Assembly (NCBI GenBank): GCA_963728565.1 | Contig: CAVSLC010000013.1 | Span: 224,001 to 288,000, forward strand | Reading direction: 5' to 3' | DNA from: an uncultured delta proteobacterium | GTDB taxonomy: Bacteria > Desulfobacterota > Binatia > UBA9968 | DNA: 64,000 bases | In this document: positions 1 to 64,000 of the stretch, one piece after another | Layout: every line of letters begins with the position of its first letter | Position numbering within the stretch: position 1 is the stretch's first letter | The notes under the pieces: model-generated | What the model was told of the DNA's origin: nothing | What the model saw: the letters and a program-made list of their open reading frames with translations, nothing else | Database searches by the model: none | Made by a program: the position numbers and the translations under genes

Positions 1-5
1 CGCGC

Positions 6-314
6 ATGGCACAGATAGCCCAGCGAATGATCCAGCAGAGTTTAGACGCTTTCGTTCGCGAGGATACCGATCTGGCGCTTAGGGTTTGTAAGGATGACAG
101 CGAGGTCGATCAACTCAATGCGCAGATTTTTCGTGAGATTCTCACATTCATGATCGAAAATGTTCAAACCATCAGCCGGGGAACAAAGATCAGTTCCGTA
201 TCAAAATACCTCGAGCGCATCGCCGATCATGCCACCAATATTGCCGAAATGGTTATATTCATGGTGAAGGGCAAGAGCATTCGGCACATGAAGGAACTGC
301 CGCCGTCGGTTTGA
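6..314 (+). CDS. phoU: Phosphate signalling regulator PhoU (5'-truncated by window edge)
   Basis: C-terminal PhoU repeat: DDSEVDQL...KYLERIADHATNIAE; directly upstream of phoB/phoR. Confidence 0.93.
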   Translation: MAQIAQRMIQQSLDAFVREDTDLALRVCKDDSEVDQLNAQIFREILTFMIENVQTISRGTKISSVSKYLERIADHATNIAEMVIFMVKGKSIRHMKELPPSV

Positions 315-316
315 TT

Positions 317-1040
317 ATGAGCGGCATACGTCAAAAAATTTTGGTCGTCGAAGACGAACCGGATATTCGGAAACTCATCCAATACAATCTGACGCAAGAG
401 CGCTATCTGGTGGTGGAAGCGGAAGATGGCGAGCAGGCTCTGAAATTAGTACAGCGCGATACACCGAGCCTTATAATTCTGGATCTGATGCTGCCGGGCC
501 TTTCGGGCTTGGAGCTATGCAAAATTCTCCGTGAGAGACCGGATACGGCACGGGTTCCCATTCTTATGTTGACTGCTAAAGCCGGAGAGGCCGATAAAGT
601 TGTCGGCTTGGAAATGGGCGCTGACGACTATCTATCAAAACCGTTTAGCCCGCGTGAGATGGTGGCCCGCGTCCGAGCCATTCTCCGCCGCACCGACTCT
701 TCCGCTGCGGCCGCGAGAAACTGCACCATCCTACCAAAAAGGGACGCTGAAGATTGATTACAGGACTTACGAGGTTTTTGCTCGAGGGCAACAAATCAGA
801 TTGACTCTGAAGGAATTTGAGCTTCTGCGTTTTTTGGTCCAGAATTCAAATCGCGTCCTGAGCCGCGACCAATTGCTTGACAGAGTTTGGGGTGGTGAAA
901 CCTTCGTTACTCCCAGAACTGTCGATGTTCACATCCGCCGTTTGCGTAAAGCGGTCGAAGAAGACGATCGCAGACCCAGGTTGATTTTGACGTTACGAGG
1001 AGTTGGCTATAAATTCGATGAGAAGGCTTTGGCGGAATAG
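317..1040 (+). CDS. phoB: OmpR-family response regulator PhoB, split by one frameshift near 715 (probable sequencing error)
   Basis: Receiver domain (ILVVEDE, LIILDLMLPG, KPF) in ORF 311-757; winged-helix domain (LTLKEFELL, RTVDVHIRRLR, RGVGY) in ORF 600-1040. Confidence 0.88.
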
Positions 1041-2823
1041 CCTTATCTCAAAAGTTTTCTTAAGTTACCTCGCCGTCGTTACCTTACTTTTCACCAGCTT
1101 CTATCTCTATTCCAGCACTGTTGTTAGGGATTTCTATGTGTCATCGCTCGGTGAAAGGCTCGAGCTTGAAGCTCGCCTATTAGCAAAGGCACTACCTTCT
1201 CTCTCAGACAACCACGAGTTTGACCTCCTGTGCCGAAACTTGGCGGCCGAGTTGGTAACCCGCATCACGATCGTCGGCGCTGATGGCCGAGTGCTATGCG
1301 ATTCGGTAGAGGCGTCGGCAACTATGGAAAATCACCGTTGGCGGCCAGAGGTTGTCGATGCCTTAAAGACTGGCTCCGGCTCCTCTTTTAGGTACAGCAC
1401 GACCACAGGCGAAGAGCTATTTTACCGCGCGTTTTTACAAGATGAGGGCGAAAGTCAAAGGATCGTGCGTTTGGCCATCGCTCTTGACGAAGTTCAGGCG
1501 GTTACAAATTCGTTGCGCCGCAGTCTTTTCCTCGGATTCCTTGTCGCCTCGGCGGTCGGCTTGCTCCTCGCCTTTGCCTTTTCCCGGCGCTTGAGCCGGC
1601 GCGTGAAGCGGCTAGTCGAATTTTCCGGTCAGGTGGCGGAAGGAGTTTTTCCACAGAACTTCTTCGGTAAATCGGGACGCGACGAAATTCACCGCTTAGA
1701 ACGCCACCTAAATGACATGAGTGAAAAGATTCGCCAAAATGTTCAGCAGGTTATCGCCGAAAAAGAAAAAGCAAATTCGATTTTGCGGGGCATGATGGAG
1801 GGCGTTTTAGTGATCGATCGAAAGGGACGAGTCTTGGTCATCAACGAGCAAGCGCAAAGAATGTTCAACCTATCTCCCGACCGAGACATCCGTGGCGCCT
1901 CCATATTAGAATTATCGCGCCATCCGGAGATGAAGAAATTAATCGAGCAGGTTTTGGTTTTTGATTTCACGAACGAGCCCTATTCCAGCCAGATTGAGTT
2001 GCATGAAGGTAGATGGTTTCGGATTAATGCGGTGAGCCTCAGGAACAATCAGAGTAGCACGTACGGTTCTATCTTGGTGTTCCACGATATTACAGAGGTT
2101 AAGAAATTGGAAAGAATACGCTCCGATTTCGTGGCAAACGTATCACATGAGCTGCGCACGCCGCTAACAGCGATTCGTGGCTATGCGGAAACCCTTCGTC
2201 AGACTCCGCCGGACGATCCAGCCGACGCACAACACTTTCTGAGTATCATAGAAAAACACGCTGAACGGCTCAGTCGCCTAACGGAAGACTTGCTGACACT
2301 CTCGGACCTCGAATCGGGCAAAATCGAAATAGATTTCAATCCGGTGGATATCAAACGTGTGGTGCAAAGCGTCTCAGAAGTGTTTTCGGACGCAGCCAAC
2401 AAGAAGCAGGTTACCTTAGAGCAGGTCATCGAACAGGGACTTCCTGCCGTGATGGGCGACGTTGATCGTTTGCAGCAACTCCTTATCAATCTCGTAGATA
2501 ATGCCGTCAAGTATACCCCGGTCAACGGAACAGTGACCGTCAAAGCTCAACGAATCACGATCAACAGCAGCATCGACGCAGTTGAACTTTCGGTTACCGA
2601 TACTGGCACCGGAATCCCCGAACACGCTATTCCGCGGCTCACCGAAAGATTTTACCGCGTCGACAAGGCGCGCTCCCGAGACTTGGGCGGCACCGGACTA
2701 GGCCTCGCAATCGTCAAACACATTGCGCAGGCGCATGGAGCAGAATTAAAGATCGAAAGTGCTCTGCACAAGGGCACCAAGGTTTCCGTGTTGCTGCGGA
2801 TAGCCGAGGAAGTATCGACATAA
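1003..2823 (+). CDS. phoR: Phosphate regulon sensor histidine kinase PhoR (TM-HAMP-PAS-HisKA-HATPase)
   Basis: FVANVSHELRTPLT H-box, NLVDNAVKY N-box, FYRVDKARSR, GTGLGLAIVKH; follows phoU-phoB. Confidence 0.92.
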   Translation: MAINSMRRLWRNSLISKVFLSYLAVVTLLFTSFYLYSSTVVRDFYVSSLGERLELEARLLAKALPSLSDNHEFDLLCRNLAAELVTRITIVGADGRVLCDSVEASATMENHRWRPEVVDALKTGSGSSFRYSTTTGEELFYRAFLQDEGESQRIVRLAIALDEVQAVTNSLRRSLFLGFLVASAVGLLLAFAFSRRLSRRVKRLVEFSGQVAEGVFPQNFFGKSGRDEIHRLERHLNDMSEKIRQNVQQVIAEKEKANSILRGMMEGVLVIDRKGRVLVINEQAQRMFNLSPDRDIRGASILELSRHPEMKKLIEQVLVFDFTNEPYSSQIELHEGRWFRINAVSLRNNQSSTYGSILVFHDITEVKKLERIRSDFVANVSHELRTPLTAIRGYAETLRQTPPDDPADAQHFLSIIEKHAERLSRLTEDLLTLSDLESGKIEIDFNPVDIKRVVQSVSEVFSDAANKKQVTLEQVIEQGLPAVMGDVDRLQQLLINLVDNAVKYTPVNGTVTVKAQRITINSSIDAVELSVTDTGTGIPEHAIPRLTERFYRVDKARSRDLGGTGLGLAIVKHIAQAHGAELKIESALHKGTKVSVLLRIAEEVST

Positions 2824-3277
2824 AAATTACTTTTCTCTGCACCACCAAACTCATAACTCAACCAAATGGCCGACGCTTCGGTCGATCACAGGACGAGCGG
2901 GACGGCGAATTTATTTCCTGGCATCACCCCAGCCCGATCCTTGCCTTGGCATTATCCGACCGAGCACTGACCAACAAAGTCGTCATTCAGCTTCAGAATG
3001 AAGGTCGTACACCTTTCGGCGCCGTCGCAACCCGTAACGATGATCGATTCGTGGGTCGATACCTCCTCCCCTCGGTTTTGATATGGGACAAATGTCGATT
3101 GCGACCTCTACCATCGCCCACTCTCTTCAAGGATTCAGAAGGGTCGCAATCACGATCACCGGGTTCAGCAGCTATACGTCTTCTAACGCCGTTAAGGAGG
3201 CCCACGTTTGCAGAGCTAACCTTGACAATGACTGAAGCCTACTGCTAGATAGAAAGCTTCACCAGCAATGCATCGGT

Positions 3278-3892
3278 ATGTTCAATTTCGCTCCGCATAA
3301 AGAAAAGTTTTTTGATCTGTTCAAGCAAGCCGCGGAAAATGCTCTGGCTGGCGCTCGAGCGCTCAAAGAAATGCTTGAACATTACGATAACCCTGAAGAG
3401 TCTTGGAGGAAAATCAAAGACCTGGAGCATGAAGGAGATCGTATTACACACAGGACAATCCGCAGCTTAAATCAAACCTTCCTCACTCCGATTGACGCCG
3501 AAGATATTCACGCGCTGATTACTGCGTTGGATAATGTGATGGACGCAATCGAGGCTGCGGCGTCGCGCATGGTCCTTTTTCGCATTGACGCTCCCACCGC
3601 CGAAGCTAGAGAACTGAGCGACATCATCGTGACATCCACAGAACAACTCGTTAAAGCGGTTTCACACATGCCGCGATTGGATGATATCGACGAGTATTGC
3701 ATCGAAATCAACCGGCTTGAAAACACCGCGGACGACATTTATCGCAAAGCCATTGGTCGGCTCTTTGAAAACGGAACGCCTCCTCTGGACGTCATCAAAT
3801 GGCTCGACGTTTACGAAATCCTCGAATCTGCTACTGACCGCTGCGAAGACGTAGCGAACACTCTCGAGACCGTCGGTCTGAAAAACTCCTAA
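3278..3892 (+). CDS. DUF47 / PhoU-like Pit accessory protein
   Basis: LEHEGDRI, TFLTPIDAEDI, LESATDRCEDVAN motifs; adjacent to pit. Confidence 0.9.
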   Translation: MFNFAPHKEKFFDLFKQAAENALAGARALKEMLEHYDNPEESWRKIKDLEHEGDRITHRTIRSLNQTFLTPIDAEDIHALITALDNVMDAIEAAASRMVLFRIDAPTAEARELSDIIVTSTEQLVKAVSHMPRLDDIDEYCIEINRLENTADDIYRKAIGRLFENGTPPLDVIKWLDVYEILESATDRCEDVANTLETVGLKNS

Positions 3893-3912
3893 GCGCTCCA
3901 TCAGCCCTCAAC

Positions 3913-4911
3913 ATGCTCGACGGCAACCTGTTGCTTCTTCTGGTCCTGGGACTCATTCTGGCCGCCGAATTCGTCAACGGGTGGACCGACTCACCGAACG
4001 CTATCGCCACGGTTGTTTCGACACGAGTGCTTCCGCCTTATCAGGCGCTGATCATGGCGACGGTGCTCAATGCCATAGGCGCCATGTCGGGCACCGCGGT
4101 CGCGGCAACGATTGGCAAGGATATCGTACGTCCAGAAATCATCAATCTTACTACTGTGGCGGCTGCTATGGTTGGAATCATCGTCTGGAGCACGCTGGCG
4201 TGGTACTACGGGTTACCGACAAGCGAAAGTCATGCTCTCATCGCCGGCTTGACGGGCGCCGGACTCGCCACCGCTGGTCCTGAAAGCCTGCTCTGGACGG
4301 GCTGGAGCAAGGTCCTAATCGGTCTGGTATTTTCCTCATTTTTGGGTTTCGGTGGCGGCTTGTTGCTGATGGGCGTTTTATACCGCGCGCTGGCTCACAG
4401 CCGACCGGGTAAAGTCCGGCGCACCTTTGGACGCCTGCAGATTCTCTCGGCAGCGTTCATGGCATTTAGTCATGGTTCCAACGACGGCCAGAAATTCATC
4501 GGCGTGTTTACTTTGGCTCTCCTACTTGGCGGAATTTTACCCGAATTCAGGGTGCCGATCTGGGTGATCTTACTTTGTGCTGTGACAATGGGTGTAGGTA
4601 CCGCCGTCGGCGGATGGCGGATTGTTCGTACGATGGGACTGCGCCTCACCAAGCTTGAACCGGTTCATGGCTTCGCCGCCGAAACTGCCGCTGCGGTCAC
4701 AATCGAGGTGGCCACTCGGCTCGGGATCCCGGTCAGTACAACTCAAACCATCAACACGGCCATCATAGGCGTCGGTGCCACTCGGAGGCTCTCGGCCGTG
4801 CGCTGGGGGGTAACGTTCGAAATCGTTACCGCGTGGATACTGACATTTCCGGTTTGTGGTGCGATCGGCTGGTTGGCGACGAAACTTTTTATCTTCTTTC
4901 AAGCGATATGA
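3913..4911 (+). CDS. pit: Inorganic phosphate transporter, PiT family
   Basis: NGWTDSPNAIAT, GLPTSESHAL, HGSNDGQK, GIPVSTT signature motifs. Confidence 0.93.
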   Translation: MLDGNLLLLLVLGLILAAEFVNGWTDSPNAIATVVSTRVLPPYQALIMATVLNAIGAMSGTAVAATIGKDIVRPEIINLTTVAAAMVGIIVWSTLAWYYGLPTSESHALIAGLTGAGLATAGPESLLWTGWSKVLIGLVFSSFLGFGGGLLLMGVLYRALAHSRPGKVRRTFGRLQILSAAFMAFSHGSNDGQKFIGVFTLALLLGGILPEFRVPIWVILLCAVTMGVGTAVGGWRIVRTMGLRLTKLEPVHGFAAETAAAVTIEVATRLGIPVSTTQTINTAIIGVGATRRLSAVRWGVTFEIVTAWILTFPVCGAIGWLATKLFIFFQAI

Positions 4912-4935
4912 TAGCGCTTGCCCGGCTCACGAAAC

Positions 4936-5229
4936 TTAGCGCGATGTGAACGAGTAACTTCTGACGGTATTATCCTTGTTGAAGACCACGTACAGATCTT
5001 TGGACTCGCGCAGCTGCCCGAGCTCGTAGTATTGATAACTGTAGACCCAAGTTTCCAGGCCGTTTTCTAGGCCTCTTCTCATTGGTTCACCAAAGTCTGC
5101 ATAAATTTCCCTCTGAGTCGTCACATCGTTTCTGATATTCCTTACCGGCGAGATATCGAAGTTGCGACCCTGATAGAAACATCCGGATAGTATCAGCAAA
5201 GCAAAAATGGCTAGAATGATGCGCCCCAT
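4936..5229 (-). CDS. Small lipoprotein, SmpA/BamE-like fold
   Basis: Lipobox LSGC after a hydrophobic signal; FGEP...WVY pattern. Confidence 0.65.
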   Translation of the reverse strand: MGRIILAIFALLILSGCFYQGRNFDISPVRNIRNDVTTQREIYADFGEPMRRGLENGLETWVYSYQYYELGQLRESKDLYVVFNKDNTVRSYSFTSR

Positions 5230-5236
5230 GTTAGTC

Positions 5237-5857
5237 CTATATCTCTCTCCTGCCTTCAAGAGCTTTACCCAACGTCACCGCATCGGTATATTCAAGATCG
5301 CCGCCCATCGGTAGCCCACGGGCTATTCGGGTTACCGAAACGCCCAACGGTTTGATTACTTTGGATAGATAAAGCGCGGTTGCCTCCCCATCCATCGTCG
5401 GATTGGTGGCGACGATAATTTCTTGAACCACTTCGCTCTTGATTCTTGCGAGCAATTCTTTGATGCGTAATGCATCCGGCCCGATACCGTCCAATGGTGA
5501 GATGGTTCCATGAAGCACGTGATAGAGCCCGCGAAATTCCTGTGACCTTTCTACCGCGATCAAATCCGACGGCTCTTCAACAACGCAGATGCTCTGCTGG
5601 TCTCGTTCAGGATTTCGGCAAATTATGCAAACACTCGTTTCGCCGCTTTGCGGATCAACCTCGCTGAATCCGAAGCAAATTCGGCAAAGCCCCATTTCTT
5701 TGCGCAACTTGCCGATACTGTCGGCAAGATTGAAAACATCATCTTTCTTTCCTTTTAACATGTGGAATGCCAGGCGCGCCGCCGTTTTTTCCCCAATTCC
5801 AGGAAGCTTCGATAACTCTTGAACCAGCCGTGCAAGAGGCGCGGGATAAGCACTCAT
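5237..5857 (-). CDS. recR: Recombination mediator RecR
   Basis: LPGIGEKTAARLA HhH, C4 zinc finger, Toprim EIIVATNPTMDGEAT. Confidence 0.97.
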   Translation of the reverse strand: MSAYPAPLARLVQELSKLPGIGEKTAARLAFHMLKGKKDDVFNLADSIGKLRKEMGLCRICFGFSEVDPQSGETSVCIICRNPERDQQSICVVEEPSDLIAVERSQEFRGLYHVLHGTISPLDGIGPDALRIKELLARIKSEVVQEIIVATNPTMDGEATALYLSKVIKPLGVSVTRIARGLPMGGDLEYTDAVTLGKALEGRREI

Positions 5858-6180
5858 ATGGACAGTCCCGGAATTTTAAGCCCCCCGGTAATCTTACTCA
5901 TCTCCGATGAAGCCATGTCACGTGCCTTACGCATACCATCATTAATTGCAGCCATAATTAGATCCTCAAGCATCTCTTTTTCTTCGGAATTGATTACGCT
6001 TGGATCGATCTTAATCGCCGTAAGTGCAAGCTGACCATTCACCGTCACCTGAACCATACCACCGCCGGCCGATCCATCCACGGTTTTTTGTGCCAACTCT
6101 TCCTGGATCTTTGCCATACGTGACTGCATTTCCTGCGCCTGTTTGAGCAAATTACCCATTCCGCCAATTCCTTTAGCCAT
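5854..6180 (-). CDS. ybaB: YbaB/EbfC nucleoid-associated protein
   Basis: KQAQEMQ...GSAGGGMV...EDLIMAAIN; canonical dnaX-ybaB-recR order. Confidence 0.95.
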   Translation of the reverse strand: MAKGIGGMGNLLKQAQEMQSRMAKIQEELAQKTVDGSAGGGMVQVTVNGQLALTAIKIDPSVINSEEKEMLEDLIMAAINDGMRKARDMASSEMSKITGGLKIPGLSI

Positions 6181-6215
6181 GGATCCTCCTATTTTAACCG
6201 GTAAATCGATCTTCC

Positions 6216-7883
6216 TTAGATTTTGTCGGTCCGAACTCCTTTAATCGAGCCGCCGAAAATCCGCAGCGCTTCCTTAACCATTTCGCTGCCGCTCTCACCG
6301 CTTGCCAGGGCCCCCTGCTGAGACCTGGCAGGTGCAGCGTCCAACTGGCTCAACTGGATTGTCATCTCGCGCGAAAAGAAACGTTTCGCAAAGCTTCTCA
6401 AGAGAGTCATGTTCTCGAGATCTTGGAGATAGTTAAGATGATGCTTCTCGGCAATCCCTATGGTCAAAGATTCGGGTGCAATAGCGACAGCGCTGCCGGA
6501 CTCCAAATGGGACGCCAATAGTTTCTTCTCTTTGCCGATAAACGAGACAAACGTCCGCCAGACCTGGTCTTTGTCCTGTGAAATGGCAGACGCTGAAGAC
6601 GGCGCGGTGGTCGCTTCGACGGGATCTGGACTAACGTCACTCGAGAGCCGCGGTGCTAGCGTTTTGATTCCCACAGGAGCTGCTTCTCGCTCGCTGACTA
6701 GCCGGGTCTCAAGCTGTGTGAGCCGTTCGATCAGTTGACTAACCGGAAGAGTTTTAGGCAGCATCGCTAATCGCACTAGCAGCGTCTCCAAAATGAAACG
6801 AGGATTGGCGGAGCGCGCGATCTCGTCCTCCCCCGCTGCCATAAGCTCGAAATAATCCAATAAAGTATCAAGAGATACGTTTGCCACCTGGGAGCCCAAC
6901 GCCATGACCTCTTGGTCCGGCAAATCGAGAAGTTCCGCTCGCTCTTGATCCGCAAGATCCTTTGGTTTTTTTTGTCCACATAGCTGCGCAACCATCAGAT
7001 TTCGAAAATGCTCCACCAAATCTTTTGACAACCGGTTCAAGTCGCGTCCCTGCTCGGCGGCCTGCCCCACCAATTCCAGGCATCGTTTACCATCGCCGCC
7101 GATGATTGACGCTGAGATCTCAAAAAGCATGCGCCTTTCGGCCAGCCCTAACACCTCCTGCAGCAATATTTCATCTACTTCAGTTGCTTGCTCTGTCCCG
7201 AAGCAGGATAACACTTGCTCCAATAACGACTGAGCGTCTCGCATGCTTCCGTCCGCTTCGCGAGCAACCGCTATCAAAGCGCCTTGGCTGATCTTGAGAC
7301 CTTCTCTGGCGGAAATGTCAGCTAACCGTTGAACTATTTCTTTCAGCGATATGCGCCGGAAATCAAAGCGCTGGCAGCGAGACAAGATTGTCTCGGGCAA
7401 CCGATGCGGCTCGGTGGTGGCAAGAATGAATTTCACCGAGGCTGGAGGCTCCTCAAGGGTTTTCAGCAGTGCGTTGAACGCGTCTTTAGTAACCTGGTGC
7501 ACTTCATCGATAATGTAAATCTTGAACGCGCAGCGCGCCGGTTGATAGCGAACGTTTTCGATGATCTGACGAACCTCATCGATTCCGCGATTAGAGGCGC
7601 CATCAATTTCGATTACATCGATGCAATTTCCCTGGATGATTTCTTTGCACTGAACGCATTCGTTACAAGGGGTTGGAGTCGGACCCTTAGCGCAATTGAG
7701 TGCTTTGGCGAGAATCCTAGCTGCGGTTGTTTTCCCGACTCCGCGAACGCCAGTAAACAGGTAGGCGTGAGCTATACGGCCTGCTCGTATAGCATTCTGT
7801 AAGGTGCGAGTGATGTGACTTTGCCCCGAGACATCTTCAAAGTTCTGAGGGCGCCACTTACGCGCGAGGACTAGATAAGACAT
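6216..7883 (-). CDS. dnaX: DNA polymerase III subunit gamma/tau
   Basis: SYLVLARKWRP, GVGKTT Walker A, DEVH Walker B, SRC motif. Confidence 0.97.
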   Translation of the reverse strand: MSYLVLARKWRPQNFEDVSGQSHITRTLQNAIRAGRIAHAYLFTGVRGVGKTTAARILAKALNCAKGPTPTPCNECVQCKEIIQGNCIDVIEIDGASNRGIDEVRQIIENVRYQPARCAFKIYIIDEVHQVTKDAFNALLKTLEEPPASVKFILATTEPHRLPETILSRCQRFDFRRISLKEIVQRLADISAREGLKISQGALIAVAREADGSMRDAQSLLEQVLSCFGTEQATEVDEILLQEVLGLAERRMLFEISASIIGGDGKRCLELVGQAAEQGRDLNRLSKDLVEHFRNLMVAQLCGQKKPKDLADQERAELLDLPDQEVMALGSQVANVSLDTLLDYFELMAAGEDEIARSANPRFILETLLVRLAMLPKTLPVSQLIERLTQLETRLVSEREAAPVGIKTLAPRLSSDVSPDPVEATTAPSSASAISQDKDQVWRTFVSFIGKEKKLLASHLESGSAVAIAPESLTIGIAEKHHLNYLQDLENMTLLRSFAKRFFSREMTIQLSQLDAAPARSQQGALASGESGSEMVKEALRIFGGSIKGVRTDKI

Positions 7884-7929
7884 ACGGTTCCTTCGAGATT
7901 TTCAGCGAAAGGTCAGATCGCTAAACAGA

Positions 7930-8170
7930 GACGCGATCTAAGATTTTGCCACGAGTTAGCGAAGAGATTGGGATGCCCATTGCTGACAGCCAGGCTACCC
8001 TGTGGCACAGGGGAATTCCGGTACCGCTGCTTCCTTCCGGACCTGACGGGGTTCGCGGCTCCTTCTTGCACAGGACCTAACTATCAGCAATCGACATCCG
8101 ATTTCGGGAAATAGCGTCGGACTAAACGCACTTGTATTTACAGTCCGACTTTGCTTCCATCGCCCGCGTT
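7930..8170 (-). ncRNA. ffs: Signal recognition particle RNA with extended helix and 5' domain (ends approximate)
   Basis: Minus strand contains the domain IV core GTCAGGTCCGGAAGGAAGCAGC, flanked by a long helix (GATGTCGATTGCTGATAGTTAGG / CCTGGCTGTCAGCAATGGGCATC); usual position upstream of dnaX. Confidence 0.9.
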
Positions 8171-8177
8171 TTTTATG

Positions 8178-8269
<92 letters not shown>

Positions 8270-9943
8270 CTCTGTTATCCATTTATCCAGGTTAGGACGA
8301 CACAACGCGCGCACCAAAGAAATTACCACAGCGGGGTTTTGTTTTCCACAAAGCCAAGCGTCGAGTTTCAAGTTGGCACTTCGCGGCCTCGGCGATTCAC
8401 CTAATTGGCTCTATCAAGCTCGCTAGTCGTTCGATTGAGACCGGCTAGACGACGCTCATCGACTCTGATCCAACTGCCGCTGTATGTATCTTATACTGCT
8501 GCCGCGTTCGAGCGCGAACTTGCGCGCGTGTAAATCATCACCAGATTTGCTCCCGACCAAGCGATACTCACAATTTGAATCCGTGCTCGGGTGCGGTTCG
8601 TTTCATATCCCTACCCACGCTGGGCTCGGACCTGCGAGCCTGGGAAAGCGGCCTCGCGAAATCCACAAAGAATCCACGACAGAACAGAGCGATCAAAAAA
8701 CTGCAAAAAGATAGGGCTCAAAAATCCTCACGCGATCGCTCTACCGCCTAACCCTACAAACGCCGCTCGTAAACGGCGGTAGAAAAGAGGCAATGTGTTC
8801 CAGCGATAATGGAGTAGGAGATGCCGCCTGCGCGGCGAAAACGGCTCCTTGATGGTTATGGGCGTGCAAATTCTTCCAGATGGTAATTGCCCTGATCTTC
8901 AAACTTCAGTGGGTTTTGATCAGAAGCATCGAGAGTGCCTGCCCCTTTACTGTTGTTCATCCAATTGATTTGGCTGGTACATTGTAACACCGACAAACGA
9001 ACCCGATGAGTAGGTGATGTTGATTTAACAGGCAAAGCTGCCGGCGATTCGCGGAGAAAACGCTCTCGTATTCGTTCCGAAAACTCTCCAAGTTATTGAC
9101 TGTCCGATGAGAGTGAGGGCACAACGATTGCTCAAGCGCTGGTCGCCGGGGCGAAGAAGCGCAACTTGCTACTACACCATGGCTCTTCGTTCCCGGCGCC
9201 GCTGTTTAGAACTCGATCGCAATGAGATTGAAGCGCATGAATGAAGTTATAAGGGCAAAGGGAAAAACCTGCATATGGCAGTCTAGCAGCCTCCTAGTCG
9301 AGCTGAACAGCTATATTCGTTAGAAAAGCCCCCAGCTTAATCCTAATGGACATGACGATACCGGTGATAGACAGCCGATCGACGGCCAGCGCTTTGCGCC
9401 TCTGCAACGAAGGCCTCCAATTCTGACGATACCGGCCCGGCTCCTCTGAAGATCTCGAATCGCGTTGGACTCCGGCTATGATACTTAATGGTGCGGTTTG
9501 CTGTATAATCCTAAGCTTCTTAGAAGCACTCGCTAGGCGATGAAATGATGAGGGCAGCAGTTACCGCACCAAAAGAATACCGACTGAAAGGGGCTGAAGA
9601 CTATGGGAAAGTACCTGGCCCGCGCTTGTCCGCGATGTAACGACTATCTTGGAATTGTGCTGCGCGCGCCCGAACGCATACGGGGCTCCGGGCCATATTC
9701 GGTCACTGCTTCGAATGCCATCATCGCTTGGCGTGGTTACTGATCCCAGGAAAAGCACTGTCCTCTTGCAACCTACCTAAGAGTAGTCGTCCATCGGTGT
9801 TGGCTCTCCGGCCGATGGCTAGCTCAGGTCCCACCACACGGGTCCGGTGACAGTTACGAGAGACACGCGACAAGCAAATCAGAACGAACGAAGAGCGGCC
9901 GGGCGGTTTGGGCGTAATTACGGGCACGAAAACTGCTGGGAAG

Positions 9944-10303
9944 CTAGATTAGCCGCTCAATTTTTCTACGTAGTTGTCCCACAGTAAATGGCTTGACGAT
10001 ATAGTCGTCGCATCCAGCTGTAATGCATCGCTGAAGGTCGGAAGGCCGAATCAAGACTGTTGCTGCAAGGACGGGGATATCCTTGGTTTGGGGATTGCCG
10101 CGCAGGATCCGAGTCGCCTCCCATCCAGAGATTTCGGGCATCATAATGTCCATCAGGATCAGATCGGGTTTCTCAGCCAGAGCCTTCTCGACACCTTCCC
10201 GACCATTTCTTGAGGTGATTGCGGTGAAGCCCATGAGATCAAGTATCCTTACAAGAATTTCACGCATGTCCGCGTGATTTTCGATGATTAAGATTTTCAT
10301 CAT
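9944..10303 (-). CDS. Single-domain response regulator (DivK/CheY-like)
   Basis: KILIIE, PDLILMDIMMP, GCDDYIVKPF. Confidence 0.88.
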   Translation of the reverse strand: MMKILIIENHADMREILVRILDLMGFTAITSRNGREGVEKALAEKPDLILMDIMMPEISGWEATRILRGNPQTKDIPVLAATVLIRPSDLQRCITAGCDDYIVKPFTVGQLRRKIERLI

Positions 10304-11479
10304 CGCATTTAGACAAGATAATGGTCAGGTGGATGTTGCATTATGTTCAAGGTATATACACTGCATAACTTTGTCCTGCCTGTCGGAGTCAGTTACCGAT
10401 AACCTGCCTAAACAGTCCAGAATCGTTCCCATCTCCCATACCTCGAGCGAAGCGATCCAGTCACTCCCGAAATCATAGAACGCGATCTTTGCTGCCTCGG
10501 ATTAGAGTGATTTCTCAGCCTGATGTTTGCGAACGTTAGCAAAAAGCGAAGATTCAGTGAGGCTATCGTTCGTCAGCATCGTTCCAAAACCTTTGCGGTC
10601 GCTGATTTAACGTTCATCATTAAATGAAATGCCCGGCCGCCCCGGCAACCGTCAGTCAGATTGCTTCAGGCAGTTCATACCTGCGATTTTGTCGCGTATC
10701 CCTACCACGTTTTCGCAGCGTAGCCAAATCAAGACATCCCTTACCATGGCATCTTCGTTGCCCGGTGATGTTAATGCGAACGATCACATGCAAGCGTCAC
10801 CGGTTGTCTGAAGAATCGATATGAATGAAAATTTGTTTGAAGCAGTTTTGATTGTTGCACTGGTAGTCCTCACCCTGCTGTTCCTGAAATTCGCTTCGTA
10901 AAATTCCTGCCAGGGATAACTTGCGCACCCGCTGCTGCATGAAATTTATCCGATTTGTCTCTCCCGGTAATGTGCCAACCGAGAGAGCACCATCCACCAC
11001 ACAGCAAGGCAATCAGTGGACCGCCTAGCGTTTGTACACTTTCGATATCCTTTATGAATCGATCTTCATTGGGTGGGGATTACACTTGCCAGCCGAGGCA
11101 CACGGCTTTGATATTAGCTGAGCACGAGCAAGTTTCAGGGAGTAATCCGTTCATGCTCGCAAGGAAACGACTCTCCCCGTCTCCTTGGTTGTAGTTTCCG
11201 TTCTCTGTTGCTCATTCATATCAAATTCCAGCACAATAATTCGGCTGAATACGCTGTCCACATGGAACTACAGAGGCTGTTATGGATTGAAAGCTTGGCA
11301 AAAACAATCAGGCGACCTGAGCCCGTAAACAGCTACCCGGGACTGCTCCGGGCATTTTCTACCTACATTTCTGTCGCGTTTTGCTCCCGTCTTTTCATAC
11401 CGCGGCAAAGCATGGATTACGCTCCACTGGCGTTTGGATTGCAGTAAGTCTTAATTGTCGGCGAAAAGAAGGAGAGCAC

Positions 11480-11668
11480 ATGCACTATTTCATAACAAAA
11501 CTACAGAGCGAGCGCGGTCAGGGGTTGATGGAATATACGTTAATCGTGTTTCTCGTTACTTTGGTTTTTTGGGGCGGAATGAGGGCCACTAACATAGGCG
11601 ATGAACTAGCGGGGAGCTGGAGTAAAGTCATTGAATGTGTAAGCGCTCCGTTCTCCTGTGGGTCCTAA
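11480..11668 (+). CDS. Flp/type IVb pilin-like small protein
   Basis: ERG-QGLMEY prepilin cleavage/Flp motif followed by a hydrophobic helix; GGAG Shine-Dalgarno upstream. Confidence 0.72.
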   Translation: MHYFITKLQSERGQGLMEYTLIVFLVTLVFWGGMRATNIGDELAGSWSKVIECVSAPFSCGS

Positions 11669-11704
11669 CCTCGGACGATCTAACGTTTTCGACCACGTAA
11701 TCTC

Positions 11705-12271
11705 ATGTCACAGCCGCCGATTTGTTACGAGCACATCCTTCGAGCTATCGGACAGGGGCTTGAGTCGCTATCGTTGCAAGCGTTCGATTTGGAAGTAACT
11801 GGAGATACTTTTTCAATCCGAGGGATTCCGACCGGACAAGAATCTGAGAAGTTACCCTTCACAAAGCTTCAAGCGTTCAAGAAGACCTTCCTCGACATCT
11901 GCAACACATCGAAAACACCCCGGCGAACCGCAACTCCTACCGTAAAAGTCCCCGGCCCTTCTCGCCTGCTGCGGCTGGATTTTACCCAAGCCGACATCGA
12001 TAAACTCGAACGAGAGGGGCAGGCGCTTCGATCAGATTGGGAGCGCAGCCCGCTATCACATAGCTTGCCACAGATCTTACGAACTGTCGGTTGGTATGTA
12101 GACCACAAGAAGGGCCAGATACATAAAATCTCACGGAATAATGACACACTGACCGTGTCTTATACCGGATTGTTCGGTACACAGAAACTCGAAACGCTTA
12201 CACTGGTGGAAATATACGACATGTGGGTTCATCTCTATAAGCAACGAAAAGAACATTTTCAGATAGGCTGA
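11705..12271 (+). CDS. Hypothetical protein
   Basis: 188-aa ORF with an internal repeat (ILRAIGQGL / ILRTVGWYV), followed by a terminator; no family recognised. Confidence 0.65.
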   Translation: MSQPPICYEHILRAIGQGLESLSLQAFDLEVTGDTFSIRGIPTGQESEKLPFTKLQAFKKTFLDICNTSKTPRRTATPTVKVPGPSRLLRLDFTQADIDKLEREGQALRSDWERSPLSHSLPQILRTVGWYVDHKKGQIHKISRNNDTLTVSYTGLFGTQKLETLTLVEIYDMWVHLYKQRKEHFQIG

Positions 12272-12333
12272 GAACCTCGACTCAATTCACGGCGAATCTT
12301 CTACTACAATCGACGAGCTTGCACGATACGCTG

Positions 12334-12367
12334 GCCCACTTGACTGCGAATCAAGTGGGCTCATTTT
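12334..12367 (+). terminator. Rho-independent terminator
   Basis: GCCCACTTGA-ctgcgaa-TCAAGTGGGC perfect 10-bp stem followed by TCATTTT. Confidence 0.65.
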
Positions 12368-13251
12368 AACTACACGTCATTGGGGTTTTTTCACGGGCCG
12401 TGCTCGTCTTGTGCGTAAGAAGATCACTGCCGGAATATCAAGAGAAGAACTATTGCCAGGCAAATACAAGAATCAGGAATGGGAGAAAAGACGACGCGAT
12501 TTCACTCTGGTTGAAAAACTAGCGAGAAAACACGCGGCGATTTGGAATTTATAGAAGAGTATGTGCTTGACCGAATTTACGAAACAAGGAGATCTCCACA
12601 GAAGACCAGGATTAGGACCAAGTGACAATTATCCCACTATCCATTCTGCCAAAGGTACCGAACGGAAAGTTGTTATGTCTTAAATGTCTTGCCACAGGCT
12701 ATGCTTCGAGCTACGCAACTTGACATGTCAATCGAACCGAGGAGGAGCGAAGGGTTTTAAATGTTGCTCTTACCCGTGCGAAGCATGATTTGATCATAAC
12801 GCACCATACTCCGACCGGAAGCGGAGGTTTTGCTTTATGGGCGCATTCAGAAATCGCCGCAGAACGAGCCCGGCGAGACCTATTTTCTCAACTCACTTCC
12901 GTCAAGTTTGATGGATGAGTATGTTCCTTACCAGTCACCGCCGCCCCTCTCATATTACCCCGGTAAGGCCCATGGAGGCCTCCAGGTCGGCATAAGAATA
13001 GATTGATTCATGGATTCTCAGGGCGGCTTATTAGCGGTTGGACCAGTAACAAAGCTTAGCGCGAAAATTGCCCCTAGAACATCACTGATCTTGGGGCCCG
13101 AATGGATACTGCGATGAGCAGTTTTTTTGATCAAACTATAACTACGCGGGAAAGTTCAATGTCACCTAACAAAGCCGACCAGCGACGCTGTCAAGACTGA
13201 CTCCACCCAAGGTGTCAATGGCATATCAAAGCTGAGATATGCGGAATTACC

Positions 13252-14595
13252 CTAATTCCTGTTGGACGATGAAAGGGCCGTGGTCAGAGTTCGAATGGAA
13301 TCTAGTTCTTGGAGCCCCTGTACAGATCCTATAACCCTACGTTGTTGATTATCAGCGAGAAGCTTCTCAACGGACCTTTTGAACTTCGCCACTGTCTCGT
13401 CCCAGCCTTTTAGATCGCTAGGTGCTGCAATGGACTCTGCTAATCGTTCGCCGCTTTTAAGCACAATCGTCAGCAAAGAAGAATCCGGCAAATGCCGAGT
13501 CGAGTTCATTAGCTCTTGGATCTGCGGGTCTTTCACCCGTTCATCGGTAAAGTCATTCGGTAGAAGTCGACCGTAGGCAAGAATGTGGGCCAAACAAAAC
13601 GGCATACTGAAGCGCCCTTCGAATCCCCGTTGTGGTTTCTGACGCACCAGCGGATACGGTTTAAGATCGGTTTCAATAAGGTCTACATCAGCTGGCTGAA
13701 GCGAATGCTTTGCAGTCAATCTGAGCATCGCTTCAACCGCTGCGTGGCTTGCAGTGCATGATGCGAACGGCTTGATCCTGATCTCGCGCTGGAGCTCGAA
13801 CTCGACGCCTAATTCCGTTCCGAGGCTCATCAATACCTCTTCCGGAACAGGCCCAAGCGCTTCCAGCAGACCGTAGCGTCCTTCTAAAGCAGTGTCATCG
13901 GACGTGAACCCTTCCTTTGCGAGGAGCGCGCAAGTAATTCCGGTCGCGGCAGCATGACCAACTCGAAACGGCTTAGCCATGGTGCCACCATCCCTCGTGA
14001 GGGCGCCACACGACCCAGCCGCTAAACCAATAGCTGCCGAAGTTTGACCGACGTCCAATCCCAGGACTTTACTCGCGGCACAACCAGAGGCGATAGGCCC
14101 CAAGATTCCATTCGAATGCCAGCCCTTAGCACCTGGACCTATGCCGCTCGATCGCTTGGAAAACAACGTGTCGAGTGCTGCGCGGACTTCACGACCAACT
14201 ATAAAGGCTTCGAGTGACTTAGAGCCAGTATTATTGGAACTCTCAGCTGCAGCAATTGAGGCGGCCAGTGAATACGTTGAAGCGTGGTTTCTATCGTCAT
14301 AATCTAAGCCGTGTGCAAGGGTTCCGTTCAACAATGCCGCATCACGCGCACTTGAAACGAGCGAAGTACCCCAGATTACACAAGACCCGGGTGCAGCGTT
14401 TTTCCCGGCAAAACGCACTAGTTTTTCACCTACCTCCTGTGACGCAGCCAAAACCGCTACACCGAAGCAATCTAAAATCGCAATTTTTGCATTATCAAGC
14501 GCCCTCTGCGGGATCTTATCGAGACTGAGGTTCACTGTGAACTCAGCCAGCTTAAGCGATAACCCGGCGAGCATCTGATTACTTTGTTGTTCCAT
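13252..14595 (-). CDS. MmgE/PrpD family protein
   Basis: ILDCFGV, LNGTLAHGLDYDD, GWH, IKPFASC, FSMPFC motifs. Confidence 0.9.
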   Translation of the reverse strand: MEQQSNQMLAGLSLKLAEFTVNLSLDKIPQRALDNAKIAILDCFGVAVLAASQEVGEKLVRFAGKNAAPGSCVIWGTSLVSSARDAALLNGTLAHGLDYDDRNHASTYSLAASIAAAESSNNTGSKSLEAFIVGREVRAALDTLFSKRSSGIGPGAKGWHSNGILGPIASGCAASKVLGLDVGQTSAAIGLAAGSCGALTRDGGTMAKPFRVGHAAATGITCALLAKEGFTSDDTALEGRYGLLEALGPVPEEVLMSLGTELGVEFELQREIRIKPFASCTASHAAVEAMLRLTAKHSLQPADVDLIETDLKPYPLVRQKPQRGFEGRFSMPFCLAHILAYGRLLPNDFTDERVKDPQIQELMNSTRHLPDSSLLTIVLKSGERLAESIAAPSDLKGWDETVAKFKRSVEKLLADNQQRRVIGSVQGLQELDSIRTLTTALSSSNRN

Positions 14596-14658
14596 ATTGG
14601 ACTTCCACTGAATTGGATTTACACTGACCGCGAAGATCCCTTTGTGACGCACTCTTAC

Positions 14659-15714
14659 CTAGGTCGGCCCTAAGAGCTTTTTTAGCCGCACCTTTGCTTC
14701 TTCCGAAATGTCCAGGATCTGCTTGACTGTTCGTTGCACCTTATCGCCAGGGAGCGGTTCGTCGTCAGTAAATCCCGCTTTCTTTGAATCAGCAATATAC
14801 TCAGGATCGTGAACGGTGTCCCAAAAGCTTTTGCGCAATATTTTGGTGATATGATCTGGAAGGCCCGGGGGCCCCAGCATGGGGTAGGCGTTCTCATACG
14901 TGAAACTGATGCTTTCGGCCACCGCGCGCCATGAGGCATCTGGGGCAAGCTCAACCAATGTAGGTACATCGGGCAATTCACGGATGCGCTTTTCGGCTAT
15001 TTGAACGATCACGGCGGCAAACGGCTTGCTGCTTCCTAGTTCTTTGAACCAGTTGGCGTGTCTTGCTCTGGCGGAACTCCAGATAAGACCGCATCTCATA
15101 TCCGCTTCGCCCCGTTCTATCGCGAGATCTATAGCCGACCCGCCGGCATAGCCCGCCACCACGTCTAGATTCAGGCCGGTAAATTCTTTAACCAATAACG
15201 CTGCGACCGCCCCAATACTTGAGCCTCCGGACTCTGCGTTGCGCAGCGGCGCTTTAGCCGAGCGTTTGACGGCTTCCTGAAGAGTAGTGCCAGCTCGGTC
15301 GATCCTGACCGCGCAAATCGCATCTCCGGTTGTCAGATTTCCGATCCAGTTGAACCTATCTGCTTTGTACTTAACTCCAGGATCTCCAATCGCTTCCTGA
15401 AGCTCAGTACCCCTGACTATCTGTGCAATGGTTAACCCGTCAGGCTTAACCAGGTTGTAGAGGTGGTTCCTCGCCCTGAGACCCCCAGCGCCGGGCATGT
15501 TCTCAACGATCACGTTCGGTGTTCCGGGCAAATACTTCGGTGCATGCCTCGCAAAGATTCTTGTCTTGAGATCATTACCGGCGCCGGGGCCCGAGCCAAC
15601 GAGGATTTGCAGGGTTTTACCCTTATAGAAGGCGTCTGTCTGGGCAAAAACTGAATCAGCGCTAATAAGAGCTCCGACGAGTAATGCAGTAAAGATGCTT
15701 CTAAACCGTTTCAT
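14659..15714 (-). CDS. Bug/TctC-type tripartite tricarboxylate transporter substrate-binding protein
   Basis: Signal peptide; FYKGKT, VENMPGAGG, AIERGE, LPDVPTL. Confidence 0.88.
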   Translation of the reverse strand: MKRFRSIFTALLVGALISADSVFAQTDAFYKGKTLQILVGSGPGAGNDLKTRIFARHAPKYLPGTPNVIVENMPGAGGLRARNHLYNLVKPDGLTIAQIVRGTELQEAIGDPGVKYKADRFNWIGNLTTGDAICAVRIDRAGTTLQEAVKRSAKAPLRNAESGGSSIGAVAALLVKEFTGLNLDVVAGYAGGSAIDLAIERGEADMRCGLIWSSARARHANWFKELGSSKPFAAVIVQIAEKRIRELPDVPTLVELAPDASWRAVAESISFTYENAYPMLGPPGLPDHITKILRKSFWDTVHDPEYIADSKKAGFTDDEPLPGDKVQRTVKQILDISEEAKVRLKKLLGPT

Positions 15715-15736
15715 AGCGCGTTCCGAAGACTACGAG

Positions 15737-16882
15737 TTATTCGACGCCGTAAAACTTTGCAGCGTTTTTCCAGGTGAGTTTTTCTTTCATCTCCTGTGAT
15801 ACACCCCGTAACTGAGCTTTGATGATGTCTTTGGAGTGCGGCCAAGTCGCACCTCCATGAGGATAGTCACTAGCCCACATTACGTTTTCGACAAGATTGA
15901 GAGCCTCCGAACCGAGAACGCCTACTCGGTCATCCTGAAAGGTTATATAAACCTGTCTTCTAATGGATTCGCTTGGTAACGCCTCAATGGTTGGCGACTC
16001 GGGAGCCTCTGAGCGTGCTCTGGTTACCGAACCATCCATTTTCGTAAAAAACGGAAAGAGCCAAGACAGTTCGTACTCAGCGAAAACGAATCGAAGCTTT
16101 GGAAACCTGTTTAATACTCCGCCAAAGACCAAGTCAGTGAGCAATGCCAGTGGCTCGAGTATTCCACGCCTTACTGCGTTTCGTCCCTGCTGAAGTTTGG
16201 TGATAACTTTCAGACGAGCGGCCATTCTATCCCTGCCCTGCAAAATGTTGACGTGAAAGTGAACTGGGGTATTCAAGTCCTGTGCAGCTGCCCATAAAGG
16301 ATCAAATTCAGGATCCGAATAACTCATCCCATCCGGGAGACCTGACGGTAGCACAACACCTTTGTGCCCGAGCTTCAGGCAACGTTTCATCTCGTCGATA
16401 GACCATTGGATGTCGAGAGCAGACAAAAGCCCCAGACCGATAAGCCTATCCGGGGCCGCCAAGCAATAGTCGCGCATCCACTCGTTGTAGGAGCGAAGCC
16501 CCGCTTGCTGAAGCGGCACCTCATCGCCCTTTAAGCTGTAGAAATTCCGGGCCATGCTCGGATAAAGGACCTCGATTCTGACTCCGTCGAGGTCCATATC
16601 GCTTAATCTCGCTAATGGGTCCCAAGGTCCGCGCCAATCCTCCCATTTAAAATTCTCGATCATTTTACGAACGCCGCCGGCTTCTTTCTGAACGCCCGCT
16701 GTAAATGTCATGCCCACCGGATCGGGCTCATGGCCATCGAAAACCATATACAGGCCTTTTCGGCCTGCTGGATCCTGAACGAAATGTGGGCCGTGTGTTC
16801 GCAGCTGTTTTGGAATACGTTCCCACGCCTCTGGCGGTTCATTGACGTGCGAGTCCGCCGAGAAGTATGTGATCTCATTCAT
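15737..16882 (-). CDS. Amidohydrolase_2 family metal-dependent hydrolase/decarboxylase
   Basis: SADSHV, VHFH, FPKLRFVFAE, WASDYPH motifs. Confidence 0.9.
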   Translation of the reverse strand: MNEITYFSADSHVNEPPEAWERIPKQLRTHGPHFVQDPAGRKGLYMVFDGHEPDPVGMTFTAGVQKEAGGVRKMIENFKWEDWRGPWDPLARLSDMDLDGVRIEVLYPSMARNFYSLKGDEVPLQQAGLRSYNEWMRDYCLAAPDRLIGLGLLSALDIQWSIDEMKRCLKLGHKGVVLPSGLPDGMSYSDPEFDPLWAAAQDLNTPVHFHVNILQGRDRMAARLKVITKLQQGRNAVRRGILEPLALLTDLVFGGVLNRFPKLRFVFAEYELSWLFPFFTKMDGSVTRARSEAPESPTIEALPSESIRRQVYITFQDDRVGVLGSEALNLVENVMWASDYPHGGATWPHSKDIIKAQLRGVSQEMKEKLTWKNAAKFYGVE

Positions 16883-16943
16883 GGTGATGCCTCCTTACTG
16901 CTTGATGACAATTAAACAGATCTTTAAGCCTCGGCAGATAACT

Positions 16944-16994
16944 GCTTGCAAATATTTTTTCAGAGCGGTATCAAAATGAAAATTTGCTGTCAAG
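16944..16994. promoter_or_regulatory. Divergent promoter region with an imperfect inverted repeat, candidate RpiR operator
   Basis: GCAAATATTTTTTCA ... TGAAAATTTGC between the divergent amidohydrolase and RpiR genes. Confidence 0.35.
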
Positions 16995-17024
16995 CCATAA
17001 TTGAGCGACTAGCGTCTAATCGCA

Positions 17025-17889
17025 ATGCGAAAAAGCTACTTGGATCTGATCGACAAAATTCAGGACCGTTATACCAGCCTCAGCAAGAACCACCGCAAGG
17101 TGGCCGACTATATTGCAACCGATGGCATGGCAGCATCCTTTGATTCCATCACCGAGTTATCGCAGAAAGTAGGCGTCAGTGAAGCATCACTGGTGAGGTT
17201 TGCCAAAAAGTTGGGCTATAAGGGCTACCCCAGTCTCCGCAAGGAGCTTCAAGCCGAATACAAAAAGACCTCCGGGACTGCCTCTAGACTACGGGATGCA
17301 GTCACAAGCGTCGGCGAGCGAAGCTTTCCCGAATCAATGTTTCAACATGACATAGACTTGATCAAGGAGACGCAATTTGAGCTTAACGAAGGCCTCAGTT
17401 ACTCAAGCGGTCAGAATGATTGTCGGTGCCAAAAAGATCTTTATCATCGGTTTTCGCGCGGCTTTCGCATTAGCCTACTTTTTACAGTTCCGCTTGCTAC
17501 GTATTGGTTTGGATGCTCGCCTGATTACAGTTACAGGCGGCACATCTCTTGTCGAGCACTTGGCGCAGCTTAGGAAAGGCGACCTTGTCATAGCTTTGGG
17601 TTTTGACGAGACGCCAAAAGAAACAAGGATCACGATTGATTTCGCCATACAGCAGCAGATTCCGGTGTTAGGCATAAGTCACACGCCGACTTCCGAGATC
17701 GCCCGGTCATCGACGCTCTGCCTACTAGGGCGCCGCCAGCCACATAAAACTCAGTCTCTCGCCGCTTCGATGTCACTGCTGAACGTCCTGGCAATTGCTG
17801 TGGCGGCTCGGAACAAACGCCAAGCTCTTCGTCAGCTACAAAGGCTAGATACAATTGAGCAGCAGTATTTGAAGGAAGCAAAAACGTAG
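17025..17889 (+). CDS. MurR/RpiR-family transcriptional regulator (HTH + SIS), frameshift near 17390
   Basis: SITELSQKVGVSEASLVRFAKKLGYKGY HTH in ORF 17025-17573; SIS domain in ORF 17377-17889. Confidence 0.87.
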
Positions 17890-18389
17890 AAAATCTGTTC
17901 ACACGAGAACCGCCCGCTCGCCTCAGCCACCGCCTCGCCATCACTGCGCCCAAGGCCGTCACGATTAGAATAGGCACCAATCAAACGAGCCCCAATTCAC
18001 GGAGCAGGTAACCCTCAGTAAAGCCGATGACATTAAAAGGCGAGCACAACAGCGTTAGCTTTAGCTGGTGTGACAAGCCTAAGTAGCTCGTTTGTATTTC
18101 CGAGCTTGGATCTGGGCTTTCATCAACGATATTCAGCTTTCGACGTGAGAGTACACGCCGAGATGATTTGGGGTTGGCACCGTCACGTCCGATGAGCTTT
18201 TGACTCCCCCTACTTCTCCGACTTCTTTTTCGTTTTCTTGAGATATTCCTGAACAAGAGTGTGAATGAGATCGCTTGCCGGTGCGATTGGCTCACCTGCC
18301 TCTTCTTTTTAACGTGGTCTTGAAGCTGCTCCCAGAGATTCGGCTTTCAAGTCCAATTCCTAGGAGGACCCGGGAAATTCCAGAAGGCT

Positions 18390-18570
18390 CTTCCTGCTTC
18401 TCTTCTCAACAGGCGGTGAACGTGGCGCGGGCAATCAACGAAACACTTGACGCCGACAAGGAACATTTAGTGCTCTTAGTTCTAAACAACAAGAGTCGCG
18501 CAAATGGCTTCAAATTTTTTCGACCGGAACGCTCGACGCCTCATTGGTTCATCGTAGATGCGGCGTAATG
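18390..18570 (+). pseudogene. RadC/JAB-domain remnant
   Basis: DADKEHLVLLVLNNK then, after a frameshift, GTLDASLVHRR, matching the RadC E...GTLxxSLVHPR pattern. Confidence 0.6.
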
Positions 18571-18689
18571 ATGTTCGGTAGCTATTCTGGAAGCGCTTTG
18601 TAATAGTCTTTTTTAGTTTCCGGTGGCCCCTTGGGTTGTGCCGCTGATTGTGTGCATCGACCTGCGCACCGTGTTCGTACTCACCGGCT

Positions 18690-18900
18690 TCTCTATGAAG
18701 TCCCAATGATCGCCGTAGCTTCTTATATCGTTCTAGAAAAAATCTGTTATTTGGATCGGCATCTATGGCGCGCCGAAAATACTCCTCGGCTCTAATATCT
18801 TTCCGGACCTTTTCAAGAAAAGGCGTAGTTGACGAGAGCGTCTTCGTTATTTGGATCGGCACCCAGGATGAAAACAGAAGGGAGCTTGGTGCGTTGCGTG
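18690..18900 (-). pseudogene. TPR-protein fragment
   Basis: ADPNNEDALVNYA and AEEYFRRAIDADPNN in different frames; repeated TTATTTGGATCGGCA near 18748 and 18847. Confidence 0.5.
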
Positions 18901-19152
18901 TCCTGGTTGAGAAACTCTGTAAGGAACCCGGCTTCCGTGGATGACCGGTTTTTCGTAAAGTATGGTGTCCTCAGTTCTCATGTCCTGGTTTCCATAATTT
19001 ATCGATGCACGTTCTTATGGTGAAATGGATCCAACCATCCAAGTAGCTGAAATGCAATTAGGCAAAAATTCGCATCTTGAAATCGCAAATATCAAGAAGT
19101 TCCGAATTCGGAGACGACGGATTACGATAAGTCTCTGTGATGTTTTGAATTC

Positions 19153-19244
19153 TGGCGGAGAGGGTGGGATTTGAACCCACGTTACCCTTTCGGGTAAACT
19201 TGATTTCGAGTCAAGCGCCTTCAGCCGGGCTCGGCCACCTCTCC
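19153..19244 (-). tRNA. tRNA-Ser(CGA)
   Basis: GGAGAGG acceptor stem, anticodon loop CT-CGA-AA, long variable arm, GGTTCAAATCC T-loop, encoded CCA. Confidence 0.96.
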
Positions 19245-19738
19245 AATCTTGTGATTCGTTTTTGTTCTCGCAGAGAACTAAAGAATTCCGCCAAAACAGT
19301 AGCACACTCTTCTGCCAGGACTCCAGCCGTATGCGAGACTTGGTGGTTAAGTCGCCGATCATCGCACAGGCGATAGAGCGATATAACAGCGCCCGCCTTC
19401 GGATCTAAACATCCGAATATAAGCCGCCGCAAGCGTCCCTGCAGGACGGCGCCTGCACACATGATGCAGGGTTCTAAGGTGACATAGAGATCGCACTCTG
19501 TAAGCCGCCAGTAACCTAGCTTCCGCGCAGCCTCGTCGAGGGCAAGGATTTCCGCATGAGCGATCGGACTTTGCAGTTCTTCTCGACGATTATAACCACG
19601 GCCGACAATCTGATTTTTGTGAACTACAATGGCGCCAACGGGAACTTCTCCCCTTTGACTTGCATGATGGGAAAGCTGCAATGCTAGCTTCATGAAGGAA
19701 ACGTCGCCCGGTAGGACGGTGGTTTCAATTTGATTCAT
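19211..19738 (-). CDS. tadA: tRNA adenosine(34) deaminase TadA
   Basis: GEVPVGA, AHAE, TLEPCIMC, DPKAGA motifs. Confidence 0.94.
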   Translation of the reverse strand: MNQIETTVLPGDVSFMKLALQLSHHASQRGEVPVGAIVVHKNQIVGRGYNRREELQSPIAHAEILALDEAARKLGYWRLTECDLYVTLEPCIMCAGAVLQGRLRRLIFGCLDPKAGAVISLYRLCDDRRLNHQVSHTAGVLAEECATVLAEFFSSLREQKRITRLERWPSPAEGA

Positions 19739-19893
19739 TGGAACTTAAATCCTAGCATACCGATAATCGAGAATAAATTCCGCGATGAACAGCACCGAGC
19801 GAACTTTCAGACCTTCGGCTAAAAAGTTAACTCCGTCCGGTGAGGCTCCGCAATGAGGCTGCGGTTTACCTAGATGCTGGAGATACTGCTAGG

Positions 19894-20712
19894 TTAAGGA
19901 TGCATGTATTCAATGGGCGGTGGTTCGATATCGGTCGTGACATCTTTAACGCCGGGAACTGCTCTCGTGATCCGGACGATTTCCTTTTCCAGATCAGGAT
20001 CGGCCAAAATTCCCGAAATGTTTACGCGTCCAGCATCGCTTGTGACATTAAGAATAACATTGCGCGTCTTCGGCGACGTGATGAGCGCGGCTTGAACTCG
20101 TGCAGCAACCGTGAGATCTTGAAACGCTTTTTCGGATTCTGGAGTGGGCCGATACTCAGGTCTGCGGGCGGCTTCTGCGATCAAGTATGCAGCCATTTCC
20201 ACCGTGATCCGCGAAGTATTTAGAATGAGATCATAGCCGGTGGGATCCTGCCAGTCGATATTGAAAAGCGCCCGCAGGCGGCGACCTCGCACCCGATCCA
20301 GGTCCTTCAAAAACTGCCGCGCACTTTCGCCCCCGAGTCCCCTTTGCGCCTTTACCTGTTCAATCCGGTGGTCCATCGAGGCAACGATAAGCACCTTGAG
20401 AACATGCCTGATTCCTGGAAATAACTCCTGCCCGGCTCGACCGTGATATACGAGATTGCCTGCTTGAGCGACCTCACACATCGCCGCCTGCAAAGTGATC
20501 CGATAAAGCCTCAAACTTTCTAACCACCGCTCCCACCAGTGGCCCTGGGTCTCTAGCACCTCCTCAAACTTTGCCTCCGGTATTCCGTACCTTTGGCTCG
20601 CTTCGATCAAGACCTCTCGGTTTACGGACCGGTAATTCAGTGCCGCTGCGACCTGCTCGGCAATCGCACTTCCACCTGTGAATGCAGCATGAGAAATAGT
20701 AACGATTGCCAT
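19894..20712 (-). CDS. Cytidylate-kinase-like protein fused to a C-terminal BON domain
   Basis: IVTIS...GG N-terminus, VYHGR, YDLILNT; C-terminal VNISG...AVPGVKDV. Confidence 0.82.
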   Translation of the reverse strand: MAIVTISHAAFTGGSAIAEQVAAALNYRSVNREVLIEASQRYGIPEAKFEEVLETQGHWWERWLESLRLYRITLQAAMCEVAQAGNLVYHGRAGQELFPGIRHVLKVLIVASMDHRIEQVKAQRGLGGESARQFLKDLDRVRGRRLRALFNIDWQDPTGYDLILNTSRITVEMAAYLIAEAARRPEYRPTPESEKAFQDLTVAARVQAALITSPKTRNVILNVTSDAGRVNISGILADPDLEKEIVRITRAVPGVKDVTTDIEPPPIEYMHP

Positions 20713-21228
20713 TGACCTCTAGCCTCCTTCCCACACGGTCCGGAATGCATGAACCAGCTATGGTAATCAAATATATCTAGATCGTACGGCCCCCTTTGGC
20801 CGAACCAAACAGGCGGCATTCTCCCACTCCTCTAACTAAGTAGTCAAGGCCATTTTAGATCTCTGCGGTAGCAGCAAAACACTTGTGGCCCCCTGCTGGG
20901 ACGCGAAGACTCAAATTTTCGCCATCTTTGCAGACCCCGGCAGACTCTTCCAGCCTTAAAGCGAGGGAGAGAACAGGCAACCTCTCAGGCCGTAAACAGC
21001 CAGTACGACATGATCTGATGAAGTGTGATTGTCTTAGCGACGAGGACACGGCGATCCAATAGAGCCAAGTCAGAAGGTCTGTTTCATCTACAGCGCAGAA
21101 CAAGTGAGAAACGCAGCCATTCTCGCCCTCTCCGTTGGAACACGGACACCAGCGCTCGAGGTTGCGGAGCCAGGTCAGTCAAAGATGAGGTTCAGGGAAG
21201 CCAGACTTCCACCGCGATCCCCATTGGC

Positions 21229-21609
21229 TTACACTTTGGTGAGCTTTCGTAGCTGTGTCAGCAGATCGAGAGCTCTGATAGGCTTCTGGATAAAACCATC
21301 ACATCCGCTATCTAAGCACCTGACCTTTATGTATGGAAACGCGCTAATCGCAATGATCGATGTTCCTGCTCTCATTGGATTTTCTCGGAGCGCCTTGACA
21401 ACATCGATCCCTTCCATATCAGACAATTCAATCTCGAGGAGTACGACGTCCGGAGCATGCTCTTTTGTGCTCTTTATGGCGCCCGCTCCAGTTCGAGCAA
21501 GTAAAATTGCGTAACCGGCTATAGTTAAGTGTTTCGTAAGGTAAGCGATCTCTTTTGGTTGCTTGCTGACTACGAGAACTGTCTTTGATTATGCGGACGC
21601 CACGTTCAT
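21229..21609 (-). pseudogene. Single-domain receiver protein with an in-frame TAA at codon 7 and Glu at the phospho-acceptor site
   Basis: MNVASA*SKTVLVVS...PDVVLLEIELSDMEG...GCDGFIQKP. Confidence 0.6.
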
Positions 21610-22157
21610 TTCCGGCCGGTGACTTGGAGCAACAAACATGCTTGCAATCGAATGACAAAAACCTTCGTTCATCAGCACGGATTAATTATCTCTGCGAATG
21701 AAAAGGTAGGCTCAATGGGCCACAGTTGTACAAACGTTGAACTACGGTTTGTTAAGCGGTGCCTAGAGTCAGGGATGTGGATTCGGCGGTCCGAAGCTAA
21801 AAATCCGCGACTATACAGTCGGGTAACGACCAGGTTACCTTGACATTGCGAACTAGCCGAAATAAGGCTGCGGAGAGGATTTGCAGAGTAAGCTACGATG
21901 GAAGAGGCAGTGGGGCCGGTCAATGTTACCCGAAGAAACCTGAGGTTAACGGACGCAAGATCTAAGAGTTCATGGTTTAAGTCTGATGCCGCAGATTGGA
22001 GGCCTAGCCGATCATCCGATTGGACCATTATCTATCTATTCGTTGTCGGGTCGCTGCTAATCGATACCGATCTCAGAGACTGGCGGCGATGGTGCGCACC
22101 ACACTCGATTGGAATCTCATCATCCGTGGAGAACCATATGGGAAAGGGCAGCCCGCT

Positions 22158-23153
22158 ATGAAATCACCGTGCGGCCTCTCTCTTCTAGCTATGGGTTTGT
22201 TCATGTTTCTTGCCGTAACGGCTAGTGAAGGCGCAACTCTAGCGCGCTTGAGAGTCGGCTACCCGTCGCCCAGCGCCAGCTTCTTTCCTCTATTTGCCAC
22301 TAAAGAAGCCGGGCTTTTGGAAAAATATGGATTCGACACCGAGATGGTCTATGTCCAGGGCGTGCAGCTGGTGCAGGTCCATGTTGCCGGACAGCTCGAT
22401 GTGTCGACGATTTCATCTGTGGTTTATCTTCAGGCCTCCGTCGAGGGGGCCGATCTGATTCAGGTGGCAAGCTCCATTGACAACCAACTGATGAAACTCA
22501 TGGTTCATCCGTCGATAGCAAAGCCCGAAGATCTCAGGGGGAAAACACTCGCGGTGACGCGATTCGGGTCGCTCACCGACCTTCTAATTCGTCCGGTGCT
22601 GAAGAACTGGGGACTCGAGCCGCAGAAGGATGTGAAGCTGATTCAGATCGGCAGAATGCCGGATATAGCGACCGCGATCGCTCAAAAATCGGTCGACGGG
22701 GGTGTCATCTCTTTTCCGACGTCGGTCCAAGCGGAAAAGATGAATATCAAAACCATGCTGGATTTTGCCGACTCCGGTTTCGAGTTACCGGCAACCACGG
22801 TGGTGGTGAGCCGACGTTATAGCAAGAGTAATCGAGATACCGTGTTGAGATTTCTCAAGGCTTATATCGAAGGGACACGGCGGCTTTTCGCAGACCGAGA
22901 ACTGGGCATCCGTGCTCTGCGGCGGTATGGCGGCATTAGCGACCGCGATATGCTATCGACGACATACGATCTTTTTACTTCCCGATACATCAAGAAAATT
23001 CCCACAGTAAATGCCAAGGGAGTTGAAAACTCGTTAGGCTTGATTGCGGAAACCAACCCCAGAGCAAAAAACCGCAAAGCCGAGGAGTTTATGGACACCA
23101 GCTTTATGGAGGAACTGGAGAGCACGGGGTTCATCAGCTCGGTTTGGAAGTGA
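22158..23153 (+). CDS. ABC transporter substrate-binding protein, NMT1/SsuA-like
   Basis: Signal peptide; DLRGKTLAVTRFGS, RFLKAYIE. Confidence 0.88.
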   Translation: MKSPCGLSLLAMGLFMFLAVTASEGATLARLRVGYPSPSASFFPLFATKEAGLLEKYGFDTEMVYVQGVQLVQVHVAGQLDVSTISSVVYLQASVEGADLIQVASSIDNQLMKLMVHPSIAKPEDLRGKTLAVTRFGSLTDLLIRPVLKNWGLEPQKDVKLIQIGRMPDIATAIAQKSVDGGVISFPTSVQAEKMNIKTMLDFADSGFELPATTVVVSRRYSKSNRDTVLRFLKAYIEGTRRLFADRELGIRALRRYGGISDRDMLSTTYDLFTSRYIKKIPTVNAKGVENSLGLIAETNPRAKNRKAEEFMDTSFMEELESTGFISSVWK

Positions 23154-23288
23154 CGCGAATATACGTTCGCAACAGCCCGGTAGCCGTGCAGGACAGGCTC
23201 GAGTTTCGAGCAAACAAAGAAAGTCAAAGCAGTTCCTTTGTTTTTGCCGCTAAAGCAAGGATAACTAGAGCGGTAAGGAGATCAGTCG

Positions 23289-24329
23289 ATGCTTCTCAAG
23301 ATATCAGCCTACCTGGCTTGCATATCTCTCCTAACAGTCACCTATACAGTTGACGCGCAGACTCCTTTCTATCAAGGAAAAACCGTTCGTATCGTCGTCG
23401 GGAATTTAGCGGGCGATACGCACGACCTCTTTGCGCGCGCTTATGCGCGCAGTATGGGCAAATACCTTCCGGGAAATCCGGAAATCATCGTACAGAACAT
23501 GCCCGGCGCGGGCACCATGATCGCCGCCAATCATGTATACAATATTGCCAAGCCCGATGGTTTGACGCTGGGTTCACTTTCGCCAGCTCTTTATTACGCG
23601 CAGCTCACCGGCAGCAAGGAAGTTAAATTCGATTGGCCGAAGTTTACATGGATCGGTTCGCCGGAACGCAACGGCCACGTATTATTCATGCGCTCGGATT
23701 CTCCCTACAAGACGCTCGACGATATTCGAGACGCCAAAGAACCGCCACGTTGTTCGGCCACCGGGGTCGGAACCAGCGGCCATGATGTACCAAAATTATT
23801 TGAGGAAACTCTTGGCTTGAAATTTCGTATTATTACAGGCTATCCCGGCGGCGCCGAACAAGATCTCGCCATGGAAAGAGGCGAGGTGCACTGCCGGGCG
23901 ATTACAACCGCGGCTTTTTTTGCGCGCGAGCCGTTTAAAACCTGGTACAAAGCAGGATTTGTTCGAATCATGATTCAAACCTCGCGGCAGCGCAATTCTA
24001 AAGTCTCGGATGTGCCGACGCTTTTTGAGTTGATGGAGCAACATAAAACACCGGAGATCAAGCGACGCCAGGCGCTGGTTTATCTAGGCGCCGGCGGATT
24101 CGGCTCCTGGCCGATTCTTTCAAGCCCGGGACTGCCGGCCGATCGCGCGACGATCCTACGCGATGCGTACGCCAAGACGCTTAGAGACCCAGATTTCCTG
24201 AGTGAAGCGAAGAAACACGGCTGGGAATTGAGACCCGTCAGCGGCGAAGAGTTGCAAGCCTTGGCCAAGGAAGTTATCGACCAGCCCCCTGAGGTGGTCG
24301 AATGGTTGAAAAAATTGCTGGCAAAGTAA
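23289..24329 (+). CDS. Bug/TctC-type substrate-binding protein
   Basis: FYQGKT, VQNMPGAG, GYPGG, LAMERGEV. Confidence 0.88.
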   Translation: MLLKISAYLACISLLTVTYTVDAQTPFYQGKTVRIVVGNLAGDTHDLFARAYARSMGKYLPGNPEIIVQNMPGAGTMIAANHVYNIAKPDGLTLGSLSPALYYAQLTGSKEVKFDWPKFTWIGSPERNGHVLFMRSDSPYKTLDDIRDAKEPPRCSATGVGTSGHDVPKLFEETLGLKFRIITGYPGGAEQDLAMERGEVHCRAITTAAFFAREPFKTWYKAGFVRIMIQTSRQRNSKVSDVPTLFELMEQHKTPEIKRRQALVYLGAGGFGSWPILSSPGLPADRATILRDAYAKTLRDPDFLSEAKKHGWELRPVSGEELQALAKEVIDQPPEVVEWLKKLLAK

Positions 24330-24352
24330 TCCGGAATGTGAGGTCGCAGCCT

Positions 24353-25438
24353 ATGTACCGAATACACCCGTTTAACTCTTCTATAGCTCCGAGGTTCAAT
24401 GGCATCTTTCTGTGTACCCTGACGATTATCGGCCTGTGGAGTTCGTTTCACGTTCAACCGGGACTTGCGCAGACTCCTTTTTATCAGGGGAAAACCATTC
24501 GGGTGATCGTCGGTTATCAGCCAGGCGACAGTCACGATCAGTGGGCGCGTACTTACGTGCGCTTCTTAGGCAAGCACATCCCCGGCAATCCCGAGTTCGT
24601 GGTACAAAACATGCCGGGCGCGGGTGGGATGATTGCCGCGAATCATATCTACAATCTGACCAAGCCCGATGGGCTAACTCTGGGCTCCTTTGGCGGCGCG
24701 CTTTTTATGGCGCAGATCACCGGCCGTAAGGAAGTCCAGTTCGATTGGCCCAAGTTTAATTGGCTTATGACACCCGAGCGCGGTGGGCACTTGGTATTCA
24801 TGCGCACCGACATTCCGCAGAAGACCTTCGATGATCTTCGACAAACCAATGATCCACCAAAATGCTCGGCCACCGGCGTGGGCAGCTCGGGCTATGATAT
24901 CCCGCGACTGCTCGAGGAAGCGTTGGGATTTAAGTTTCAGGTCATCAGCGGTTATCCAGGCGGCGCAGAGCAGGACCTGGCAATGGAACGCGGCGAGGTT
25001 CACTGTCGCGCCTTTACGATCGATGCTTTCTTCGGCCGGGAACCATTTCCTGGCTGGATCAGGAAGGGATTCATCAAGGTTTGGCTTCAAACCGAGCGCA
25101 AACGCAATCCCAAGCTGCCCGAGGTTCCGACCGTATTTGAACTGATGGATCAGTACAAGGTCAGCGAGCCCAAGCGGCGTTTAGTTGAAGCGTATCTGGG
25201 CATTTGGGGCTTCGGCTCACGTCCTATCGTTACCTCGCCGGGCGCTCCGGCGGATCGGGTAAAAATTTTTCGCGATGCTTTCGCCAAGATGTTCAAAGAC
25301 TCGGAATTCATGGATGAGATAAAGAAAAGAAGATGGGAGATAAGTCCGGTAAGCGGCGAAGAACTACAAGCGCTGGCCAACGAAGTCGTCGATCAGCCGG
25401 CCGACGTCACAGCGGCGACTGAAACGAATTTTAAGTAA
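24353..25438 (+). CDS. Bug/TctC-type substrate-binding protein (tandem paralogue)
   Basis: Same motifs as the upstream gene with long identical stretches (GYPGGAEQDLAMERGEVHCRA). Confidence 0.86.
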   Translation: MYRIHPFNSSIAPRFNGIFLCTLTIIGLWSSFHVQPGLAQTPFYQGKTIRVIVGYQPGDSHDQWARTYVRFLGKHIPGNPEFVVQNMPGAGGMIAANHIYNLTKPDGLTLGSFGGALFMAQITGRKEVQFDWPKFNWLMTPERGGHLVFMRTDIPQKTFDDLRQTNDPPKCSATGVGSSGYDIPRLLEEALGFKFQVISGYPGGAEQDLAMERGEVHCRAFTIDAFFGREPFPGWIRKGFIKVWLQTERKRNPKLPEVPTVFELMDQYKVSEPKRRLVEAYLGIWGFGSRPIVTSPGAPADRVKIFRDAFAKMFKDSEFMDEIKKRRWEISPVSGEELQALANEVVDQPADVTAATETNFK

Positions 25439-25655
25439 ATAAGTCTCTGATTGCGCCGGGGAATTTTGCGCTCTCGGTCGGTAACCAGCCATTGCATATT
25501 GCCTACGCCATAAGTTGGAAGCCAAAGTCAATTCTGAGTTCCGCGCTTTCAAACTCATTGCAGTCGTTGGCGTGGAGGTTGAACGACTAATCGCAAATCA
25601 ATTTCACTAGGAACGGCTGAGTTCTAAAGAGTTGCGATTGAACGCACTAAACGGC

Positions 25656-26843
25656 TTACCGGTGCAAGGCCACAAAGGCAAAAACCTTTGCTGCATTGAA
25701 AACGTCGTTGAGCGACACCAGGTCGTGATCGGTATGCTGGAAGCGAATATCGCGGGAGCCATAATTGATCGCTTGAATGCCGCGAAAATTGAATAGGCCG
25801 GTGTCGTTGGCTGCGGTGGAAAAGGTATATTGCGGCTCGTAGTTTAGGACTGTTCGGATGCCGTGCTCGAGGGCGCGCACCACCTCGGCATCCTTGCCGA
25901 CTTCGCTCGGGTACATGAAATCCTTCGGCTGAACCTCAATCTCATACGGTTCAATTATGCCGATGGCGTCAATCATCTGCTGCACAGCTCTTTTGGGATC
26001 GTCGCCGGGAAGAAGCCGGCGATCAAACATGATGCGGCACTCGCTCTGGATCGTATGGGTGGCTTTGGGAAAACTCTCGATCGAATTGGCCGCGAGACTC
26101 ACCTTTCCTAATGAACCGTGATTTCTGGCTTCCGGATAGGGCATTAACGGTTTGAGCCTGTCCAAGTACCTTCATCGCGCCTTCGATGGCGTTGATGCCC
26201 TCCCACGGACGGCTACTGTGGCTCTGTTTGCCGCGCACGATCACCAGCACATCAATACGGCCTTTATTGCCAAGTTGGATTTCGGGAGGGCCGTCGATGA
26301 TGCACCAGTCCGCTTCGACCCGGCCATGATCCAGAACATAAGCCAGCGAATCGTGCCGTCCAGTTTCGCCGGCGGTACTGACAATCAGATAGAGATCCGA
26401 AGGAAGCTCGATTTTGCTGGCGCCAAGAAAGCGAATGGCCGCGATCATCGCGGCAAGACTCCCCTTCTGCTCACACGCTCCCCGGCCCCACACGCACTCG
26501 CCATTCAATTTGTAGGGCGCGCCATCGACGATCTCTCCTGAATAAGGGTTTGGCATCGTACTCGGCGCCGCATTCATCGCGTAACCCACAAGCATGAGAC
26601 GGTCATTTCGCGTCCTTCCTTTGATGTGCAGGATGAGATTTCCCATGCCATCGATGACGGCCGTAAACCGGCTTGTTCCAGCTCCGGCTTGACGATGTCG
26701 CGGATCAGCGCAAGGACCTGCGGCTCTGCTTCGAGAAGCGCGGTTTGCGGGCTGGCGTGCCGCACCAGTTTTACAGCAAGCCGCTTCACCTCATCGTAAG
26801 ACAGGTTCTTCTCGATCAATTTTTTCGCGGTATCCGCATCCAT
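25656..26843 (-). CDS. M20/ArgE-like metallopeptidase/deacylase, two frameshifts (~26650, ~26160)
   Basis: GNLI, VWGRGACEQKG, GKQSHSSRPWEGINAI, FDRRLLPG, HTDHD across ORFs 26574-26945, 26023-26646 and 25656-26165. Confidence 0.82.
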
Positions 26844-26898
26844 CCGCTCATTCCATTTGTTTTGCTTTGAAAGGCCTTCAGTACCTTGCCGACTTCTT

Positions 26899-28669
26899 TC
26901 AATGTCCTTCAAATTGGCCGCCGACCCTGCCGATCTTTCGCGCAATCACGATGAGCGTGACACAAACCATACTGATGATCAGAGCCAGAGAACACATCGG
27001 CCCGAGATTGCCGTCGACGTAAAAATGATACAGCAGCGGCCCGAGAGGCTCCGAGCCCGGCGAATAGAGGAACACGGAAGCGCTGAACTCGCGCAGAAAA
27101 ATCGTTGCGAGAATTATCCAGCCGGCGAGAAAGCCGGGACGAAGCAGCGGCAGCAGAATGCGTCGAAAGGTCGTCATGAAGCTGGCGCCGCAAGCCATCG
27201 AAGCCTGCGGCAGATCGTCGTGCAGCTGAACAATCGTGCTGGTCATCGTGCGCAAGCCGTACGGCAAGAATCGGGTGATATAGGCGATCATGAGGATCCA
27301 CAAAGTCCCGTATATGGGCAGCGGCATATAGACATAGGTCCAGAGCAGGCCAATGGCCAGCGCTGTTCCGGGGAAGGCCCACGGTATGAACGTCAACGCT
27401 TCGATCACGCCGCGCCCGGCGGTCCGGCTTTTCGTCGTCACCCAGGCGGTCAATGACGCGATCAGCATGCACAACGTCGCGCCGCCTACCGCGAGAAAAA
27501 TACTATTTTGAAACGCCCGGTAAGTTCGCGTATCACCGAAATTGGACCGATAGTTATCCAGGGTTAACAGCTCCCAGGTCTTGGCGCTCGGCACATGAAC
27601 ATAGGAGACGAAAGAAACGTAGATCATTACAAGAAGCGGTAAAACGACGATCAGTATGAGGATCAAACCGGCGAGCACCGATGCGCCGTAAGCGCCATTT
27701 TCCGAGATCGATGATGGTTGGCCGGTAGCCGCGTCCGGTGACCGTAACGTAGCGTTCCGAGCGCATCGTGAGACGGCGATAGAAGTAGACGAAAAGCATT
27801 GTGATAATCAGCAGCGAGACCGCATACGCCGCCGCCAGATTCTGGTTCGGCGGGAACGCGCCCACCGCCTCGCGGTAGATCTTGGTGGTGAACACTTCGA
27901 TGCGTGCCGGCAGGGCTATAATCGCCGGCGTATCGAAGCTCTCGATAGCGCGAACAAAATTGAGCATCGTTGCCGCCAGCAACGCCGGACGAATGATCGG
28001 AAATGTAATCCGCCGGGCGGTTTGCATATTCGTCGATCCAGCGACGCGCGCCGATTCCTCCAGCGACGGATCCATGGAATAGAGCGACGCTGAGATCAGC
28101 AAAAACGCCAACGGCGTCGTGATCAATGCTTCGACGTACACCATGCCCCAGATCGAGTACACATTTAACGGCGCGTCGGCGAGACCGAATACGTCCATCA
28201 GCACGCGGTTGATCAGACCCGTGCGCGGACTCAGCAGAACGGTCCACGATACCGCCAGCATAACGGGCGGAAAGACGTTCGGCACAATCGCCGTCAGCTC
28301 AAAAACTCTTCTGAACGGCGCATTGGTGCGTATCGAAATCCATGCCAGGGTGGCTGCCAGCACGGTCGAAAGTATGGCCGAACCGCTGGCAAATACAAAT
28401 GAGTTCAAAAGCAGCTGATAGGTCTGCGCATCCGTGTAGGCGCCAATATAGTGGCCGAGAGTGAAGTCGCCCGGCACGCCCAACGGTGTGCTGCGGAAGC
28501 TGCCGTAGAACAGCATCAGGGTGGGTGACAAGCTCAGGTAAGCGATGACGATCCCGACTACCATAACCACCCCGAGCTCCGGATTTTTCCGAAAAGCGCG
28601 GAGGGGCCGATCCAAGAGCCGACTCCGAGTTGAGGAATCTGTTAAGGCGTTACCTTTGACGGTACTCAT
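26899..28669 (-). CDS. FbpB-like ABC permease (two fused domains), frameshift near 27690
   Basis: MDPSLEESARVAG and LHDDLPQASMACGA EAA loops; PWAFPG. Confidence 0.87.
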
Positions 28670-28678
28670 AAATAGGAA

Positions 28679-28718
28679 GAGGGCGGGCCTCGCAACGCTT
28701 CACGCAGGGCCAGCCCTC
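28679..28718 (-). terminator. Intergenic hairpin between SBP and permease (mRNA stabiliser or attenuator)
   Basis: GAGGGCGGGCC...GGCCAGCCCTC inverted repeat. Confidence 0.4.
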
Positions 28719-28747
28719 TCTCCCTCATCGTACAAGCAAATGCCTGG

Positions 28748-29755
28748 TTACTTCTTGAAAAAGATCTCCCGGAAGGTACCGGTCATCAGCTTCTTGAATT
28801 CGTCCTCGGACGGATTATCCATGAAGATCAAATTGGGAGCGACCTTTTCCGCATCCTTGATGGGTGGTAACACTCCGGGATAGAGCACGAACTCCCCTTC
28901 CTCGGCCACCAGCTTTTGACCATCGGCCGAAGTGATGAATTCGATATAGAGCTTAGCCGCGTTTGGATTGGCCGCCTTGGCACTCAGGCTCATATAGTTC
29001 GGATCGCTCAAATACTTGTCCATTAATACGTAACCCACCGGACCTTTGTACTGTTTGACATATTTGATGTAGGTGATGCCCACCGGAGCCTCGCCCTTGA
29101 TGATGGTGGTCGTCACCGGCGCCAGGGATTCGACAAGCAGAGGTCTTTGGTTGGCCAACGCTTTGACCAGATCCAACCATTTGTCTCCTTTGAACTCTTT
29201 AAGATTCCACAAAAATTGCGCCGTGGTGGTGTGGCGCGTGGGATCGGGCATGGTAATCTTGCCGGTCCATTTGGCAGTCGCAAGATCGTCGAATGTTTTC
29301 GGCAAATCGCCCGGCTTTACCATGTCGGTATTGTACAGGATGCTGATGGGAAGGACCCGCCAAGGGGTGATCATGCCATCTTTCTCTTTGAACTGCGCGG
29401 GAAACTTTTCCGATGACGGCGGCACGTACTTCTGGAACAGTCCGTCGTCGCGCATGATCAGCTGAACACCGCGATTGCCTTCGACGACATCGAAGCCGGG
29501 TTTGCCGGCGCGCCATTCGGTGAGCGCCCGTTCCGATACCCCTGTCGACGAGCCGCGCCAGTATTCAACCGAGATGCCGTATTTTTTCTCAAATGCCGCA
29601 TGGAGCGGTTTCATGGCCTGAGGAACCTGGGCCCCATACACAACGACTCTGCCTTCTTTCTTGGCGGCCTCGATGTTTGGTTGCTGCGCCACCGCATTGC
29701 CGGCCGACAGCCAAGCTATTATCGGAATGACACTCAGGCTTATTTTCCAACCCAT
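28748..29755 (-). CDS. ABC substrate-binding protein, Fe3+/thiamine/2-AEP-like family
   Basis: AAKKEGRVVVY, YNTDMV, PKTFDDL, NPNAAKLYIEF. Confidence 0.88.
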   Translation of the reverse strand: MGWKISLSVIPIIAWLSAGNAVAQQPNIEAAKKEGRVVVYGAQVPQAMKPLHAAFEKKYGISVEYWRGSSTGVSERALTEWRAGKPGFDVVEGNRGVQLIMRDDGLFQKYVPPSSEKFPAQFKEKDGMITPWRVLPISILYNTDMVKPGDLPKTFDDLATAKWTGKITMPDPTRHTTTAQFLWNLKEFKGDKWLDLVKALANQRPLLVESLAPVTTTIIKGEAPVGITYIKYVKQYKGPVGYVLMDKYLSDPNYMSLSAKAANPNAAKLYIEFITSADGQKLVAEEGEFVLYPGVLPPIKDAEKVAPNLIFMDNPSEDEFKKLMTGTFREIFFKK

Positions 29756-30043
29756 GGAACCTCCTTATTAGTGAGAACGATTAAGCAGGGGTAATAAGTA
29801 TATATCGGAAGCCTCTAAGTCAAGAAAAGCGGTGATTCATTGCTTCATTATTCGTGGCACTTGGCTCAGCCATGCCATCTCTCAAGGTCGCAGCAGTCCC
29901 TGAAAGCCATAATGAAGATACATATCAAAATCGAAGTAAAGGTTTTATCGCTCACTGCCGCTGAAGTGGATTCGGCCTATCGGACCGAAGAGAACCCTGA
30001 AATCCTTTGAATATTATAGAGCGATCCTCAAGCAAGCTCGGAA

Positions 30044-31028
30044 TTAGGCGACTATCGCCGAAGCCATGCGGACAACGCTTTTTCTCATTGCTTGGGTGCC
30101 CATAGGTAATAGAACCGGCAGATTCAGGCCCGCTTTGACAAATCCCTCCAACTGTTTGCCGCATTGTGCCGTAGTCCCGGCTACAGAGTGGGCAAAAACC
30201 ACCTCGTCGGCGATATATTTCTTCGCCCCATCCCAATCTCGCCTGCCCACCGCTGCGGCCAATCCCTCCTGGTCGACTTTGCCGCCGCCGAGCCGAATGT
30301 TCTCGGCGTGGTGAGTGTTGCGAAAGATATATGCGAGAAAAAGCTTGTTGGCGTCGATAGCCTCACGCGGATTCTCTGAAACTGCCGCAGTGATAAAACC
30401 CGCTACATCGACCTGGTTGACCGATTTGCCGGCTTTCGCCGCGCCGCATCGGATTTCGGTAATGCACCGCGTGATATATGCCGGAGAGCACCCGCCCGAA
30501 AGCAAGACGCCATCGCCGATTTCACCCGCCAGCTGAAGCATTCGAGGCCGCACCGCAGTGACATACATTGGAATTGCCGTCGACGGCACCAACCCCATCT
30601 TTGGACCGTTCAGCCGAAACATCTCGCCTTTATAATCAACCGAATCTCCCTTCAACAATCGACGAAGGATGTCGACGTATTCACGCATCGTTTTCAAAGG
30701 GCGGGGCGACTCGATGCCGGCTTCTTTCAGTGCGGCGGCATTTCCAGTTCCCGGGCTGGCAATCACCCTCCCTGGCGCAAATTCCTCCATCGTAGCCAGC
30801 GACATGGCGGAGATGATCGGCGCGCGCGAATATGGACTCACCGGCGCGGGCGCGACCTTGATCCGTTGAGTCGAGGCGAGCAGAGCCATCGAGGTCGTTA
30901 GCGAATCTCTGAAAGCAGAGATGGTCGGACATCCAAAGCGACTCCATGCTAGCCTCATCGGCGAGCCGGGCGAGTTCGATCATCTCCTGAATTGAATAGA
31001 ATCCGTCAAAGCATAAGCCCAACCGCAT
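30044..31028 (-). CDS. LLM-class (luciferase-like) flavin/F420-dependent oxidoreductase, frameshift near 30910
   Basis: MRLGLCF...SLWMSDH, STQRIKV, PRMLQLAGEIGDGV. Confidence 0.85.
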
Positions 31029-31105
31029 AAAGCCACCTTCCCTTTTTAGAGCCTTCATAAGTTCGCATGCCTCGTGTCATTGCTTCGGATTATCGGTTAG
31101 AACTG

Positions 31106-32216
31106 CTAAAACCCATTCTGCAAAATAACCGGCACGGTTTCCGCCGTGATATGCGCAAGCCCGATTTTTTCTAAAGTTAAACCTTCTCTTGAGTAATCGA
31201 TTCCATTAGCCACTGAAGCCAGCCTGATCAACGAGTTCATCACCGGAGTTACAATACCAAAGAGCCGGCCAATTTCGGCCATCGGCACCAAGCCGTATCC
31301 AACGTCTTCATGAAGGTAACGGTGATCAAGGCACGCCGGGGACTTGATCTTGAAGTTAGGCTCACTTTCATGAATCGCGCGATAAATGGAACCGCTGGCC
31401 CGTGCTTCAGCCGAAGTCAGCCCAGCTTGATAAAAGATATCGATGAAAGGTGTCGGCTTTAAGCCCGAGGCTCTTAACAATCTGCAAGCGCTCCTTATCG
31501 ACCTCTTCAATCCACGCCGCGATCGCCGGGGTTACTCCTTCGCGGTAATACAGAAAATTACCAGCGGTGTTTTCGATCCAACCCACGTTGCCGAGCATTC
31601 CCGCCGGATGCATGATGGCGTTGATGTTCGACAAACCCGTTTCAAGCACGTTCTGAGCAACTGTAACATTGGGGTAAATACTCTGAATTTCGCCGATCAA
31701 ATCGTCGGTGTTCGCTGCGGGAAAAGCGGCGCAGCGCAGATTCGTTGTGCGCCGATAGATTTCCACGTGGGCCGGTTTCACCATGCGGCAAATATAGGTC
31801 AGGGTCACAGTCTCGCAAAGTCTGACAGTGGCTTTATTACCGCACCGTCGCAGAATGTTGGCAAAATGCAGCGAGCCTCCAGTATGGCCGGGATTTAAGA
31901 GAATACGATTGGCCGTCTCTGTAAATGTGCTGCCATGCTTTGCGCCAGATATTCATGCGCAACCGCCGGCGCTGCAACAATAATCAGGTCCACGCCTTCG
32001 ATAACCGGGACAATATGCGGGCTGTGAAAATAGGGAGCGGCAAACTTTTCCTCGCCGGCCTCTGAAAGCGTGATACCACCCTGCTTGATAATCGGCAGCA
32101 GGGTCGCATCGGACCGGGAAAATAGCCGAACTTCGTAGCCGCGCAAGCGTCAAATCAGCCGCCGCTGCGCACCCGCCATTGCCTGCGCCCAGGACGGCGA
32201 TTTTACGAATTGCCAT
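31106..32216 (-). CDS. NAD(P)-dependent opine (octopine/nopaline) dehydrogenase family, three frameshifts (~32147, ~31900, ~31455)
   Basis: IAVLGAGNGG Rossmann motif, ETVTLTYICR, LSNINAIMHP, HRYLHEDVGYGLVP. Confidence 0.85.
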
Positions 32217-32304
32217 ACGTCACGAATGTGCTTGAGGCACGAATATTCTAAGAACTTAGACCAGGAAATGTCTAAAATTACTCGAGCTCGTTGGAATCTG
32301 CTAA

Positions 32305-33462
32305 TTAGGACTTGATTCGATAGTGTTCCAGTTTGTCTTCATCCAGTGCGATGCCCAGCCCCGGTTTAGGTGAAACAATGATATCGCCATTGTCGAAAGC
32401 GAACGGTTCGCTGATGATGTCGTCCTGGTAATAAATTCCTGCGATCCCTTTTTTCGCTTTCTCCTTGGGCGAAGAAACCGGCACCACACAGCCGTATGTA
32501 ACAATCCCGGTCGATGCGGCCAAGTGCAGATTGGCTGCGTTACCGACTCCCGTTTCTACTGATCCGTTTACATTGCAAGGCAATCCCGCGGCTTCAGCAA
32601 CGGCGGCAACCTTTTTAGCTTTGAACATTCCGCCCGGCTTGGTTGTGTAAATCGAAATGATATCGGCCGCCTTCTTATGAACAATCTCGAGCACGTCTTG
32701 CGCTGTCCAGGCGCTTTCATCGGCCATGATCGGTGTGTTGACGCGGCGCGCAACTTCGGCCATGTGATCGATGCCCTGCACCGGTTGCTCCATGTAGAAG
32801 AGATCGTATTCTTCCATCGCTTTGATTATTCTAACCGCCATCTTGACGGTGGGATAACCCTGATTGGCATCGACGCAGATATGCAAATCGGGACCAATGG
32901 CTTTTCTGATCTGCTTAACCAGCTCGACGTCCCGCTCATGATCGATGCCGCCTTTGAGCTTGATCGTCTTGACGCCTTCGGCTTTGGCCTGAATCGCTTC
33001 CTCTACGGCCTTGTCGATTTCCATCAGCCCCAGACTGTGCGCGATGCTGACCCGCTCGCGAAAACAACCACCGAGCAGCTGGTACGCAGGAACGTTCAGA
33101 GCTTTGCCGACGACATCGTAAAGCGCGGCATCGATAGCCGCTTTACAATAAGGATATCCTTTGACGGCTTTGTCCATGAGAGCATGGATCGCTTCGAAGC
33201 GGCGCGGATCTTGGTCTTTCAATGCCGGCGCGAGAATATCATTGATGATGTGAATCGTGGTCTGCGGCGTTTCCCCGAAATACCTGCCATAATCACCGCC
33301 CCAATCCTTCAGCACCGGCGCTTCACCGAGCCCGACCAAACCATCGTCGGTGTGCAATTTGATGATCACGTAGACACCAATGGGTGTCGTCAGACTGGCC
33401 CACTGGTGCACCCTGCGCGTCGGCAGGCGAATCGGGATCGTCTCTATAAACGTAATCTTCAT
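32305..33462 (-). CDS. Muconate cycloisomerase / mandelate racemase (enolase superfamily) enzyme
   Basis: GLGEA, KAAIDAALYD, TIKLK, VDANQGY, MEQP, IMADES, KPGLG. Confidence 0.9.
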   Translation of the reverse strand: MKITFIETIPIRLPTRRVHQWASLTTPIGVYVIIKLHTDDGLVGLGEAPVLKDWGGDYGRYFGETPQTTIHIINDILAPALKDQDPRRFEAIHALMDKAVKGYPYCKAAIDAALYDVVGKALNVPAYQLLGGCFRERVSIAHSLGLMEIDKAVEEAIQAKAEGVKTIKLKGGIDHERDVELVKQIRKAIGPDLHICVDANQGYPTVKMAVRIIKAMEEYDLFYMEQPVQGIDHMAEVARRVNTPIMADESAWTAQDVLEIVHKKAADIISIYTTKPGGMFKAKKVAAVAEAAGLPCNVNGSVETGVGNAANLHLAASTGIVTYGCVVPVSSPKEKAKKGIAGIYYQDDIISEPFAFDNGDIIVSPKPGLGIALDEDKLEHYRIKS

Positions 33463-33467
33463 GCTTC

Positions 33468-34580
33468 TCAACCGACTCTTAACAACGTGTCCGCCGGTGT
33501 GTAATCGGATAGCAACTCGCAACCTTTTTCGGAAACGCAAAACATATCCTTGTTTTGCATGCCGAAGCGTCCGGTAATATAAACCAACGGTTCGAAAGCT
33601 CCGACCATTCCGGCTTCGACAATCTCGTCGCCGTAACGGCCCATATAGGGCTCCTCGTGGAGATGCAGGCCGATGCCATGGGCGACGAAGCTGATCGGGT
33701 CGAAACCCAATTCGCTAAACTTCGCCAGGAAGCTTTGGTAAATATCCTTGCAGCGAGCGCCGGGCTTGATCAAATCCATCACCAGATATTTGCATTCAAT
33801 CAAGTTGGCCCAGATTTTCTGCTGCTCGGAAGTTGCCTGCCCGACCACAGCGGTGCGGCACACTCCGGCCAAATAGCCATTCTTCTGGCCGAAGATTTCC
33901 ATGCGAATCAGATCGCCTTTTTGCAGCTTGCGTTCAGTAGGTCCAACGTTGGGGAATTGGCTGCGTTCGCCGGACGCGATGATCATGAGCTTGTAGTTTT
34001 CTGCGCCGCCGGCAAACAGTTCGGTCAGTAGTCGGCCGGCTAGCTCTAGCTCGCTGATACCGGGGTTGGCCCGCACCAAGGTATCGCCAATCGCCTTGTC
34101 CGTCAGCTTACTGAGTGATCTTAGGAGCGAAAGCTCACCGGCTGTTTTTATCTGACGGGCCTTATTAAAGATCGCATCGCCCGCGCTCCAGCGAGCATTA
34201 GGAAGAAGTCTCTGCAGAGTAGCGAAATCTTTAGCCGGTAGATATTCCATTTCGATGGCGAGATTACCTCTAGCGAGATCAAGATCGGTTAACGCCTCCG
34301 CTAGTTTCTCCATCGGATCATCGCTGAACTCGCGATAAATACGCAAATCATCGATGTCCGCGTGCGCTTTGACCGTGCTCGCTTCCATGTCAATGGCGAC
34401 CATGGTTAGCTGCCCATCACAGGTGACTATACAGATCGCGTGACGCCAGCGCATCAACGATTGCGAGGGCACCACAAATCCGGAGACATAGGTTACGTTT
34501 TCGGGAGAGATTGCGATCAGCGCGTCGAGTCCTTGGTTGGCGATGCGCTGCTTAAGGCGAGCGACGATTTCTTGGTCCAT
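33468..34580 (-). CDS. M24 Xaa-Pro peptidase / creatinase-fold protein
   Basis: ARQIKT, CRT, AHGIGLHLHEEP, FEP; several metal ligands look substituted. Confidence 0.85.
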   Translation of the reverse strand: MDQEIVARLKQRIANQGLDALIAISPENVTYVSGFVVPSQSLMRWRHAICIVTCDGQLTMVAIDMEASTVKAHADIDDLRIYREFSDDPMEKLAEALTDLDLARGNLAIEMEYLPAKDFATLQRLLPNARWSAGDAIFNKARQIKTAGELSLLRSLSKLTDKAIGDTLVRANPGISELELAGRLLTELFAGGAENYKLMIIASGERSQFPNVGPTERKLQKGDLIRMEIFGQKNGYLAGVCRTAVVGQATSEQQKIWANLIECKYLVMDLIKPGARCKDIYQSFLAKFSELGFDPISFVAHGIGLHLHEEPYMGRYGDEIVEAGMVGAFEPLVYITGRFGMQNKDMFCVSEKGCELLSDYTPADTLLRVG

Positions 34581-34797
34581 AAATAGCGCTGTGAATGCTT
34601 CAAGAAACCTGACTAATTAAATGCCATGAATGTCCCGGAGAATAGCTGCTGTGATTTGGACCGTCAAGGAGAGCAGCCGAACGCTCAGCGTTGATTTGAT
34701 ATTCTGGGCTGGCAGAAAAAAGGCTGCACAGCTTTCCACGCGCTATCTTCAAATGCGAGCTATCGACGGTAACTGCGAGCAGCTAGGTTTTAGAGTG

Positions 34798-35916
34798 TTA
34801 GCAAAAGCCGGCAAAATGATCGAAAGAAACTTTTCTGTCCGCCACCGCTGACCCAACGGCCTGGAGATCGGCAATATACTCGATGGAGTCAAGTTGCTGC
34901 ACGTTCTTGGGCTCGACATCCGGAAGTCCGAGACCATCCAGCCCGTGCCGCGTCAACTCGGCATTGTACCGCAGATAGGTAAAAAGCCTTGGTTGGACAG
35001 GGCCTCTCGTGCCGATCATATTGCCGACTTCGCGATCCAGCGGATCTCCGGCCAGGCATTTACCAAATACTCTGCATAGAAAATCCTGCTCGTTCAGCGC
35101 CGCTGCCATTAATGCCGAGGGTATCGAGCTGGCGTTGTAAAGCACGTTCATTTCATCCGGCCGCAGGTCGGCGTTTGCGTCCGGGCTCGTTCCGGTCCCA
35201 ACCGATACAACGAGCAGATTATCTTCGCCCACCGGCCAGTTCAGATTAAACGCTTCCACCGTAGCCATCAGGAAGGCCTGGAACGCCGGGTTGTTGTACA
35301 TCGTGATACCGCCATCGACAAAGATGAATTCCTTCTGTCCGACCCGCACCACTTCGGGCGGAAAATAGGTTGGCGCGGCGGTACTGGCCCGAACCAACTG
35401 CCACAGCGGCAAATTCAGGTTGCAATCCGCGCGCGCGCAATCGTTGTATTTGGCGCGTGGATTATTCGATATCGGCCAAGGTGAATCGGTCGAAGCGTTG
35501 CGCATGACCATCATCAGCAACCCGTCGATCTTTTCACTCCCCAGGGTGGTATCGGCGCCAAACTCCTGGCGCAGCCGGGCAGAGAGTTTTTGATCTTCGA
35601 ATTTATGCCGGTAGTAGCGATTCAGTAATGACGCTTTATCGAACATCTCCCGGCCGTTTTGCAGGTAAAAGTCACGAATACGATCGATGCTCATTCGCCA
35701 GGAGAGACAGGCGGCAATGATCGCGCCGGTGCTGGTGCCGGCAAAAAAATCGAAATAATCCGCCAGCACAAAATCGTTGCCCCGCCCTAAATTGTGTCGC
35801 AGCATATGTTCTATCTTCGCCAGCACTTCCACGGTCAAAATGCCGCGAATGCCGCCGCCGTCCAGCGCTAATATTTTCTTTGGTCCTATGGCTTTGATTT
35901 TATCCGCCAAACTCAT
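34798..35916 (-). CDS. Patatin-like phospholipase
   Basis: LALDGGGIRG oxyanion motif, GTSTG nucleophile, ASTAAPTYF, FVDGG catalytic Asp. Confidence 0.93.
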   Translation of the reverse strand: MSLADKIKAIGPKKILALDGGGIRGILTVEVLAKIEHMLRHNLGRGNDFVLADYFDFFAGTSTGAIIAACLSWRMSIDRIRDFYLQNGREMFDKASLLNRYYRHKFEDQKLSARLRQEFGADTTLGSEKIDGLLMMVMRNASTDSPWPISNNPRAKYNDCARADCNLNLPLWQLVRASTAAPTYFPPEVVRVGQKEFIFVDGGITMYNNPAFQAFLMATVEAFNLNWPVGEDNLLVVSVGTGTSPDANADLRPDEMNVLYNASSIPSALMAAALNEQDFLCRVFGKCLAGDPLDREVGNMIGTRGPVQPRLFTYLRYNAELTRHGLDGLGLPDVEPKNVQQLDSIEYIADLQAVGSAVADRKVSFDHFAGFC

Positions 35917-35929
35917 TGCCGATCTCCCA

Positions 35930-37896
35930 TCACCACAAAGTCGTTGTGTCGATCACATAAACCCTGCCTGAATACTTCTGCACGGTCTCAAACATATGCT
36001 GGGTGCCGCCGGGGCCATCGCCGCCGCTGCGGTTCCAAAGACAAACAAAGCGCACCTTCTCTGGCCCCCATGCCAGCGAAGTGTAAAGCTGCCAAAGGTT
36101 TAGCCGCGCGAACGGGTTTGCTGCCGCGGGTAGCGGTCCTAGCACTTCGGGCATCACCAACGTTGTGGTATTTGGATGAGCTTTAACTTTGAAGTAGCGT
36201 TCCGTCCAGTTGCCCGGAGCGAAGGAGACCGACTTCCGCAAAAACGTCGGCTCGTCCAAGGCTAATCGTAATTCGAGTTTGACTCCGCGCTGAAGGGCAG
36301 CTTCGGCAAACAACAGGTCGCCGCCGCATGCGCCGCCGCAGAGAGCCAGGTCCGCCGCCCCCGCGTCCAACTTTTCCAGGGTAGCCGCTATCGCCGCCGC
36401 GGCGATTTTCTCTTTATCGGCAGGAAATCGCGGCTCGGGCCGGTCCGGAGCATCGATCATATGACCGCTGAATAGCAAAACCTGTCGTGGCGCCCAGGTC
36501 TTATCTGGCGGATTGAGCCGGCTTAACGCGCGATCGAGAACCGCCAGTGCAGCTTCAACTTCCTCCGGACGAAAACCCAAAAGTCCCAGCAGCTCGAGCT
36601 GCTGGCGTGATGAATTGAGTTTGAACCAATCCTTATCAGCTACCGCGACGGCGTTCTTGTATGCCGCATCGACCGCTGGCTTCGTCCCCACCAAAACTTC
36701 CAATTCGGCTAAGCTGATGCGCGCCCAGTAATCTTTGGGATTTCTCTCCAGCGCGCCACGGATCGCCCAGCGCACGCCGCCTTCCATTTCCGTGCGCAGC
36801 ACATCGGCTTTCAGCTCATCGGCCGACAGGTGAGCCAACAAATGCAGCAAGGTCACGGCATTGATTCCTGAGTAGTAGTGCGCCGGATCTTTGCGGAATC
36901 CGGTGGAGTATGCGTTGATCGCTTCGCATAGGGTTGCGCTTTCGCTCTCAGCTTCCCGGCGCATATCGACGACAGAGCTTCCGTCGCTGCTTCCAGCAAT
37001 CCACCCACGCGTCTTTTTCCACGCGCCCGCGCATCGCCCAACTCTCGGCATCTTGAGGGAATTCATCGATCAAATCTTCGATGCACTCTTTGGCATCGTC
37101 ATGCTTTTTTAGCCGGCCGAGTAATAGGCACTTCTGCCGGCGACTCTCTAAATCTCTAGGTCGGATCGCCAGCGCCTCTTCATACTGTGCCAGAGCCAAC
37201 TTGAATTGGCCCACTGAAAGCAGCGCCCGGCCGGCCTTCTGGAGTGCCTCAAGGTGAAAAACGCGAGTAGGCGCCTCGCCGGCTAGAACAAGAATATCGC
37301 CAGGACGATTGCCTCTCCTGGCTATGTCGATCCGGTCCGCCCATCCTTCATATTGTTCCCAAAACTCTTTGGCTTCTTCGACCCGGAGAGACTTCCAATC
37401 AGGCTCGTCCAAATAGCGTAGCAGATGATAGACTGGACTCACCTTGCGTCCATACCAGGCATTGATCGTATGAATAGCGACCTCGGCTAAATTTTTCTTG
37501 TCATCCTCGAGGTACTGCGGATCGGGAATCGCTGCGGCCGGGGTGTTTTTGGCGATTCGGTAACGAACCGAACGTTCAGTAAGAACATCGAAGGGCGTTT
37601 GATCGCGCCGGCAGGTAATCTGAATCACGCCCCGCTTCCTGAGCGCATGGCGCACGCCAAGTTCGTACCAGACGTTGGGATTGTCAATGGACAAGTCGGC
37701 GACCACCAGATCCGCGAGCAGCAGTTCCTGGAACATATCCGTGCGGATATTGCCGGCCCGCATCTCTTCGTCGGCGCGAAATACTTCAAAGCCCGCCGCC
37801 TTCCAAAGCCGGTTTGATCAACTCACGAAATACCGCATTGAAGTCAATATCTTCCTTGATGCCAAAGGGCATCGCGACAAACGCATGGTGCGCCAT
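35930..37896 (-). CDS. Multidomain protein: nucleoside-deoxyribosyltransferase-like N-terminus, TPR/DUF4071 (ASK1/MAP3K TRAF-binding-like) region, SLOG-like C-terminus; two frameshifts (~37800, ~36980)
   Basis: AFVAMPFG, RADEE, ADLSIDNPNVWYELGVRHA; TPR helices and YYSGINAVTL; LFSGHMID..RFP, GGACGGDLLFAE, WNRSGGDGPGGT. Confidence 0.8.
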
Positions 37897-38332
37897 GTCA
37901 TTTCACCTCATCCGTGTCGGCGATCGTAGTCCAATGTCGGCCGACGCAGTGCTATCATCTTCTCCGCGCCAATCGGTCTCCCCGCCACATTAAAGCAGGC
38001 ATGTTCCGCTGGAAATTCTTCAGTTAAGATAGATACTCTCAACTACGCCGCAAGTATAGCTTTTTTGCCTGAGAAACGCCCGTGAATTCCACCAATATGA
38101 GTCACGTTGAGCTAAGCTCCAATCGCAAGAATGGGAATAAGCGGAAGGAGCCATGATTCTGTGGTCCTTCACACTGAATCGATATGCTTGTGGGCAACGG
38201 GAACATAGATCGGGTTTATCACCTGCCTCGAGAGCTATCCCGTCAAGACTGGCCGCCGAGACAGGATTTTTGCGCTTGGCTTTCTAGCAAAAAATTGCTA
38301 ACTAATTTGGATTCTCAACTTGGAGGGTTAAG

Positions 38333-38506
38333 GTGAATAGGAAAGAGCTGGAAATGCGCATTTGGGGCAAGACGATAGCGTCGGCGAAGAAAAAAGGAAT
38401 TATTTCGGAAGAGGAAGCGCAGTTCCTGCTAGATGAATATCTTAAAGAATTTAAGGTTAAAAATGGATGGGATGGAGTAAGTCATTTCATCCCCAGGGTT
38501 TTCTGA
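38333..38506 (+). CDS. Small hypothetical protein (57 aa), below the ORF-track cutoff
   Basis: GGAGG 6 nt before GTG; MNRKELEMRIWGKTIASAKKKGIISEEEAQFLLDEYLKEFKVKNGWDGVSHFIPRVF. Confidence 0.5.
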   Translation: MNRKELEMRIWGKTIASAKKKGIISEEEAQFLLDEYLKEFKVKNGWDGVSHFIPRVF

Positions 38507-38702
38507 GTTCTTTGCCCGCGAAACGGCTAGCTACTATAACGCTTTGGGTTTCTGCCTCTTTTTTCGAATCAAATTAGCTCGTCGTTTTCTGATGGAGCGG
38601 TCGATTCCGGATTAATCTGAGATTCTCTTCGTTTCGGCGATCTCCTTCGGCTGCGCTGTCAGGCCTTCTCGATCGCTGAACCTGTCCGACCACTGGCTTC
38701 TG

Positions 38703-39167
38703 CTATCGATTTTCCCCGGCCCGAGATTGTTGAATCGCCTCGACAATCGCGTCGGCTTCAAGACCCAGTTCCAGGGTCTCGATCAGGTCACTGTAACGAT
38801 CAGGATCTATGATCGCCTTCACTTCCGGCTCGAAGACGTGATACACGCCTAAACCCAATTCGACGCCACCGAGCGGCCCGGCATAGGTCGGATCGCCGCG
38901 GGTCATGGTTTCGAACTGCACGCGCGCCGCATCGACGTTGGGCGCGCCGAGTAGCACGACGAGATCATCCGCACCGTACTCTTCTGCAAGCTGTTTGACT
39001 CGACCTTGAACCTCAAGGTCCACCGCGCCGGCGGCAGTTCAAACAAAGCACTGAGTGGTCGCGTAGACTACCTCGGCACCCAGATTCTCGATAGCCTGTT
39101 CGATGGTATGGGCCGGCACGCCATCGCGTTCGCCGAGAATTGCGATTTTCTTGCCTCGAAGTTCCAT
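38703..39167 (-). CDS. grdA: Glycine/sarcosine/betaine reductase selenoprotein A (154 aa, Sec at UGA 39039-39041)
   Basis: MELRGKKIAILGERDGVP...TQCFV-U-TAAGAVDLEVQGRV...GDPTYAGPL: GrdA consensus with CxxU; frame continues across the TGA. Confidence 0.95.
39002..39020 (-). promoter_or_regulatory. SECIS-like hairpin of grdA
   Basis: GACCUUGA-GGU-UCAAGGUC perfect 8-bp stem starting 18 nt after the UGA, G-rich apical loop. Confidence 0.75.
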
Positions 39168-39209
39168 CAGTTCCCTTTCAATCCGACTTAGCTTGGAAAT
39201 TGATCCTTG

Positions 39210-39414
39210 TTATCCCTGCCGTCCAACATAATCAACATGTCATTTCATTTGTTATCACTGTCGCTCACCTCGCCAACATGCCGATTTCATCTTTATGGCT
39301 GCCGTTCCAATAGCACCGACATGCCGTTTTGGCGGGCTGTCACTGTCGCTCTCATCTCGCCAACATGCCCCATTTCATTTTTTATGGCTGCCGTTCCAAT
39401 AGCACCGACATGCC
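39210..39414. repeat. Degenerate tandem repeat including an exact duplicate of the grdC 3' end
   Basis: 34-bp exact repeat at 39292-39325 and 39381-39414 (period 89); five ~40-45 bp units each starting G(G/A)CATGT on the minus strand. Confidence 0.85.
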
Positions 39415-40827
39415 ATCGCTGAGCTGGGTCATCTGCCCCAAAAATAAACTGGCTCGGGCAAAAAGAAAACAGCGCTTGAATTGTCCCTGGGTTAGTTCTT
39501 GGACGGCATGCGGCACATAAGCCAGCGCCGAGGCGATATGGCCCTGGGTTGGCGCATAGCCGGGCAATCCCTTTTCTTTCATGAATGCCGCAAGATCGTT
39601 TTTTGCCAGCTTGCCCGCCTTGACCAGGACGGCCCCGAGCATCCGGTAATTTCGCTCCGCAACGTCGCCGCCGTTCGCCGGCAAGGTGATCTCCGGATTG
39701 TGCAATTCGGTGACAAATTTATCGATCGCCGGCACGCCCAGCTCTAGCCGGTTCAGCGGGTCGACAACCAGTGATTTCAGCTGCTGATCCAATGACGCGC
39801 CGGCCGATACCGGATGACGGCCGACGCCGGCCAGATTGATAATCGGGCTTTTGCCGTCATCCCGGCCAACCCAGACCGCAACTGCCGCCTGCATGTCTTC
39901 CAACACCGGAATGTTTTTTTCAAGATGGTAGAGAAACTTCATGCCGAGCTTGGGCAGAGACGATCCACCGACAACAATGATATTTTCCGCGACACCGCTT
40001 TGCACGAGCGCGGCGGCGGTGACCATCGCCGGAATCGGCGCGGCGCAAAAATCTTTAACATCGAAACCGGAAGCCATCTCACAACCGGAAAACTCGGCGA
40101 TCGCTTTGGCTAAATTGCCGCCGCCGCGCTGATAACGGTCGCCGACGGCCTCTTCCGAACAGCCCAATACAAAATCGACCTCTTGCTTCTTCAGGCCCGG
40201 GTTTCCGGCAAAGATTTCCTCAAGCGACAAAGCCGCCGAGACCTTGCCGCAGAGATTCTCCAACAACACCGTCGCAGATAGCGACTCATCTTCGTGATGC
40301 CCGTTGGCGATCCAGCCCACCGGTTCGAGCTCACTGCCAATAAACAGCTGCAGGCCGTCACCTTGAGCGATGATCGACTTCAGCTTGTTTGAGTCCATAA
40401 GATTCGGAGCAGTCGTTGCAAGCGATCTGCAAACGGTCGATTGCTGCAGAGGCGCGGCAATCTCATCCCAGAAACGGTCGAGCAAGGCAACATGTTTGAA
40501 CGGATCCGCCAGCGCGAGCAGAGCGAGAAAGAGTTTTTCGTCGACGATGCTGCCGAAGGTTTTTCGCTCCTCGGTGAGTATCGCATGCTCTCCGAACCAC
40601 GGTCGGCTGACTAACCATAGTTTCTCAGGCGCTTGTTGACCGATGAAAACCTCATTGGGCAAGTAGCCCTGCGCTTGCTGAAAGGACCTAAGACTTCGGT
40701 TCAAGTCCGCGAGACGCGCCGGATTGGCGGCAATTTCCCGTTGCGGTTTTGACCCATACCGTGTCAGACCCGGGGTATGGATCAGGACGCTGCAGGCTGC
40801 TTTTATCACAGGTGAAAAATTCGACAT
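39382..40827 (-). CDS. grdC: Glycine reductase complex component C beta subunit (FabH/thiolase-like fold)
   Basis: HTPGLTRYGSKP, LLENLCGK, CSEEAVGDRYQRGGGNLAKAIAE, FCAAP, KLGMK, ELHNPEIT, PGYAPTQGHI. Confidence 0.92.
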   Translation of the reverse strand: MSNFSPVIKAACSVLIHTPGLTRYGSKPQREIAANPARLADLNRSLRSFQQAQGYLPNEVFIGQQAPEKLWLVSRPWFGEHAILTEERKTFGSIVDEKLFLALLALADPFKHVALLDRFWDEIAAPLQQSTVCRSLATTAPNLMDSNKLKSIIAQGDGLQLFIGSELEPVGWIANGHHEDESLSATVLLENLCGKVSAALSLEEIFAGNPGLKKQEVDFVLGCSEEAVGDRYQRGGGNLAKAIAEFSGCEMASGFDVKDFCAAPIPAMVTAAALVQSGVAENIIVVGGSSLPKLGMKFLYHLEKNIPVLEDMQAAVAVWVGRDDGKSPIINLAGVGRHPVSAGASLDQQLKSLVVDPLNRLELGVPAIDKFVTELHNPEITLPANGGDVAERNYRMLGAVLVKAGKLAKNDLAAFMKEKGLPGYAPTQGHIASALAYVPHAVQELTQGQFKRCFLFARASLFLGQMTQLSDGMSVLLERQP

Positions 40828-40954
40828 AGCTGCTCTTCAGGATGTATAAAGTATGAGGCTGCCGATCAAGAGGCGAGCCCGCAGAAGAACGTTAAGAGAC
40901 GAAGATCGCTCTCACGATTGTTCCGGGCTAACAGCCTGGTGAAAAATGGGTCTT

Positions 40955-41084
40955 GCAAGCTGCTCAAAAAGACCTCAGAGGTAAGGCGCGCGAAGTCCGA
41001 TGAGCTGAGGCGTACGTTTCAGTACGTCGAAGCGAGTCGCGCGAGCGCAACGACACCTATGAGTCATTTTCAGCAGCTTGCTAG
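40955..41084. repeat. ~130-bp structured repeat (MITE-like), copy 1
   Basis: Terminal inverted repeats GCAAGCTGCTCAAAAAGACCTCA / TGAGTCATTTTCAGCAGCTTGC; internal CGTAC..GTACG hairpin; ends in CTAG. Confidence 0.85.
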
Positions 41085-42385
41085 TAGGCATTGCAGATCC
41101 AGCATTCCTTACCCCAATTATCGACACCGCCAATCACCATATCGCGCGCGTCAAAGGTGAGTTTTCCTTCGGCCTGCGCCACCGGCGCGCCAGGGTAGCT
41201 GAGAATCTGCACCCGGTCGTACGGGCCGACCAGACGTTGGGCTTCGGGCAGCTCCAACCAGCGGTCGCGGCTCCCAGTGCTTACCACGGCGTCGGCTTCT
41301 GGAACATAGAACAGCAGCGGCGAATCAACTCCGTCCTTGCCGCCGTACTCATAGGTTACCAGCACCGTGGCGATCCCGCGCAGTTCACACGCGCGCACCG
41401 TCAGCATCACGTCCACGAAGGCGTTACCGGAACCTAGCCAGGCCACGATCGCCCCCTGCGCACCAAGAGTCGCCGCCAGTTGCGCGGCGTTTTGGGCGAT
41501 CACTTCCTTGCCATGAAAAGTCTCGTAACGAATGCGTTGCAAAATCATACCGCTGAAATTCAAGCGCCGGCCGTGATCGCGGTAAAGCGCCAGCACCAGA
41601 GGATGATTCTGCCAATCCCAGGTAATCGGAAAATAACCGATGCCGCGGGTGGCATTGACTGCCATGGCACAGTCGAGCAACTCGTTGGGATGAACCACGG
41701 TCGAGAGCGATTCTCGTATCGGCAGACCGTAATAGCTCACACCTGAATGAACATGATGATCGTCGGTCAAACAGCCTTGAACCAAGACCACGTTCGGCAA
41801 ATCCGCATGCCTTTGGCTGAGATCGAAAACCTCTACGTTCTCGGCCTCAATGCCGATGGTCGTCTCGGCAACACGGCGGGCAACTTGGAACTCAGCGGTT
41901 TGAATTGCCGTGTGCGCATCGAGTTCCGAAAGCCCATCGCGCAGCTTCATGATCAACACCAGATGCGAAAGGCCGCCAAATTTTGACGCCGCCGCGCCCG
42001 CTCCCCATGTATCGAGGAGGGCGCTTCGCTGCACGCCCAGTCCGGCTCTAACGGTTCCCTCGTACGCCGCCGTCGCGATCACAGCCATGCCGGATAAGCG
42101 ATGGGTGCGACCGGCGCCGACCGCTTCCACCGGTCCGAGTATCCCGGGAAACACCTGACCGTTGCCGCTAACTTTCACCCGGGGCTCAACGATGTCGCGA
42201 ATACCGGTGATGCGCACCTTGTCGCCAGGACAAACCACAGCCAAGGATGCTTCGGCGATTCGCCCGTCACGCAGGATTATTTCCTCCAGCGCAGGTTGAT
42301 CGATCGCGAGCGTTCCGGCGCGGTATTCAAATGTCCGGCCCAGACGGATCTCTTTGACCGGGTAATCAGCCAGTTCGAGTCGCAT
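41081..42385 (-). CDS. Glycine/sarcosine/betaine reductase component B GrdE/GrdI-like subunit, paralogue 1
   Basis: MRLEL, PGDKVRI..IRDIVEPRVKV, FPG, HPNELLD, QNHP, GSGN, EYGGKDG; collinear with GrdE. Confidence 0.9.
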   Translation of the reverse strand: MRLELADYPVKEIRLGRTFEYRAGTLAIDQPALEEIILRDGRIAEASLAVVCPGDKVRITGIRDIVEPRVKVSGNGQVFPGILGPVEAVGAGRTHRLSGMAVIATAAYEGTVRAGLGVQRSALLDTWGAGAAASKFGGLSHLVLIMKLRDGLSELDAHTAIQTAEFQVARRVAETTIGIEAENVEVFDLSQRHADLPNVVLVQGCLTDDHHVHSGVSYYGLPIRESLSTVVHPNELLDCAMAVNATRGIGYFPITWDWQNHPLVLALYRDHGRRLNFSGMILQRIRYETFHGKEVIAQNAAQLAATLGAQGAIVAWLGSGNAFVDVMLTVRACELRGIATVLVTYEYGGKDGVDSPLLFYVPEADAVVSTGSRDRWLELPEAQRLVGPYDRVQILSYPGAPVAQAEGKLTFDARDMVIGGVDNWGKECWICNAY

Positions 42386-42391
42386 GCTTGC

Positions 42392-43732
42392 TTACCCGCT
42401 CACCGCCATATTCGGGGTAAATAGCGTCGGTCCCGTGACTTCGGATTCCAGCGCTTTCAACGCGGTCTGAACGATCTCGCGCCGCAGCCGCGCATCGAGA
42501 TCTTGCGGCAGGCTCGGATCGCCGCAAGGATGAGGTATGCTGACGCCTTTAACGATCCGGTTGGCCCGTACCTGCTCCGCCACCGGATACATCGCGCTTA
42601 CCAAGGCTACCGGAAGTCCCGCCTTCTCGAGTTCTTTGCTCATCACAGCGCCGCTGCGACTACAAGTCCCTCACGTGGCGACAAAGAGCACGCCCTCGAC
42701 ATTGTCCTTCTTCAGATCGGCGGCAATTTCCTGGCCGACGCGGCGCATCACCGCGGGGGAGCCCTGATTGCCTGGAATAACGTAATACGCCGGATACAGT
42801 TTGCCGGCGCCGATCACCCCTTCCGATTCTAACGACCGAAGCGCATCCAGCGGCACGCCATAGTGCGGATTCTTGTTCATGTAGGCGACATTATAGCCGC
42901 CGTGAACAGCTTCCCATTTTCCCGGTTCAAGCTCTTTGAGCTCGGCAATGTTGTATTTACGCCAGTGGGTGTTGCGGTAGGTTTTGAACCGATCCGGATT
43001 GCCCCAGGGAACGACGCCGCTGGTGGTGATGACGGCAATGTTGCGGGCTTTTAAATTATCGAGAGGCGGAGCCGGCGCGATATCGTCCCAGGCCTCCATC
43101 GGCACTTCAGTAGTGAAGGGCTCATGATTGATCTTTTTCAGCAACATATCGATGGCGCGATCGGCGCCGCTCCGATCAGTTTTTTCCAAACGCCGGATAC
43201 CGCGGCTCAAGTAACCTTCCTGCAACGCCGGCCCGATGGTCTCGCCTCGAGCCAGGCGAGAGACAAATTTCGCCACCGCCTTGAGCGCATCGGTCATGCC
43301 GGCGGCGGTCTCTGTTGTCGGTAAACAGAAAACCCGAGGATCGGCCAGGTCGCGATAAGTGCCGATGGCTGGATTTTCTTCGTGCATTGCGGTGACGCAG
43401 GGAATTTCCAATGTCGTGGCAACGGCGTGACAAATCTCGATGCAGCTCATGCCGTAACGTCCGGAATTAAACGCCGGACCGGCGACTAGCGCTTGCGCTC
43501 CCTGAGAGCGAACCGCTTCGAGGATTGCCTTGAGGGCTTCCTCACTATGATCGTGAAAGTAGTTGTCCCCATAATAGATCGTGCATGCGACCTTGGTGTC
43601 AGCGCCGAGCTGTGACTGCAGCCCGCGCGCCGCGCCGGCGGCCTCTTCGATCATGCCGACAGACATGCCCGCCTTCTCTTCGCCTCCAAACCCGGCAAAG
43701 AACTGATTAACGACATGGACGATTGTGGTCAT
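42392..43732 (-). CDS. grdB: Glycine/betaine reductase-type selenoprotein B (446 aa, Sec at UGA 42671-42673)
   Basis: VHVVNQFFAGFGGEEKA, AGPAFNSGRYG, TTSGVVPWGNPD, HGGY, then VAT-U-GTCSRSGAVMSKELEKAG...IPHPCGDP; ORFs 42671-43732 and 42392-42646 are in the same frame. Confidence 0.95.
42642..42660 (-). promoter_or_regulatory. SECIS-like hairpin of grdB
   Basis: GUCGCAGC-GGC-GCUGUGAU 8-bp stem (two G-U pairs) starting 10 nt after the UGA. Confidence 0.7.
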
Positions 43733-43857
43733 CAGGAAATCCTCCTTTGCAACGACCCGTTAAATAGAAGCACCCTATCATCTTTCGCGTATTCATCGAT
43801 AGCCGCGGCCGCGGCCGAAAGGCTGGCTCCTTCGCTCCAGTTACGGGATTATCTCTT

Positions 43858-43987
43858 GCAAGATGCTCAAAAAGACCTCAAAGGCAAGGCGCGCGAAGTT
43901 CGATGAGCTGAGGCGTACGCTTCAGTACGTTGAAGCGAGTCGTGCGAGCGCAACGACGCGTATGAGTCTTTTTCAGCATCTTGCTAG
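43858..43987. repeat. ~130-bp structured repeat (MITE-like), copy 2
   Basis: GCAAGATGCTCAAAAAGACCTCA / TGAGTCTTTTTCAGCATCTTGC; near-identical to copy 1; ends in CTAG. Confidence 0.85.
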
Positions 43988-45291
43988 TAATCCCTGCATA
44001 CCCATCCCTGCTCGCCCCAAATATCGGCTCCACCGATGATCACATCCCTTCCCTCCAGCGACAGAGCACCGCGGGCTGGACTCGCAGGCACGCCCGGATA
44101 GGATAATACTTTGATCTCGTCGTACGGACCGAGTACTTTGTCCATCGCCGGGAGCTCGACGCCGCGATCCAAGCTGCCGGTCGTGACCACGCCATCGGCT
44201 TCCGGCAAATAGAAAAGCAGCGGGCTATCGCGGCCTTCCTTGCCGCCATGTTCATAGGTCACCAACACCGTTTTGATTCCATTACGCTCGCACGCCTGCA
44301 CCGTCAGCATGACATCGACGAAAGCATTGCCGCCGCCGATCCAGGTCAGCAGCGCTCCGTCGGCGCGAAACATTTTCGCCAGCCGCGCAGCATTCTGCGC
44401 GCCGACTTCTTTCCCGTGCGCAGTCTCGAAACGGATGCGCTGCAAAATCACGCCGGCAAAGTTGAGATCTCTTCCATGGGCTTCGTACAGGCGCAGCACC
44501 AGCGGATGATTCTGCCAGTCCCACGTAGTTGGATAGTATCCGCGGCCTGAACGAGTGGTGTCCACGGTGATCGCGCCGTCAAAGAGCTCATTGGGATGGA
44601 GGAAGGTCGCCATCGATTGGCGCAGCGACAGGCCATAGTAGCCAACTCCCGAGTGAACATGCTGCGGATCGGTAATACAGCCTTGGACCAGCATCACTCT
44701 GGGCAAGCCGGGAGTTTCCGCGCTCAGATCGAAGCGGCGAACCGATTCAGGCGAGAGTCCAACCGTTACTTGCGCCAGCCGTCGGGCGACTTTGTATTCG
44801 GCCAATTGAATCGCGGTATGCGCATCCAATTCTCCCAGGCCAGAGGCGAGGCGAAAGCTCACCACCAGATGCGCGTGCGCGCTGAAGCGCGAGATCTCTG
44901 CTGCGGCTCCCGTCATATCTAAAATGGCGCTGCGCTGCACGGTGGTGCCGGCGCGGATGGTGCCTTCGTACGCTGCCGCCGCAATCACCGTCATTCCTGA
45001 AAGCCGGTGCGTCGTCCCCTCTCCCACATCGGCCACCGGCCCGAGAACGCCAGGAAAGACCTGGCCGTTTCCCGAAACCTTATAGCGCGGCTCGACGATA
45101 TCGCGAATGCCGGTGATGCGGGTTTTCTCCCCGGGCATGGCCGCGGTGAGCGAAACGTTAGTAATGCGCGGATCCTGGAGCACCAGATCCACCAGTTCGG
45201 CTTCGTCCATATCCAATGTGCCGTTCCGGTAGGCGAAACGCCCTCCCAGGCGTAAATGCTTGACCGGAAATTCGGCGACATCGAGTTTCAT
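43984..45291 (-). CDS. GrdE/GrdI-like component B subunit, paralogue 2
   Basis: IRDIVEPRYKV, HPNELFDGAI, WDWQNHP, GGGNAFVDV. Confidence 0.9.
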   Translation of the reverse strand: MKLDVAEFPVKHLRLGGRFAYRNGTLDMDEAELVDLVLQDPRITNVSLTAAMPGEKTRITGIRDIVEPRYKVSGNGQVFPGVLGPVADVGEGTTHRLSGMTVIAAAAYEGTIRAGTTVQRSAILDMTGAAAEISRFSAHAHLVVSFRLASGLGELDAHTAIQLAEYKVARRLAQVTVGLSPESVRRFDLSAETPGLPRVMLVQGCITDPQHVHSGVGYYGLSLRQSMATFLHPNELFDGAITVDTTRSGRGYYPTTWDWQNHPLVLRLYEAHGRDLNFAGVILQRIRFETAHGKEVGAQNAARLAKMFRADGALLTWIGGGNAFVDVMLTVQACERNGIKTVLVTYEHGGKEGRDSPLLFYLPEADGVVTTGSLDRGVELPAMDKVLGPYDEIKVLSYPGVPASPARGALSLEGRDVIIGGADIWGEQGWVCRDY

Positions 45292-45322
45292 AATCTAGCG
45301 TGAATAGTTCACCAACGAAAGA

Positions 45323-45501
45323 CGATCAAGGGGCGAACCCTCCGGAACGAAGGCGATGGGCCTTTGCCTTGAGGCGGCCTGCGAACTGAAGTTCGGGAGC
45401 AAGCGCCTGGGAAATAATTTGACTTCACCGCCAAACACCATAAAATTATTTGAAGCTGTTCAGCTCCGCGCCTTCGCTCCTCCGAATTCTCCCCTTGATC
45501 G
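45323..45501. repeat. Long intergenic foldback
   Basis: CGATCAAGGGG / CCCCTTGATCG, CGAAGGCG / CGCCTTCG, AAATAATTT / AAATTATTT inverted pairs. Confidence 0.6.
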
Positions 45502-45529
45502 ACACCCTTGTCGTGAGCGTACCAGCCCC

Positions 45530-46603
45530 CTATCGCGCACCGACTAGCTTGGCAAATTCTTCGACGTAGGCTTTGAGATTAGGCCCGAGCTTGGGAGTTA
45601 CCACGTAGTCAGGCTGGAGTTGAAATTCCTGGAATTTGCTGCGCACTCCCTTCATCGCAACCCCTTTCCCGAGTTTGCCTGCCAACACTGTTTGCCCCTC
45701 TTCCGATAGTACCCAATCGGCGAAAAGCAATGCCGCATGCGGGTGCGGCGAGTTCCTGGCGAGAAACAGGCCCTCGGGCTTTACGATCTTCGGCGCCAAT
45801 ACTTTGAATCCCAACGGCGCTCCCTTGTCGCGGATGGCCGCGGAGGTTTCGCCATTGATAGCGATGCCGATGGGATACTCGCCTGAACTCACCACCTGAG
45901 TGGTCAAAGCGCCGCCGCGCCTGAAGCTGAGATCCTGCTTGCGCAGCTTCGTCAGATAGTCCACCGATTTCTCCCGTCCCCATGCCTGCTCCATCGCTGC
46001 CAGAATGTAGCCGGCTTCAGGGTCGAACAGCAGTTTGCCTTTCCACGACGGATCGAGAAGCGCGTCATAAGTTTGCGGCACCGACTCGGCCTTGACCAAA
46101 GTTGTGTTGTAAACCAACGCGGTGGTCAAATAATACATGCTATGCCACGAGCCGCTCGGATCGTAGGTGCCATCATAGAATCGCTCCCGAGCGGCCATGG
46201 CGTAAGAATGGACTAAATTGTCATTGATAAGCTGGTAGCCGTAGCTCGAATCGACCTGGATCGCGTCCACGGCATGGCTGCCGGCGCGCGCCTCGGTGAG
46301 CGAGCGGTTAAGGATTCCCTCGCGTGGCGCGTAGTAGTGTTTTAGATTCAAGAATGGATAGCGCGCATTGAAAGCCTTGCCGAGTTCGCTAAATTCATTG
46401 ACCAAAATAGTTCCGTAATAAACCAGCTCGCCTTCCTTTTGAGCTCCCTTGACGAGAAAATTTTGTTTGTCCTGAGGATTTAGCATGCTGACTTTCGCCG
46501 TCACCTCTGACATAGTCGCTGCGCCGCTAGTGTCTGCCATAAGAATGAACAGTAATGATTGGCATAGCGTTAAAACTCCGAGGCCCTTTATCATTTTACG
46601 CAC
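45530..46603 (-). CDS. ABC substrate-binding protein, Fe3+/thiamine-like family
   Basis: GAQKEGELVYY, YNTTLV, LLDPSWKGK, SPHPHAALLFADW. Confidence 0.87.
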   Translation of the reverse strand: MRKMIKGLGVLTLCQSLLFILMADTSGAATMSEVTAKVSMLNPQDKQNFLVKGAQKEGELVYYGTILVNEFSELGKAFNARYPFLNLKHYYAPREGILNRSLTEARAGSHAVDAIQVDSSYGYQLINDNLVHSYAMAARERFYDGTYDPSGSWHSMYYLTTALVYNTTLVKAESVPQTYDALLDPSWKGKLLFDPEAGYILAAMEQAWGREKSVDYLTKLRKQDLSFRRGGALTTQVVSSGEYPIGIAINGETSAAIRDKGAPLGFKVLAPKIVKPEGLFLARNSPHPHAALLFADWVLSEEGQTVLAGKLGKGVAMKGVRSKFQEFQLQPDYVVTPKLGPNLKAYVEEFAKLVGAR

Positions 46604-46745
46604 CGTCGTACCTGCCTTTCACTCGCCTAATATCATCGAACCAGTATCATTCAAATTGATTCTTAGATGCTTCAACCAAATCCGCAGGAATGGATACTGT
46701 TTGCTCCCCGCTTGATGCTTGCGTCGGTTGAACTGCAGTAAGCGA

Positions 46746-48050
46746 TCAGTAAGCATCGCATCGCCAGCTTTGACTTCCCCAATTATCGACGCCGCCGATC
46801 AACATGTCGCGCGCATCCAGGGTTATTTCTCCCATCGCTGGCACAACCGGCGCTCCGGGGTAAGTCAAAATCGAAAATTCCTTATACGGTCCGACCACAC
46901 GCTCGGGCGCGGGAAGTTCGAGCCAACGATCTCTACTGCCACTGCTGACTACCGCATCGGCCTGCGGCAGGTAATAAAGCAACGGTGAATCGACACCGTC
47001 CTTGCCACCGAACTCGTAGGTGATCAGCACGGTTTTGATGCCGCGCTGTTCGCAAGCACCAATGGTCAGCATCAATTCAACGAATGCATTGCCGGAACCA
47101 ATCCACGCAACCAGCGCGCCGGCGGCCCCGAGAGTCGCTGCCAGCTGAGACGCGCTATGCGCCGCCACCTCTTTCCCCAGGAAAGTGTCGAACTGAATGC
47201 GTTCGAGGATCACGCCGAGAAAATTAATCTGCTTGCCGTGCTGGCGGCACAATCCGAGCGCCAGCGGATGATTTTGCCAGTCCCAAGTAATCGGGAAATG
47301 GCCGACCGCTCGAGTGGCGGTCACGGTAATCGCGCCGTCGAGCAGTTCGTTGGGGTGCACAAACGTCGCCAGTGAATCGCGAATCGGCAAGCCGTAGTAG
47401 CTCACGCCGGAGTGAACGTTATGGCTATCCGTGAGACAACCTTGAATCAACACGACCGCGGGCAAGTCCGGCCGCGTAGCGCTTAAATCGAAGGCTTCGG
47501 TGCTTTCGGGGTTGTGGCTGACGGTGAGTTCGGCAAGTCGCCGCGCTACCTTCAGCTCCGCGCCTTGAATCGCCTGATGCGCGTCGAGATCGGACAGCGC
47601 TTCTTTAAGGCGCATCACCAGCACCAGCCCGAGCAGCGAACTAAACCGCGAAGCATCCGCGCCCGGTCCCCACATATCCAGGAGCGCGCTTCGCTGCACC
47701 GCCAGACCGGCGCGGACCGTCCCCTCGTAGGCAGCGCTGGCTATCACCGCCATTCCGGAGAGACGATGGGTTGTGCCCTCACCGACATGGTCTACCGGAC
47801 TTAACGTACCCGGAAACACCTGAGTTTGGCAGCCCACTTTCACCCGTGGCTCGACGATATCGCGGATCCCTGTCACCCGGACTTTCTCGCCCGGATGAAC
47901 CACCGCCAGGGATGCATCTTCGATGCGTCGGTCCTCCAACATTAGATCCGTCAAGGCTCGCTGATCCACTTCCACAATCCCGCGGTCATAATGAAACCTT
48001 TTTCCTAGGTGAATCTGCTTTACCGGAAATTCGGCGAGATCTAGCCGCAT
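46746..48050 (-). CDS. GrdE/GrdI-like component B subunit, paralogue 3
   Basis: MRLDLAEFPVK, IRDIVEPRVKV, HPNELLDGAI, WDWQNHP, GSGNAFVEL. Confidence 0.9.
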   Translation of the reverse strand: MRLDLAEFPVKQIHLGKRFHYDRGIVEVDQRALTDLMLEDRRIEDASLAVVHPGEKVRVTGIRDIVEPRVKVGCQTQVFPGTLSPVDHVGEGTTHRLSGMAVIASAAYEGTVRAGLAVQRSALLDMWGPGADASRFSSLLGLVLVMRLKEALSDLDAHQAIQGAELKVARRLAELTVSHNPESTEAFDLSATRPDLPAVVLIQGCLTDSHNVHSGVSYYGLPIRDSLATFVHPNELLDGAITVTATRAVGHFPITWDWQNHPLALGLCRQHGKQINFLGVILERIQFDTFLGKEVAAHSASQLAATLGAAGALVAWIGSGNAFVELMLTIGACEQRGIKTVLITYEFGGKDGVDSPLLYYLPQADAVVSSGSRDRWLELPAPERVVGPYKEFSILTYPGAPVVPAMGEITLDARDMLIGGVDNWGSQSWRCDAY

Positions 48051-48054
48051 CGGT

Positions 48055-49041
48055 TTACCGCGAACGTTCAAAGGCACCTTCTTTCTCTAGCTTGCGGACG
48101 AGCCGATCGTCGACCAAGTCTTCGGCTTTGAGCTGGCGAATTTTCTCGTTGCTGGTTCCGAGCAGGCGGATGGCATTGCGGATGCCGTCGGCGTTTGGAT
48201 AAATGCGCCGCTCATAAAGCGTCCGCATGAGCTCATAGCCTTCTTCCGCATCCTCGAATCGCGCCAAACGCAGTCCTTTATGGAGACTGGTCATGACGCT
48301 GGTCTTGTTTTCCGGCTTCTCGATGTATGCCGTAGCCTGGGTCATGGCTCGAAGCACCTTTTCAACCGTTTCCGGTGACGATTTGAGAAAGCTCCGCCGC
48401 ACGAAGACGCCGGTGCTTTGATAGGGAATCTTCAAGCTGGCAAGATCGGCGAGCACATTGAATCCCTGACGCTTCATGAGCGCTCCGAAGGTATAGCCCA
48501 AGTAAGTACCCTCGATCAGGTTGGTGGCCAGCGCCTGGGCTAGAACCGCTTCATCGCCGACGATTCTGAAGTTGACTCCATCACGTTTGGGCTCGATGCC
48601 CCAGTGATCCAACACCAGCATGGTAATCATCCAGATGCCGCCGCCGATGCTTTGGACGCCGATGTTCCGGCCTTTCAACTGTGCGGGAGTTTTGATCTGC
48701 GGATGAACGACGAACGTACCGGTAAGCCGATTGACCAATCCGGCAACGAATACACCGTCCAAGCCGCCGGCCACCGCGCCAAGCGTAACGCCCGTGCCGG
48801 AACCGAAATAAAATTGCGACTCACCTGCGGCTAACGCCGAAAGCGCAACGTTCCCCGCGCGGACATACACAAGGCGCGCGTCCAGATCCTGTTTGCGGAA
48901 AAACCCCTGGTCCTGAGCAACGAGAAGAGCGCCCGCGGTCCGTTCATTGAAACTGGCGTATGAAATCACCGTCTGCGTAGCCGCTTGGACGTATGAAGCT
49001 ATAAGTAGCAGCGCAAGGGTGAAACTTATTCGAAGACGCAT
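48055..49041 (-). CDS. ABC substrate-binding protein, NMT1/SsuA-like
   Basis: Signal peptide; VAQDQGFFRK, LKGRNIGV; only 4 nt from grdE paralogue 3. Confidence 0.87.
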   Translation of the reverse strand: MRLRISFTLALLLIASYVQAATQTVISYASFNERTAGALLVAQDQGFFRKQDLDARLVYVRAGNVALSALAAGESQFYFGSGTGVTLGAVAGGLDGVFVAGLVNRLTGTFVVHPQIKTPAQLKGRNIGVQSIGGGIWMITMLVLDHWGIEPKRDGVNFRIVGDEAVLAQALATNLIEGTYLGYTFGALMKRQGFNVLADLASLKIPYQSTGVFVRRSFLKSSPETVEKVLRAMTQATAYIEKPENKTSVMTSLHKGLRLARFEDAEEGYELMRTLYERRIYPNADGIRNAIRLLGTSNEKIRQLKAEDLVDDRLVRKLEKEGAFERSR

Positions 49042-49072
49042 GATCAACCTCCAGGTTTCTTATACTACTAGT

Positions 49073-49252
49073 GTTCAAAGGTTCAAACGTTCAACAGTTC
49101 AACGTCGGACACAGTAGCAGGTTCGAACCGTTCCAACGTTAAAACCCAGATTGGGCCGGTGGCTTTCTTCGCTTGAACATCTGGGACAATTGGCGCGTTT
49201 GTAACCTTCAGCAAATCTGTCATTGAACGTTTGAAACTATGAACTGTTGAAC
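49073..49252. repeat. GTTCAA / TTGAAC inverted micro-array element, copy 1
   Basis: GTTCAAAG GTTCAAAC GTTCAACA GTTCAACG on the left; TTGAAC-type units on the right. Confidence 0.7.
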
Positions 49253-49276
49253 GGGACCGCACTGTATGACCTCGGG

Positions 49277-49391
49277 CGAGCAAGAAGGCTCATATGCGAG
49301 TCGCGCGATGGTCGATGAGCGCAGGCGTACATAGTCAGTACGTCGAAGCGAATCGGGCGAGCGCAACGAAGTAGATGAGCCTTATCGCTCG
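49277..49391. repeat. Diverged copy 3 of the ~130-bp structured repeat
   Basis: Shares CGATGAGC..AGGCGTAC..CAGTACGTCGAAGCGA.TCG..CGAGCGCAACGA core; own terminal stem CGAGC..AAGGCTCAT / ATGAGCCTT..GCTCG. Confidence 0.75.
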
Positions 49392-49396
49392 TCCGA

Positions 49397-50842
49397 TCAC
49401 GCCCAGTAGGTGGTGCGGTCAACGGGAATATGCTGCAGAATCTCTACCGGCACATATTCTTCAAGGCGGATTCTGGCGAGAGCCTCTTCCGGACATTGGG
49501 ACACCGGCGAGAACGGCCTGTCGAGCGGGCGGGTGGCGTCGATGATCATTGCCGAGGTTAACCGGGGGCTGTCCAGCGATGGATCGATGAGACTGGCGCG
49601 CATGATTTCGCCAATGATCGAGACTTGGCGGTGGGGCTGAACCCGTGTCGCCAGCGCCCAGAGAATTTCCGTTGGATTGTAAACATCGATATCCTCGTCG
49701 AAGACGAAGACGTTCTTACACCAATCCCATGTCAAAACCGCGGCGGCCGCACGACCGGGATCTCCTTCGGACATTTTTTTCATTGAGATAAACACATTCA
49801 ACAGCGCATGACGGCCGCTGGTACACACAGCTTGAACGTTGGGCACCGCTTCGCGGCATCGGCGCAGATACGCGCCTTCGCGCGCCAGGTCCATCCACGG
49901 CTTGTCGCCCTCGGGCGTGAGAATCGACATGTGCATCGCGTCCCGCCGGCGCGTAATCGCCCGCACTTCGTAACAAGCCGATTGCTGAAACCCCTGCATG
50001 CCCAGATAGCCGTTCACCTCGCCGAACGGACCTTCGACCATGCGCTTTCCCGGCAGCAACGCGCCTTCAATGACTACTTCGGCATCAGCAGGAACGAGTA
50101 GACGCTCACCCCATGTTTCCGACGCCGTCAAGCGTAGCGGCTCCTGCAAATAGCCGCCGATAATTTCATACTCGCTGATCTCGAACGGACCGCCATAGCA
50201 GGCGCCCATTTGATAGCCGGGATGATGGCCGATCACCGTGGCTACCGGGCATTCTTCGGCGGCTTCTTCGTAGCCGCGGAAAATGCGCCACATATGCTGC
50301 AAGGTCATCAGGAAGCCGGTATGGTTTCGATCCTTGACTTCCATCCTATGATACGAAGCGTTATAGACGCCGCTGTTGCGATCCCGAGCAACGCTCGACA
50401 TATCGATATAAGGCCCGCCATCCATCTCGTGATGGCGCATCAACGGCAACTGGTAAAGATCTACCTCGTCGCCGTTCTGAATGACTTCTTTAACCGGCGC
50501 CGCATCCCGATCGACGAGAATGGGCGCGATTCTTCCTGCTTCGCGGCGCAGGATCTCGCGCGCCATCTCCGCGCGATCCATCTCCTTGGGCACACCCAAG
50601 GCCACCTGCACTTTCTTCTGAGTGTTTTCCGTGCCGATCACGAGTTTGATGCCGCTTGACTGTCCATGCGCGTTGAGTGGCTGTTGGAACAGCAAAACGG
50701 GAAATCTCTTGAGCGCGCCGAGCTGTTTGACGATCGCAGTCACATCGTAAGCAAGCGGATCGACGGCCTTTGAAATCGTCACGATTTCATTGGGATAAAT
50801 CCGGCGCATATCGTCGAGGAAAGTGCGTAAGGATTTTGCCAT
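49397..50842 (-). CDS. UbiD-family (prFMN-dependent) decarboxylase
   Basis: DGGPYI, YNASYHR, VPADAEVVIEG, EGPFGE, FDEDIDV, WALATR, IIDAT. Confidence 0.92.
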   Translation of the reverse strand: MAKSLRTFLDDMRRIYPNEIVTISKAVDPLAYDVTAIVKQLGALKRFPVLLFQQPLNAHGQSSGIKLVIGTENTQKKVQVALGVPKEMDRAEMAREILRREAGRIAPILVDRDAAPVKEVIQNGDEVDLYQLPLMRHHEMDGGPYIDMSSVARDRNSGVYNASYHRMEVKDRNHTGFLMTLQHMWRIFRGYEEAAEECPVATVIGHHPGYQMGACYGGPFEISEYEIIGGYLQEPLRLTASETWGERLLVPADAEVVIEGALLPGKRMVEGPFGEVNGYLGMQGFQQSACYEVRAITRRRDAMHMSILTPEGDKPWMDLAREGAYLRRCREAVPNVQAVCTSGRHALLNVFISMKKMSEGDPGRAAAAVLTWDWCKNVFVFDEDIDVYNPTEILWALATRVQPHRQVSIIGEIMRASLIDPSLDSPRLTSAMIIDATRPLDRPFSPVSQCPEEALARIRLEEYVPVEILQHIPVDRTTYWA

Positions 50843-50860
50843 GGAATTGATTTCCCCTCA

Positions 50861-51130
50861 TGTACGACCGATTCATGAATCGCCCGTACGGACGATGCAA
50901 TTGCGGTCGAATTTTCCGCTCAAATTCCCATTGAGCTGGATTATCGGTAATGCATGGTCCGGTCCGTTTCACGATTCATCATCACGAACAACCTGGTCAT
51001 GCTAAACCCGGATTCCGCAGTCGAACTAAAAATCCCGGAAAACATCCCGCTCGAAGCACCGCTGAGCGATGTCTGCTCAGAGGTAGAAACCCATCGACTT
51101 CGCTGCGGAAGGATTGTGCCTCGCGCTTTC
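50861..51130 (-). mobile_element. Degenerate REP-associated tyrosine transposase (RAYT) remnant with a REP-like palindrome
   Basis: GTACGACCGATTCATGAATCGCCCGTAC palindrome at ~50862-50889; minus-strand fragments HDQVVRDDES and ITDNPAQWE resemble the RAYT C-terminus (HDHIIR...YIxxNPxxW). Confidence 0.6.
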
Positions 51131-51249
51131 TGTCAATCGCAACTGCGCAATCCGGGATAATGGGCGCGCACGCGACCTTGGGGATCTTCCGACTCCGAGG
51201 CGCGCCAACTCGTGCGCAAAACGTCGCAAATCTTTACAACATTCCGGTG

Positions 51250-52842
51250 TTAGCGGTCCGGGCGGCTGGCATCATATTCAGCTACGAACTCGGCAACTCT
51301 CCTCCGAACCGTGTCCCGGCTGACATTGTCCTTCGCGCCGCGAATAGCCAGGAGCCAGCCTCGTTCCCAGTAAAGAAGTCCAAAGTCGAGACCATTTACC
51401 ACATGCTCCATTGCACGGAGTACCTGTCTCATGCTCTCGGTGGGATAGGGGTTAGCGTACGGTGCATAATCAAAATCAGCATATGGATATTCGATGTGAA
51501 GAACCACCGCATCGGCCTCGTCGAGTCGCGCGGGAAACGGATAGATGAAGCGCCGCTGGGAAAAAAAACTTCCTATGTTCGCCTGTGCAGAAACTATCAT
51601 TTCAGGCTCAATGAAGCGTTGAATGTCCCCGATTGCGCCGTCTCGTTTGAGATGAATGGATTCGATTTGCCACACGTTGTGGGCTAGTGGTAAAGGCGCC
51701 GGCATAAATAAATACCCAAGGAGTACGGTAGTCACGGTCGAAATTCTAAGCAACGCCGCACCCGGGAGAGAACTCACGGCCGATGCCCGAGCCCCAGCAA
51801 TAACCAGTACCGGTACGAGCACCATCGAGTGGTATGCGAATATGGTTCGCGGCATCGGGTTAAGCGAAAGTAAGTTTGCACAAAAATCGGCCATGCCGGG
51901 CACGAGAAACATTGGCGCCATTATGGCCGCACGCCCGATGGGTAGAAGGAGTAACAGGACGTAGAGCAGCCATTCCGGCAGCAGGCCAAGCACGGTGGCG
52001 AGCACCTGGGAAGGCGGCTCACGCAACCACGCATAGCGGACCAGGGCCGGATTCGCATCTTCGATCATCGGATGAGTCCCGGCCGGGTTTAGTGCAGGCA
52101 TTGCTACGAATACGACGATTATTGCGATGGCGATTCCCGCACCCGCCACAAGGAATCCCACTTTTCTCTCGGCATGCAGGTGGGCCCAGAGAATGCCAAA
52201 TCCTAGAACCGCCGCACCGTAATGCTCCTGGCACAAGAGCAGCCAACCCATCATAAGGACGAAGACTCGCCGTCGTCGGTCGATCAGTGCATAGTAAGCG
52301 ATGGCAAAGGCTGGGAGCGCCAAGCTCTTCTCGTGAAAATCCCAGGCAGCTGCGTTCAAAAGGAACGGATTGAGGAGATACAACATGCTCCAGCAGAAGG
52401 CGTGGCTGGGAAGTCCTGAGAGTCTATGACAAATCCAAAAAATCGGAACCGCCGTCACAGCAATCAAAATGGATTGAAGCAGGATCAGAAGTTCCGGCAG
52501 CGCGGCGAGTGCGTACACGGGAACCATGAGGAGCACGATCGGCGAAAAGTGAAAACCGAGCCAGTTGTGCAGTTCATGGGGAAAATTGATTGTCGTCGTC
52601 GGCGTACCGTAAGTCAGAGTGGTCCAGAGAGCCTGGTCGAAAACACCCAAATCTAGAAGAGATGCCTTGTTGGTATATAGGCGGCTTAAGGACAGCACGG
52701 CGGTCATCACGCAATGGATTGTAGCGGCAATCCAGATTAGACGGTGCCATAATACGGTCTGATCAATCGAGACTATGGCCGCATTTGTGGCGCTCGGCCG
52801 AACATCCGTGTTGCTGGTTTCAGCAAGCATCACAGGCGCCAA
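51250..52842 (-). CDS. DUF2079-type polytopic membrane protein (GT-C glycosyltransferase-like)
   Basis: DLGVFDQALW, LGFHFSPI, WDFHE, many TM helices. Confidence 0.82.
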   Translation of the reverse strand: MAPVMLAETSNTDVRPSATNAAIVSIDQTVLWHRLIWIAATIHCVMTAVLSLSRLYTNKASLLDLGVFDQALWTTLTYGTPTTTINFPHELHNWLGFHFSPIVLLMVPVYALAALPELLILLQSILIAVTAVPIFWICHRLSGLPSHAFCWSMLYLLNPFLLNAAAWDFHEKSLALPAFAIAYYALIDRRRRVFVLMMGWLLLCQEHYGAAVLGFGILWAHLHAERKVGFLVAGAGIAIAIIVVFVAMPALNPAGTHPMIEDANPALVRYAWLREPPSQVLATVLGLLPEWLLYVLLLLLPIGRAAIMAPMFLVPGMADFCANLLSLNPMPRTIFAYHSMVLVPVLVIAGARASAVSSLPGAALLRISTVTTVLLGYLFMPAPLPLAHNVWQIESIHLKRDGAIGDIQRFIEPEMIVSAQANIGSFFSQRRFIYPFPARLDEADAVVLHIEYPYADFDYAPYANPYPTESMRQVLRAMEHVVNGLDFGLLYWERGWLLAIRGAKDNVSRDTVRRRVAEFVAEYDASRPDR

Positions 52843-52997
52843 CGCGTACCACTGAGTTTCGTCGCGCCAAAGGCATCGAAGATATCTACATTTGGCACGC
52901 TCAGGCGGACTGACACCATGCTAATCGTGGACGCGACGAAGCTGTCTAGATTATAAGCACCACAGGCGTTGTATCTATCGTGCCCAGCGTCACGTTC

Positions 52998-53747
52998 TCA
53001 ATGAAAAATACTTCCACCATCCACTACAATTGTCTGCCCGGTCATGAAATCACTGTCGGCCGAGCACAGAAATACCAACGTGCCCATCAGATCATCTGGC
53101 GTTTGTAGCCGTTTGAGCGAGCGCTCTTTGAGCTGCAGCTCGGTCAACGCTTTGGGCGCGTTCTGTCCTTCATGCTCGACCAGACCCGGTGCGATGGCGT
53201 TGACGCATATGCCGAACTCGCCCACTTCGCGCGCCAGCGATCGGGTCATGCCGATCAGCGCAGCTTTGGATGCGACGTAGTGCAAAAAGTTGGGCGTACC
53301 CCAGTACGCCGTTGAGGATGAGATGTTGATGATCTTGCCGCTTTTCTGCTCTTTCATCTGTGGAAAGACGGCTTTTGCGCACAGGAACGGGCCCTTTATG
53401 TTAACCGCCGAAACCCGGTCCCATTCTTCGGCGGTGATCTCATAGAACGGGTGACGCTGGATGTTGATGAAGATCGCCGCATTATTAACCAGAATATCGA
53501 TTCGTCCGAAAGCCTTCACCGTCTCCACGGCCATTCGGTGGGTGTCCGCGTCGTCGGAAACATCGATCTTGAGCGCTAGCGCTTTGCCACCCGCCGCACA
53601 AATCTCGTTTGCTACCGGCTCGCCGTCGAGGATGTCCGCTATGACAACCGCTGCGCCTTCGTCGGCCAACTTTCGAGCGTAAGCCGCCCCGATATGGCGC
53701 GCCCCGCCGGTCACAATCGCCACACGACCGCTTAGCCGCACAACCAC
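52998..53747 (-). CDS. Short-chain dehydrogenase/reductase
   Basis: TGGARHIG, NNA, YVASK catalytic motif, VDGG. Confidence 0.93.
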   Translation of the reverse strand: MVVRLSGRVAIVTGGARHIGAAYARKLADEGAAVVIADILDGEPVANEICAAGGKALALKIDVSDDADTHRMAVETVKAFGRIDILVNNAAIFINIQRHPFYEITAEEWDRVSAVNIKGPFLCAKAVFPQMKEQKSGKIINISSSTAYWGTPNFLHYVASKAALIGMTRSLAREVGEFGICVNAIAPGLVEHEGQNAPKALTELQLKERSLKRLQTPDDLMGTLVFLCSADSDFMTGQTIVVDGGSIFH

Positions 53748-53829
53748 TCTCGAAATGCTTCGCTTTGACGCAGCATGACACTCCCCTGAACCTTTTTATC
53801 GCAATTCGTCGCGACCGTTTCCGAAGCGA

Positions 53830-55452
53830 TCACGCCAGGCCTCTAAGATGTTCGCGCAGGTCGACCGGCTTCCACCAAGTTTCTAAACCGAGCGACTCGG
53901 CAATCACGCGCGCGGCGTTGTATCCAGGCGCGCCGGTAATGTTTCCGCCGGGATGGCACGACGAGCCGCATAGATATAAGCCGTCAATGGGAGTGCGATA
54001 ATTTCCCCACCCTGGGAACGGCCGATTTTCCAGTGCTTGATCGCCGGCGTACTCGCCGACCATCCAATCGCCGCAATACATGTTCCTATCGTGGCGTTCG
54101 ATGTCCAATGGCGTGGTTGAATCAGTTGAAAGGATATTGTTTTCATCCAGGTTGGGAGCGAAGCGCCGCCAAACCGCCAGCTGCTTGTCGAACCATTCGC
54201 CGCGCACCTTGTCCCAGTTTTGCGGATTGCCCCAGAGATTATAAGTCGCCAGCTGCCACATAAACGCAGTGGCCTTGCCGGGAGGCGCCTGCGTCGGGTC
54301 GTGAAACGACGGCGTCGCGCCGTTCATGAATGGCTTGCGCGGCAACTGCCCCGTGCGACAGTCTTCGAACAAATTGCGCAGATCGTCGTATTCCTCCAAG
54401 CCGACAATGTGCATGAACGAACCGGCGACCTCGGGGTATTTTTTTTCGGTAATGTATTTCGGCCGTTCGTTCAGAGCCAGATTGGTCGCAAAGATCGGTG
54501 TCGTTTTGGAAAATCTGAAATTGTTTGCCATATCTGCAAACTTCGGCTCCAAATTTTCCCGACCAACCAGCCTTATGAATGTTTCCACCGGATTGACGTT
54601 GGAGGCGATGAACTTACGCGCCTTGATGACCGTCCCGTCTTCGAGCACCACCGCAGTCGCCTGTCCCCTGTGGACGAGAATCCGTTCGACTCCGTTGGAC
54701 TCGACATAATCGATGCCGTTGTGCGACATCATGTGCGCCAGGTTGTCGCCCAGCGCGTGGGATGTGCCGCGGCAGAGTTGCGGATTGACTCCCCAGGCGA
54801 TCATCGCCGGGATTAAATAGCCGGTCTTGGGCGCGTCCAGTTCGTAACCACGCATCACCCCCAAAAAGCCGATGAACGCCTGCACTCGGGGATGCTCAAA
54901 GTGGCGCAGCACGAACTCTTCCGGCGTGGTATCGAAGTATTTCAGATACTCGCGGCCTTCGCTCGTTTTTTGGAGCAAGGGCCGTTTCTCCTCGAATACC
55001 ACGGGAACCGCATAGGTTTCCGGGAACACAATGTTTTTCACCACTGGTTGCCAACGGCTCCAGATGTCGAGAAACGTTGCCGCGTCTTTTTTCGAGAATC
55101 TCGCAATCGTTTCAGCAGTTCGACTCACATCGGCAAACCAGCCCAAGTAGGTTTCATCGGGAAAGTGGTGCACCACGCCGGGATCGGGTTTGTAATAATG
55201 AATGCCGAAATTCTCCAGCTCCAAATCTTTGTACCACGGAAGCATCATCAGGCCCCGGTGAAACACCGAATGAATGTTGTGCCAGAAGCCCGGATAGTCG
55301 CGGTCCTCATGCGAATCGAGGCCGCCGCCCACTTCCATGTTCTTTTCCACCACCATAATTTTCTGGCCGCACTTGGCTAGATAGCCGGCGCAGATCATGC
55401 CGTTATGGCCGGCGCCGATGACAACGCCGTCGTATTCTAAAATTTTAGGCAT
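53830..55452 (-). CDS. Phytoene-desaturase-like (COG1233) FAD-dependent oxidoreductase
   Basis: VIGAGHNG, DPTQAPPGK, YRTPIDGLYLCGSSCHPGG. Confidence 0.9.
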   Translation of the reverse strand: MPKILEYDGVVIGAGHNGMICAGYLAKCGQKIMVVEKNMEVGGGLDSHEDRDYPGFWHNIHSVFHRGLMMLPWYKDLELENFGIHYYKPDPGVVHHFPDETYLGWFADVSRTAETIARFSKKDAATFLDIWSRWQPVVKNIVFPETYAVPVVFEEKRPLLQKTSEGREYLKYFDTTPEEFVLRHFEHPRVQAFIGFLGVMRGYELDAPKTGYLIPAMIAWGVNPQLCRGTSHALGDNLAHMMSHNGIDYVESNGVERILVHRGQATAVVLEDGTVIKARKFIASNVNPVETFIRLVGRENLEPKFADMANNFRFSKTTPIFATNLALNERPKYITEKKYPEVAGSFMHIVGLEEYDDLRNLFEDCRTGQLPRKPFMNGATPSFHDPTQAPPGKATAFMWQLATYNLWGNPQNWDKVRGEWFDKQLAVWRRFAPNLDENNILSTDSTTPLDIERHDRNMYCGDWMVGEYAGDQALENRPFPGWGNYRTPIDGLYLCGSSCHPGGNITGAPGYNAARVIAESLGLETWWKPVDLREHLRGLA

Positions 55453-55495
55453 AGCTTTCGTTTCGGGTAAGACACAAACATCTCGTGTGAATGGA

Positions 55496-55632
55496 TTCAA
55501 CACGTTCAAGCGTTTAACCGTTCAAGGAAATCAGGCCGTATCAACGTCGAGGATTTGGAATAACCGAGTTTATGAACAGTTATCATCCAGTCTGTTAATG
55601 CTTGAACTACTTGAACGGTTGAACTGTTGAAC
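55496..55632. repeat. GTTCAA / TTGAAC inverted micro-array element, copy 2
   Basis: TTCAAC..GTTCAAGC GTTTAACC GTTCAAGG on the left; TTGAACTAC TTGAACGG TTGAACTG TTGAAC on the right. Confidence 0.7.
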
Positions 55633-57212
55633 AGTCGCACAGTTTCAAATCTTCTTTCATAATCCGCCAGCAGTTATACCCGGAGCCGGCGATCACCGCA
55701 TCGGCCGGATGGGTGGCGACGCCGACTTGGTAGAGACCGGCGATCGGCGTGCGGTAACCGGACAACTGTTGATTGGGCCGGTTTGCCCCCATTTGCCCCG
55801 CGGATTTGCGCGCTACCCAAACCGAACCGCGGCGCATATTGGGCCAACGGCCGGCGAGGTAAAATGGATCCATGGCGACTTTCATTTCGATGTTGTCACC
55901 GGTTAAATTGGTCGCGTAGCGGCGCCAGATAGCCAGAATCGTTTCCATAAAACCGCGCTTGAGCTTGACCCAATCCTCCGGTCGTTTGCCTTTCAACTGA
56001 TAAGGCACGGGCATGAACAATGATGCCGCATGCTTGCCCCTGGGCGCCTGGAGCGGATCGAAAACCGTCGGGCAAATCGCGTGAAGACAGACATGCTGTG
56101 GAAATTCACCGGCGCGAATCTCTTTCCACATCTCATTTAGGTCATCCGGTTTCTCCGGTCCAATGTTGACGTTCATGGCCCGGGCCACGGCTGGATCTTC
56201 CGCTTCATGAAACGCATAGCGGACCGGAGCCTTTAGCGCCAGGTGAATTTGGAAATAGGAAAACTCATCGGGTTCGATGTCTTCGATCGGTTTGGTGAAG
56301 TCACGGGGGAGATGCTCCTGATCAATCAACTCCCTGAACGTCGAGTACGGATCGGTGTTGGAAACGACGGCAAGCTTTGCCTTCCATTCGCGCCCGTCAC
56401 GCAGGCGAACTCCCACGGCTTGGTTTTCTTCAACGAGAATTTTATCGACGTGATGTACGGCGCGGATTTGACCGCCGGCATGAACATAGGCGCGCTGCAG
56501 GACTTGGGCGATGGAATGGGACCCGCCACGGGCGAGCTCGGGCTTTTCATCGCCGGCAATCAGTTTCAGAACTTCGATGGCGCCGCCCGGATAATCCATG
56601 GCAACGCCCCGAGGAATCGCCATCTGCGACAGCACGAGAGTCTTCACCGCGTCATTGTCGAATAATTCGCCAACCGCGCGATCGGGAGTCATACGCCAAA
56701 GCCGCCTGAATTCCTGGCCATGAGGCTGTAACTCTAATCTTTGATCGAGCGCGCTGTCCGTTATCGGCGCCTGGTAATAGTAGGGAATCAAACAATCGCG
56801 AATCAGCAGGATGGAATTTGTCATGGGTCTGCCGCCATGCGTCGGCGTCTTTCGATGATAACCGCGCAATCGAGCTAAGCGTGTCTTGTAATGTTTGATG
56901 GTGCGACAGCGAGCGGCCATTGGCAAGCAGCAAGGAGCTTATTACCGGCGGCGAAACGAACTCGGCGTGATAGCCGTTGTCCCACTTGAGTTCTTTCCAA
57001 ATTGGCGAGATTTCGCGGTTATCCTGAAAATAAGCCAGGGTATTGTGCCAGTAACCCGGAATTGTGATTTCTTCACTGGCCAAGCGTCCACCGTTCTCCA
57101 GGCGGCTCTCGCAGATCACCGTCCGCAGGCCGGCATGGCCGAGATAGGTTCCGAGAGCGAAGTTGTTTTGCCCCGCTCCGATTAGAATAACGTCCCACTC
57201 ACTGTCGATCAA
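55607..57212 (-). CDS. Second phytoene-desaturase-like FAD-dependent oxidoreductase, frameshift near 56815
   Basis: LIGAGQNN in ORF 56652-57233; DPLQAPRGKH and YRTPIAGLYQVG in ORF 55607-56926; GGAGG before TTG. Confidence 0.85.
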
Positions 57213-57438
57213 AGCGCCTCCAGCTAACCCCAATCCGACATCGTTCGAATCCCGCGAGGCCGCCGAGCCCTACAGCCGTGGGCAATGGGATAGTGCCTTT
57301 AAGGCCACCCCACATTCCCCTAAGCGTGATGTTTCGTACGTGCGGGCCATAGAGCCAATGCGCGCTCGGGTGCCCCCGGCTTCCGGTCTCGCCGTCCTCG
57401 CTTACTGTTGACGGTGCTCAACTATTGTCGGATCAGGG

Positions 57439-58458
57439 CTAATTCTGCAAAAAGATCTTTCGATACTCCGCCATTTTTTCCGCGTAGGCTTTTTTATCCA
57501 TGTCGATCATCTCGACCAGCTCGATCTTGTCGGCGTCGGGCAGCGGCGGATAGATTCCCTTGCGGGTGACAAACTCGCCGATTTCCGCCATCAATTTCAA
57601 CCCCTCTTCGCCGATGAAGAAATCGACGAATGCTTTGCCGGCATTGGGATGGGGCGGCTTGGCGCCGATCGCCACCGCCTGCCCGTCGCCCATGAATTTG
57701 CCAAGCCGCACGTAATCCAGCGGGACTCCCTTTTTGCCGTAGAAGACCACGTTTTTGAGAAAGGCGATGCCGATCGGTCTTTCGCCGGTGGTAATCCGTT
57801 CTCCCGCCGGAGTCAGCGATTCCACCAGTAAGGGCTTTGTCGCCGCCAGGTCGCGGATGAACTTGTCGGCCTTTTCTTTGCCTCCCATTACTTTGTGCAG
57901 GCTCGCCATCCATTGCGCCGTGGTCGTATGCTGGCTGGCATCGGGGATCACCAGCTTTCCCGCATACTGCGGCTTGAGCAAATCTTCCAACGACTTTGGC
58001 GCCTCCGCCGGTTTGATGATGCCCGCGTGGTAAACGATACCGATGACGCTGTTGCGATATTGCGGGCCCAAATTTGGGTGCATCACTTCTTTGGGAAAGG
58101 ATTTTCCCGACGGCGAGTCGTATTTCGCCAGCGCCCCTTCATTGAACATGAACTCCATCGGCGCGCTGTTGGTCAGCACCACATCGTAGAGCGGCTTGCC
58201 GGTGCGCATCTCGTTAAGCACCCGGTCCATGACCTTGGTGCTGGAGGAGCGCCAGAATTCAACTTGCAGTCCGGTGTTCTTCTTAAGCGCGGCGCCGATG
58301 AGATCCATGGTGTCGTTCTCGATCGAGCCATAGACGACCACCTTGCCGCCTTCCTTCTTGGCCCCTTCGATAAGCTTAGCATCCTGACCGTAGATCGCGC
58401 CCGGCAGAACGATCATCACCGCGAGCCATACCATAGAGAAGATTCTTACGATCGGCAT
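57439..58458 (-). CDS. ABC substrate-binding protein, Fe3+/thiamine-like family
   Basis: GAKKEGGKVVVY, PKSLEDLL, HTTTAQW, PHPNAGKAFVDF; paralogue of 28748-29755. Confidence 0.88.
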   Translation of the reverse strand: MPIVRIFSMVWLAVMIVLPGAIYGQDAKLIEGAKKEGGKVVVYGSIENDTMDLIGAALKKNTGLQVEFWRSSSTKVMDRVLNEMRTGKPLYDVVLTNSAPMEFMFNEGALAKYDSPSGKSFPKEVMHPNLGPQYRNSVIGIVYHAGIIKPAEAPKSLEDLLKPQYAGKLVIPDASQHTTTAQWMASLHKVMGGKEKADKFIRDLAATKPLLVESLTPAGERITTGERPIGIAFLKNVVFYGKKGVPLDYVRLGKFMGDGQAVAIGAKPPHPNAGKAFVDFFIGEEGLKLMAEIGEFVTRKGIYPPLPDADKIELVEMIDMDKKAYAEKMAEYRKIFLQN

Positions 58459-58560
58459 AGGCGAACCCTCCTCCGTTACTGCAATGCTCCCTCAATATCT
58501 AAATGATCGGCAGATGTCTATTTGTTTCTACCAGGGCCATTTGGTAACTTTATCCAAACG

Positions 58561-59679
58561 ATGACTGGACAGGAAAAGCTCAAGAAGATTCGCGATGAGC
58601 TGCGGCAAACCTTTCTCGAGCGCGCCGATTTGATCGACGGCGCCCTCGCCGCGCTGCTCTCCTCGCATCATATACTGATCATCGGACCGCCGGGCACCGC
58701 CAAGTCCATGCTTGCCGATGAATTATGCCGCCGCATCGAAGGTGGCAAGTATTTTCAATGGCTGCTTACCCGTTTTACCACCCCGGAGGAGATCTTCGGC
58801 GCGGTCAGTTTGAAGGCGCTGGAACAGGATGATTACCGGCGAGTGACCAGTGATAAACTCCCCGAAGCCCAGATCGCCTTTCTCGATGAAATTTTTAAAG
58901 CCAACTCATCGATTCTGAATTCGATTCTCACCCTGCTCAACGAGCGGCTGTTTCACAACGGCAAAAGCGTCGCCCGGGTGCCATTGCTGACGCTGTTCGG
59001 CGCCAGCAATGAGCTGCCCGAAGAAGAAGAGCTTACCGCGCTCTACGATCGTTTTCTGCTGCGCTTCGTGGTCGGTTATATCGCCGAAGATTTTCGCTTC
59101 TTGCGCATGTTGGAGTCCCAGAAACACCCCGAACGGACAACTCTCAGCTTGGCCGAGCTGGAGGACCTTCAGAATCAGGTGAAGGCGGTATCGATTCCAT
59201 CCCACGTTTATCGCGGTATTGCCGATATCCGGCGCGAGTTGAACAAGAAAAATATTGTCGCCTCCGACCGCCGTTATCGTCAATCTCTGACATTGCTTCA
59301 GGCGCATGCGTTTTTGGAGGGCGAAAAGGAAGTCGCGGAAAAAGATCTGTTTTTCCTCGAGCATGTTTTATGGCGCGATCCGGCCGAGCACGAGCAGGTA
59401 CGCACCACGATTCGCGACTTGATTCTGGGATACGAGGAAGAGATTTCCGAACTGCTCTACGAGTCGCGCGAGATCCGCGACTCCGCGACTCGCCCATGGG
59501 CCACCAGCGACGAGAAAGCGCGCGCGCTCATCGAATTTCACACCAAGCTACGCAACATCCTCGCTAAGGTCGATCAGATCGTCGACAAGGCCAAGCGCTT
59601 GGGGCGTCCCGTGGAACGAGTCAATACCGTGCGGAGTGAAATCGAGCAGTTACAGAAACAGATGCTGGAGCAGTTCTGA
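58561..59679 (+). CDS. ravA: RavA-like MoxR AAA+ ATPase
   Basis: GPPGTAKS, LLTRFTTPEEIFG, FLDEIFKANSSILN, ASNELP, LYDRF. Confidence 0.85.
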   Translation: MTGQEKLKKIRDELRQTFLERADLIDGALAALLSSHHILIIGPPGTAKSMLADELCRRIEGGKYFQWLLTRFTTPEEIFGAVSLKALEQDDYRRVTSDKLPEAQIAFLDEIFKANSSILNSILTLLNERLFHNGKSVARVPLLTLFGASNELPEEEELTALYDRFLLRFVVGYIAEDFRFLRMLESQKHPERTTLSLAELEDLQNQVKAVSIPSHVYRGIADIRRELNKKNIVASDRRYRQSLTLLQAHAFLEGEKEVAEKDLFFLEHVLWRDPAEHEQVRTTIRDLILGYEEEISELLYESREIRDSATRPWATSDEKARALIEFHTKLRNILAKVDQIVDKAKRLGRPVERVNTVRSEIEQLQKQMLEQF

Positions 59680-61253
59680 TGCCCCCGCGAACGGCAAAAA
59701 AGACACCGATCAAACGAGTCTTCCAACCTCTGCCGCAAAATACCTTCTGGATTGACAGCGATGCCTACGACCGGCGCGCCTACGGCCAACTCCGCTCCGA
59801 TTCGCCATCACTGCGAACGCTAGAAGAACAGGGCGGCACTCTCCTACCCCATTTCGGTTCCTTGCTCCAGGATATTTTTTCGCTGTTATTCAAGGCCAAC
59901 ATCATCTATCACAACGAGGCCGAAGTTCTTCCCAGCGCTCTACTTAACGAGAGATTTCTCAAAGCCATTGGACATGGAAGCCAATACGACTTCCTGCGCG
60001 AGCAAACTCTGCTGAACGAGGCTCGCGCCGGGCTCTCGACCTTGTTGCTGGGCGAGCGTCTGGTAGCGCAGATACGCGAGGAGAAATTTCTCAACCGCCG
60101 CGATTTGCGCGATCTCTGGGACATCCAGAAACAGGAAGAGATCCTCAATCAAAAGCGCGACGAGTACGAAAACGCCGACACCATCCCGGAAGAGAACCTA
60201 TCTCAAGACGGGAAGAAGGCCCTGGACAAAGCCAAAGAGCGCATGGGCGGAGAAGTTCAAGGCGCCGAAGCATCGCTGCGGCACAAAACCGCCCAACTCA
60301 AAGAAGACCTGAAGCAAATCGATGCGCAGGCAACCAATCGGATGCAGGCCGAAGCGATCAAAGTCGCTCAACAGTTGGAGGACGCCACCGAGGAAGCCGA
60401 AACTTGGGGAACGACGCTCGGCACCGGGCAGAAGTCGCCGCCCGGCCAAAAGCTCGAGCTGGGAAGGCGTCTCGCGGGAAATGAGAAGCTCAAAAAGCTC
60501 GCGCGGCTGGTGGGCCGGATGAAGTTTCATGCCATGGCGCTGCGCAAGAAGGCTTTCGAACGTTCCAACGAAGAAGTGCTCGAAGTCGAACGCGGCGATT
60601 CCATTCACCGTCTGCTGCCGCATGAGATGTTGACCTTGCGTCATCCCGTCCTGCGCAAGGATTTCTTGCGCCGTTATCTCGACCAGGAACTGATTCAATA
60701 CTCGCTGCGCGGCGTCGAAGAAAAAGGCAAAGGCCCTGTGATCGTCTGTCTAGACGGTAGCTCGTCTATGGCGGGCGATAAGGAAATCTGGTCCAAAGCC
60801 GTTACTCTCACCTTGCTTGAGATAGCAAGACGCCAGCGCAGACTCTTCCGATCGATTTGCTTCTCTTCTGAAGAGACGCCCTTGCAAATTCTCGATATGA
60901 ATTCCAGGAATCGTTACGAGATCGAGGCTAAGACCGTAATGGATCTTGCGGAATATTTCCCGGGCGGCGGGACCGACTTCCAACGACCATTGGACGCGGC
61001 GCTGGAGTGCTTGAAGCACGCTCGCTTCAAAAAAGGCGATGTTGTCTTTATCACTGACGGCGAATGTCAAGTGGCGCCGGAATGGGCGGAGCAATTCCGC
61101 AAAGAAAAGGAGCGCTTGGGCTTTTCGCTTTTCTCGATCTTGATCGATGTCGGCTCGGCATCTCTCGGCACCCTTACCGAATTTAGCGATCGCATCACCA
61201 CGATCAAACAATTGACGGGGGACGAAGCCAAAGATATCTTTGTGAAGTTTTAA
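59679..61253 (+). CDS. viaA: ViaA-like VWA-domain protein
   Basis: RLLPHE, KGPVIVCLDGSSSM MIDAS, GGGTDF, FITDG; start overlaps the ATPase stop. Confidence 0.83.
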   Translation: MPPRTAKKTPIKRVFQPLPQNTFWIDSDAYDRRAYGQLRSDSPSLRTLEEQGGTLLPHFGSLLQDIFSLLFKANIIYHNEAEVLPSALLNERFLKAIGHGSQYDFLREQTLLNEARAGLSTLLLGERLVAQIREEKFLNRRDLRDLWDIQKQEEILNQKRDEYENADTIPEENLSQDGKKALDKAKERMGGEVQGAEASLRHKTAQLKEDLKQIDAQATNRMQAEAIKVAQQLEDATEEAETWGTTLGTGQKSPPGQKLELGRRLAGNEKLKKLARLVGRMKFHAMALRKKAFERSNEEVLEVERGDSIHRLLPHEMLTLRHPVLRKDFLRRYLDQELIQYSLRGVEEKGKGPVIVCLDGSSSMAGDKEIWSKAVTLTLLEIARRQRRLFRSICFSSEETPLQILDMNSRNRYEIEAKTVMDLAEYFPGGGTDFQRPLDAALECLKHARFKKGDVVFITDGECQVAPEWAEQFRKEKERLGFSLFSILIDVGSASLGTLTEFSDRITTIKQLTGDEAKDIFVKF

Positions 61254-61264
61254 GGTCTCGTGCC

Positions 61265-61819
61265 ATGGCCAGTCAAAATTTGCTCAGCATGGAAGCTTTC
61301 CTGGACGGCATCAACGATGTTCTCGGGCGCGGATTTACCACCGAGGATATTCATGCTCATCTACAGAAAACGTTGATCGAGCCGGATTCCCTGCAGCGCT
61401 ACATCTTTTTTCGTCCGGAGCGCTACACCCGTAATCTGGTCTTCAAAAACGAGTTCTTTGAGTTGCTGGTTATTTGCTGGAACATCGGCCAGCGGGCGCC
61501 GGTCCACGGCCATGAAGGCGAGCGTTGCTGGAGTCGGGTCGAGCAAGGCAGCCTGTTACTGTGCAACTACCGCGAATTTTCCGAGAACCCATTAGTGGTG
61601 CGGCAAATTGGCGAACCTTATCGGGGCGAGCGCGGTCATCTCGACGGCCCGGCCGATATTCACAGCGTGGCGAATCCGTCAATGGTGCCCGCGGTTAGCC
61701 TGCACCTCTATTCTCATCCCTACGATCAATGCGATATTTACGATCTTGAGAACAATCTAAAGCAGCGCGTCCGCCTACGTTACGACAGCATCGACGGCAA
61801 GATTGTAGAACCGTTCTAG
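61265..61819 (+). CDS. Cysteine dioxygenase family (cupin) protein
   Basis: YTRNLV, VHGHEGERC, IHSVAN, AVSLHLYS. Confidence 0.88.
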   Translation: MASQNLLSMEAFLDGINDVLGRGFTTEDIHAHLQKTLIEPDSLQRYIFFRPERYTRNLVFKNEFFELLVICWNIGQRAPVHGHEGERCWSRVEQGSLLLCNYREFSENPLVVRQIGEPYRGERGHLDGPADIHSVANPSMVPAVSLHLYSHPYDQCDIYDLENNLKQRVRLRYDSIDGKIVEPF

Positions 61820-62143
61820 ATCGCGCCTATCCCAACGCTGTTTGGATGCGGCATCTTCCGGCGGAGCGCCATTGCTCCTGCGGTGAAATCAATCAGACCT
61901 ACTGCCCCGACCGCCGTTAACTACAACCCAAAACGCGGTAGGAACCCACATCTGCAAGTGCACATGTTGCGTCAGTGATCATGCCATTGCGCAAGTCTTG
62001 TAAATGGGACGAGGGCAATCCTCTCATAAAGCATGATTCGGACGCGTGGCGAGCATACCCTACACAGGGAATACCATTTCGCGCCTACTCTCTGGCACCT
62101 GCTTTGCTCGGAGCAGCGATATTCCAGTCATATGGAGGTGGAG

Positions 62144-62596
62144 ATGAACGCTTTAGATCTACTTACCCAGGATCATCAAAAGGTAAGGCAGCTCTTCGAG
62201 CAGGCGCAACAGATTCGTGATAATGACGAAAAGAAAGAACTGTTTGATCAGATCGACACTGAATTAGCTGTCCACGCCGAGATTGAAGAGACGATTTTCT
62301 ATCCAGCCTTAGAGGAACACGACGACCTGAAAGACATGGTGCGGGAGTCGCGCGAGGAACACGAGCAGGTTGAGCAGCTACTTTTAGAAATAGAGGATTT
62401 AGCGACAGAGGACACTGATTTCACTTCCCAGCTCGCGCAATTAGAGAAGACCGTTGAGCATCACGTAGCCGAGGAAGAAGGGGAGATGTTTCCCAAGGTA
62501 CGTGAGATCTTCGATAAGGCCGCGCTTGAGCGCCTTGGCAAAGAGCTCGAATCGGCTAAGGGAAATCAGATGAATCCGGGGAAACAGATTGCCTGA
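62144..62596 (+). CDS. Hemerythrin/HHE-domain protein
   Basis: LTQDH, HAEIEETIFYP, EEH, HHVAEEE..MFP; GGAGG SD. Confidence 0.9.
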   Translation: MNALDLLTQDHQKVRQLFEQAQQIRDNDEKKELFDQIDTELAVHAEIEETIFYPALEEHDDLKDMVRESREEHEQVEQLLLEIEDLATEDTDFTSQLAQLEKTVEHHVAEEEGEMFPKVREIFDKAALERLGKELESAKGNQMNPGKQIA

Positions 62597-62724
62597 GATA
62601 CTTGCTTCTAGGTTTCCACCGGTTCGGTTCATTGTCCGCATCATCGTGCACAACATTTATCTCAGGTCGGGTGCAGATCGACTATCGGTGGGTCCTTCGA
62701 GTGAAGTTTACGTGGAATATAGAT

Positions 62725-63090
62725 ATGGCTCGAAGCGTTTTGCTAGTTGAAGATAGCTCACCTGCGCGGCGAAATATTGCGACATTTCTCGAGCGCGCCG
62801 GTTATCAAGTGGCTCAGGCAGATACAGGAGAAGATGCCGTTCGTATGCTTGAAGCCAGCGGCAATTTCGACGTGGTCGTAAGCGATTTGCGCATGCCGGG
62901 GATGATTAATGGTCTAGACGTTCTGTCCTTTCAAAATCGTATCGCTCCCCACGCCGGGTCGATTCTGATGACCGCCTTCGGCTCGGATCAGATAAGAGAT
63001 CAGACGAGACGGCTCGGCGCGGCTTATATCGAAAAGCCCGTCAAGTTGAATTCACTTCTGCTGGAGATTGAAAAACACACTAGCCGGTAG
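62725..63090 (+). CDS. Single-domain response regulator
   Basis: VLLVED, VVSDLRMPG, MTAFG, EKP. Confidence 0.88.
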   Translation: MARSVLLVEDSSPARRNIATFLERAGYQVAQADTGEDAVRMLEASGNFDVVVSDLRMPGMINGLDVLSFQNRIAPHAGSILMTAFGSDQIRDQTRRLGAAYIEKPVKLNSLLLEIEKHTSR

Positions 63091-63145
63091 CCCATAAATT
63101 TACCGAGACAACGCGGAAGTCAAGAATCGCCTTGGAGTCGCATCA

Positions 63146-64000
63146 TTGACACTTGATGAAGTCAAACTGATCACCGAGCTCTTACCGGACGCTTTCATTT
63201 TGCTCTCCGAGTCGGGGTCGATTCTAACTGCCAACCCGGCCGCTCTTGAGTTGTTTCGTGCGGATCATCTTATCGGTCTAGCGTTGGCTGATCTAGTAAT
63301 GGATCCGCCGTCAAAGGTCAGCGATTGGCTAAACCATTGGAGCTCCAGCCGGAGAATAAGCGCGCATTCCTTCAACTTGCAGTCAGACGGCACGGGTGTT
63401 CCCGTTCGCTGCGAGGGCCGCCTTCTTCAAGCTGGAACCACAAACAACCCTGCTCTGATTCTGGCTCGCTGCAGCCGGGAAAACGACGCCCCGGCCGCCG
63501 AGATAGTCGATCAGTTAAAAATAGAGATAGATTTGTTGCAAAAGCAGCTGATCCAGCAAAAGGCCCAAGATAGCCAACAGATAGCTGTTCTGCGCACTGC
63601 CGCTGCCGTTTTTGCGCACGAAATCGCCAACCCTTTAAATGTGGTGTCCACCTGCATGCAAATTCTCCAGACGGAGAATGAGCGACACAAAGATCGGGAT
63701 TTAGTTGGTCAGGAGATGATCGAAAGCGCATCTAGCGAGATCGAACGGTTGACGAGACTACTGAACGACTTCCGCTCCTTCGCCCGGCCTCAGGCCATTG
63801 ATTTTAGACCGACCCAGATAAGGAATGTCATCGAAGAAGCCCTCGCCTTGTATACAGCCGCCCTCAGCGCCAGAGGTATCGTCGTTGATCTTGATCTACA
63901 AACGTTGCCGGCGCTGATGCTTGATAGCGAAAAAATGAGAGAAGCTATCCTAAACGTATTGAAGAATGCTGAAGAAGCTATGCCCGGCGGCGGGCGCCTG
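63146..64000 (+). CDS. PAS-domain sensor histidine kinase (3'-truncated by window edge; absent from the ORF track)
   Basis: Open frame from TTG 63146: PAS-like LPDAFILL..ANPAA, H-box FAHEIANPL, N-box LNVLKNAEEAMPGGG. Confidence 0.85.
   Translation, partial: MTLDEVKLITELLPDAFILLSESGSILTANPAALELFRADHLIGLALADLVMDPPSKVSDWLNHWSSSRRISAHSFNLQSDGTGVPVRCEGRLLQAGTTNNPALILARCSRENDAPAAEIVDQLKIEIDLLQKQLIQQKAQDSQQIAVLRTAAAVFAHEIANPLNVVSTCMQILQTENERHKDRDLVGQEMIESASSEIERLTRLLNDFRSFARPQAIDFRPTQIRNVIEEALALYTAALSARGIVVDLDLQTLPALMLDSEKMREAILNVLKNAEEAMPGGGRL

Follow-up and report, generated by a model that had tools for sequence, protein, structure and literature searches.

Within the window (the whole stretch of DNA that was analysed, 64,000 nt), a gene pair on the minus strand consists of a hub gene (37896..35933, 654 codons) encoding a three-part protein, followed by an intact open reading frame (ORF; 35916..34798) encoding a patatin-like phospholipase of 372 aa. 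All coordinates given below are of features on this strand. In the sequence as given, the hub gene is spread over three frames. Codons 1-33 (37798..37896), which start with MAHHAFVAMPFG, end with LEG and agree with the close relative L002 in 33 of 33 codons, are in the first frame. Codons 34-303 (36987..37796), in the second frame, complete the N-glycosidase-like domain and run halfway through the TPR-S block, and codons 304-654 with the TGA stop at 35930-35932 are found in the third frame (35930..36985). The two genes are separated by a spacer of exactly 13 nt (35917..35929, TGGGAGATCGGCA) with a Shine-Dalgarno-like (ribosome-binding-like) GGGAG motif inside, which implies co-transcription of hub and patatin; the patatin stop codon is TAA (34798-34800). 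A weak promoter-like site is located approximately 120 nt 5' of the hub start (38015..38042) and a weak terminator-like hairpin with a T-run approximately 57 nt past the patatin stop (34726..34741); neither kind of site is in excess in the region (four promoter-like sites vs 2.7 +/- 1.7 in shuffles, and six terminator-like hairpins vs 4.9 +/- 2.6).

An earlier interpretation of this DNA, made without database searches (the sequence-only reading), had described a repaired protein of about 655 aa in three parts, broken by two frameshifts and ending 13 nt before an intact patatin gene. The ORFs and alignments bear out the pair, the breaks, the exact gap and all quoted motifs (FVAMPF, NPNVWYELG, FSGH, GGACGGD, and GGDGPGGT in the hub; DGGG, GTSTG, and DGG in the patatin). 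Read through the breaks, the hub protein is 654 aa long, equal to its best homologue (P0002), and intact hub homologues of 652-654 aa are plentiful. The three-part architecture was likewise confirmed: the patatin and TPR-S domains score far above chance and pass their Pfam cut-offs (MAP3K_TRAF_bd does so marginally). The N-terminal and SLOG domains, sub-threshold in Pfam, are assigned from predicted folds together with conserved motifs.

Domains of the hub protein and its patatin partner

The AF2 model of the full-length hub protein has a pLDDT of 91.2 and a pTM of 0.87. Its N-terminal domain (residues 1-150, 37446..37896) is an alpha/beta domain resembling TIR domains and nucleoside 2-deoxyribosyltransferases, with the predicted order beta-alpha-beta-alpha-beta-alpha-beta. 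Among the N-terminal domains of 48 family members scanned, no Pfam family was matched at its gathering cut-off; sub-threshold matches were obtained to TIR_2 in 23 (best E 1.1e-3; E 0.02 for L002) and to Nuc_deoxyrib_tr in eight (best E 0.11), and DRHyd-ASK (PF20309) gave no match at E <= 1 in the same 48 domains, its sole lead being an embedding score of 0.84. A PADLOC TIR effector model matches this domain (1.8e-5), and no PADLOC v2 model spans the hub. A profile search of PDB sequences retrieved DNPH1 only, at E ~1, with a weak alignment over ADxVVA...YELG. In the NPNVWYELG motif, the predicted catalytic Glu78 is encoded at 37662-37664. Across 63 full-length homologues no other residue replaces Y77 or R82, and conservation is at least 90% for E78, N72, N74, and D62.

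The NPNxxxE spacing in the hub (N72-P73-N74...E78) is that of N80-P81-N82...E86 in BcTpr of Bacillus cereus, the family HMMs being sub-threshold. BcTpr is described as a MilB-like glycosidase (residues 1-189) joined to a TPR domain (190-415), and its N82A and E86A substitutions abolish NADase activity, formation of a cADPR isomer, and phage defence (bioRxiv 10.1101/2023.05.26.542521). When the published residues are compared, I10, M11, N80, P81, N82, and E86 of BcTpr match A8-M9-P10...N72-P73-N74...E78 of the hub in motif and spacing. Since the hub keeps a motif that mutagenesis found essential in BcTpr, by analogy it probably acts as an enzyme, either making a signal or degrading NAD/nucleotides as an effector, in addition to being a receiver. 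The label "sensor" given to the large protein in the sequence-only reading is therefore too narrow: it suits the receiver role and leaves out the predicted enzymatic one.

The middle of the protein is occupied by a helical TPR-S/MAP3K_TRAF_bd block (residues 176-458, 36521..37370), all-helical in the AF2 model. After the glycosidase-like domain, TPR-S (PF20308; cut-off 27.6 bits) is matched twice, once at 38.8 bits and once at 31.1 bits. MAP3K_TRAF_bd (PF13281) barely passes on the third-frame piece of the hub (24.6 bits vs 24.1), and precomputed Pfam annotation lists it for most homologues. In Foldseek, chain 8qgy_A of ASK1 was matched with an E-value of 2.6e-5 over 494 columns, with a query TM of 0.29, the top query TM among the full-length matches listed. 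The Pfam and Foldseek matches sustain the relation to the regulatory region of animal ASK1 proposed in the sequence-only reading, and the hub family ranks among the nearest bacterial counterparts of that region. The likeness to the N-terminal regulatory region of ASK1/MAP3K5 (TBD and TPR) extends to the bacterial relative P0133, in which the same TPR-S-SLOG body is joined to a protein kinase. The differences are that the hub has no MAP3K kinase domain, that DRHyd-ASK is unmatched, and that the TM-scores are low. ASK1 itself is not known to have a SLOG domain.

The C-terminal domain (residues 463-654, 35933..36508; pLDDT 94.2) carries the conserved loops SGH..D, PRFP, GGACGGD, and GDGPGGT. Its best Foldseek match is Bacillus subtilis YpsA (2nx2; E 5.8e-7, TM 0.60/0.64, 20% identity), a cell-division regulator, followed by ShosA, DprA, MoCo carrier, and LOG. 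Residues G477, H478, D481, R489, F490, G524, D526, and G630 of the loops are invariant in the 63 full-length homologues. The Rossmann-like fold matches, together with GGACGGD and GPGGT loops that are invariant or nearly so, place the domain in the SLOG superfamily; Pfam YAcAr stays below its cut-off (17.4 bits vs 28.2), and 11 of the 48 members match it at E <= 1. Unlike the SLOG domain of the hub, which is fused to the other two parts, YpsA stands alone as a protein.

The patatin carries the complete signature of its family, i.e., a Ser-Asp dyad (Ser62 in GTSTG, 35731-35733; Asp201 in DGG, 35314-35316) and a G-G-G-x-[KR]-G oxyanion loop (DGGGIRG), and all 19 aligned partners share the DGGG, GTSTG, and DGG motifs unchanged. 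It matches Pfam Patatin (PF01734) with an E-value of 5.2e-25 (89.2 bits vs a gathering cut-off of 27.7) and two PADLOC models of CBASS-type phospholipase effectors (6.7e-46 and 3e-38). The resemblance to the CBASS effector CapV lies in the lipase family and its catalytic motifs; the differences are the missing CD-NTase cyclase and a score under the CapV equivalog cut-off (NCBIfam CBASS_lipase, NF041079: 122.1 bits vs 200).

Frame breaks in the hub gene

The breaks were located by alignment to intact homologues and by three-way DNA alignment with two relatives (L001 and L002) of 95-96% identity. Each is one extra base private to the window: a G at 37797 (window GGCGGCGGGC; GGC-GCGGGC in both relatives, where homologues read LEGAGFEVF) and a C at 36986 (window CAGCGACGG; CAG-GACGG in both relatives, where homologues read WKQDG). 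Across 14.3 kb of the three-way alignment, all six window-private coding indels are single-base insertions, and no deletion, larger event or stop-creating substitution was found among the window-private coding changes. Other genes of the window are split as well, among them those for an OmpR/PhoB-type response regulator and RpiR. The dN/dS values relative to L002 and L001 (0.13-0.14 for the hub, 0.12 for the patatin) indicate purifying selection. The window's own branch carries 18 synonymous and seven conservative non-synonymous changes, similar to the intact L001 (22 and 11) and L002 (26 and 10), so that these comparisons reveal no sign of relaxed selection on the hub gene.

Because all private coding indels are +1, other window genes are split and relaxed selection has left no sign, the two frameshifts look technical, and on this comparison of sequences they are most likely assembly or sequencing errors. 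In that case the organism itself probably has an intact system. We consider it unlikely that the breaks are real and the hub a recently inactivated pseudogene, in a module that is dead and has only the patatin ORF left. That reading would account for two frame breaks in a gene that is intact in both close relatives, and some local gene decay is conceivable because a neighbouring octopine-DH-like gene is broken both in the window and in L001, though not at the same sites. It fits poorly, however, with the uniform single-base insertions, with the other split genes of the window, with the nine of nine intact genes of L002, and with branch changes like those of the intact relatives. For work on this window the practical lesson is that split genes may be insertion artefacts; with so many single-base insertions, apparent pseudogenes here are not to be trusted as such.

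Genomic context, gene linkage and partner exchange

A Pfam scan of the window ORFs upheld the claim that the pair is flanked by metabolic genes, namely an M24 peptidase gene and a glycine/betaine reductase cluster. As had been claimed, no CD-NTase or other cyclase was detected (96 + 25 window ORFs by Pfam, 42 by PADLOC), and no separate TIR gene was found among the 96 + 25 ORFs. PADLOC gave two matches among the 42 other window ORFs, both generic; thus the pair of the window, with its metabolic neighbours, lies outside any defence island. Synteny of the locus is kept in the related genomes L001, L002, and L003 at 86-96% DNA identity, a stability beyond that of the usual defence island.

The linkage of homologous pairs is conserved. 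Among related loci with at least 1100 nt of downstream sequence (n = 50), the same patatin gene follows the hub directly on the same strand in 23, and it is found elsewhere in the locus in three more. In L005 the pair is the only DNA alignable to the window, so it seems to move as a unit, and this alignment suggests a mobile two-gene unit. At other loci the effector is swapped for a caspase downstream (four loci), a SLATT/DUF4231 protein (four), a TIR_2 or CAP12-TIR protein (seven), a giant CHAT/TPR-S protein (four), an nSTAND1-WD40 protein (two, L022 and L042) or a WD40 protein (L025). Exchange of patatin for caspase, SLATT or TIR genes is as expected for a conflict system. TIR genes stand beside the pair in six of 20 pair-bearing loci scanned (L006, L021, L027, L034, and L050, with L019 counted by a sub-threshold partial TIR_2 match), in L027 and L034 as a ThsB-like TIR gene (E 4e-51) directly after the patatin. 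The description "cyclase-independent" in the sequence-only reading is therefore true for the window and has to be qualified for these six loci. As a raw count, PADLOC found no defence-type neighbour in 13 of the 20.

Fused forms also occur. Among 20 long forms examined, the fused domains include SLATT_1 (five), ParA-like (four), AAA_35 with TIR (two), cNMP-binding (two), TIR (two), kinase (one) and patatin (one). The patatin-TPR-S-SLOG fusion is present in three clusters (two of 915 aa and one of 889 aa), its lipase part being 53% identical to the window patatin. Gene linkage and this fusion lead us to infer that SLOG and patatin are coupled. At E <= 1e-30 the hub family falls into 518 clusters (50% identity), and it has no fewer than 619 matches among 185,579 species genomes, in Binatia, Nitrospirota, Pseudomonadota, Acidobacteriota, and others. 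The pair is rare on plasmids (four of 72,556 records matched, none full-length).

Related systems and proposed function

The closest tested relatives of the module are type VIII Thoeris (ThsI) and BcTir/BcTpr. Type VIII Thoeris is described as a TIR protein with a CMP-hydrolase-TPR protein, ThsI, which is activated by TIR-made cADPR and whose head is proposed to deplete NAD+ or nucleotides (bioRxiv 10.64898/2025.12.03.692087). Compared by description, ThsI has a CMP-hydrolase/NDT-like head, as is predicted for the hub, a TPR domain predicted by Aravind's group, and a place in a nucleotide-signalled anti-phage system, as is proposed here; the SLATT effector ThsH of type VII answers the same signal, and SLATT genes and fusions recur around the hub family. 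In that account ThsI has no SLOG domain and needs an adjacent cADPR-making TIR, whereas the hub carries a YpsA-like SLOG of its own and is paired with a patatin, with no TIR alongside. BcTpr, also described without SLOG, has a catalytically dead TIR partner and itself makes the cADPR isomer, which differs from the account given for ThsI (bioRxiv 10.1101/2023.05.26.542521). Type I Thoeris (ThsB TIR and ThsA SIR2-SLOG) resembles the proposed module in combining a TIR-superfamily glycosidase with a SLOG receiver in an abortive-infection logic, and in the ThsB-like TIR of L027 and L034. In type I, however, SLOG is on the SIR2 effector and the TIR is separate, whereas in the hub the SLOG fold sits on the TIR-like protein and the patatin is separate.

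The system type is already catalogued, and the present form is a putative two-gene self-defence cassette of bacteria. Among 78 database operons analysed in the BcTpr preprint, citing Burroughs & Aravind 2020, four are 'Patatin-Tpr' and five 'YspA-Tpr' (bioRxiv 10.1101/2023.05.26.542521); both preprints cite Aravind's group for TPR-centred assemblies and a predicted role of TPR in TIR signalling, and it is stated in print that components of the ASK signalosome have a bacterial origin (eLife 2021). With these assemblies, the ASK origin and type VIII Thoeris in the literature, the novelty attached to the module in the sequence-only reading was overstated. That interpretation holds for the architecture, the missing cyclase, the metabolic flanks, the ASK1 link, and the patatin linkage; it needs changing in the "sensor" label, in the novelty and, for six loci, in the cyclase independence. 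The pair of the window is, moreover, outside any defence island. What is new here, to a moderate degree, is a variant without an adjacent TIR gene and with a fused SLOG and a patatin effector.

From the observed domain architecture, conserved catalytic and binding motifs, gene pairing, effector swapping, and fused forms, we propose, giving it about an even chance, that the locus is a two-gene, co-transcribed conflict module of the abortive-infection type, Thoeris-like and operating with an NAD+- or nucleotide-derived signal, in which a TIR/NDT-like, TPR-S, and SLOG hub works with a CapV-like patatin. In this scheme, for which we infer the substrate, the signal, the assignment of sensing and the anti-phage role, an infection cue would act on the TPR-S block and release the N-glycosidase, which would cleave NAD+ (or a nucleotide) and so yield a product derived from ADP-ribose. 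Activation would be reinforced when the fused SLOG binds this product or, in loci with a TIR gene, one made by the TIR. The patatin, which either the small molecule or its own release from the hub would switch on, would then degrade membrane phospholipid, so that the infected cell dies before phage release.

The same module may be wired differently, which we regard as possible although doubtful. The hub would then be a receiver-effector whose SLOG and/or TPR-S perceives a nucleotide from a TIR or other enzyme, adjacent or elsewhere in the genome; its head would deplete NAD+ or nucleotides, and the patatin would be a parallel second effector. The effector role reported for the type VIII CMP-hydrolase-TPR protein and the TIR genes flanking the pair in some loci agree with this wiring, as do fused relatives in which a patatin or protein kinase stands in place of the N-terminal domain; such a swappable head on a TPR-S-SLOG regulator would act as an output domain and not as the source of the signal. 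On the other hand, 14 of the 20 pair-bearing loci, including the window's clade, have no TIR gene beside the pair, the L005 alignment covers a pair that is apparently mobile on its own, and the homologous BcTpr domain is itself a cADPR-isomer maker according to its preprint.

Several observations run against the proposed conflict module: the metabolic flanks, the stable synteny in L001-L003, the 13 pair-bearing loci without a PADLOC defence neighbour, and a hub gene broken twice. A non-immune role, in a housekeeping or stress-signalling pair that controls, e.g., nucleotide-responsive membrane lipid turnover, comparable to cell-cycle regulation by YpsA or to ASK stress signalling, would suit this context and synteny and the scarcity of the pair on plasmids, and a remark on YpsA as a cell-division regulator in the BcTpr preprint points the same way (bioRxiv 10.1101/2023.05.26.542521). 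We nevertheless hold it to be very improbable: the partners (caspase, SLATT pores, TIR, muramidase/CHAP, STAND-WD40, and CHAT) and the fusion repertoire are of the conflict-system kind, and close architectural relatives are reported in the two preprints to protect against phage.

Beyond the proposed conflict module, a bolder and rather unlikely extension, offered tentatively, would make the hub a self-contained "one-protein Thoeris", in which one polypeptide unites a TIR-like generator with a TPR-S trigger sensor and a SLOG receiver. Such an autocatalytic switch would do without a separate TIR and would fire the patatin through an ADPR-derived molecule; the N-terminal regulatory region of ASK1 would descend from such a switch, as the kinase-bearing bacterial relatives would then show, and ASK1 may retain a vestigial site for nucleotide binding or processing. 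If the two genes alone confer immunity, TIR-type NAD+-derived signalling would extend to systems without a canonical TIR, generator and receiver would be united in one protein, and a phospholipase would be added to the effectors, a predicted type outside those characterised in the TIR-signalling literature cited here. A bacterial counterpart of the ASK1 region opens the question of what this region originally sensed to experiment, and since the family is large, the mechanism would annotate many genes now named "TRAFs-binding domain-containing protein".

Gene layout and the two frame breaks

The first gene of the pair (the hub, 654 codons, minus strand, 37896..35933) is open in three successive reading frames (pieces A, B and C, codons 1-33, 34-303 and 304-654) directly upstream of an intact 372-aa ORF, the patatin gene (34798..35916). 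The breaks were placed by comparing the three pieces with intact homologues and by a three-way DNA alignment with two syntenic relatives: break 1 is one extra G at 37797 (window GGCGGCGGGC, relatives GGC-GCGGGC), and break 2 is one extra C at 36986 (window CAGCGACGG, relatives CAG-GACGG). Without the extra bases the hub has 33 + 270 + 351 = 654 codons, equal to the best homologue, P0002. A 13-nt stretch that includes GGGAG separates the hub stop codon TGA (35932-35930) from the patatin ATG. This bears out the 13-nt spacing and the unbroken patatin described in the sequence-only reading; all motifs cited there were found in the two ORFs, and the finding is real and was correctly dissected. No RNA element turned up near the pair in Rfam or tRNA scans, and promoter and terminator scans around it gave counts no higher than in shuffles.

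Over 14.3 kb of the three-way alignment, all six window-private coding indels are single-base insertions: the two hub breaks, three bases in an octopine-DH-like gene (32146, 31922 and 31906) and a sixth (30911) in a luciferase-like gene. The close syntenic relative L001 carries its own set of single-base insertions, and in L002, another such relative, nine of nine genes are intact. The split genes of the window, each lying in overlapping frames, include an OmpR/PhoB-type response regulator (137-1037, plus strand), an RpiR regulator (17013-17886, plus), an M20 peptidase (25659-26945, minus), the luciferase-like oxidoreductase (30047-31076, minus) and the octopine-DH-like gene (31109-32219, minus, at least three breaks); wherever relatives permit comparison, the break proves to be a +1 insertion. 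Many erroneous single-base insertions seem to be present in the window; the alternative is real decay. The hub dN/dS is 0.13-0.14, and its window branch shows 18 synonymous and 7 conservative non-synonymous changes, beside 22/11 for the intact L001 and 26/10 for L002, so that selection on the hub looks normal. Taken together, the insertion-only spectrum, its spread over unrelated genes and the lack of relaxed selection point to consensus errors as the source of the hub frame breaks, and the "broken" state is probably an artefact; the same observations speak against a real, very recent pseudogene, which we regard as unlikely.

Programmed frameshifting was considered and rejected. TTGATC is present in both frame overlaps (37821 and 37073, minus strand), and a single four-base step on TTGA gets past both breaks and reads the whole hub without a stop, but the true break points are 24 and 87 nt downstream and are not slippery. 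The step works only because it swallows the TGA ending the next frame, a stop located upstream of the overlap; the bridging is a coincidence arising from that stop and no evidence of programmed frameshifting, and it served solely to derive a search query for the hub.

Domains of the hub and the patatin

AlphaFold2, given 63 relatives, modelled the intact homologue P0002 with confidence (pLDDT 91.2, pTM 0.87) as an alpha/beta domain (residues 1 to ~150), an all-helical block (176-458) and a second alpha/beta domain (472-654), in agreement with the three-part architecture proposed from the sequence. Pfam TPR-S (PF20308) was detected in both large hub pieces (38.8 and 31.1 bits, cut-off 27.6) and MAP3K_TRAF_bd barely over its cut-off (24.6 against 24.1 bits). 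Generic TPR proteins dominate the Foldseek matches of the full-length model in PDB, and a single-sequence search of PDB with the hub gave TPR matches only; in the full-length profile search of PDB sequences TPR designs and OGT swamped the list, and ASK1 was absent from the top 60.

The C-terminal 192 residues of the window's own hub, modelled separately (pLDDT 94.2), gave B. subtilis YpsA as the best structural match (2nx2, E 5.8e-7, TM 0.60/0.64), followed by ShosA, DprA, the MoCo carrier protein and LOG, all of which we take to be SLOG-superfamily proteins. The glycine-rich loops SGH..D, GGACGGD and GPGGT are invariant or nearly so among homologues. The SLOG-like assignment is upheld at the fold level, but not for a named Pfam family: YAcAr (SLOG) matches the hub weakly and was found in 11 of 48 members, always below threshold.

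The N-terminal domain is more difficult to assign. The sole PADLOC match of the hub is a weak TIR-effector one (1.8e-5, residues 17-87 of piece B). Per-member Pfam scans of 48 N-terminal domains detected TIR_2 in 23 (best 1.1e-3) and Nuc_deoxyrib_tr in eight (best 0.11), all sub-threshold, and DRHyd-ASK in none. The N-terminal profile reached DNPH1 among PDB sequences at E ~1, with nothing stronger, in an alignment pairing hub ADxVVA...YELG with DNPH1 ADVVVAEVT...YELG; NDT-named clusters (0.91) and an ASK cluster carrying DRHyd-ASK (0.84) in the protein atlas are no more than leads. More telling than any of these is a residue correspondence with BcTpr, a published N-glycosidase-TPR relative. 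In the accessible part of the BcTpr preprint (bioRxiv 10.1101/2023.05.26.542521), its MilB-like glycosidase domain contacts the substrate through I10, M11, N80, P81, N82 and E86, and with N82A or E86A NAD+ is no longer depleted, the cADPR isomer is not formed and phage defence is lost. At the corresponding places the hub carries M9-P10, N72-P73-N74 and E78, which are 90-100% conserved among homologues, and since the NPNxxxE spacing is equal in both proteins, the original NDT-like call is reasonable. A sensor role had been suggested for the protein as a whole; its N-terminal domain has more the look of a working enzyme than of a passive sensor.

The second gene matched Pfam Patatin (89.2 bits, cut-off 27.7), PADLOC models of CBASS-type phospholipase effectors (6.7e-46 and 3e-38) and NCBIfam CBASS_lipase (122 bits, under the equivalog cut-off of 200). 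DGGGIRG, GTSTG (Ser62) and DGG (Asp201) are unchanged in 19 of 19 aligned partner lipases, and the product is predicted to be a catalytically competent, CapV-like but non-CBASS patatin. Complex prediction with hub residues 176-654 and the patatin scored 0.00 and 0.00, which is uninformative either way on binding.

Relatives, partners and genomic context

Of 8000 candidates scored, 3290 proteins reach E <= 1e-3. With clustering at 50% identity, 518 cluster representatives match at E <= 1e-30, and a search of contigs from one genome per species confirmed at least 619 stretches. The 120 best of the 3290 homologues are nearly all 640-690 aa and are named "TRAFs-binding domain-containing" or "DUF4071" at source. 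Neighbours were counted at 64 loci, which are the best matches and thus biased to the query's relatives; in 50 of them the downstream sequence extends for at least 1100 nt, and in 23 of these 50 the hub is immediately followed, on the same strand, by a gene homologous to the window's patatin (gap 12-226 nt). Patatin lies farther downstream in two more loci and directly upstream in one. Intact pairs include those of L002 and of the cultured Zoogloea oleivorans strain Buc (L051). Other neighbours are caspase (downstream in L043, L045, L046 and L063), DUF4231/SLATT (downstream in L007; upstream in L037, L041 and L059), TIR_2 (downstream in L015 and L059; upstream in L019, L021 and L064), CAP12-type TIR (upstream in L042 and L050), nSTAND1-WD40 (L022, L042, plus a WD40 protein in L025), giant DUF7379-LCAT-CHAT-TPR-S proteins (L016, L026, L031, L039), Trypsin-TPR-S (L038) and PG-binding/CHAP (L037); several loci have a neighbour without a Pfam match at threshold, or an ordinary transporter.

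Twenty longer relatives with the hub body were examined. In these it is fused to SLATT_1 (five), ParA-like NTPases (four), AAA_35+TIR_2 (two), cNMP-binding domains (two), TIR_2 (two) or a sigma-54 activator (one); the N-terminal domain is replaced by a protein kinase in one and by a patatin in another, and two have no recognised extra domain. Three clusters formed at 90% identity have the patatin fusion (P0272 and P0273, 915 aa; P0155, 889 aa), the lipase part of which is 53% identical to the window's patatin. The regulatory body stays the same while the cell-killing heads and partners are exchanged, a pattern that is the hallmark of conflict systems.

Three further relatives deserve mention. 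In the bacterial protein P0133 (799 aa) a Ser/Thr kinase domain replaces the N-glycosidase on the TPR-S-SLOG body, making it the closest bacterial analogue of the kinase-plus-regulatory-region layout of ASK, although with reversed domain order. Locus L007 (contig CAWCBK010000019.1), with a 58%-identical hub and a DUF4231 gene downstream, comes from a MAG labelled Euryarchaeota archaeon; either the hub occurs in an archaeon or the contig was wrongly binned. The Aliarcobacter cryaerophilus plasmid NZ_MK715471.1 (L065) encodes a 424-aa SLOG-less relative (MAP3K_TRAF_bd 8e-37, TPR-S 2e-26) directly preceded by a 223-aa protein with sub-threshold Nuc_deoxyrib_tr (1.1e-5), an arrangement like that of ThsI, another published N-glycosidase-TPR relative, but with an NDT-like partner instead of TIR.

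The PADLOC flank scan (E <= 1e-10) covered 133 flanking ORFs of 20 pair-bearing loci, L001, L003 and L011 being excluded for near-duplicate contexts or size. Matches were found for 17 of the 133 flanking ORFs against 2 of 42 window ORFs, a descriptive comparison with no valid baseline. In two Nitrospirales MAGs a ThsB-like TIR (PADLOC 4e-51) immediately follows the patatin, forming a three-gene version (L027, 9265-10389; L034, 9268-10392), and TIR-bearing proteins are also among the flank matches in L006 and L050. A caspase follows the pair in L021, and MADS- and Brx-like genes flank it in L014. A CBASS oligonucleotide cyclase (4e-96), QueC and TGT adjoin the pair in L034 (11718-13973), and this neighbourhood is a genuine defence island; 13 of the 20 loci have no defence-specific flanking gene by PADLOC. 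Only 4 of 72,556 plasmid records matched, none full-length. On the Rhizobium leguminosarum plasmid CP050566.1 (L066, 27708-40259) the parts of the system are separate clustered genes, an "exploded" version encoding a CAP12-type TIR, a stand-alone SLOG (52% identical to that of the hub), a TPR-S protein, SLATT/DUF4231, a muramidase with a PG-binding domain, a patatin and a DUF4071 protein.

Elsewhere in the window, ~20 kb from the pair, a bpMoxR AAA+ ATPase gene (PF20030, 4.7e-60) precedes a vWA protein gene (58507-61250, plus strand); Pfam ties this type of gene pair to MoxR-vWA-beta-propeller ternary conflict systems, and PADLOC gave no match on the two genes. A large Grd cluster (glycine/sarcosine/betaine reductase, 38706-48086) includes the selenoproteins GrdA (38706-39170, minus; CFVUTAAGA, in-frame TGA 39039-39041) and GrdB (42395-43759, minus; ATUGTC, TGA 42671-42673), both with clean read-through when TGA is read as U. 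The bacterial small SRP RNA (64.5 bits) and two tRNA-Ser (GGA, CGA) are located at 7985-8269 and 19153-19244 (minus), and long ORFs are few in 7900-13250.

Possible wiring and relation to known systems

We see about an even chance that the pair is a Thoeris-like module, in which the TIR/NDT-like head of the hub would cleave NAD+ or a nucleotide, the SLOG domain would take up an ADPR-type ligand, TPR-S would gate hub activity and the patatin, as executioner, would carry out membrane damage. The head-swapping fusions and the TIR genes adjoining the pair in relatives would also fit a ThsI-like receiver-effector that obtains its signal from a TIR in cis or in trans; many loci have no adjacent TIR gene, however, and BcTpr itself is reported in the accessible part of its preprint to make the cADPR isomer (bioRxiv 10.1101/2023.05.26.542521), and we hold this wiring to be somewhat doubtful. 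A non-immune role, for which the metabolic context and the stable synteny in the window's clade are the sole hints, seems quite improbable.

A literature search found no experimental work on the hub-plus-patatin pair; the bioRxiv supplements, which possibly list such operons, were outside that search. The eLife 2021 paper that states a bacterial origin of ASK signalosome components cites Burroughs et al. 2015 (NAR) as well as Burroughs & Aravind 2020 (J Bacteriol). The accessible part of the BcTir/BcTpr preprint, citing Burroughs & Aravind 2020, describes 78 operons from available databases, among them 29 core-Tpr-alone, 28 Tir-Tpr, 5 YspA-Tpr and 4 Patatin-Tpr (bioRxiv 10.1101/2023.05.26.542521). 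Type VIII Thoeris was defined in a December 2025 preprint, the accessible part of which states that the SLATT effector of type VII answers the same signal as type VIII and lists phospholipases among 29 putative effector types (bioRxiv 10.64898/2025.12.03.692087). Because of these two preprints and the eLife 2021 passage, the kind of system is known; the variant in which SLOG is fused, the partner is a patatin and no TIR gene is adjacent has been catalogued at most. The pair is moderately novel and forms no new category: it is a widespread, modular, Thoeris-related conflict cassette.

Follow-up and report, generated by a model that had tools for sequence, protein, structure and literature searches.

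Gene content of the cluster and its recurrence in relatives

The stretch of DNA analysed here (the window, 64,000 nucleotides, from a soil bacterium of the uncultured Binatia lineage) carries eight genes between positions 38703 and 49047, all on the minus strand, in the order SBP(NMT1)-GrdE3-SBP-GrdE2-GrdB(Sec)-GrdE1-GrdC-GrdA(Sec). The cluster is real and lies where the original prediction placed it. Its features are the following:

38703-39167, minus strand: GrdA, selenoprotein A (PF04723, 197 bits; NF040748, 198.6 bits, cut-off 130)
39382-40827, minus strand: GrdC, protein C beta subunit, thiolase/KAS-III-like (NF040746, 510 bits, cut-off 450)
40951-41085, no strand assigned: MITE-like 135-nt element in the GrdE1-GrdC spacer, repeat of the element at 43854-43988
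41081-42385, minus strand: GrdE1 (PF09338, 301 bits)
42392-43732, minus strand: GrdB-type selenoprotein (PF07355, 384 bits; TIGR01918, 438.9 bits, cut-off 65.45)
43854-43988, no strand assigned: second copy of the same MITE-like element, in the GrdE2-GrdB spacer, repeat of 40951-41085
43984-45291, minus strand: GrdE2 (PF09338, 308 bits)
45530-46603, minus strand: SBP_b, exported-type binding protein (SBP_bac_8/6/1/11 matches)
46746-48077, minus strand: GrdE3 (PF09338, 305 bits)
48055-49047, or from an ATG start at 49041, minus strand: SBP_a, exported-type NMT1/SsuA binding protein (PF09084 (NMT1), 63.7 bits)

All frames of the cluster are intact, and the six Grd genes match their families strongly throughout. 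GrdE1 starts 6 nt past the grdB stop, and SBP_a overlaps the start of GrdE3 by 23 nt if GrdE3 begins at the GTG at 48077. The MITE-like element is an insertion and no functional part of the system; contigs of relatives skip the copy at 40951-41085. In total, three mobile-element-like insertions were found in the intergenic spacers, which, like the 5.8% contamination estimated for the host metagenome-assembled genome (MAG, 80.6% complete), would suit a cluster that is decaying, silent, or wrongly assembled or binned. We find this hardly credible, given the intact frames, the Sec codons and hairpins conserved as described below, and the same gene order at 94-98% identity in two independent MAGs (L002 and L003). 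Contigs from four soil RNA libraries also cover every cluster gene at 90-99% likeness, these being assembled contigs of close relatives that carry no strand information and may include DNA carry-over. The locus sequence is present in soil metagenome runs as well.

The surroundings of the cluster offered few clues. The cysteine dioxygenase (CDO_I protein, 61265-61819) that the original prediction had included in its picture lies 12 kb off, on the opposite strand and in a different gene group, and thus has no link to the cluster. UbiD was considered as a component and rejected: beyond close relatives it does not adjoin the cluster, and the genome contains 23 tblastn matches of UbiD type. A riboswitch was sought as a substrate clue, and the Rfam search of positions 37500-51500 gave no match up to E = 1; promoter and terminator scans of the locus stayed at chance level. 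Neither a permease nor an ATPase gene is found in the cluster.

A synteny survey recovered the same architecture at 44 loci of relatives, most of them from MAGs that carry the label Ca. Binatia or Deltaproteobacteria; together these loci contain 58 GrdE and 43 GrdB. The proposed ratio of three GrdE to one GrdB holds both in the cluster and across the entire 80.6%-complete assembly. Genomes of the same genus give 2-3 GrdB matches each and, since the assembly is incomplete, it may miss further Grd loci. The lineage does not strictly pair one GrdE with each GrdB, as GrdE outnumbers GrdB in many of its genomes; one relative's genome reaches 27 GrdE and 20 GrdB matches, and one array (L060) holds 3 GrdB, 4 GrdE, 5 SBP and GrdA on a single strand. 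The specificity subunits are genetically paired with exported-type binding proteins, as had been supposed: in 27 of the 44 loci, a GrdE or GrdB gene has an SBP gene on its own strand no more than 400 bp away, and an SBP_b-type gene is directly upstream of 12 of the 14 assessable GrdE2-type genes.

Selenoproteins and GrdE paralogues

GrdB Sec354 is encoded by the TGA at 42671-42673 and GrdA Sec43 by the TGA at 39039-39041, the latter within the motif C40-F-V-U43 (CxxU). The TGA is kept in 48/48 GrdB homologues of the related loci. A conserved hairpin begins 14 nt after the grdB UGA, while grdA has an 8-bp hairpin with a GGU loop that is invariant in 11 distinct sequences of relatives. At the nucleotide level, the post-UGA hairpins are conserved over 49 distinct grdB and 11 distinct grdA sequences, with pairing-preserving stem changes, read by eye, in a few of them. 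The genome also contains selA, selB and a Sec-containing selD on contig C28, plus tRNA-Sec. With matches above the curated cut-offs for B subunit and protein A (PF09338, PF07355, TIGR01918, PF04723), with UGA codons in both GrdA and GrdB and with conserved relatives, the cluster is a genuine Sec-dependent member of the glycine-reductase superfamily.

Its proteins nonetheless stay below the cut-offs of every specific model. GrdB reached 400.8 bits on the glycine-reductase equivalog (TIGR01917, cut-off 602.2), 425 on GrdF (NF040794, cut-off 800) and 397 on GrdH (NF040795, cut-off 775). The GrdE paralogues reached 207-227 bits on GrdG (NF040793, cut-off 780; GrdE3 220.8), on which true GrdG scores 881 and the GrdI-like reference 345, and 104-120 bits on FarE (NF053623, cut-off 675). 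The D-proline reductase models PrdA and PrdB (TIGR04480, TIGR04483) gave about 23 bits against 700 and 79 against 300. None of 112 family representatives passed any NCBIfam cut-off, and a PDB sequence search returned no solved relative of GrdE2 or GrdB. GrdE2 has upwards of 1200 relatives in the database, and the nearest of them carry the label Ca. Binatia. We also built a tree of GrdE proteins only, with three labelled references (GrdE, GrdG and GrdI-like) and with FarE, PrdA and PrdB reference sequences left out; the three paralogues grouped in a clade with a support of 99, well separated from the clade of the references. By score cut-offs and this tree, the proteins belong to none of the characterised reductase groups (glycine, sarcosine, betaine, fluoroacetate, proline). 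None of the outcomes named as fatal to the original prediction was encountered: the proteins group apart from the known clades, grdD was not found elsewhere in the genome, the Sec machinery is present, and the RNA-library contigs speak weakly for expression.

GrdB carries U-G-T-C-S-R-S where three reference proteins have U-G-T-C-T-R-C, so the predicted UxxCxxS motif stands, and an extra Cys403 lies in H-P-C-G-D-P, 49 residues downstream. In the alignment, all three GrdE lack the pyruvoyl-forming Cys and have Thr-Arg at that site (N-A-T246-R247 in GrdE1, D-T-T-R-S-G-R in GrdE2, T-A-T-R in GrdE3); the references, A. noterae GrdE and P. acidaminophilum GrdG, read S-G-N-C with Cys in the cleavage column. 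The Asn-Cys cleavage site of the GrdE/GrdG proprotein of glycine and sarcosine reductases is thus absent from every window GrdE, as are the S-G-N ahead of the Cys and the second Cys of the canonical C-x-x-x-C site. T-R or a close variant occupies the site in most of 63 related GrdE, some having Ala, Met or Arg for Thr (N-T-A-R, S-T-M-K, D-A-R-R). The residues next to the site differ between paralogue types but are conserved inside each type, as expected if the GrdE paralogues set specificity. Passages of PMC10838667 describe GrdI of betaine reductase and FarE of fluoroacetate reductase as unprocessed and devoid of that Cys. The GrdI-like subunit beside grdH in E. gilvus lacks the processing Cys as well, and Cys fills the cleavage column in only 6 of 125 family rows of the tree alignment (Tyr in 46, Phe in 15). 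Absence of the pyruvoyl Cys, as originally claimed, is correct, but it is a trait common to GrdI-like and FarE subunits and less unusual than had been suggested.

In self-processing proteins, N-to-O or N-to-S acyl shifts can be initiated by Thr as well as by Ser and Cys. This counts in favour of a self-cleavage that may persist with Thr conserved in place of the old Cys: it lies exactly in the processing-Cys column in all three paralogues and in most relatives. Thr would then replace Cys and yield a 2-oxobutyryl (or similar) carbonyl, with a Schiff base formed with primary or secondary amines, e.g. N-substituted glycines. The loss of the second Cys and of S-G-N, the Ala, Met or Arg of several relatives and the prevalence of Tyr or Phe in the wider family make this quite unlikely.

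A GrdE without the processing Cys would also suit a conventional reductase of betaine (or of sarcosine or glycine) changed only by divergence in a distant lineage. It would turn glycine betaine into an acetyl unit and trimethylamine, the latter feeding the methylotrophy proposed for Binatia. Our reference for betaine reductase (GrdH/GrdI with GrdA, GrdC and GrdD, P. acidaminophilum type) was the E. gilvus pCR1A cluster. Both systems combine a Sec-containing GrdB-type subunit with a GrdE-family partner lacking the processing Cys, have GrdA and GrdC in common and presumably let Sec attack the alpha-carbon with no Schiff base involved. In one Atlas cluster near SBP_a, 64% of the members carry OpuAC, a family of betaine binders (we take this as a lead only), and parts of PMC11264602 call Binatia putative methylotrophs with methylamine genes. 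However, identity to the reference is only 38-39% for GrdB and 32-34% for GrdE, GrdB falls far below the GrdH cut-off, the GrdE paralogues score below the GrdI-like reference on the GrdG model, and their clade is far from the one holding GrdE, GrdG and the GrdI-like protein. UxxCxxC, kept in all three references, is altered here with a relocated Cys, and T-R replaces the F-M of the betaine reference at the old Cys site. The window has three GrdE for one GrdB and exported-type SBPs where the reference has a BCCT carrier, its cluster lacks GrdD, trxB and trx, and the differing site motifs of the three paralogues point to more than one substrate. We therefore regard a diverged betaine reductase as rather unlikely.

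Fluoroacetate reductase (FarB/FarE of Cloacibacillus porcorum) shows, in the sections of PMC10838667 that describe it, that the family takes non-nitrogen leaving groups and that FarB has an altered Cys motif without CxxC. Like the window cluster, it combines an E subunit described there as unprocessed and an altered B Cys motif with a substrate-specific B module feeding common GrdA and GrdC. It differs in that the window GrdE stay far below the FarE cut-off and no radical SAM or MFS antiporter genes accompany them.

GrdC without GrdD, and the binding proteins

GrdC is a recognisable equivalog (NF040746) and retains the invariant thiolase-type Cys261; in the alignment it lacks the C-terminal tail of about 30 residues found in two reference GrdC proteins. 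The claim that grdD and trx are absent from the cluster holds, and none of the 44 related loci has a match to GrdD, TrxB, Trx or GrdX. TrxB-like and thioredoxin genes were found on other contigs of the genome. Searched with a GrdD profile that gave 581 and 552 bits for GrdD in two reference records, the genome returned as best match (23.8 bits) the housekeeping PlsX beside FabD. GrdD was found in 0/123 genomes of the order, 58 of the 123 being of high quality, while GrdC exceeds its cut-off in 80/123. The host of fluoroacetate reductase, Cloacibacillus porcorum, reportedly has GrdD. A conserved gene after grdA was considered as a GrdD substitute and rejected, the downstream genes being common to close relatives only.

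Glycine reductase GrdABCDE (Acetoanaerobium/Clostridium sticklandii type) was represented by the A. noterae cluster grdX-trxB-trx-grdE-grdA-grdB-grdC-grdD. The window resembles it in superfamily, in Sec positions and in having recognisable GrdA (CxxU) and GrdC equivalogs, but lacks the pyruvoyl Cys, GrdD, GrdX and a linked thioredoxin system, has GrdB under the equivalog cut-off, and belongs to a host able to respire oxygen, as judged from the COX1 genes in its genome. A glycine reductase serving the reductive glycine pathway would build acetyl units from C1 sources (formate, CO2, methyl groups). Desulfovibrio desulfuricans G11 provides a deltaproteobacterial precedent of such assimilatory use (portions of PMC7547702), and the lineage studied here is described as methylotrophic (portions of PMC11264602). 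In the same portions of PMC7547702, G11 is given both protein C subunits as well as thioredoxin and its reductase, whereas GrdD is absent here. Glycine moreover needs a pyruvoyl carbonyl, which the window GrdE cannot form from Cys, GrdB misses the glycine equivalog cut-off, and three specificity subunits paired with exported SBPs point to external substrates; we hold this pathway to be very improbable.

AckA and Pta were not found in the 80.6%-complete assembly, which may be an assembly gap. As an argument against acetyl phosphate this is weakened by AckA occurring in 75/123 genomes of the order, same-genus relatives included. Acetate kinase occurrence does not track GrdC: genus g27 has GrdC in 27/28 genomes and AckA in 12/28, and genus g19 has GrdC in 1/12 (weak) and AckA in 10/12. 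Since the PlsX-like, phosphate-transferring GrdD is absent, we infer that GrdC most likely passes its acetyl group to CoA, giving acetyl-CoA and not acetyl phosphate. Given AckA in relatives, acetyl phosphate may be made by another enzyme.

SBP_a begins with MRLRISFTLALLLIASYVQA; read by eye, its N-terminus and that of SBP_b are hydrophobic and signal-peptide-like. Matches to sulfonate, taurine or phosphonate binder models were weak (42 bits against a cut-off of 163.5, obtained by SBP_a on the SsuA/TauA models, and 55 against 393). SBP_b is related to Fe3+ and aminoethylphosphonate binders, and the PDB matches of the SBPs were distant taurine, THI5 or Fe3+ binders only, too weak for naming a ligand. 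Both families are greatly expanded in the genome (140 tblastn matches for the SBP_a type, 36 for the other), so family type and neighbourhood are weak ligand clues, and the high-affinity scavenging originally proposed finds little backing in them. Genes near the closest SBP_a paralogues were tried as a ligand clue and rejected as unrelated (amidohydrolases, UbiD, a TPP enzyme, dehydrogenases).

Proposed mechanism and significance

Altogether, the selenoprotein cluster likely cleaves acetate-linked compounds. On balance we favour a functional Sec-dependent enzyme of the glycine-reductase superfamily, predicted to split the bond between the alpha-carbon and X in X-CH2-COO- for several substrates and not to need a Schiff base. 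The steps up to GrdA re-reduction are modelled on glycine, betaine and fluoroacetate reductase by homology. The two exported binding proteins would take substrates in the periplasm, with uptake via ABC membrane parts encoded elsewhere. In the cytoplasm, the lone GrdB would pair in turn with GrdE1, GrdE2 and GrdE3, each of a different specificity; gene counts suggest this service of one GrdB to three GrdE, with further GrdB in same-genus genomes. GrdB Sec354 would attack the alpha-carbon and expel X, leaving a carboxymethylated Sec354. The carboxymethyl group would pass to GrdA Sec43 and be released reductively as an acetyl thioester on GrdC Cys261, GrdA being left with a Se-S bridge that the unlinked thioredoxin system would re-reduce. 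Transfer of the acetyl group from GrdC to CoA would resemble the first FabH half-reaction reversed, which is our own suggestion. A soil bacterium capable of aerobic life would then use the system to obtain carbon or nutrients and not to form ATP in the Stickland manner.

As to substrates, we can only guess, and the onium compounds or N-substituted glycines named in the original prediction are likewise a guess. Fully substituted onium betaines come first, at rather less than even chances, then compounds with non-nitrogen leaving groups (sulfonate, phosphonate, halide), a weaker guess, and N-substituted glycines acted on via a carbonyl from the conserved Thr, an unlikely one; other classes take the remainder. 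More broadly, and tentatively enough that we would sooner expect it to fail, Binatia and their kin may hold a large radiation of Sec-dependent reductive C-X lyases (up to 20 GrdB and 27 GrdE matches per genome) in O2-respiring soil bacteria. These would be GrdD-free and make acetyl-CoA directly, each specificity subunit having its own periplasmic binding protein, and would scavenge a wide range of carboxymethyl compounds out of reach of the known glycine-reductase-type enzymes, e.g. betaines, sulfoacetate, phosphonoacetate or aminopolycarboxylates.

The cluster is an atypical variant of the known glycine-reductase-type system and belongs to a large branch of the enzyme family; we found neither described in the literature searched. 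We know of no cultured member of Binatia. The literature consulted presents glycine-reductase-type enzymes as rare equipment of strict anaerobes, with acetyl phosphate linking them to the formation of ATP. In the present case, a common soil lineage capable of aerobic life carries that selenium chemistry, with GrdD gone, active-site motifs rebuilt and numerous specificity modules in parallel. Should the system prove active, it would widen the range of bonds cleavable by Sec-dependent reductases, the shares of GrdC and GrdD in the last reaction step would become directly testable, and Binatia would gain a defined, testable trait.

Gene content and selenocysteine decoding

The original prediction of an atypical Grd selenoprotein cluster was borne out. 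All eight genes were identified by profile searches. With TGA read as selenocysteine (Sec), they lie co-oriented on the minus strand of the window, at 38703-49047.

Features of the cluster and its surroundings
minus strand: GrdA, 154 aa (NF040748, 198.6 bits against a cut-off of 130)
minus strand: GrdC, 481 aa (NF040746, 510 bits against a cut-off of 450)
minus strand: three GrdE-family proteins, GrdE1 to GrdE3, of 434, 435 and 443 aa (PF09338, 301-308 bits)
minus strand: one GrdB-type selenoprotein, 446 aa (PF07355, 384 bits)
minus strand: two substrate-binding proteins (SBPs), SBP_a of the NMT1 type and SBP_b of the SBP_bac_8/6/1/11 type
49397-50842: UbiD decarboxylase, upstream of the cluster
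40951-41085 and 43854-43988: copies of a MITE-like element
49335-49383: partial copy of the same element

The three GrdE paralogues share 62-68% pairwise identity. Judged by eye, the N-termini of SBP_a and SBP_b are hydrophobic and signal-peptide-like, and no such segment was seen on GrdE or GrdB. The genome assembly (4.53 Mb, 28 contigs) is 80.6% complete and, at that completeness, holds no GrdE or GrdB besides the three GrdE and one GrdB of the cluster.

We then looked at Sec decoding. Contig C28 of the genome carries selA, selB and selD together, selD having one TGA of its own, and a tRNA-Sec was detected with ARAGORN. The TGA codons stand in the contexts C-F-V-U in GrdA and A-T-U-G-T-C in GrdB, and the latter is retained in 48/48 GrdB homologues of related loci. 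A hairpin lies 3' of each UGA. Their nucleotide sequence is conserved across 49 distinct grdB sequences and 11 of grdA, in which the codons on either side vary. As judged from these sequences, Sec decoding at both TGA codons is genuine.

Several repeats were found in and around the cluster. The MITE-like element, about 135 nt long with 22-nt terminal inverted repeats, sits in the intergenic spacers; 51 near-full-length copies exist in the genome, and the element is absent from these spacers in contigs of close relatives. In and just before the grdC-grdA spacer there are an exact direct repeat of 34 nt (39292-39325 and 39381-39414), the second copy of which overlaps the grdC end, and further short repeats. 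The GrdE2-SBP_b spacer contains 33-nt inverted-repeat arms (45323-45355 and 45469-45501). Because this spacer measures 238 nt in the window versus 46 nt in the relatives' RNA-library contigs, the stretch is probably another small insertion. A TPR-sensor-type protein (35930-37763) is split into two overlapping ORFs in the window and is encoded by one uninterrupted ORF (653-654 aa) in three related loci (L002, L003 and L004); the split likely reflects a frameshift or an assembly error.

Family placement and active-site motifs

GrdB scored above the cut-off of the broad subfamily model TIGR01918 only, and below those of the specific models for GrdB (400.8 of 602), GrdF (425 of 800) and GrdH (397 of 775). 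With the GrdG model, the window GrdE proteins reached 207-227 bits, versus 881 for a true GrdG, 668 for a GrdE reference and 345 for a GrdI-like protein; with the FarE model, they reached 104-120 of 675. When 1.84 billion cluster representatives were searched with a profile, 1268 clusters matched at E <= 0.001, 294 of them at the stricter E <= 1e-30. We built a quick maximum likelihood tree with 125 rows, comprising 116 representatives between 390 and 470 aa long (shorter and longer matches being left out), the three window proteins, three references and three proteins from other loci of the order. The window proteins and one representative formed a clade (support 99) nested in a large uncharacterised radiation, while the three references formed a separate clade (support 91).

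For the active-site comparison, reference clusters were taken from a plasmid collection.

Reference Grd clusters
P. acidaminophilum: grdX-grdG-grdF
E. gilvus: trxB-trx-grdA-grdC-grdD-(GrdI-like)-grdH-BCCT
A. noterae (unannotated record): grdX-trxB-trx-grdE-grdA-grdB-grdC-grdD

At the cleavage column, the reference GrdE and GrdG show S-G-N-C, whereas the window GrdE proteins show N-A-T-R, D-T-T-R and T-A-T-R; the GrdI-like reference has F in place of the Cys. T-R or a close variant occupies this site in the majority of 63 GrdE homologues from related loci, and the flanking residues are specific to each paralogue type. Since only 6/125 tree rows have the cleavage Cys (Tyr in 46/125 and Phe in 15/125), its loss is widespread in the family, even if few of the studied members show it. 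In GrdB, T-U-G-T-C-T-R-C-G is found in 3/3 reference B selenoproteins, in contrast to T-U-G-T-C-S-R-S-G in the window, and the third Cys is replaced by Ser in 47/48 relatives. A Cys 49 residues downstream, in H-P-C-G-D-P, is present in 44/48 relatives, whereas the references have Leu in this column. This Cys looks like a relocated partner thiol.

Modularity in relatives and the absence of GrdD

Scanning one genome per species for the pattern yielded 44 related loci, mostly labelled as Ca. Binatia or Deltaproteobacteria MAGs, with a few Thermodesulfobacteriota or Syntrophobacter and one Chloroflexota. The order from UbiD to GrdA is identical in independent MAGs (L002, L003 and L007). Altogether, the loci hold 58 GrdE and 43 GrdB, with GrdE outnumbering GrdB in 16. 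In 27/44 loci, a GrdE or GrdB gene has a same-strand SBP gene no more than 400 bp away, and an SBP_b-type gene lies directly upstream of a GrdE2-type gene in 12 of the 14 assessable cases. When this genome and 40 relatives at least 90% complete were searched, both families were present in 34/41, with 139 GrdE and 105 GrdB matches (per-genome sums, fragments counted). One relative, G092, gave 27 matches for GrdE and 20 for GrdB, densely arrayed as SBP-GrdE-GrdB (L060-L062); one array fits three GrdB, four GrdE, five SBP and GrdA into 19.5 kb of a single strand. In a closed genome, G013, three GrdB types (UxxCxxS, UxxCxxC and UxxSxxS) and an orphan GrdE occupy separate sites (L063-L067), and the GrdB types have a single GrdC-GrdA pair in common.

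The window's own genome gave 140 NMT1-type and 36 SBP_bac-type tblastn matches versus 59 for ABC permease domains. Orphan binding proteins are the rule there, and the broad SBP family says little about the ligand. There were also 23 UbiD-type matches; the paralogue families of both binding-protein types and of UbiD are very large. Binding-protein genes in this genome often adjoin catabolic enzymes (amidohydrolases, UbiD, TPP enzymes).

GrdD, a PlsX-family protein (PF02504), was not found in this genome, the one weak match being a true PlsX adjoining FabD. It was found in 0/123 genomes of the order, versus GrdC above its cut-off in 80/123; as a positive control, the same search gave 581 and 552 bits in two reference records. 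Likewise, GrdD, TrxB, Trx and GrdX had no match within the 44 loci. TrxB-like and thioredoxin genes are present in the genome, not linked to the cluster. The window GrdC retains the thiolase-type Cys261 and lacks the C-terminal tail of about 30 residues seen in both reference GrdC. Acetate kinase does not track GrdC across the order, consistent with a function of the system outside substrate-level phosphorylation. Its gene is frequent all the same (75/123 genomes), so that acetyl phosphate may yet be a product in this system.

In several genomes of one genus (g27), the frame containing GrdC stays open over at least about 1000 aa (L048, 8430-11558); the N-terminal 560 aa in L048 had no Pfam match, and the frame could be a fusion or a mere open upstream frame. 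Elsewhere in the order, a second Grd arrangement, GrdC-GrdA-GrdE-GrdB (L049, 8166-14576; L050, 7492-13780), adjoins a divergent gene whose product, about 500 aa long, has a DsbH-like thioredoxin fold and may be the reductant of that arrangement.

Expression and proposed mechanism

Haem-copper oxidase genes are present in the genome. The sequence was detected in soil metagenome runs from at least 10 studies (0.33-0.47 of sampled words). Contigs of four soil RNA libraries span every cluster gene at 90-99% likeness, indicating close relatives, and their depth peaks over grdA. As these are assembled, strandless contigs with possible DNA carry-over, we count this as a weak sign that the cluster is transcribed in close relatives.

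By homology to the glycine-reductase scheme (PMC10838667 and reviews), the Sec of GrdB would attack the alpha-carbon of the substrate, the carboxymethyl group would pass to GrdA and then, in a reductive step at protein C, come free as an acetyl thioester, and GrdA would be re-reduced by thioredoxin. The three alternative GrdE proteins may confer three specificities on one GrdB, each matched to an exported binding protein. Since GrdE lacks a Cys that could form a carbonyl, the likely substrates are compounds needing no Schiff base, and since GrdD is absent, the acetyl group probably passes from GrdC to CoA. The cysteine dioxygenase, which had been named as context for the cluster, proved a wrong lead, its plus-strand gene row being unrelated to grd; this row (58522-63090) comprises a MoxR ATPase, a VWA protein, the type I cysteine dioxygenase, a hemerythrin and a response regulator.

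A search of the full-text literature, subscription journals being outside its scope, showed among the papers listed no link between Binatia/Binatota and glycine, betaine or sarcosine reductase or Grd genes. The sources drawn on were PMC10838667, PMC9751293, PMC7547702, PMC9999580, PMC11264602, PMC13188914 and the preprint 10.1101/2022.07.06.499078; PMC9999580 gives grdH as undetected in its sponge-associated genomes.

Altogether, the reading of the cluster as a Sec-dependent reductase that is atypical and modular, with putative non-classical substrates, is right in outline. Among the new findings, the strongest are that GrdD is missing throughout the lineage, that the motifs of GrdB and GrdE have been rebuilt and that SBP is paired with GrdE, together with the size of the Binatia radiation.

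Follow-up and report, generated by a model that had tools for sequence, protein, structure and literature searches.

Three GrdE/GrdI-like subunits lacking the pyruvoyl cysteine accompany a single selenocysteine-containing GrdB in an uncultured member of the Binatia

GrdE and GrdG, subunits of glycine and sarcosine reductase, are proproteins in which a cleavage-site Cys gives rise to an N-terminal pyruvoyl group. Loss of this Cys has already been described for GrdI of betaine reductase and for FarE of fluoroacetate reductase (PMC10838667). FarE of Cloacibacillus porcorum MFA1 has no Cys at either place and is not a proprotein, its partner FarB lacks the CxxC pair, and an action free of a Schiff base has been proposed (PMC10838667). 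In PrdA, a related protein, the Cys-to-Ser change C421S is reported to abolish processing (available text of PMC11229817).

We analysed a window of 64,000 nucleotides from an uncultured member of the Binatia, in which the following genes form a cluster:

48055..49047, minus strand: solute-binding protein, NMT1/SsuA-like, cassette partner of E1 (PF09084, 63.7 bits)
46746..48050, minus strand: E1, GrdE/GrdI-like subunit of 434 aa, loop TATRAVGHFPITW, Gly250 at the pyruvoyl site (PF09338, 305 bits)
45530..46603, minus strand: solute-binding protein SBP_bac (Fe3+/anion-type), cassette partner of E2 (PF13416)
43984..45291, minus strand: E2, GrdE/GrdI-like subunit of 435 aa, loop DTTRSGRGYYPTTW, Gly251 at the site (PF09338, 308 bits)
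42392..43732, minus strand: GrdB-like selenoprotein, single, UGA for Sec354 at 42673-42671 in ATUGTCSRS (UxxCxxS; PF07355, 385 bits)
41081..42385, minus strand: E3, GrdE/GrdI-like subunit of 434 aa between grdB and grdC, loop NATRGIGYFPITW, Gly250 at the site (PF09338, 301 bits)
39382..40827, minus strand: GrdC, FabH-like fold, Cys261 in KDFCAAP (NF040746, 510 bits, cut-off 450)
38703..39167, minus strand: GrdA selenoprotein, CFVU motif, UGA for Sec43 at 39041-39039 (PF04723, 119 bits)

E1, E2 and E3 are intact ORFs that are 61-68% identical to one another, and they (300-308 bits each) and B (385 bits) score above the Pfam gathering score for the component B families PF09338 and PF07355. The GrdB and GrdA ORFs are both open when TGA is read as U, and the genome encodes SelA, SelD and tRNA-Sec alongside these Sec codons. 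The GrdB gene is the only B copy found in the genome, and its TGA lies at the same place in all 66 of the 66 distinct B genes listed. Hairpin (SECIS) energies after the two UGAs were not significant (z -1.6 for grdB and -0.7 for grdA). Because the whole gene order recurs at three loci of relatives (L074, L075 and L077), the cluster is not an assembly artefact. This recurrence, together with purifying selection on the E genes (dN/dS 0.05-0.28 in nine of nine E comparisons from three related loci), rules out a pseudogene or an assembly duplication. In four soil metatranscriptome runs, contigs 85-99% alike covered 27, 29, 28 and 17 of 30 cluster bins, which places relatives of the cluster in soil RNA libraries and is at most a weak hint of transcription. 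We did not take three genes lying 4-9 kb downstream (opine-dehydrogenase-like, M24 and enolase-family) as substrate clues, given their poor recurrence across loci: the enolase-family gene recurs in just seven clustered loci, and the other two are absent among the top 70 neighbour clusters listed.

An earlier note, made from the sequence of this stretch, had claimed that all three E subunits lack the pyruvoyl Cys and stay uncleaved. As references for an alignment we used GrdG of P. acidaminophilum, the subunit encoded beside grdH in E. gilvus (taken as GrdI) and a GrdE-like protein of A. noterae that carries no annotation. In this alignment the Cys of the pyruvoyl site falls on G250, G251 and G250 of E1, E2 and E3, and the upstream Cys on Thr. 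The canonical site, where a conserved Cys or Ser cleavage residue was looked for, holds Gly in all three, with neither Ser nor Thr in any of them. The segments quoted in the note and its W(I/L)G(S/G)GNAF motif were also found as written. Considering that PrdA is not processed even with Ser in place of its Cys, it is well supported by the sequences that E1-E3 remain uncleaved, as in betaine reductase, and would carry no pyruvoyl group.

Loss of the Cys is by itself not news. With 33 of the 150 representatives set aside for lengths beyond 370-460 aa, Cys occupies the site in only 18 of the 117 nearest PF09338 family representatives, so the Cys-less state is the majority among those examined. E1-E3 fall in a Ca. 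Binatia clade separate from GrdE, GrdG and GrdI in a quick-method, midpoint-rooted tree, which gives no direction of Cys gain or loss; three clade members have Cys at the site and seven have Ser. What sets the finding apart is the architecture, with three Cys-less E genes around one Sec-containing GrdB, GrdC and a Sec-containing GrdA.

Like FarE and FarB, the E subunits here lack both Cys and B lacks the CxxC pair. However, FarE/FarB has one E per B, the present cluster contains no MFS antiporter or radical-SAM gene, and E1-E3 score 104-120 bits against a cut-off of 675 for NF053623, which rules out membership in FarE (compared by profile score and description). Protein B of the GrdE/GrdB and GrdG/GrdF systems (P. 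acidaminophilum GrdG, L162) shares the Pfam families and the Sec codon position, along with GrdA and GrdC. Unlike GrdG, E1-E3 have no pyruvoyl Cys; they are 28-32% identical to it and reach 207-227 bits with NCBIfam GrdG (NF040793), whose cut-off is 780.

A further difference from the glycine and sarcosine reductase systems is that neither GrdD nor Pta was found in the order. Of the complete glycine-reductase system, GrdA and GrdC are both present; GrdC was found in 67 of the 87 order genomes (64 above cut-off), and its Cys261 is common to E. gilvus GrdC. GrdD was found in none of the 87 by a profile search (E 1e-10) with a profile on which true GrdD scores 552 bits. A tblastn search of the source genome (80.55% complete) with E. 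gilvus GrdD gave no match, and a weak profile match there is PlsX. The absence of GrdD from 87 genomes implies that the final step must differ from that of the known system. This order-wide absence was missed in the earlier note. The Pta family was likewise found in none of the 87 genomes, and PduL-type Pta in none of the five single-contig genomes tested. We did not adopt a uniform acetyl-CoA product, because 57 of the 87 genomes have an acetate kinase and three genomes (G240, G236 and G233) carry its gene two genes after an E gene. Six of nine single-contig f2 genomes carrying this B gave no acetate kinase match. Neither did the source genome, where the result is weak at 80.55% completeness, as five of six other genomes of the genus match (two partially).

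We also compared E and B copy numbers. At least two clade E genes were found in 43 of the 51 genomes with exactly one clade GrdB (24 of 26 in f2; 19 of 25 in f1, including the source genome) and one E in the other eight, in a set of kin in which 26 of the 51 belong to one genus. More distant E types adjoin their own B. In one single-contig genome (G029), about 1.9 Mb separates the sole clade B from the sole clade E. In another genome (G248), which gave 17 matches to B and 20 to E, most of these genes stand in B-E pairs, and the B loops vary with the paired E, which suggests that B also contributes to specificity.

The loop at positions 243-256 of E follows the subtypes. For seven E subtypes, defined on a tree with the loop masked, loop identity was 0.79-1.00 within and 0.47 between subtypes (0.60 elsewhere), with 11 clade sequences outside them left out of the comparison. 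The four top-ranked of 422 14-residue windows for this pattern all cover the loop, and the E2 loop has an identity of 1.00 across 26 orthologues whose average identity over the remaining positions is 76%. Residues fixed by subtype are found beyond the loop too, at positions 393, 297 and 287. The loop stands out solely across this wider clade. Among E1-E3, where it had been called conspicuously variable, three-way identity is 43%, compared with 53% over the full length, and of the 14-residue windows 37% match or exceed its variability, which does not bear out that description. The Arg pointed out in the loop is present in all three paralogues, but across the clade the position is Arg or Lys (89 R and 12 K of 101 members, duplicates L018 and L004 removed).

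Two of the three E subtypes travel with their own solute-binding protein. Of 13 E1-type loci, 8 have a 76-98% identical gene (or the gene itself) immediately upstream, and 2 of the 13 are at contig ends. At E2-type loci, an orthologue with 64-97% identity lies directly upstream in 23 of 26 (one truncated, one being the 45530..46603 gene), and the next best match in the same genome is 36%. The E1 partner scores under the SsuA and taurine NCBIfam cut-offs, and the E2 partner has only weak PDB matches. Binding proteins are abundant in this genome, with 104 and 36 matches.

Modelling with GrdB was run for E1. The complex of E1 with GrdB(1-353), built from our own alignments and without the 93 C-terminal residues of B (Sec onward), scored 0.93, while the best control scored 0.00. 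Of 157 solved complexes, 116 reach the pass mark, as do 2 of 215 mismatched pairs. Model runs agree in at least 93% of contacts, with partner pLDDT of at least 89. Any protein closely related to a true partner would be expected to pass as well, as 10 of 12 colicin cousins did, and a pass cannot separate paralogues. Among E1-E3, conservation is higher at the interface positions (64%), which do not name the 243-256 loop, than at the others (51%), a level that 3.9% of random sets reach. An AlphaFold2 model of E2 has a pLDDT of 94. Sequence searches returned no solved relative of E or B, and fold searches gave only generic alpha/beta matches, with none from Foldseek at E 0.001 and a best VIA-align match of Z 8.3 over 108 residues (rmsd 3.2) that has no bearing on function.

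We put a rough probability of 0.55 on the reading that the cluster encodes a working Sec-dependent enzyme of the glycine-reductase type, in which one GrdB works with three uncleaved E modules and without GrdD. That the E paralogues are specificity modules on a shared GrdB is supported indirectly. The earlier idea of interchangeable modules draws on the excess of E over B, the subtype-fixed loop, the binding-protein cassettes and, indirectly, the E1-GrdB model, and it fits poorly with G248, where there is mostly one B per E. That genome would better suit an alternative we consider unlikely, in which the E proteins are co-assembled or condition-specific scaffolds of one complex with one substrate, specificity resides mostly in GrdB, and E serves to stabilise it. 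Motifs FK(T/I)(Y/F)RN and PGNQG of B are near-constant across the clade whichever E adjoins, and the available text of PMC3091704 mentions a stabilising role of GrdE-derived chains. However, such scaffolds would not be expected to have loop residues fixed inside subtypes and different between them, to keep two separate binding proteins, or to vary in subtype set from genome to genome.

The second alternative is an analogue of betaine reductase, with an onium compound (glycine betaine, dimethylsulfonioacetate or arsenobetaine) held by cation-pi interactions in an aromatic pocket. Betaine reductase GrdH/GrdI of E. gilvus (NZ_CP030933, L166) also combines a PF09338 subunit without the site Cys (in our alignment and in PMC10838667), a Sec-containing B, GrdA and GrdC. 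Every one of the 101 clade members has W257, W259 and P254, positions 252/253 are mostly aromatic, and the Arg could bind a substrate carboxylate. Against this, the clade is distant from GrdI on the tree, and E1-E3 have Gly where GrdI has Ser and have lost its acidic EE...D motif (EEGYGNPD). B scores 294 bits (N-terminal part) against the GrdH cut-off of 775 and carries FKTYRNT and UxxCxxS where GrdH has IQSASATK and UxxCxxC. Tree position, the missing EEGYGNPD and a B without IQSASATK rule out membership in GrdI. Unlike here, betaine reductase has one E per B, and the E. gilvus cluster includes a BCCT transporter, trxA/trxB and grdD; no BCCT-type transporter is among the annotated recurring neighbour families. 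The pocket for a quaternary amine or sulfonium proposed in the earlier note is therefore not our first choice: although the aromatic residues are kept, the acidic motif has been lost, and both E (R/K247) and B (FKTYRNT) have acquired basic residues. We regard the onium reading as doubtful. Least probable is a Schiff base that persists via another carbonyl, on GrdB or a non-canonical Ser/Thr, with ordinary amino acids such as peptide-released glycine as substrates: peptidase S51 genes follow one related E subtype and glycine has been proposed to bind through a second carbonyl on GrdB, but that carbonyl went undetected in the same study (available text of PMC9908766), the clade has no conserved Ser/Thr at the site, PrdA C421S is unprocessed, and B lacks the glycine-type IESSSASK.

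Under the favoured reading of one GrdB with three uncleaved E modules, X-CH2-COO- substrates would be cleaved without a pyruvoyl Schiff base on E. The single GrdB would partner any of the three E subunits, the 243-256 loop may tune the accepted X, judging by its conservation pattern, and the binding proteins adjoining E1 and E2 would capture matching solutes. Assuming the established chemistry of the family, the Sec354 selenolate would displace X, and the resulting carboxymethyl-selenoether would be transferred to Sec43 of GrdA. GrdC would open the selenoether and, in a system that lacks GrdD, would have to keep the acetyl unit bound, the likeliest place being its FabH-type Cys261, and thioredoxin would re-reduce GrdA (TrxB is encoded elsewhere in the genome). 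The acetyl unit is released perhaps as acetyl phosphate, at somewhat under even odds; acetyl-CoA is a tentative second choice and acetate a weaker third. On rough odds, X is possibly an N-carboxymethyl amino acid or another anionic tertiary or secondary amine, less probably an S-, O- or sulfonate-linked group, and less probably again an onium (betaine-, sulfonium- or arsonium-like); other groups are doubtful and a halide is improbable.

A bolder version, also unlikely, is a combinatorial selenoenzyme of oxidase-bearing soil and aquatic Binatia. Its Sec subunit would swap E modules fed by binding proteins to strip carboxymethyl groups from anionic X-CH2-COO- compounds, and GrdC alone would yield acetyl-CoA without GrdD, Pta or ATP cost. 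Candidate compounds in that version are N-carboxymethyl amino acids, thioethers, sulfoacetate and aryloxyacetates, and the C2 unit would be handed to CoA through the FabH-type cysteine of GrdC.

Taken as a working GrdD-free enzyme with three E modules, the cluster points to an undescribed branch of glycine-reductase-related selenoenzymes. Two questions about the family could be put to the test in this natural system, namely the role of E and its pyruvoyl group and the division of protein C work between GrdC and GrdD. With three loop variants on one B, specificity is directly testable through loop swaps. If true, the glycine-reductase scaffold would not be restricted to Stickland fermentation in anaerobes, and a modular carboxymethyl-cleaving system would exist in an uncultured lineage of wide distribution, with a heme-copper oxidase among its genes.

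The three GrdE/GrdI-like paralogues of the window (PF09338; E1, E2 and E3) lie in one cluster with a single GrdB-like selenoprotein (PF07355; B).

Genes of the cluster, in minus-strand reading order
48055-49047, minus strand: NMT1-like binding protein, first gene
46746-48050, minus strand: E1, after the NMT1-like binding protein
45530-46603, minus strand: SBP_bac binding protein, between E1 and E2
43984-45291, minus strand: E2, before the GrdB-like gene
42392-43732, minus strand: GrdB-like; in-frame UGA is Sec354, frame open through the codon
41081-42385, minus strand: E3, between the GrdB-like gene and GrdC
39382-40827, minus strand: GrdC, after E3
38703-39167, minus strand: GrdA; in-frame UGA is Sec43, frame open through the codon

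The cluster is a real feature. E1-E3 are conserved (dN/dS 0.05-0.28), and the gene order is found again in relatives. PF09338 has three matches in the genome (G000; 80.55% complete) and PF07355 has one, all of them within this cluster. The genome also encodes SelD, SelA, tRNA-Sec, thioredoxin reductase and heme-copper oxidase subunit I. Close homologues carry the labels Candidatus Binatia or uncultured delta proteobacterium, on which the lineage given here is based. Because its gene (G000:C28:38569-39495) contains an in-frame TGA, SelD is itself probably a selenoprotein.

Several genes neighbouring the cluster are frameshifted, which suggests assembly errors; the grd genes themselves are intact. 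Window positions 34798-37900, with a TPR-S / MAP3K_TRAF_bd protein (frameshifted in this assembly) and then a patatin-like phospholipase, look like a sensor-effector or defence-type island. Positions 30044-34580 hold, in one run, an M24 peptidase, an enolase-superfamily enzyme, an opine-dehydrogenase-like gene with a frameshift and a luciferase-like gene that is split. Two adjacent ORFs at 58522-61253, judged by eye, resemble a RavA/ViaA-like pair of MoxR-type AAA ATPase and VWA-domain protein. A REP- or MITE-like intergenic element of ~130 bases follows E2 (43854-43985) and E3 (40951-41082) and lies ahead of the cluster (49289-49383). It has at least 40 matches genome-wide (78-92% identity) and none in Rfam, and is missing at these places in some relatives. 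The grdC-grdA gap carries an exact 34-base direct repeat (39241-39414, spacing 89 bases), one copy of which overlaps the grdC end.

The E1-E3 segments quoted in the earlier note match the sequence exactly, and its reading of a missing pyruvoyl cysteine holds. In an alignment with references from annotated records (P. acidaminophilum GrdG and the E. gilvus subunit beside grdH, taken to be GrdI), Gly in all three paralogues aligns with the reference Cys site, and W(I/L)G(S/G)GNAF aligns with EEG(F/Y)GNPD. Excerpts of two papers report that the pyruvoyl of C. difficile GrdE derives from Cys at residue 242 (PMC9908766) and that PrdA C421S is not processed (PMC11229817). Since this is so, E1-E3 with Gly at the site should, by analogy, not be cleaved.

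Cysteine loss by itself is ordinary rather than very unusual. Among 117 full-length proteins from the 150 best 50%-identity representatives, a sample biased toward the query, the site residue was Gly in 25, Ser in 21, Cys in 18 and Ala in 15, and both cysteines were kept in one. According to an excerpt of Leong et al. (PMC10838667), FarE lacks both cysteines and, like betaine GrdI, is not a proprotein. In a quick tree, the E clade of the window (support 99) was separate from the GrdE/GrdG/GrdI clade (support 100). Within it (n=101), Gly occupied the site in 66, Ala in 25, Ser in 7 and Cys in 3. In a small subtype the canonical site is occupied by Cys (AVCHHP, GVCHHP), and in one from the f2 genome set by Ser (VSYHP); such loci are L053:4890-6254, L109:4626-5930 and L131:9959-11305. 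These subtypes are natural controls for cleavage tests.

We surveyed 87 genomes of the order, namely G000 and 86 others at least 90% complete. Clade E was found in 57 and the corresponding clade B in 56. At least two clade E copies occurred in 43 of the 51 genomes having exactly one B match, while five genomes had several B. Genome G248 (99% complete, 9% contamination) has 17 GrdB-like and 20 GrdE-like matches and a single GrdC; its loci (L144-L154) are mostly B-E pairs with differing active-site loops and interleaved binding proteins.

Contrary to the earlier note, the loop around the pyruvoyl site (residues 243-256) is not conspicuously variable among the three copies, with a three-way identity of 43% versus 53% overall. 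A subtype tree built with the loop masked placed 90 of 101 clade sequences in seven subtypes. Loop identity was 0.79-1.00 within subtypes and 0.47 between them, the rest of the protein standing at 0.60. Loop windows held the top four ranks of 422, and the E2-type loop was invariant although mean identity elsewhere was 76%. The SBP_bac binding protein ahead of E2 had an orthologue in the same place at 23/26 E2-type loci, as did the NMT1-like protein ahead of E1 at 8/13 E1-type loci; both families are large in G000.

Of the three copies, E1 lies farthest from grdB; its predicted complex with B cut at Sec (residues 1-353) scored 0.93, and the best control 0.00. Of 157 solved complexes, 116 reach this mark, as do 2 of 215 mismatched pairs; these counts are only approximate with custom alignments, and close cousins of true partners also pass. 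At least 93% of contacts were shared between runs, and partner pLDDT was 89 or higher. The modelled interface includes E residue 320, in the W(I/L)G(S/G)GNAF motif, and B residues 323-327; loop 243-256 is not named in it. Among E1-E3, conservation is higher at interface positions than elsewhere (64% vs 51%). The copy ratio, subtype-fixed loop, binding-protein cassettes and E1-B model all favour the proposal of modules on one GrdB, but none demonstrates subunit exchange.

The aromatic part of the proposed onium pocket is conserved, W257 and W259 being present in 101/101 clade members, but charge argues against a betaine-type substrate. Neutral residues in E1-E3 replace the acidic EE...D motif of glycine, sarcosine and betaine subunits, a modest clue because most other representatives also lack it (present in 3/117). 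E gains R/K247, and B reads FKTYRNT where references read IESSSASK or IQSASATK. We infer a substrate X-CH2-COO-, with X neutral or anionic more often than onium. The recurring neighbour families (peptidase S51, luciferase-like monooxygenase, UbiD, TauD and cupin) do not settle the substrate.

GrdD was found in 0/87 order genomes, single-contig genomes included, and GrdC in 67/87. True GrdD scores 552 bits with the model used; a weak match in G000 is PlsX. The acetyl-accepting cysteine is said, after Kohlstock et al. 2001, to be carried by GrdD. E. gilvus GrdD has Cys358 close to its C-terminus, and G000 PlsX has no Cys beyond residue 223. GrdC here retains the FabH-type Cys, as does canonical GrdC. 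None of the 87 order genomes had a match to the Pta family, and acetate kinase was found in 57/87. In G240, G236 and G233, acetate kinase is encoded two genes downstream of an E, which favours acetyl phosphate as product; it was not found in 6/9 single-contig f2 genomes carrying clade B, which favours acetyl-CoA or acetate. Loci L155, L156 and L157 carry genes for a peptidase S51 (PepE-like) and acetate kinase after an E subtype.

A literature search, with most subscription papers outside its scope, returned no paper on this clade, on several E per B or on a GrdD-less system, and among the matches listed (40 of 107) none pairs a term for Binatia with one for a reductase. The main text of the Binatota survey (PMC8262859) contains no betaine, sarcosine, selen- or glycine; its extended data may list such genes. 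The multi-E, binding-protein-linked, GrdD-less arrangement appears to be undescribed, and it is directly testable.
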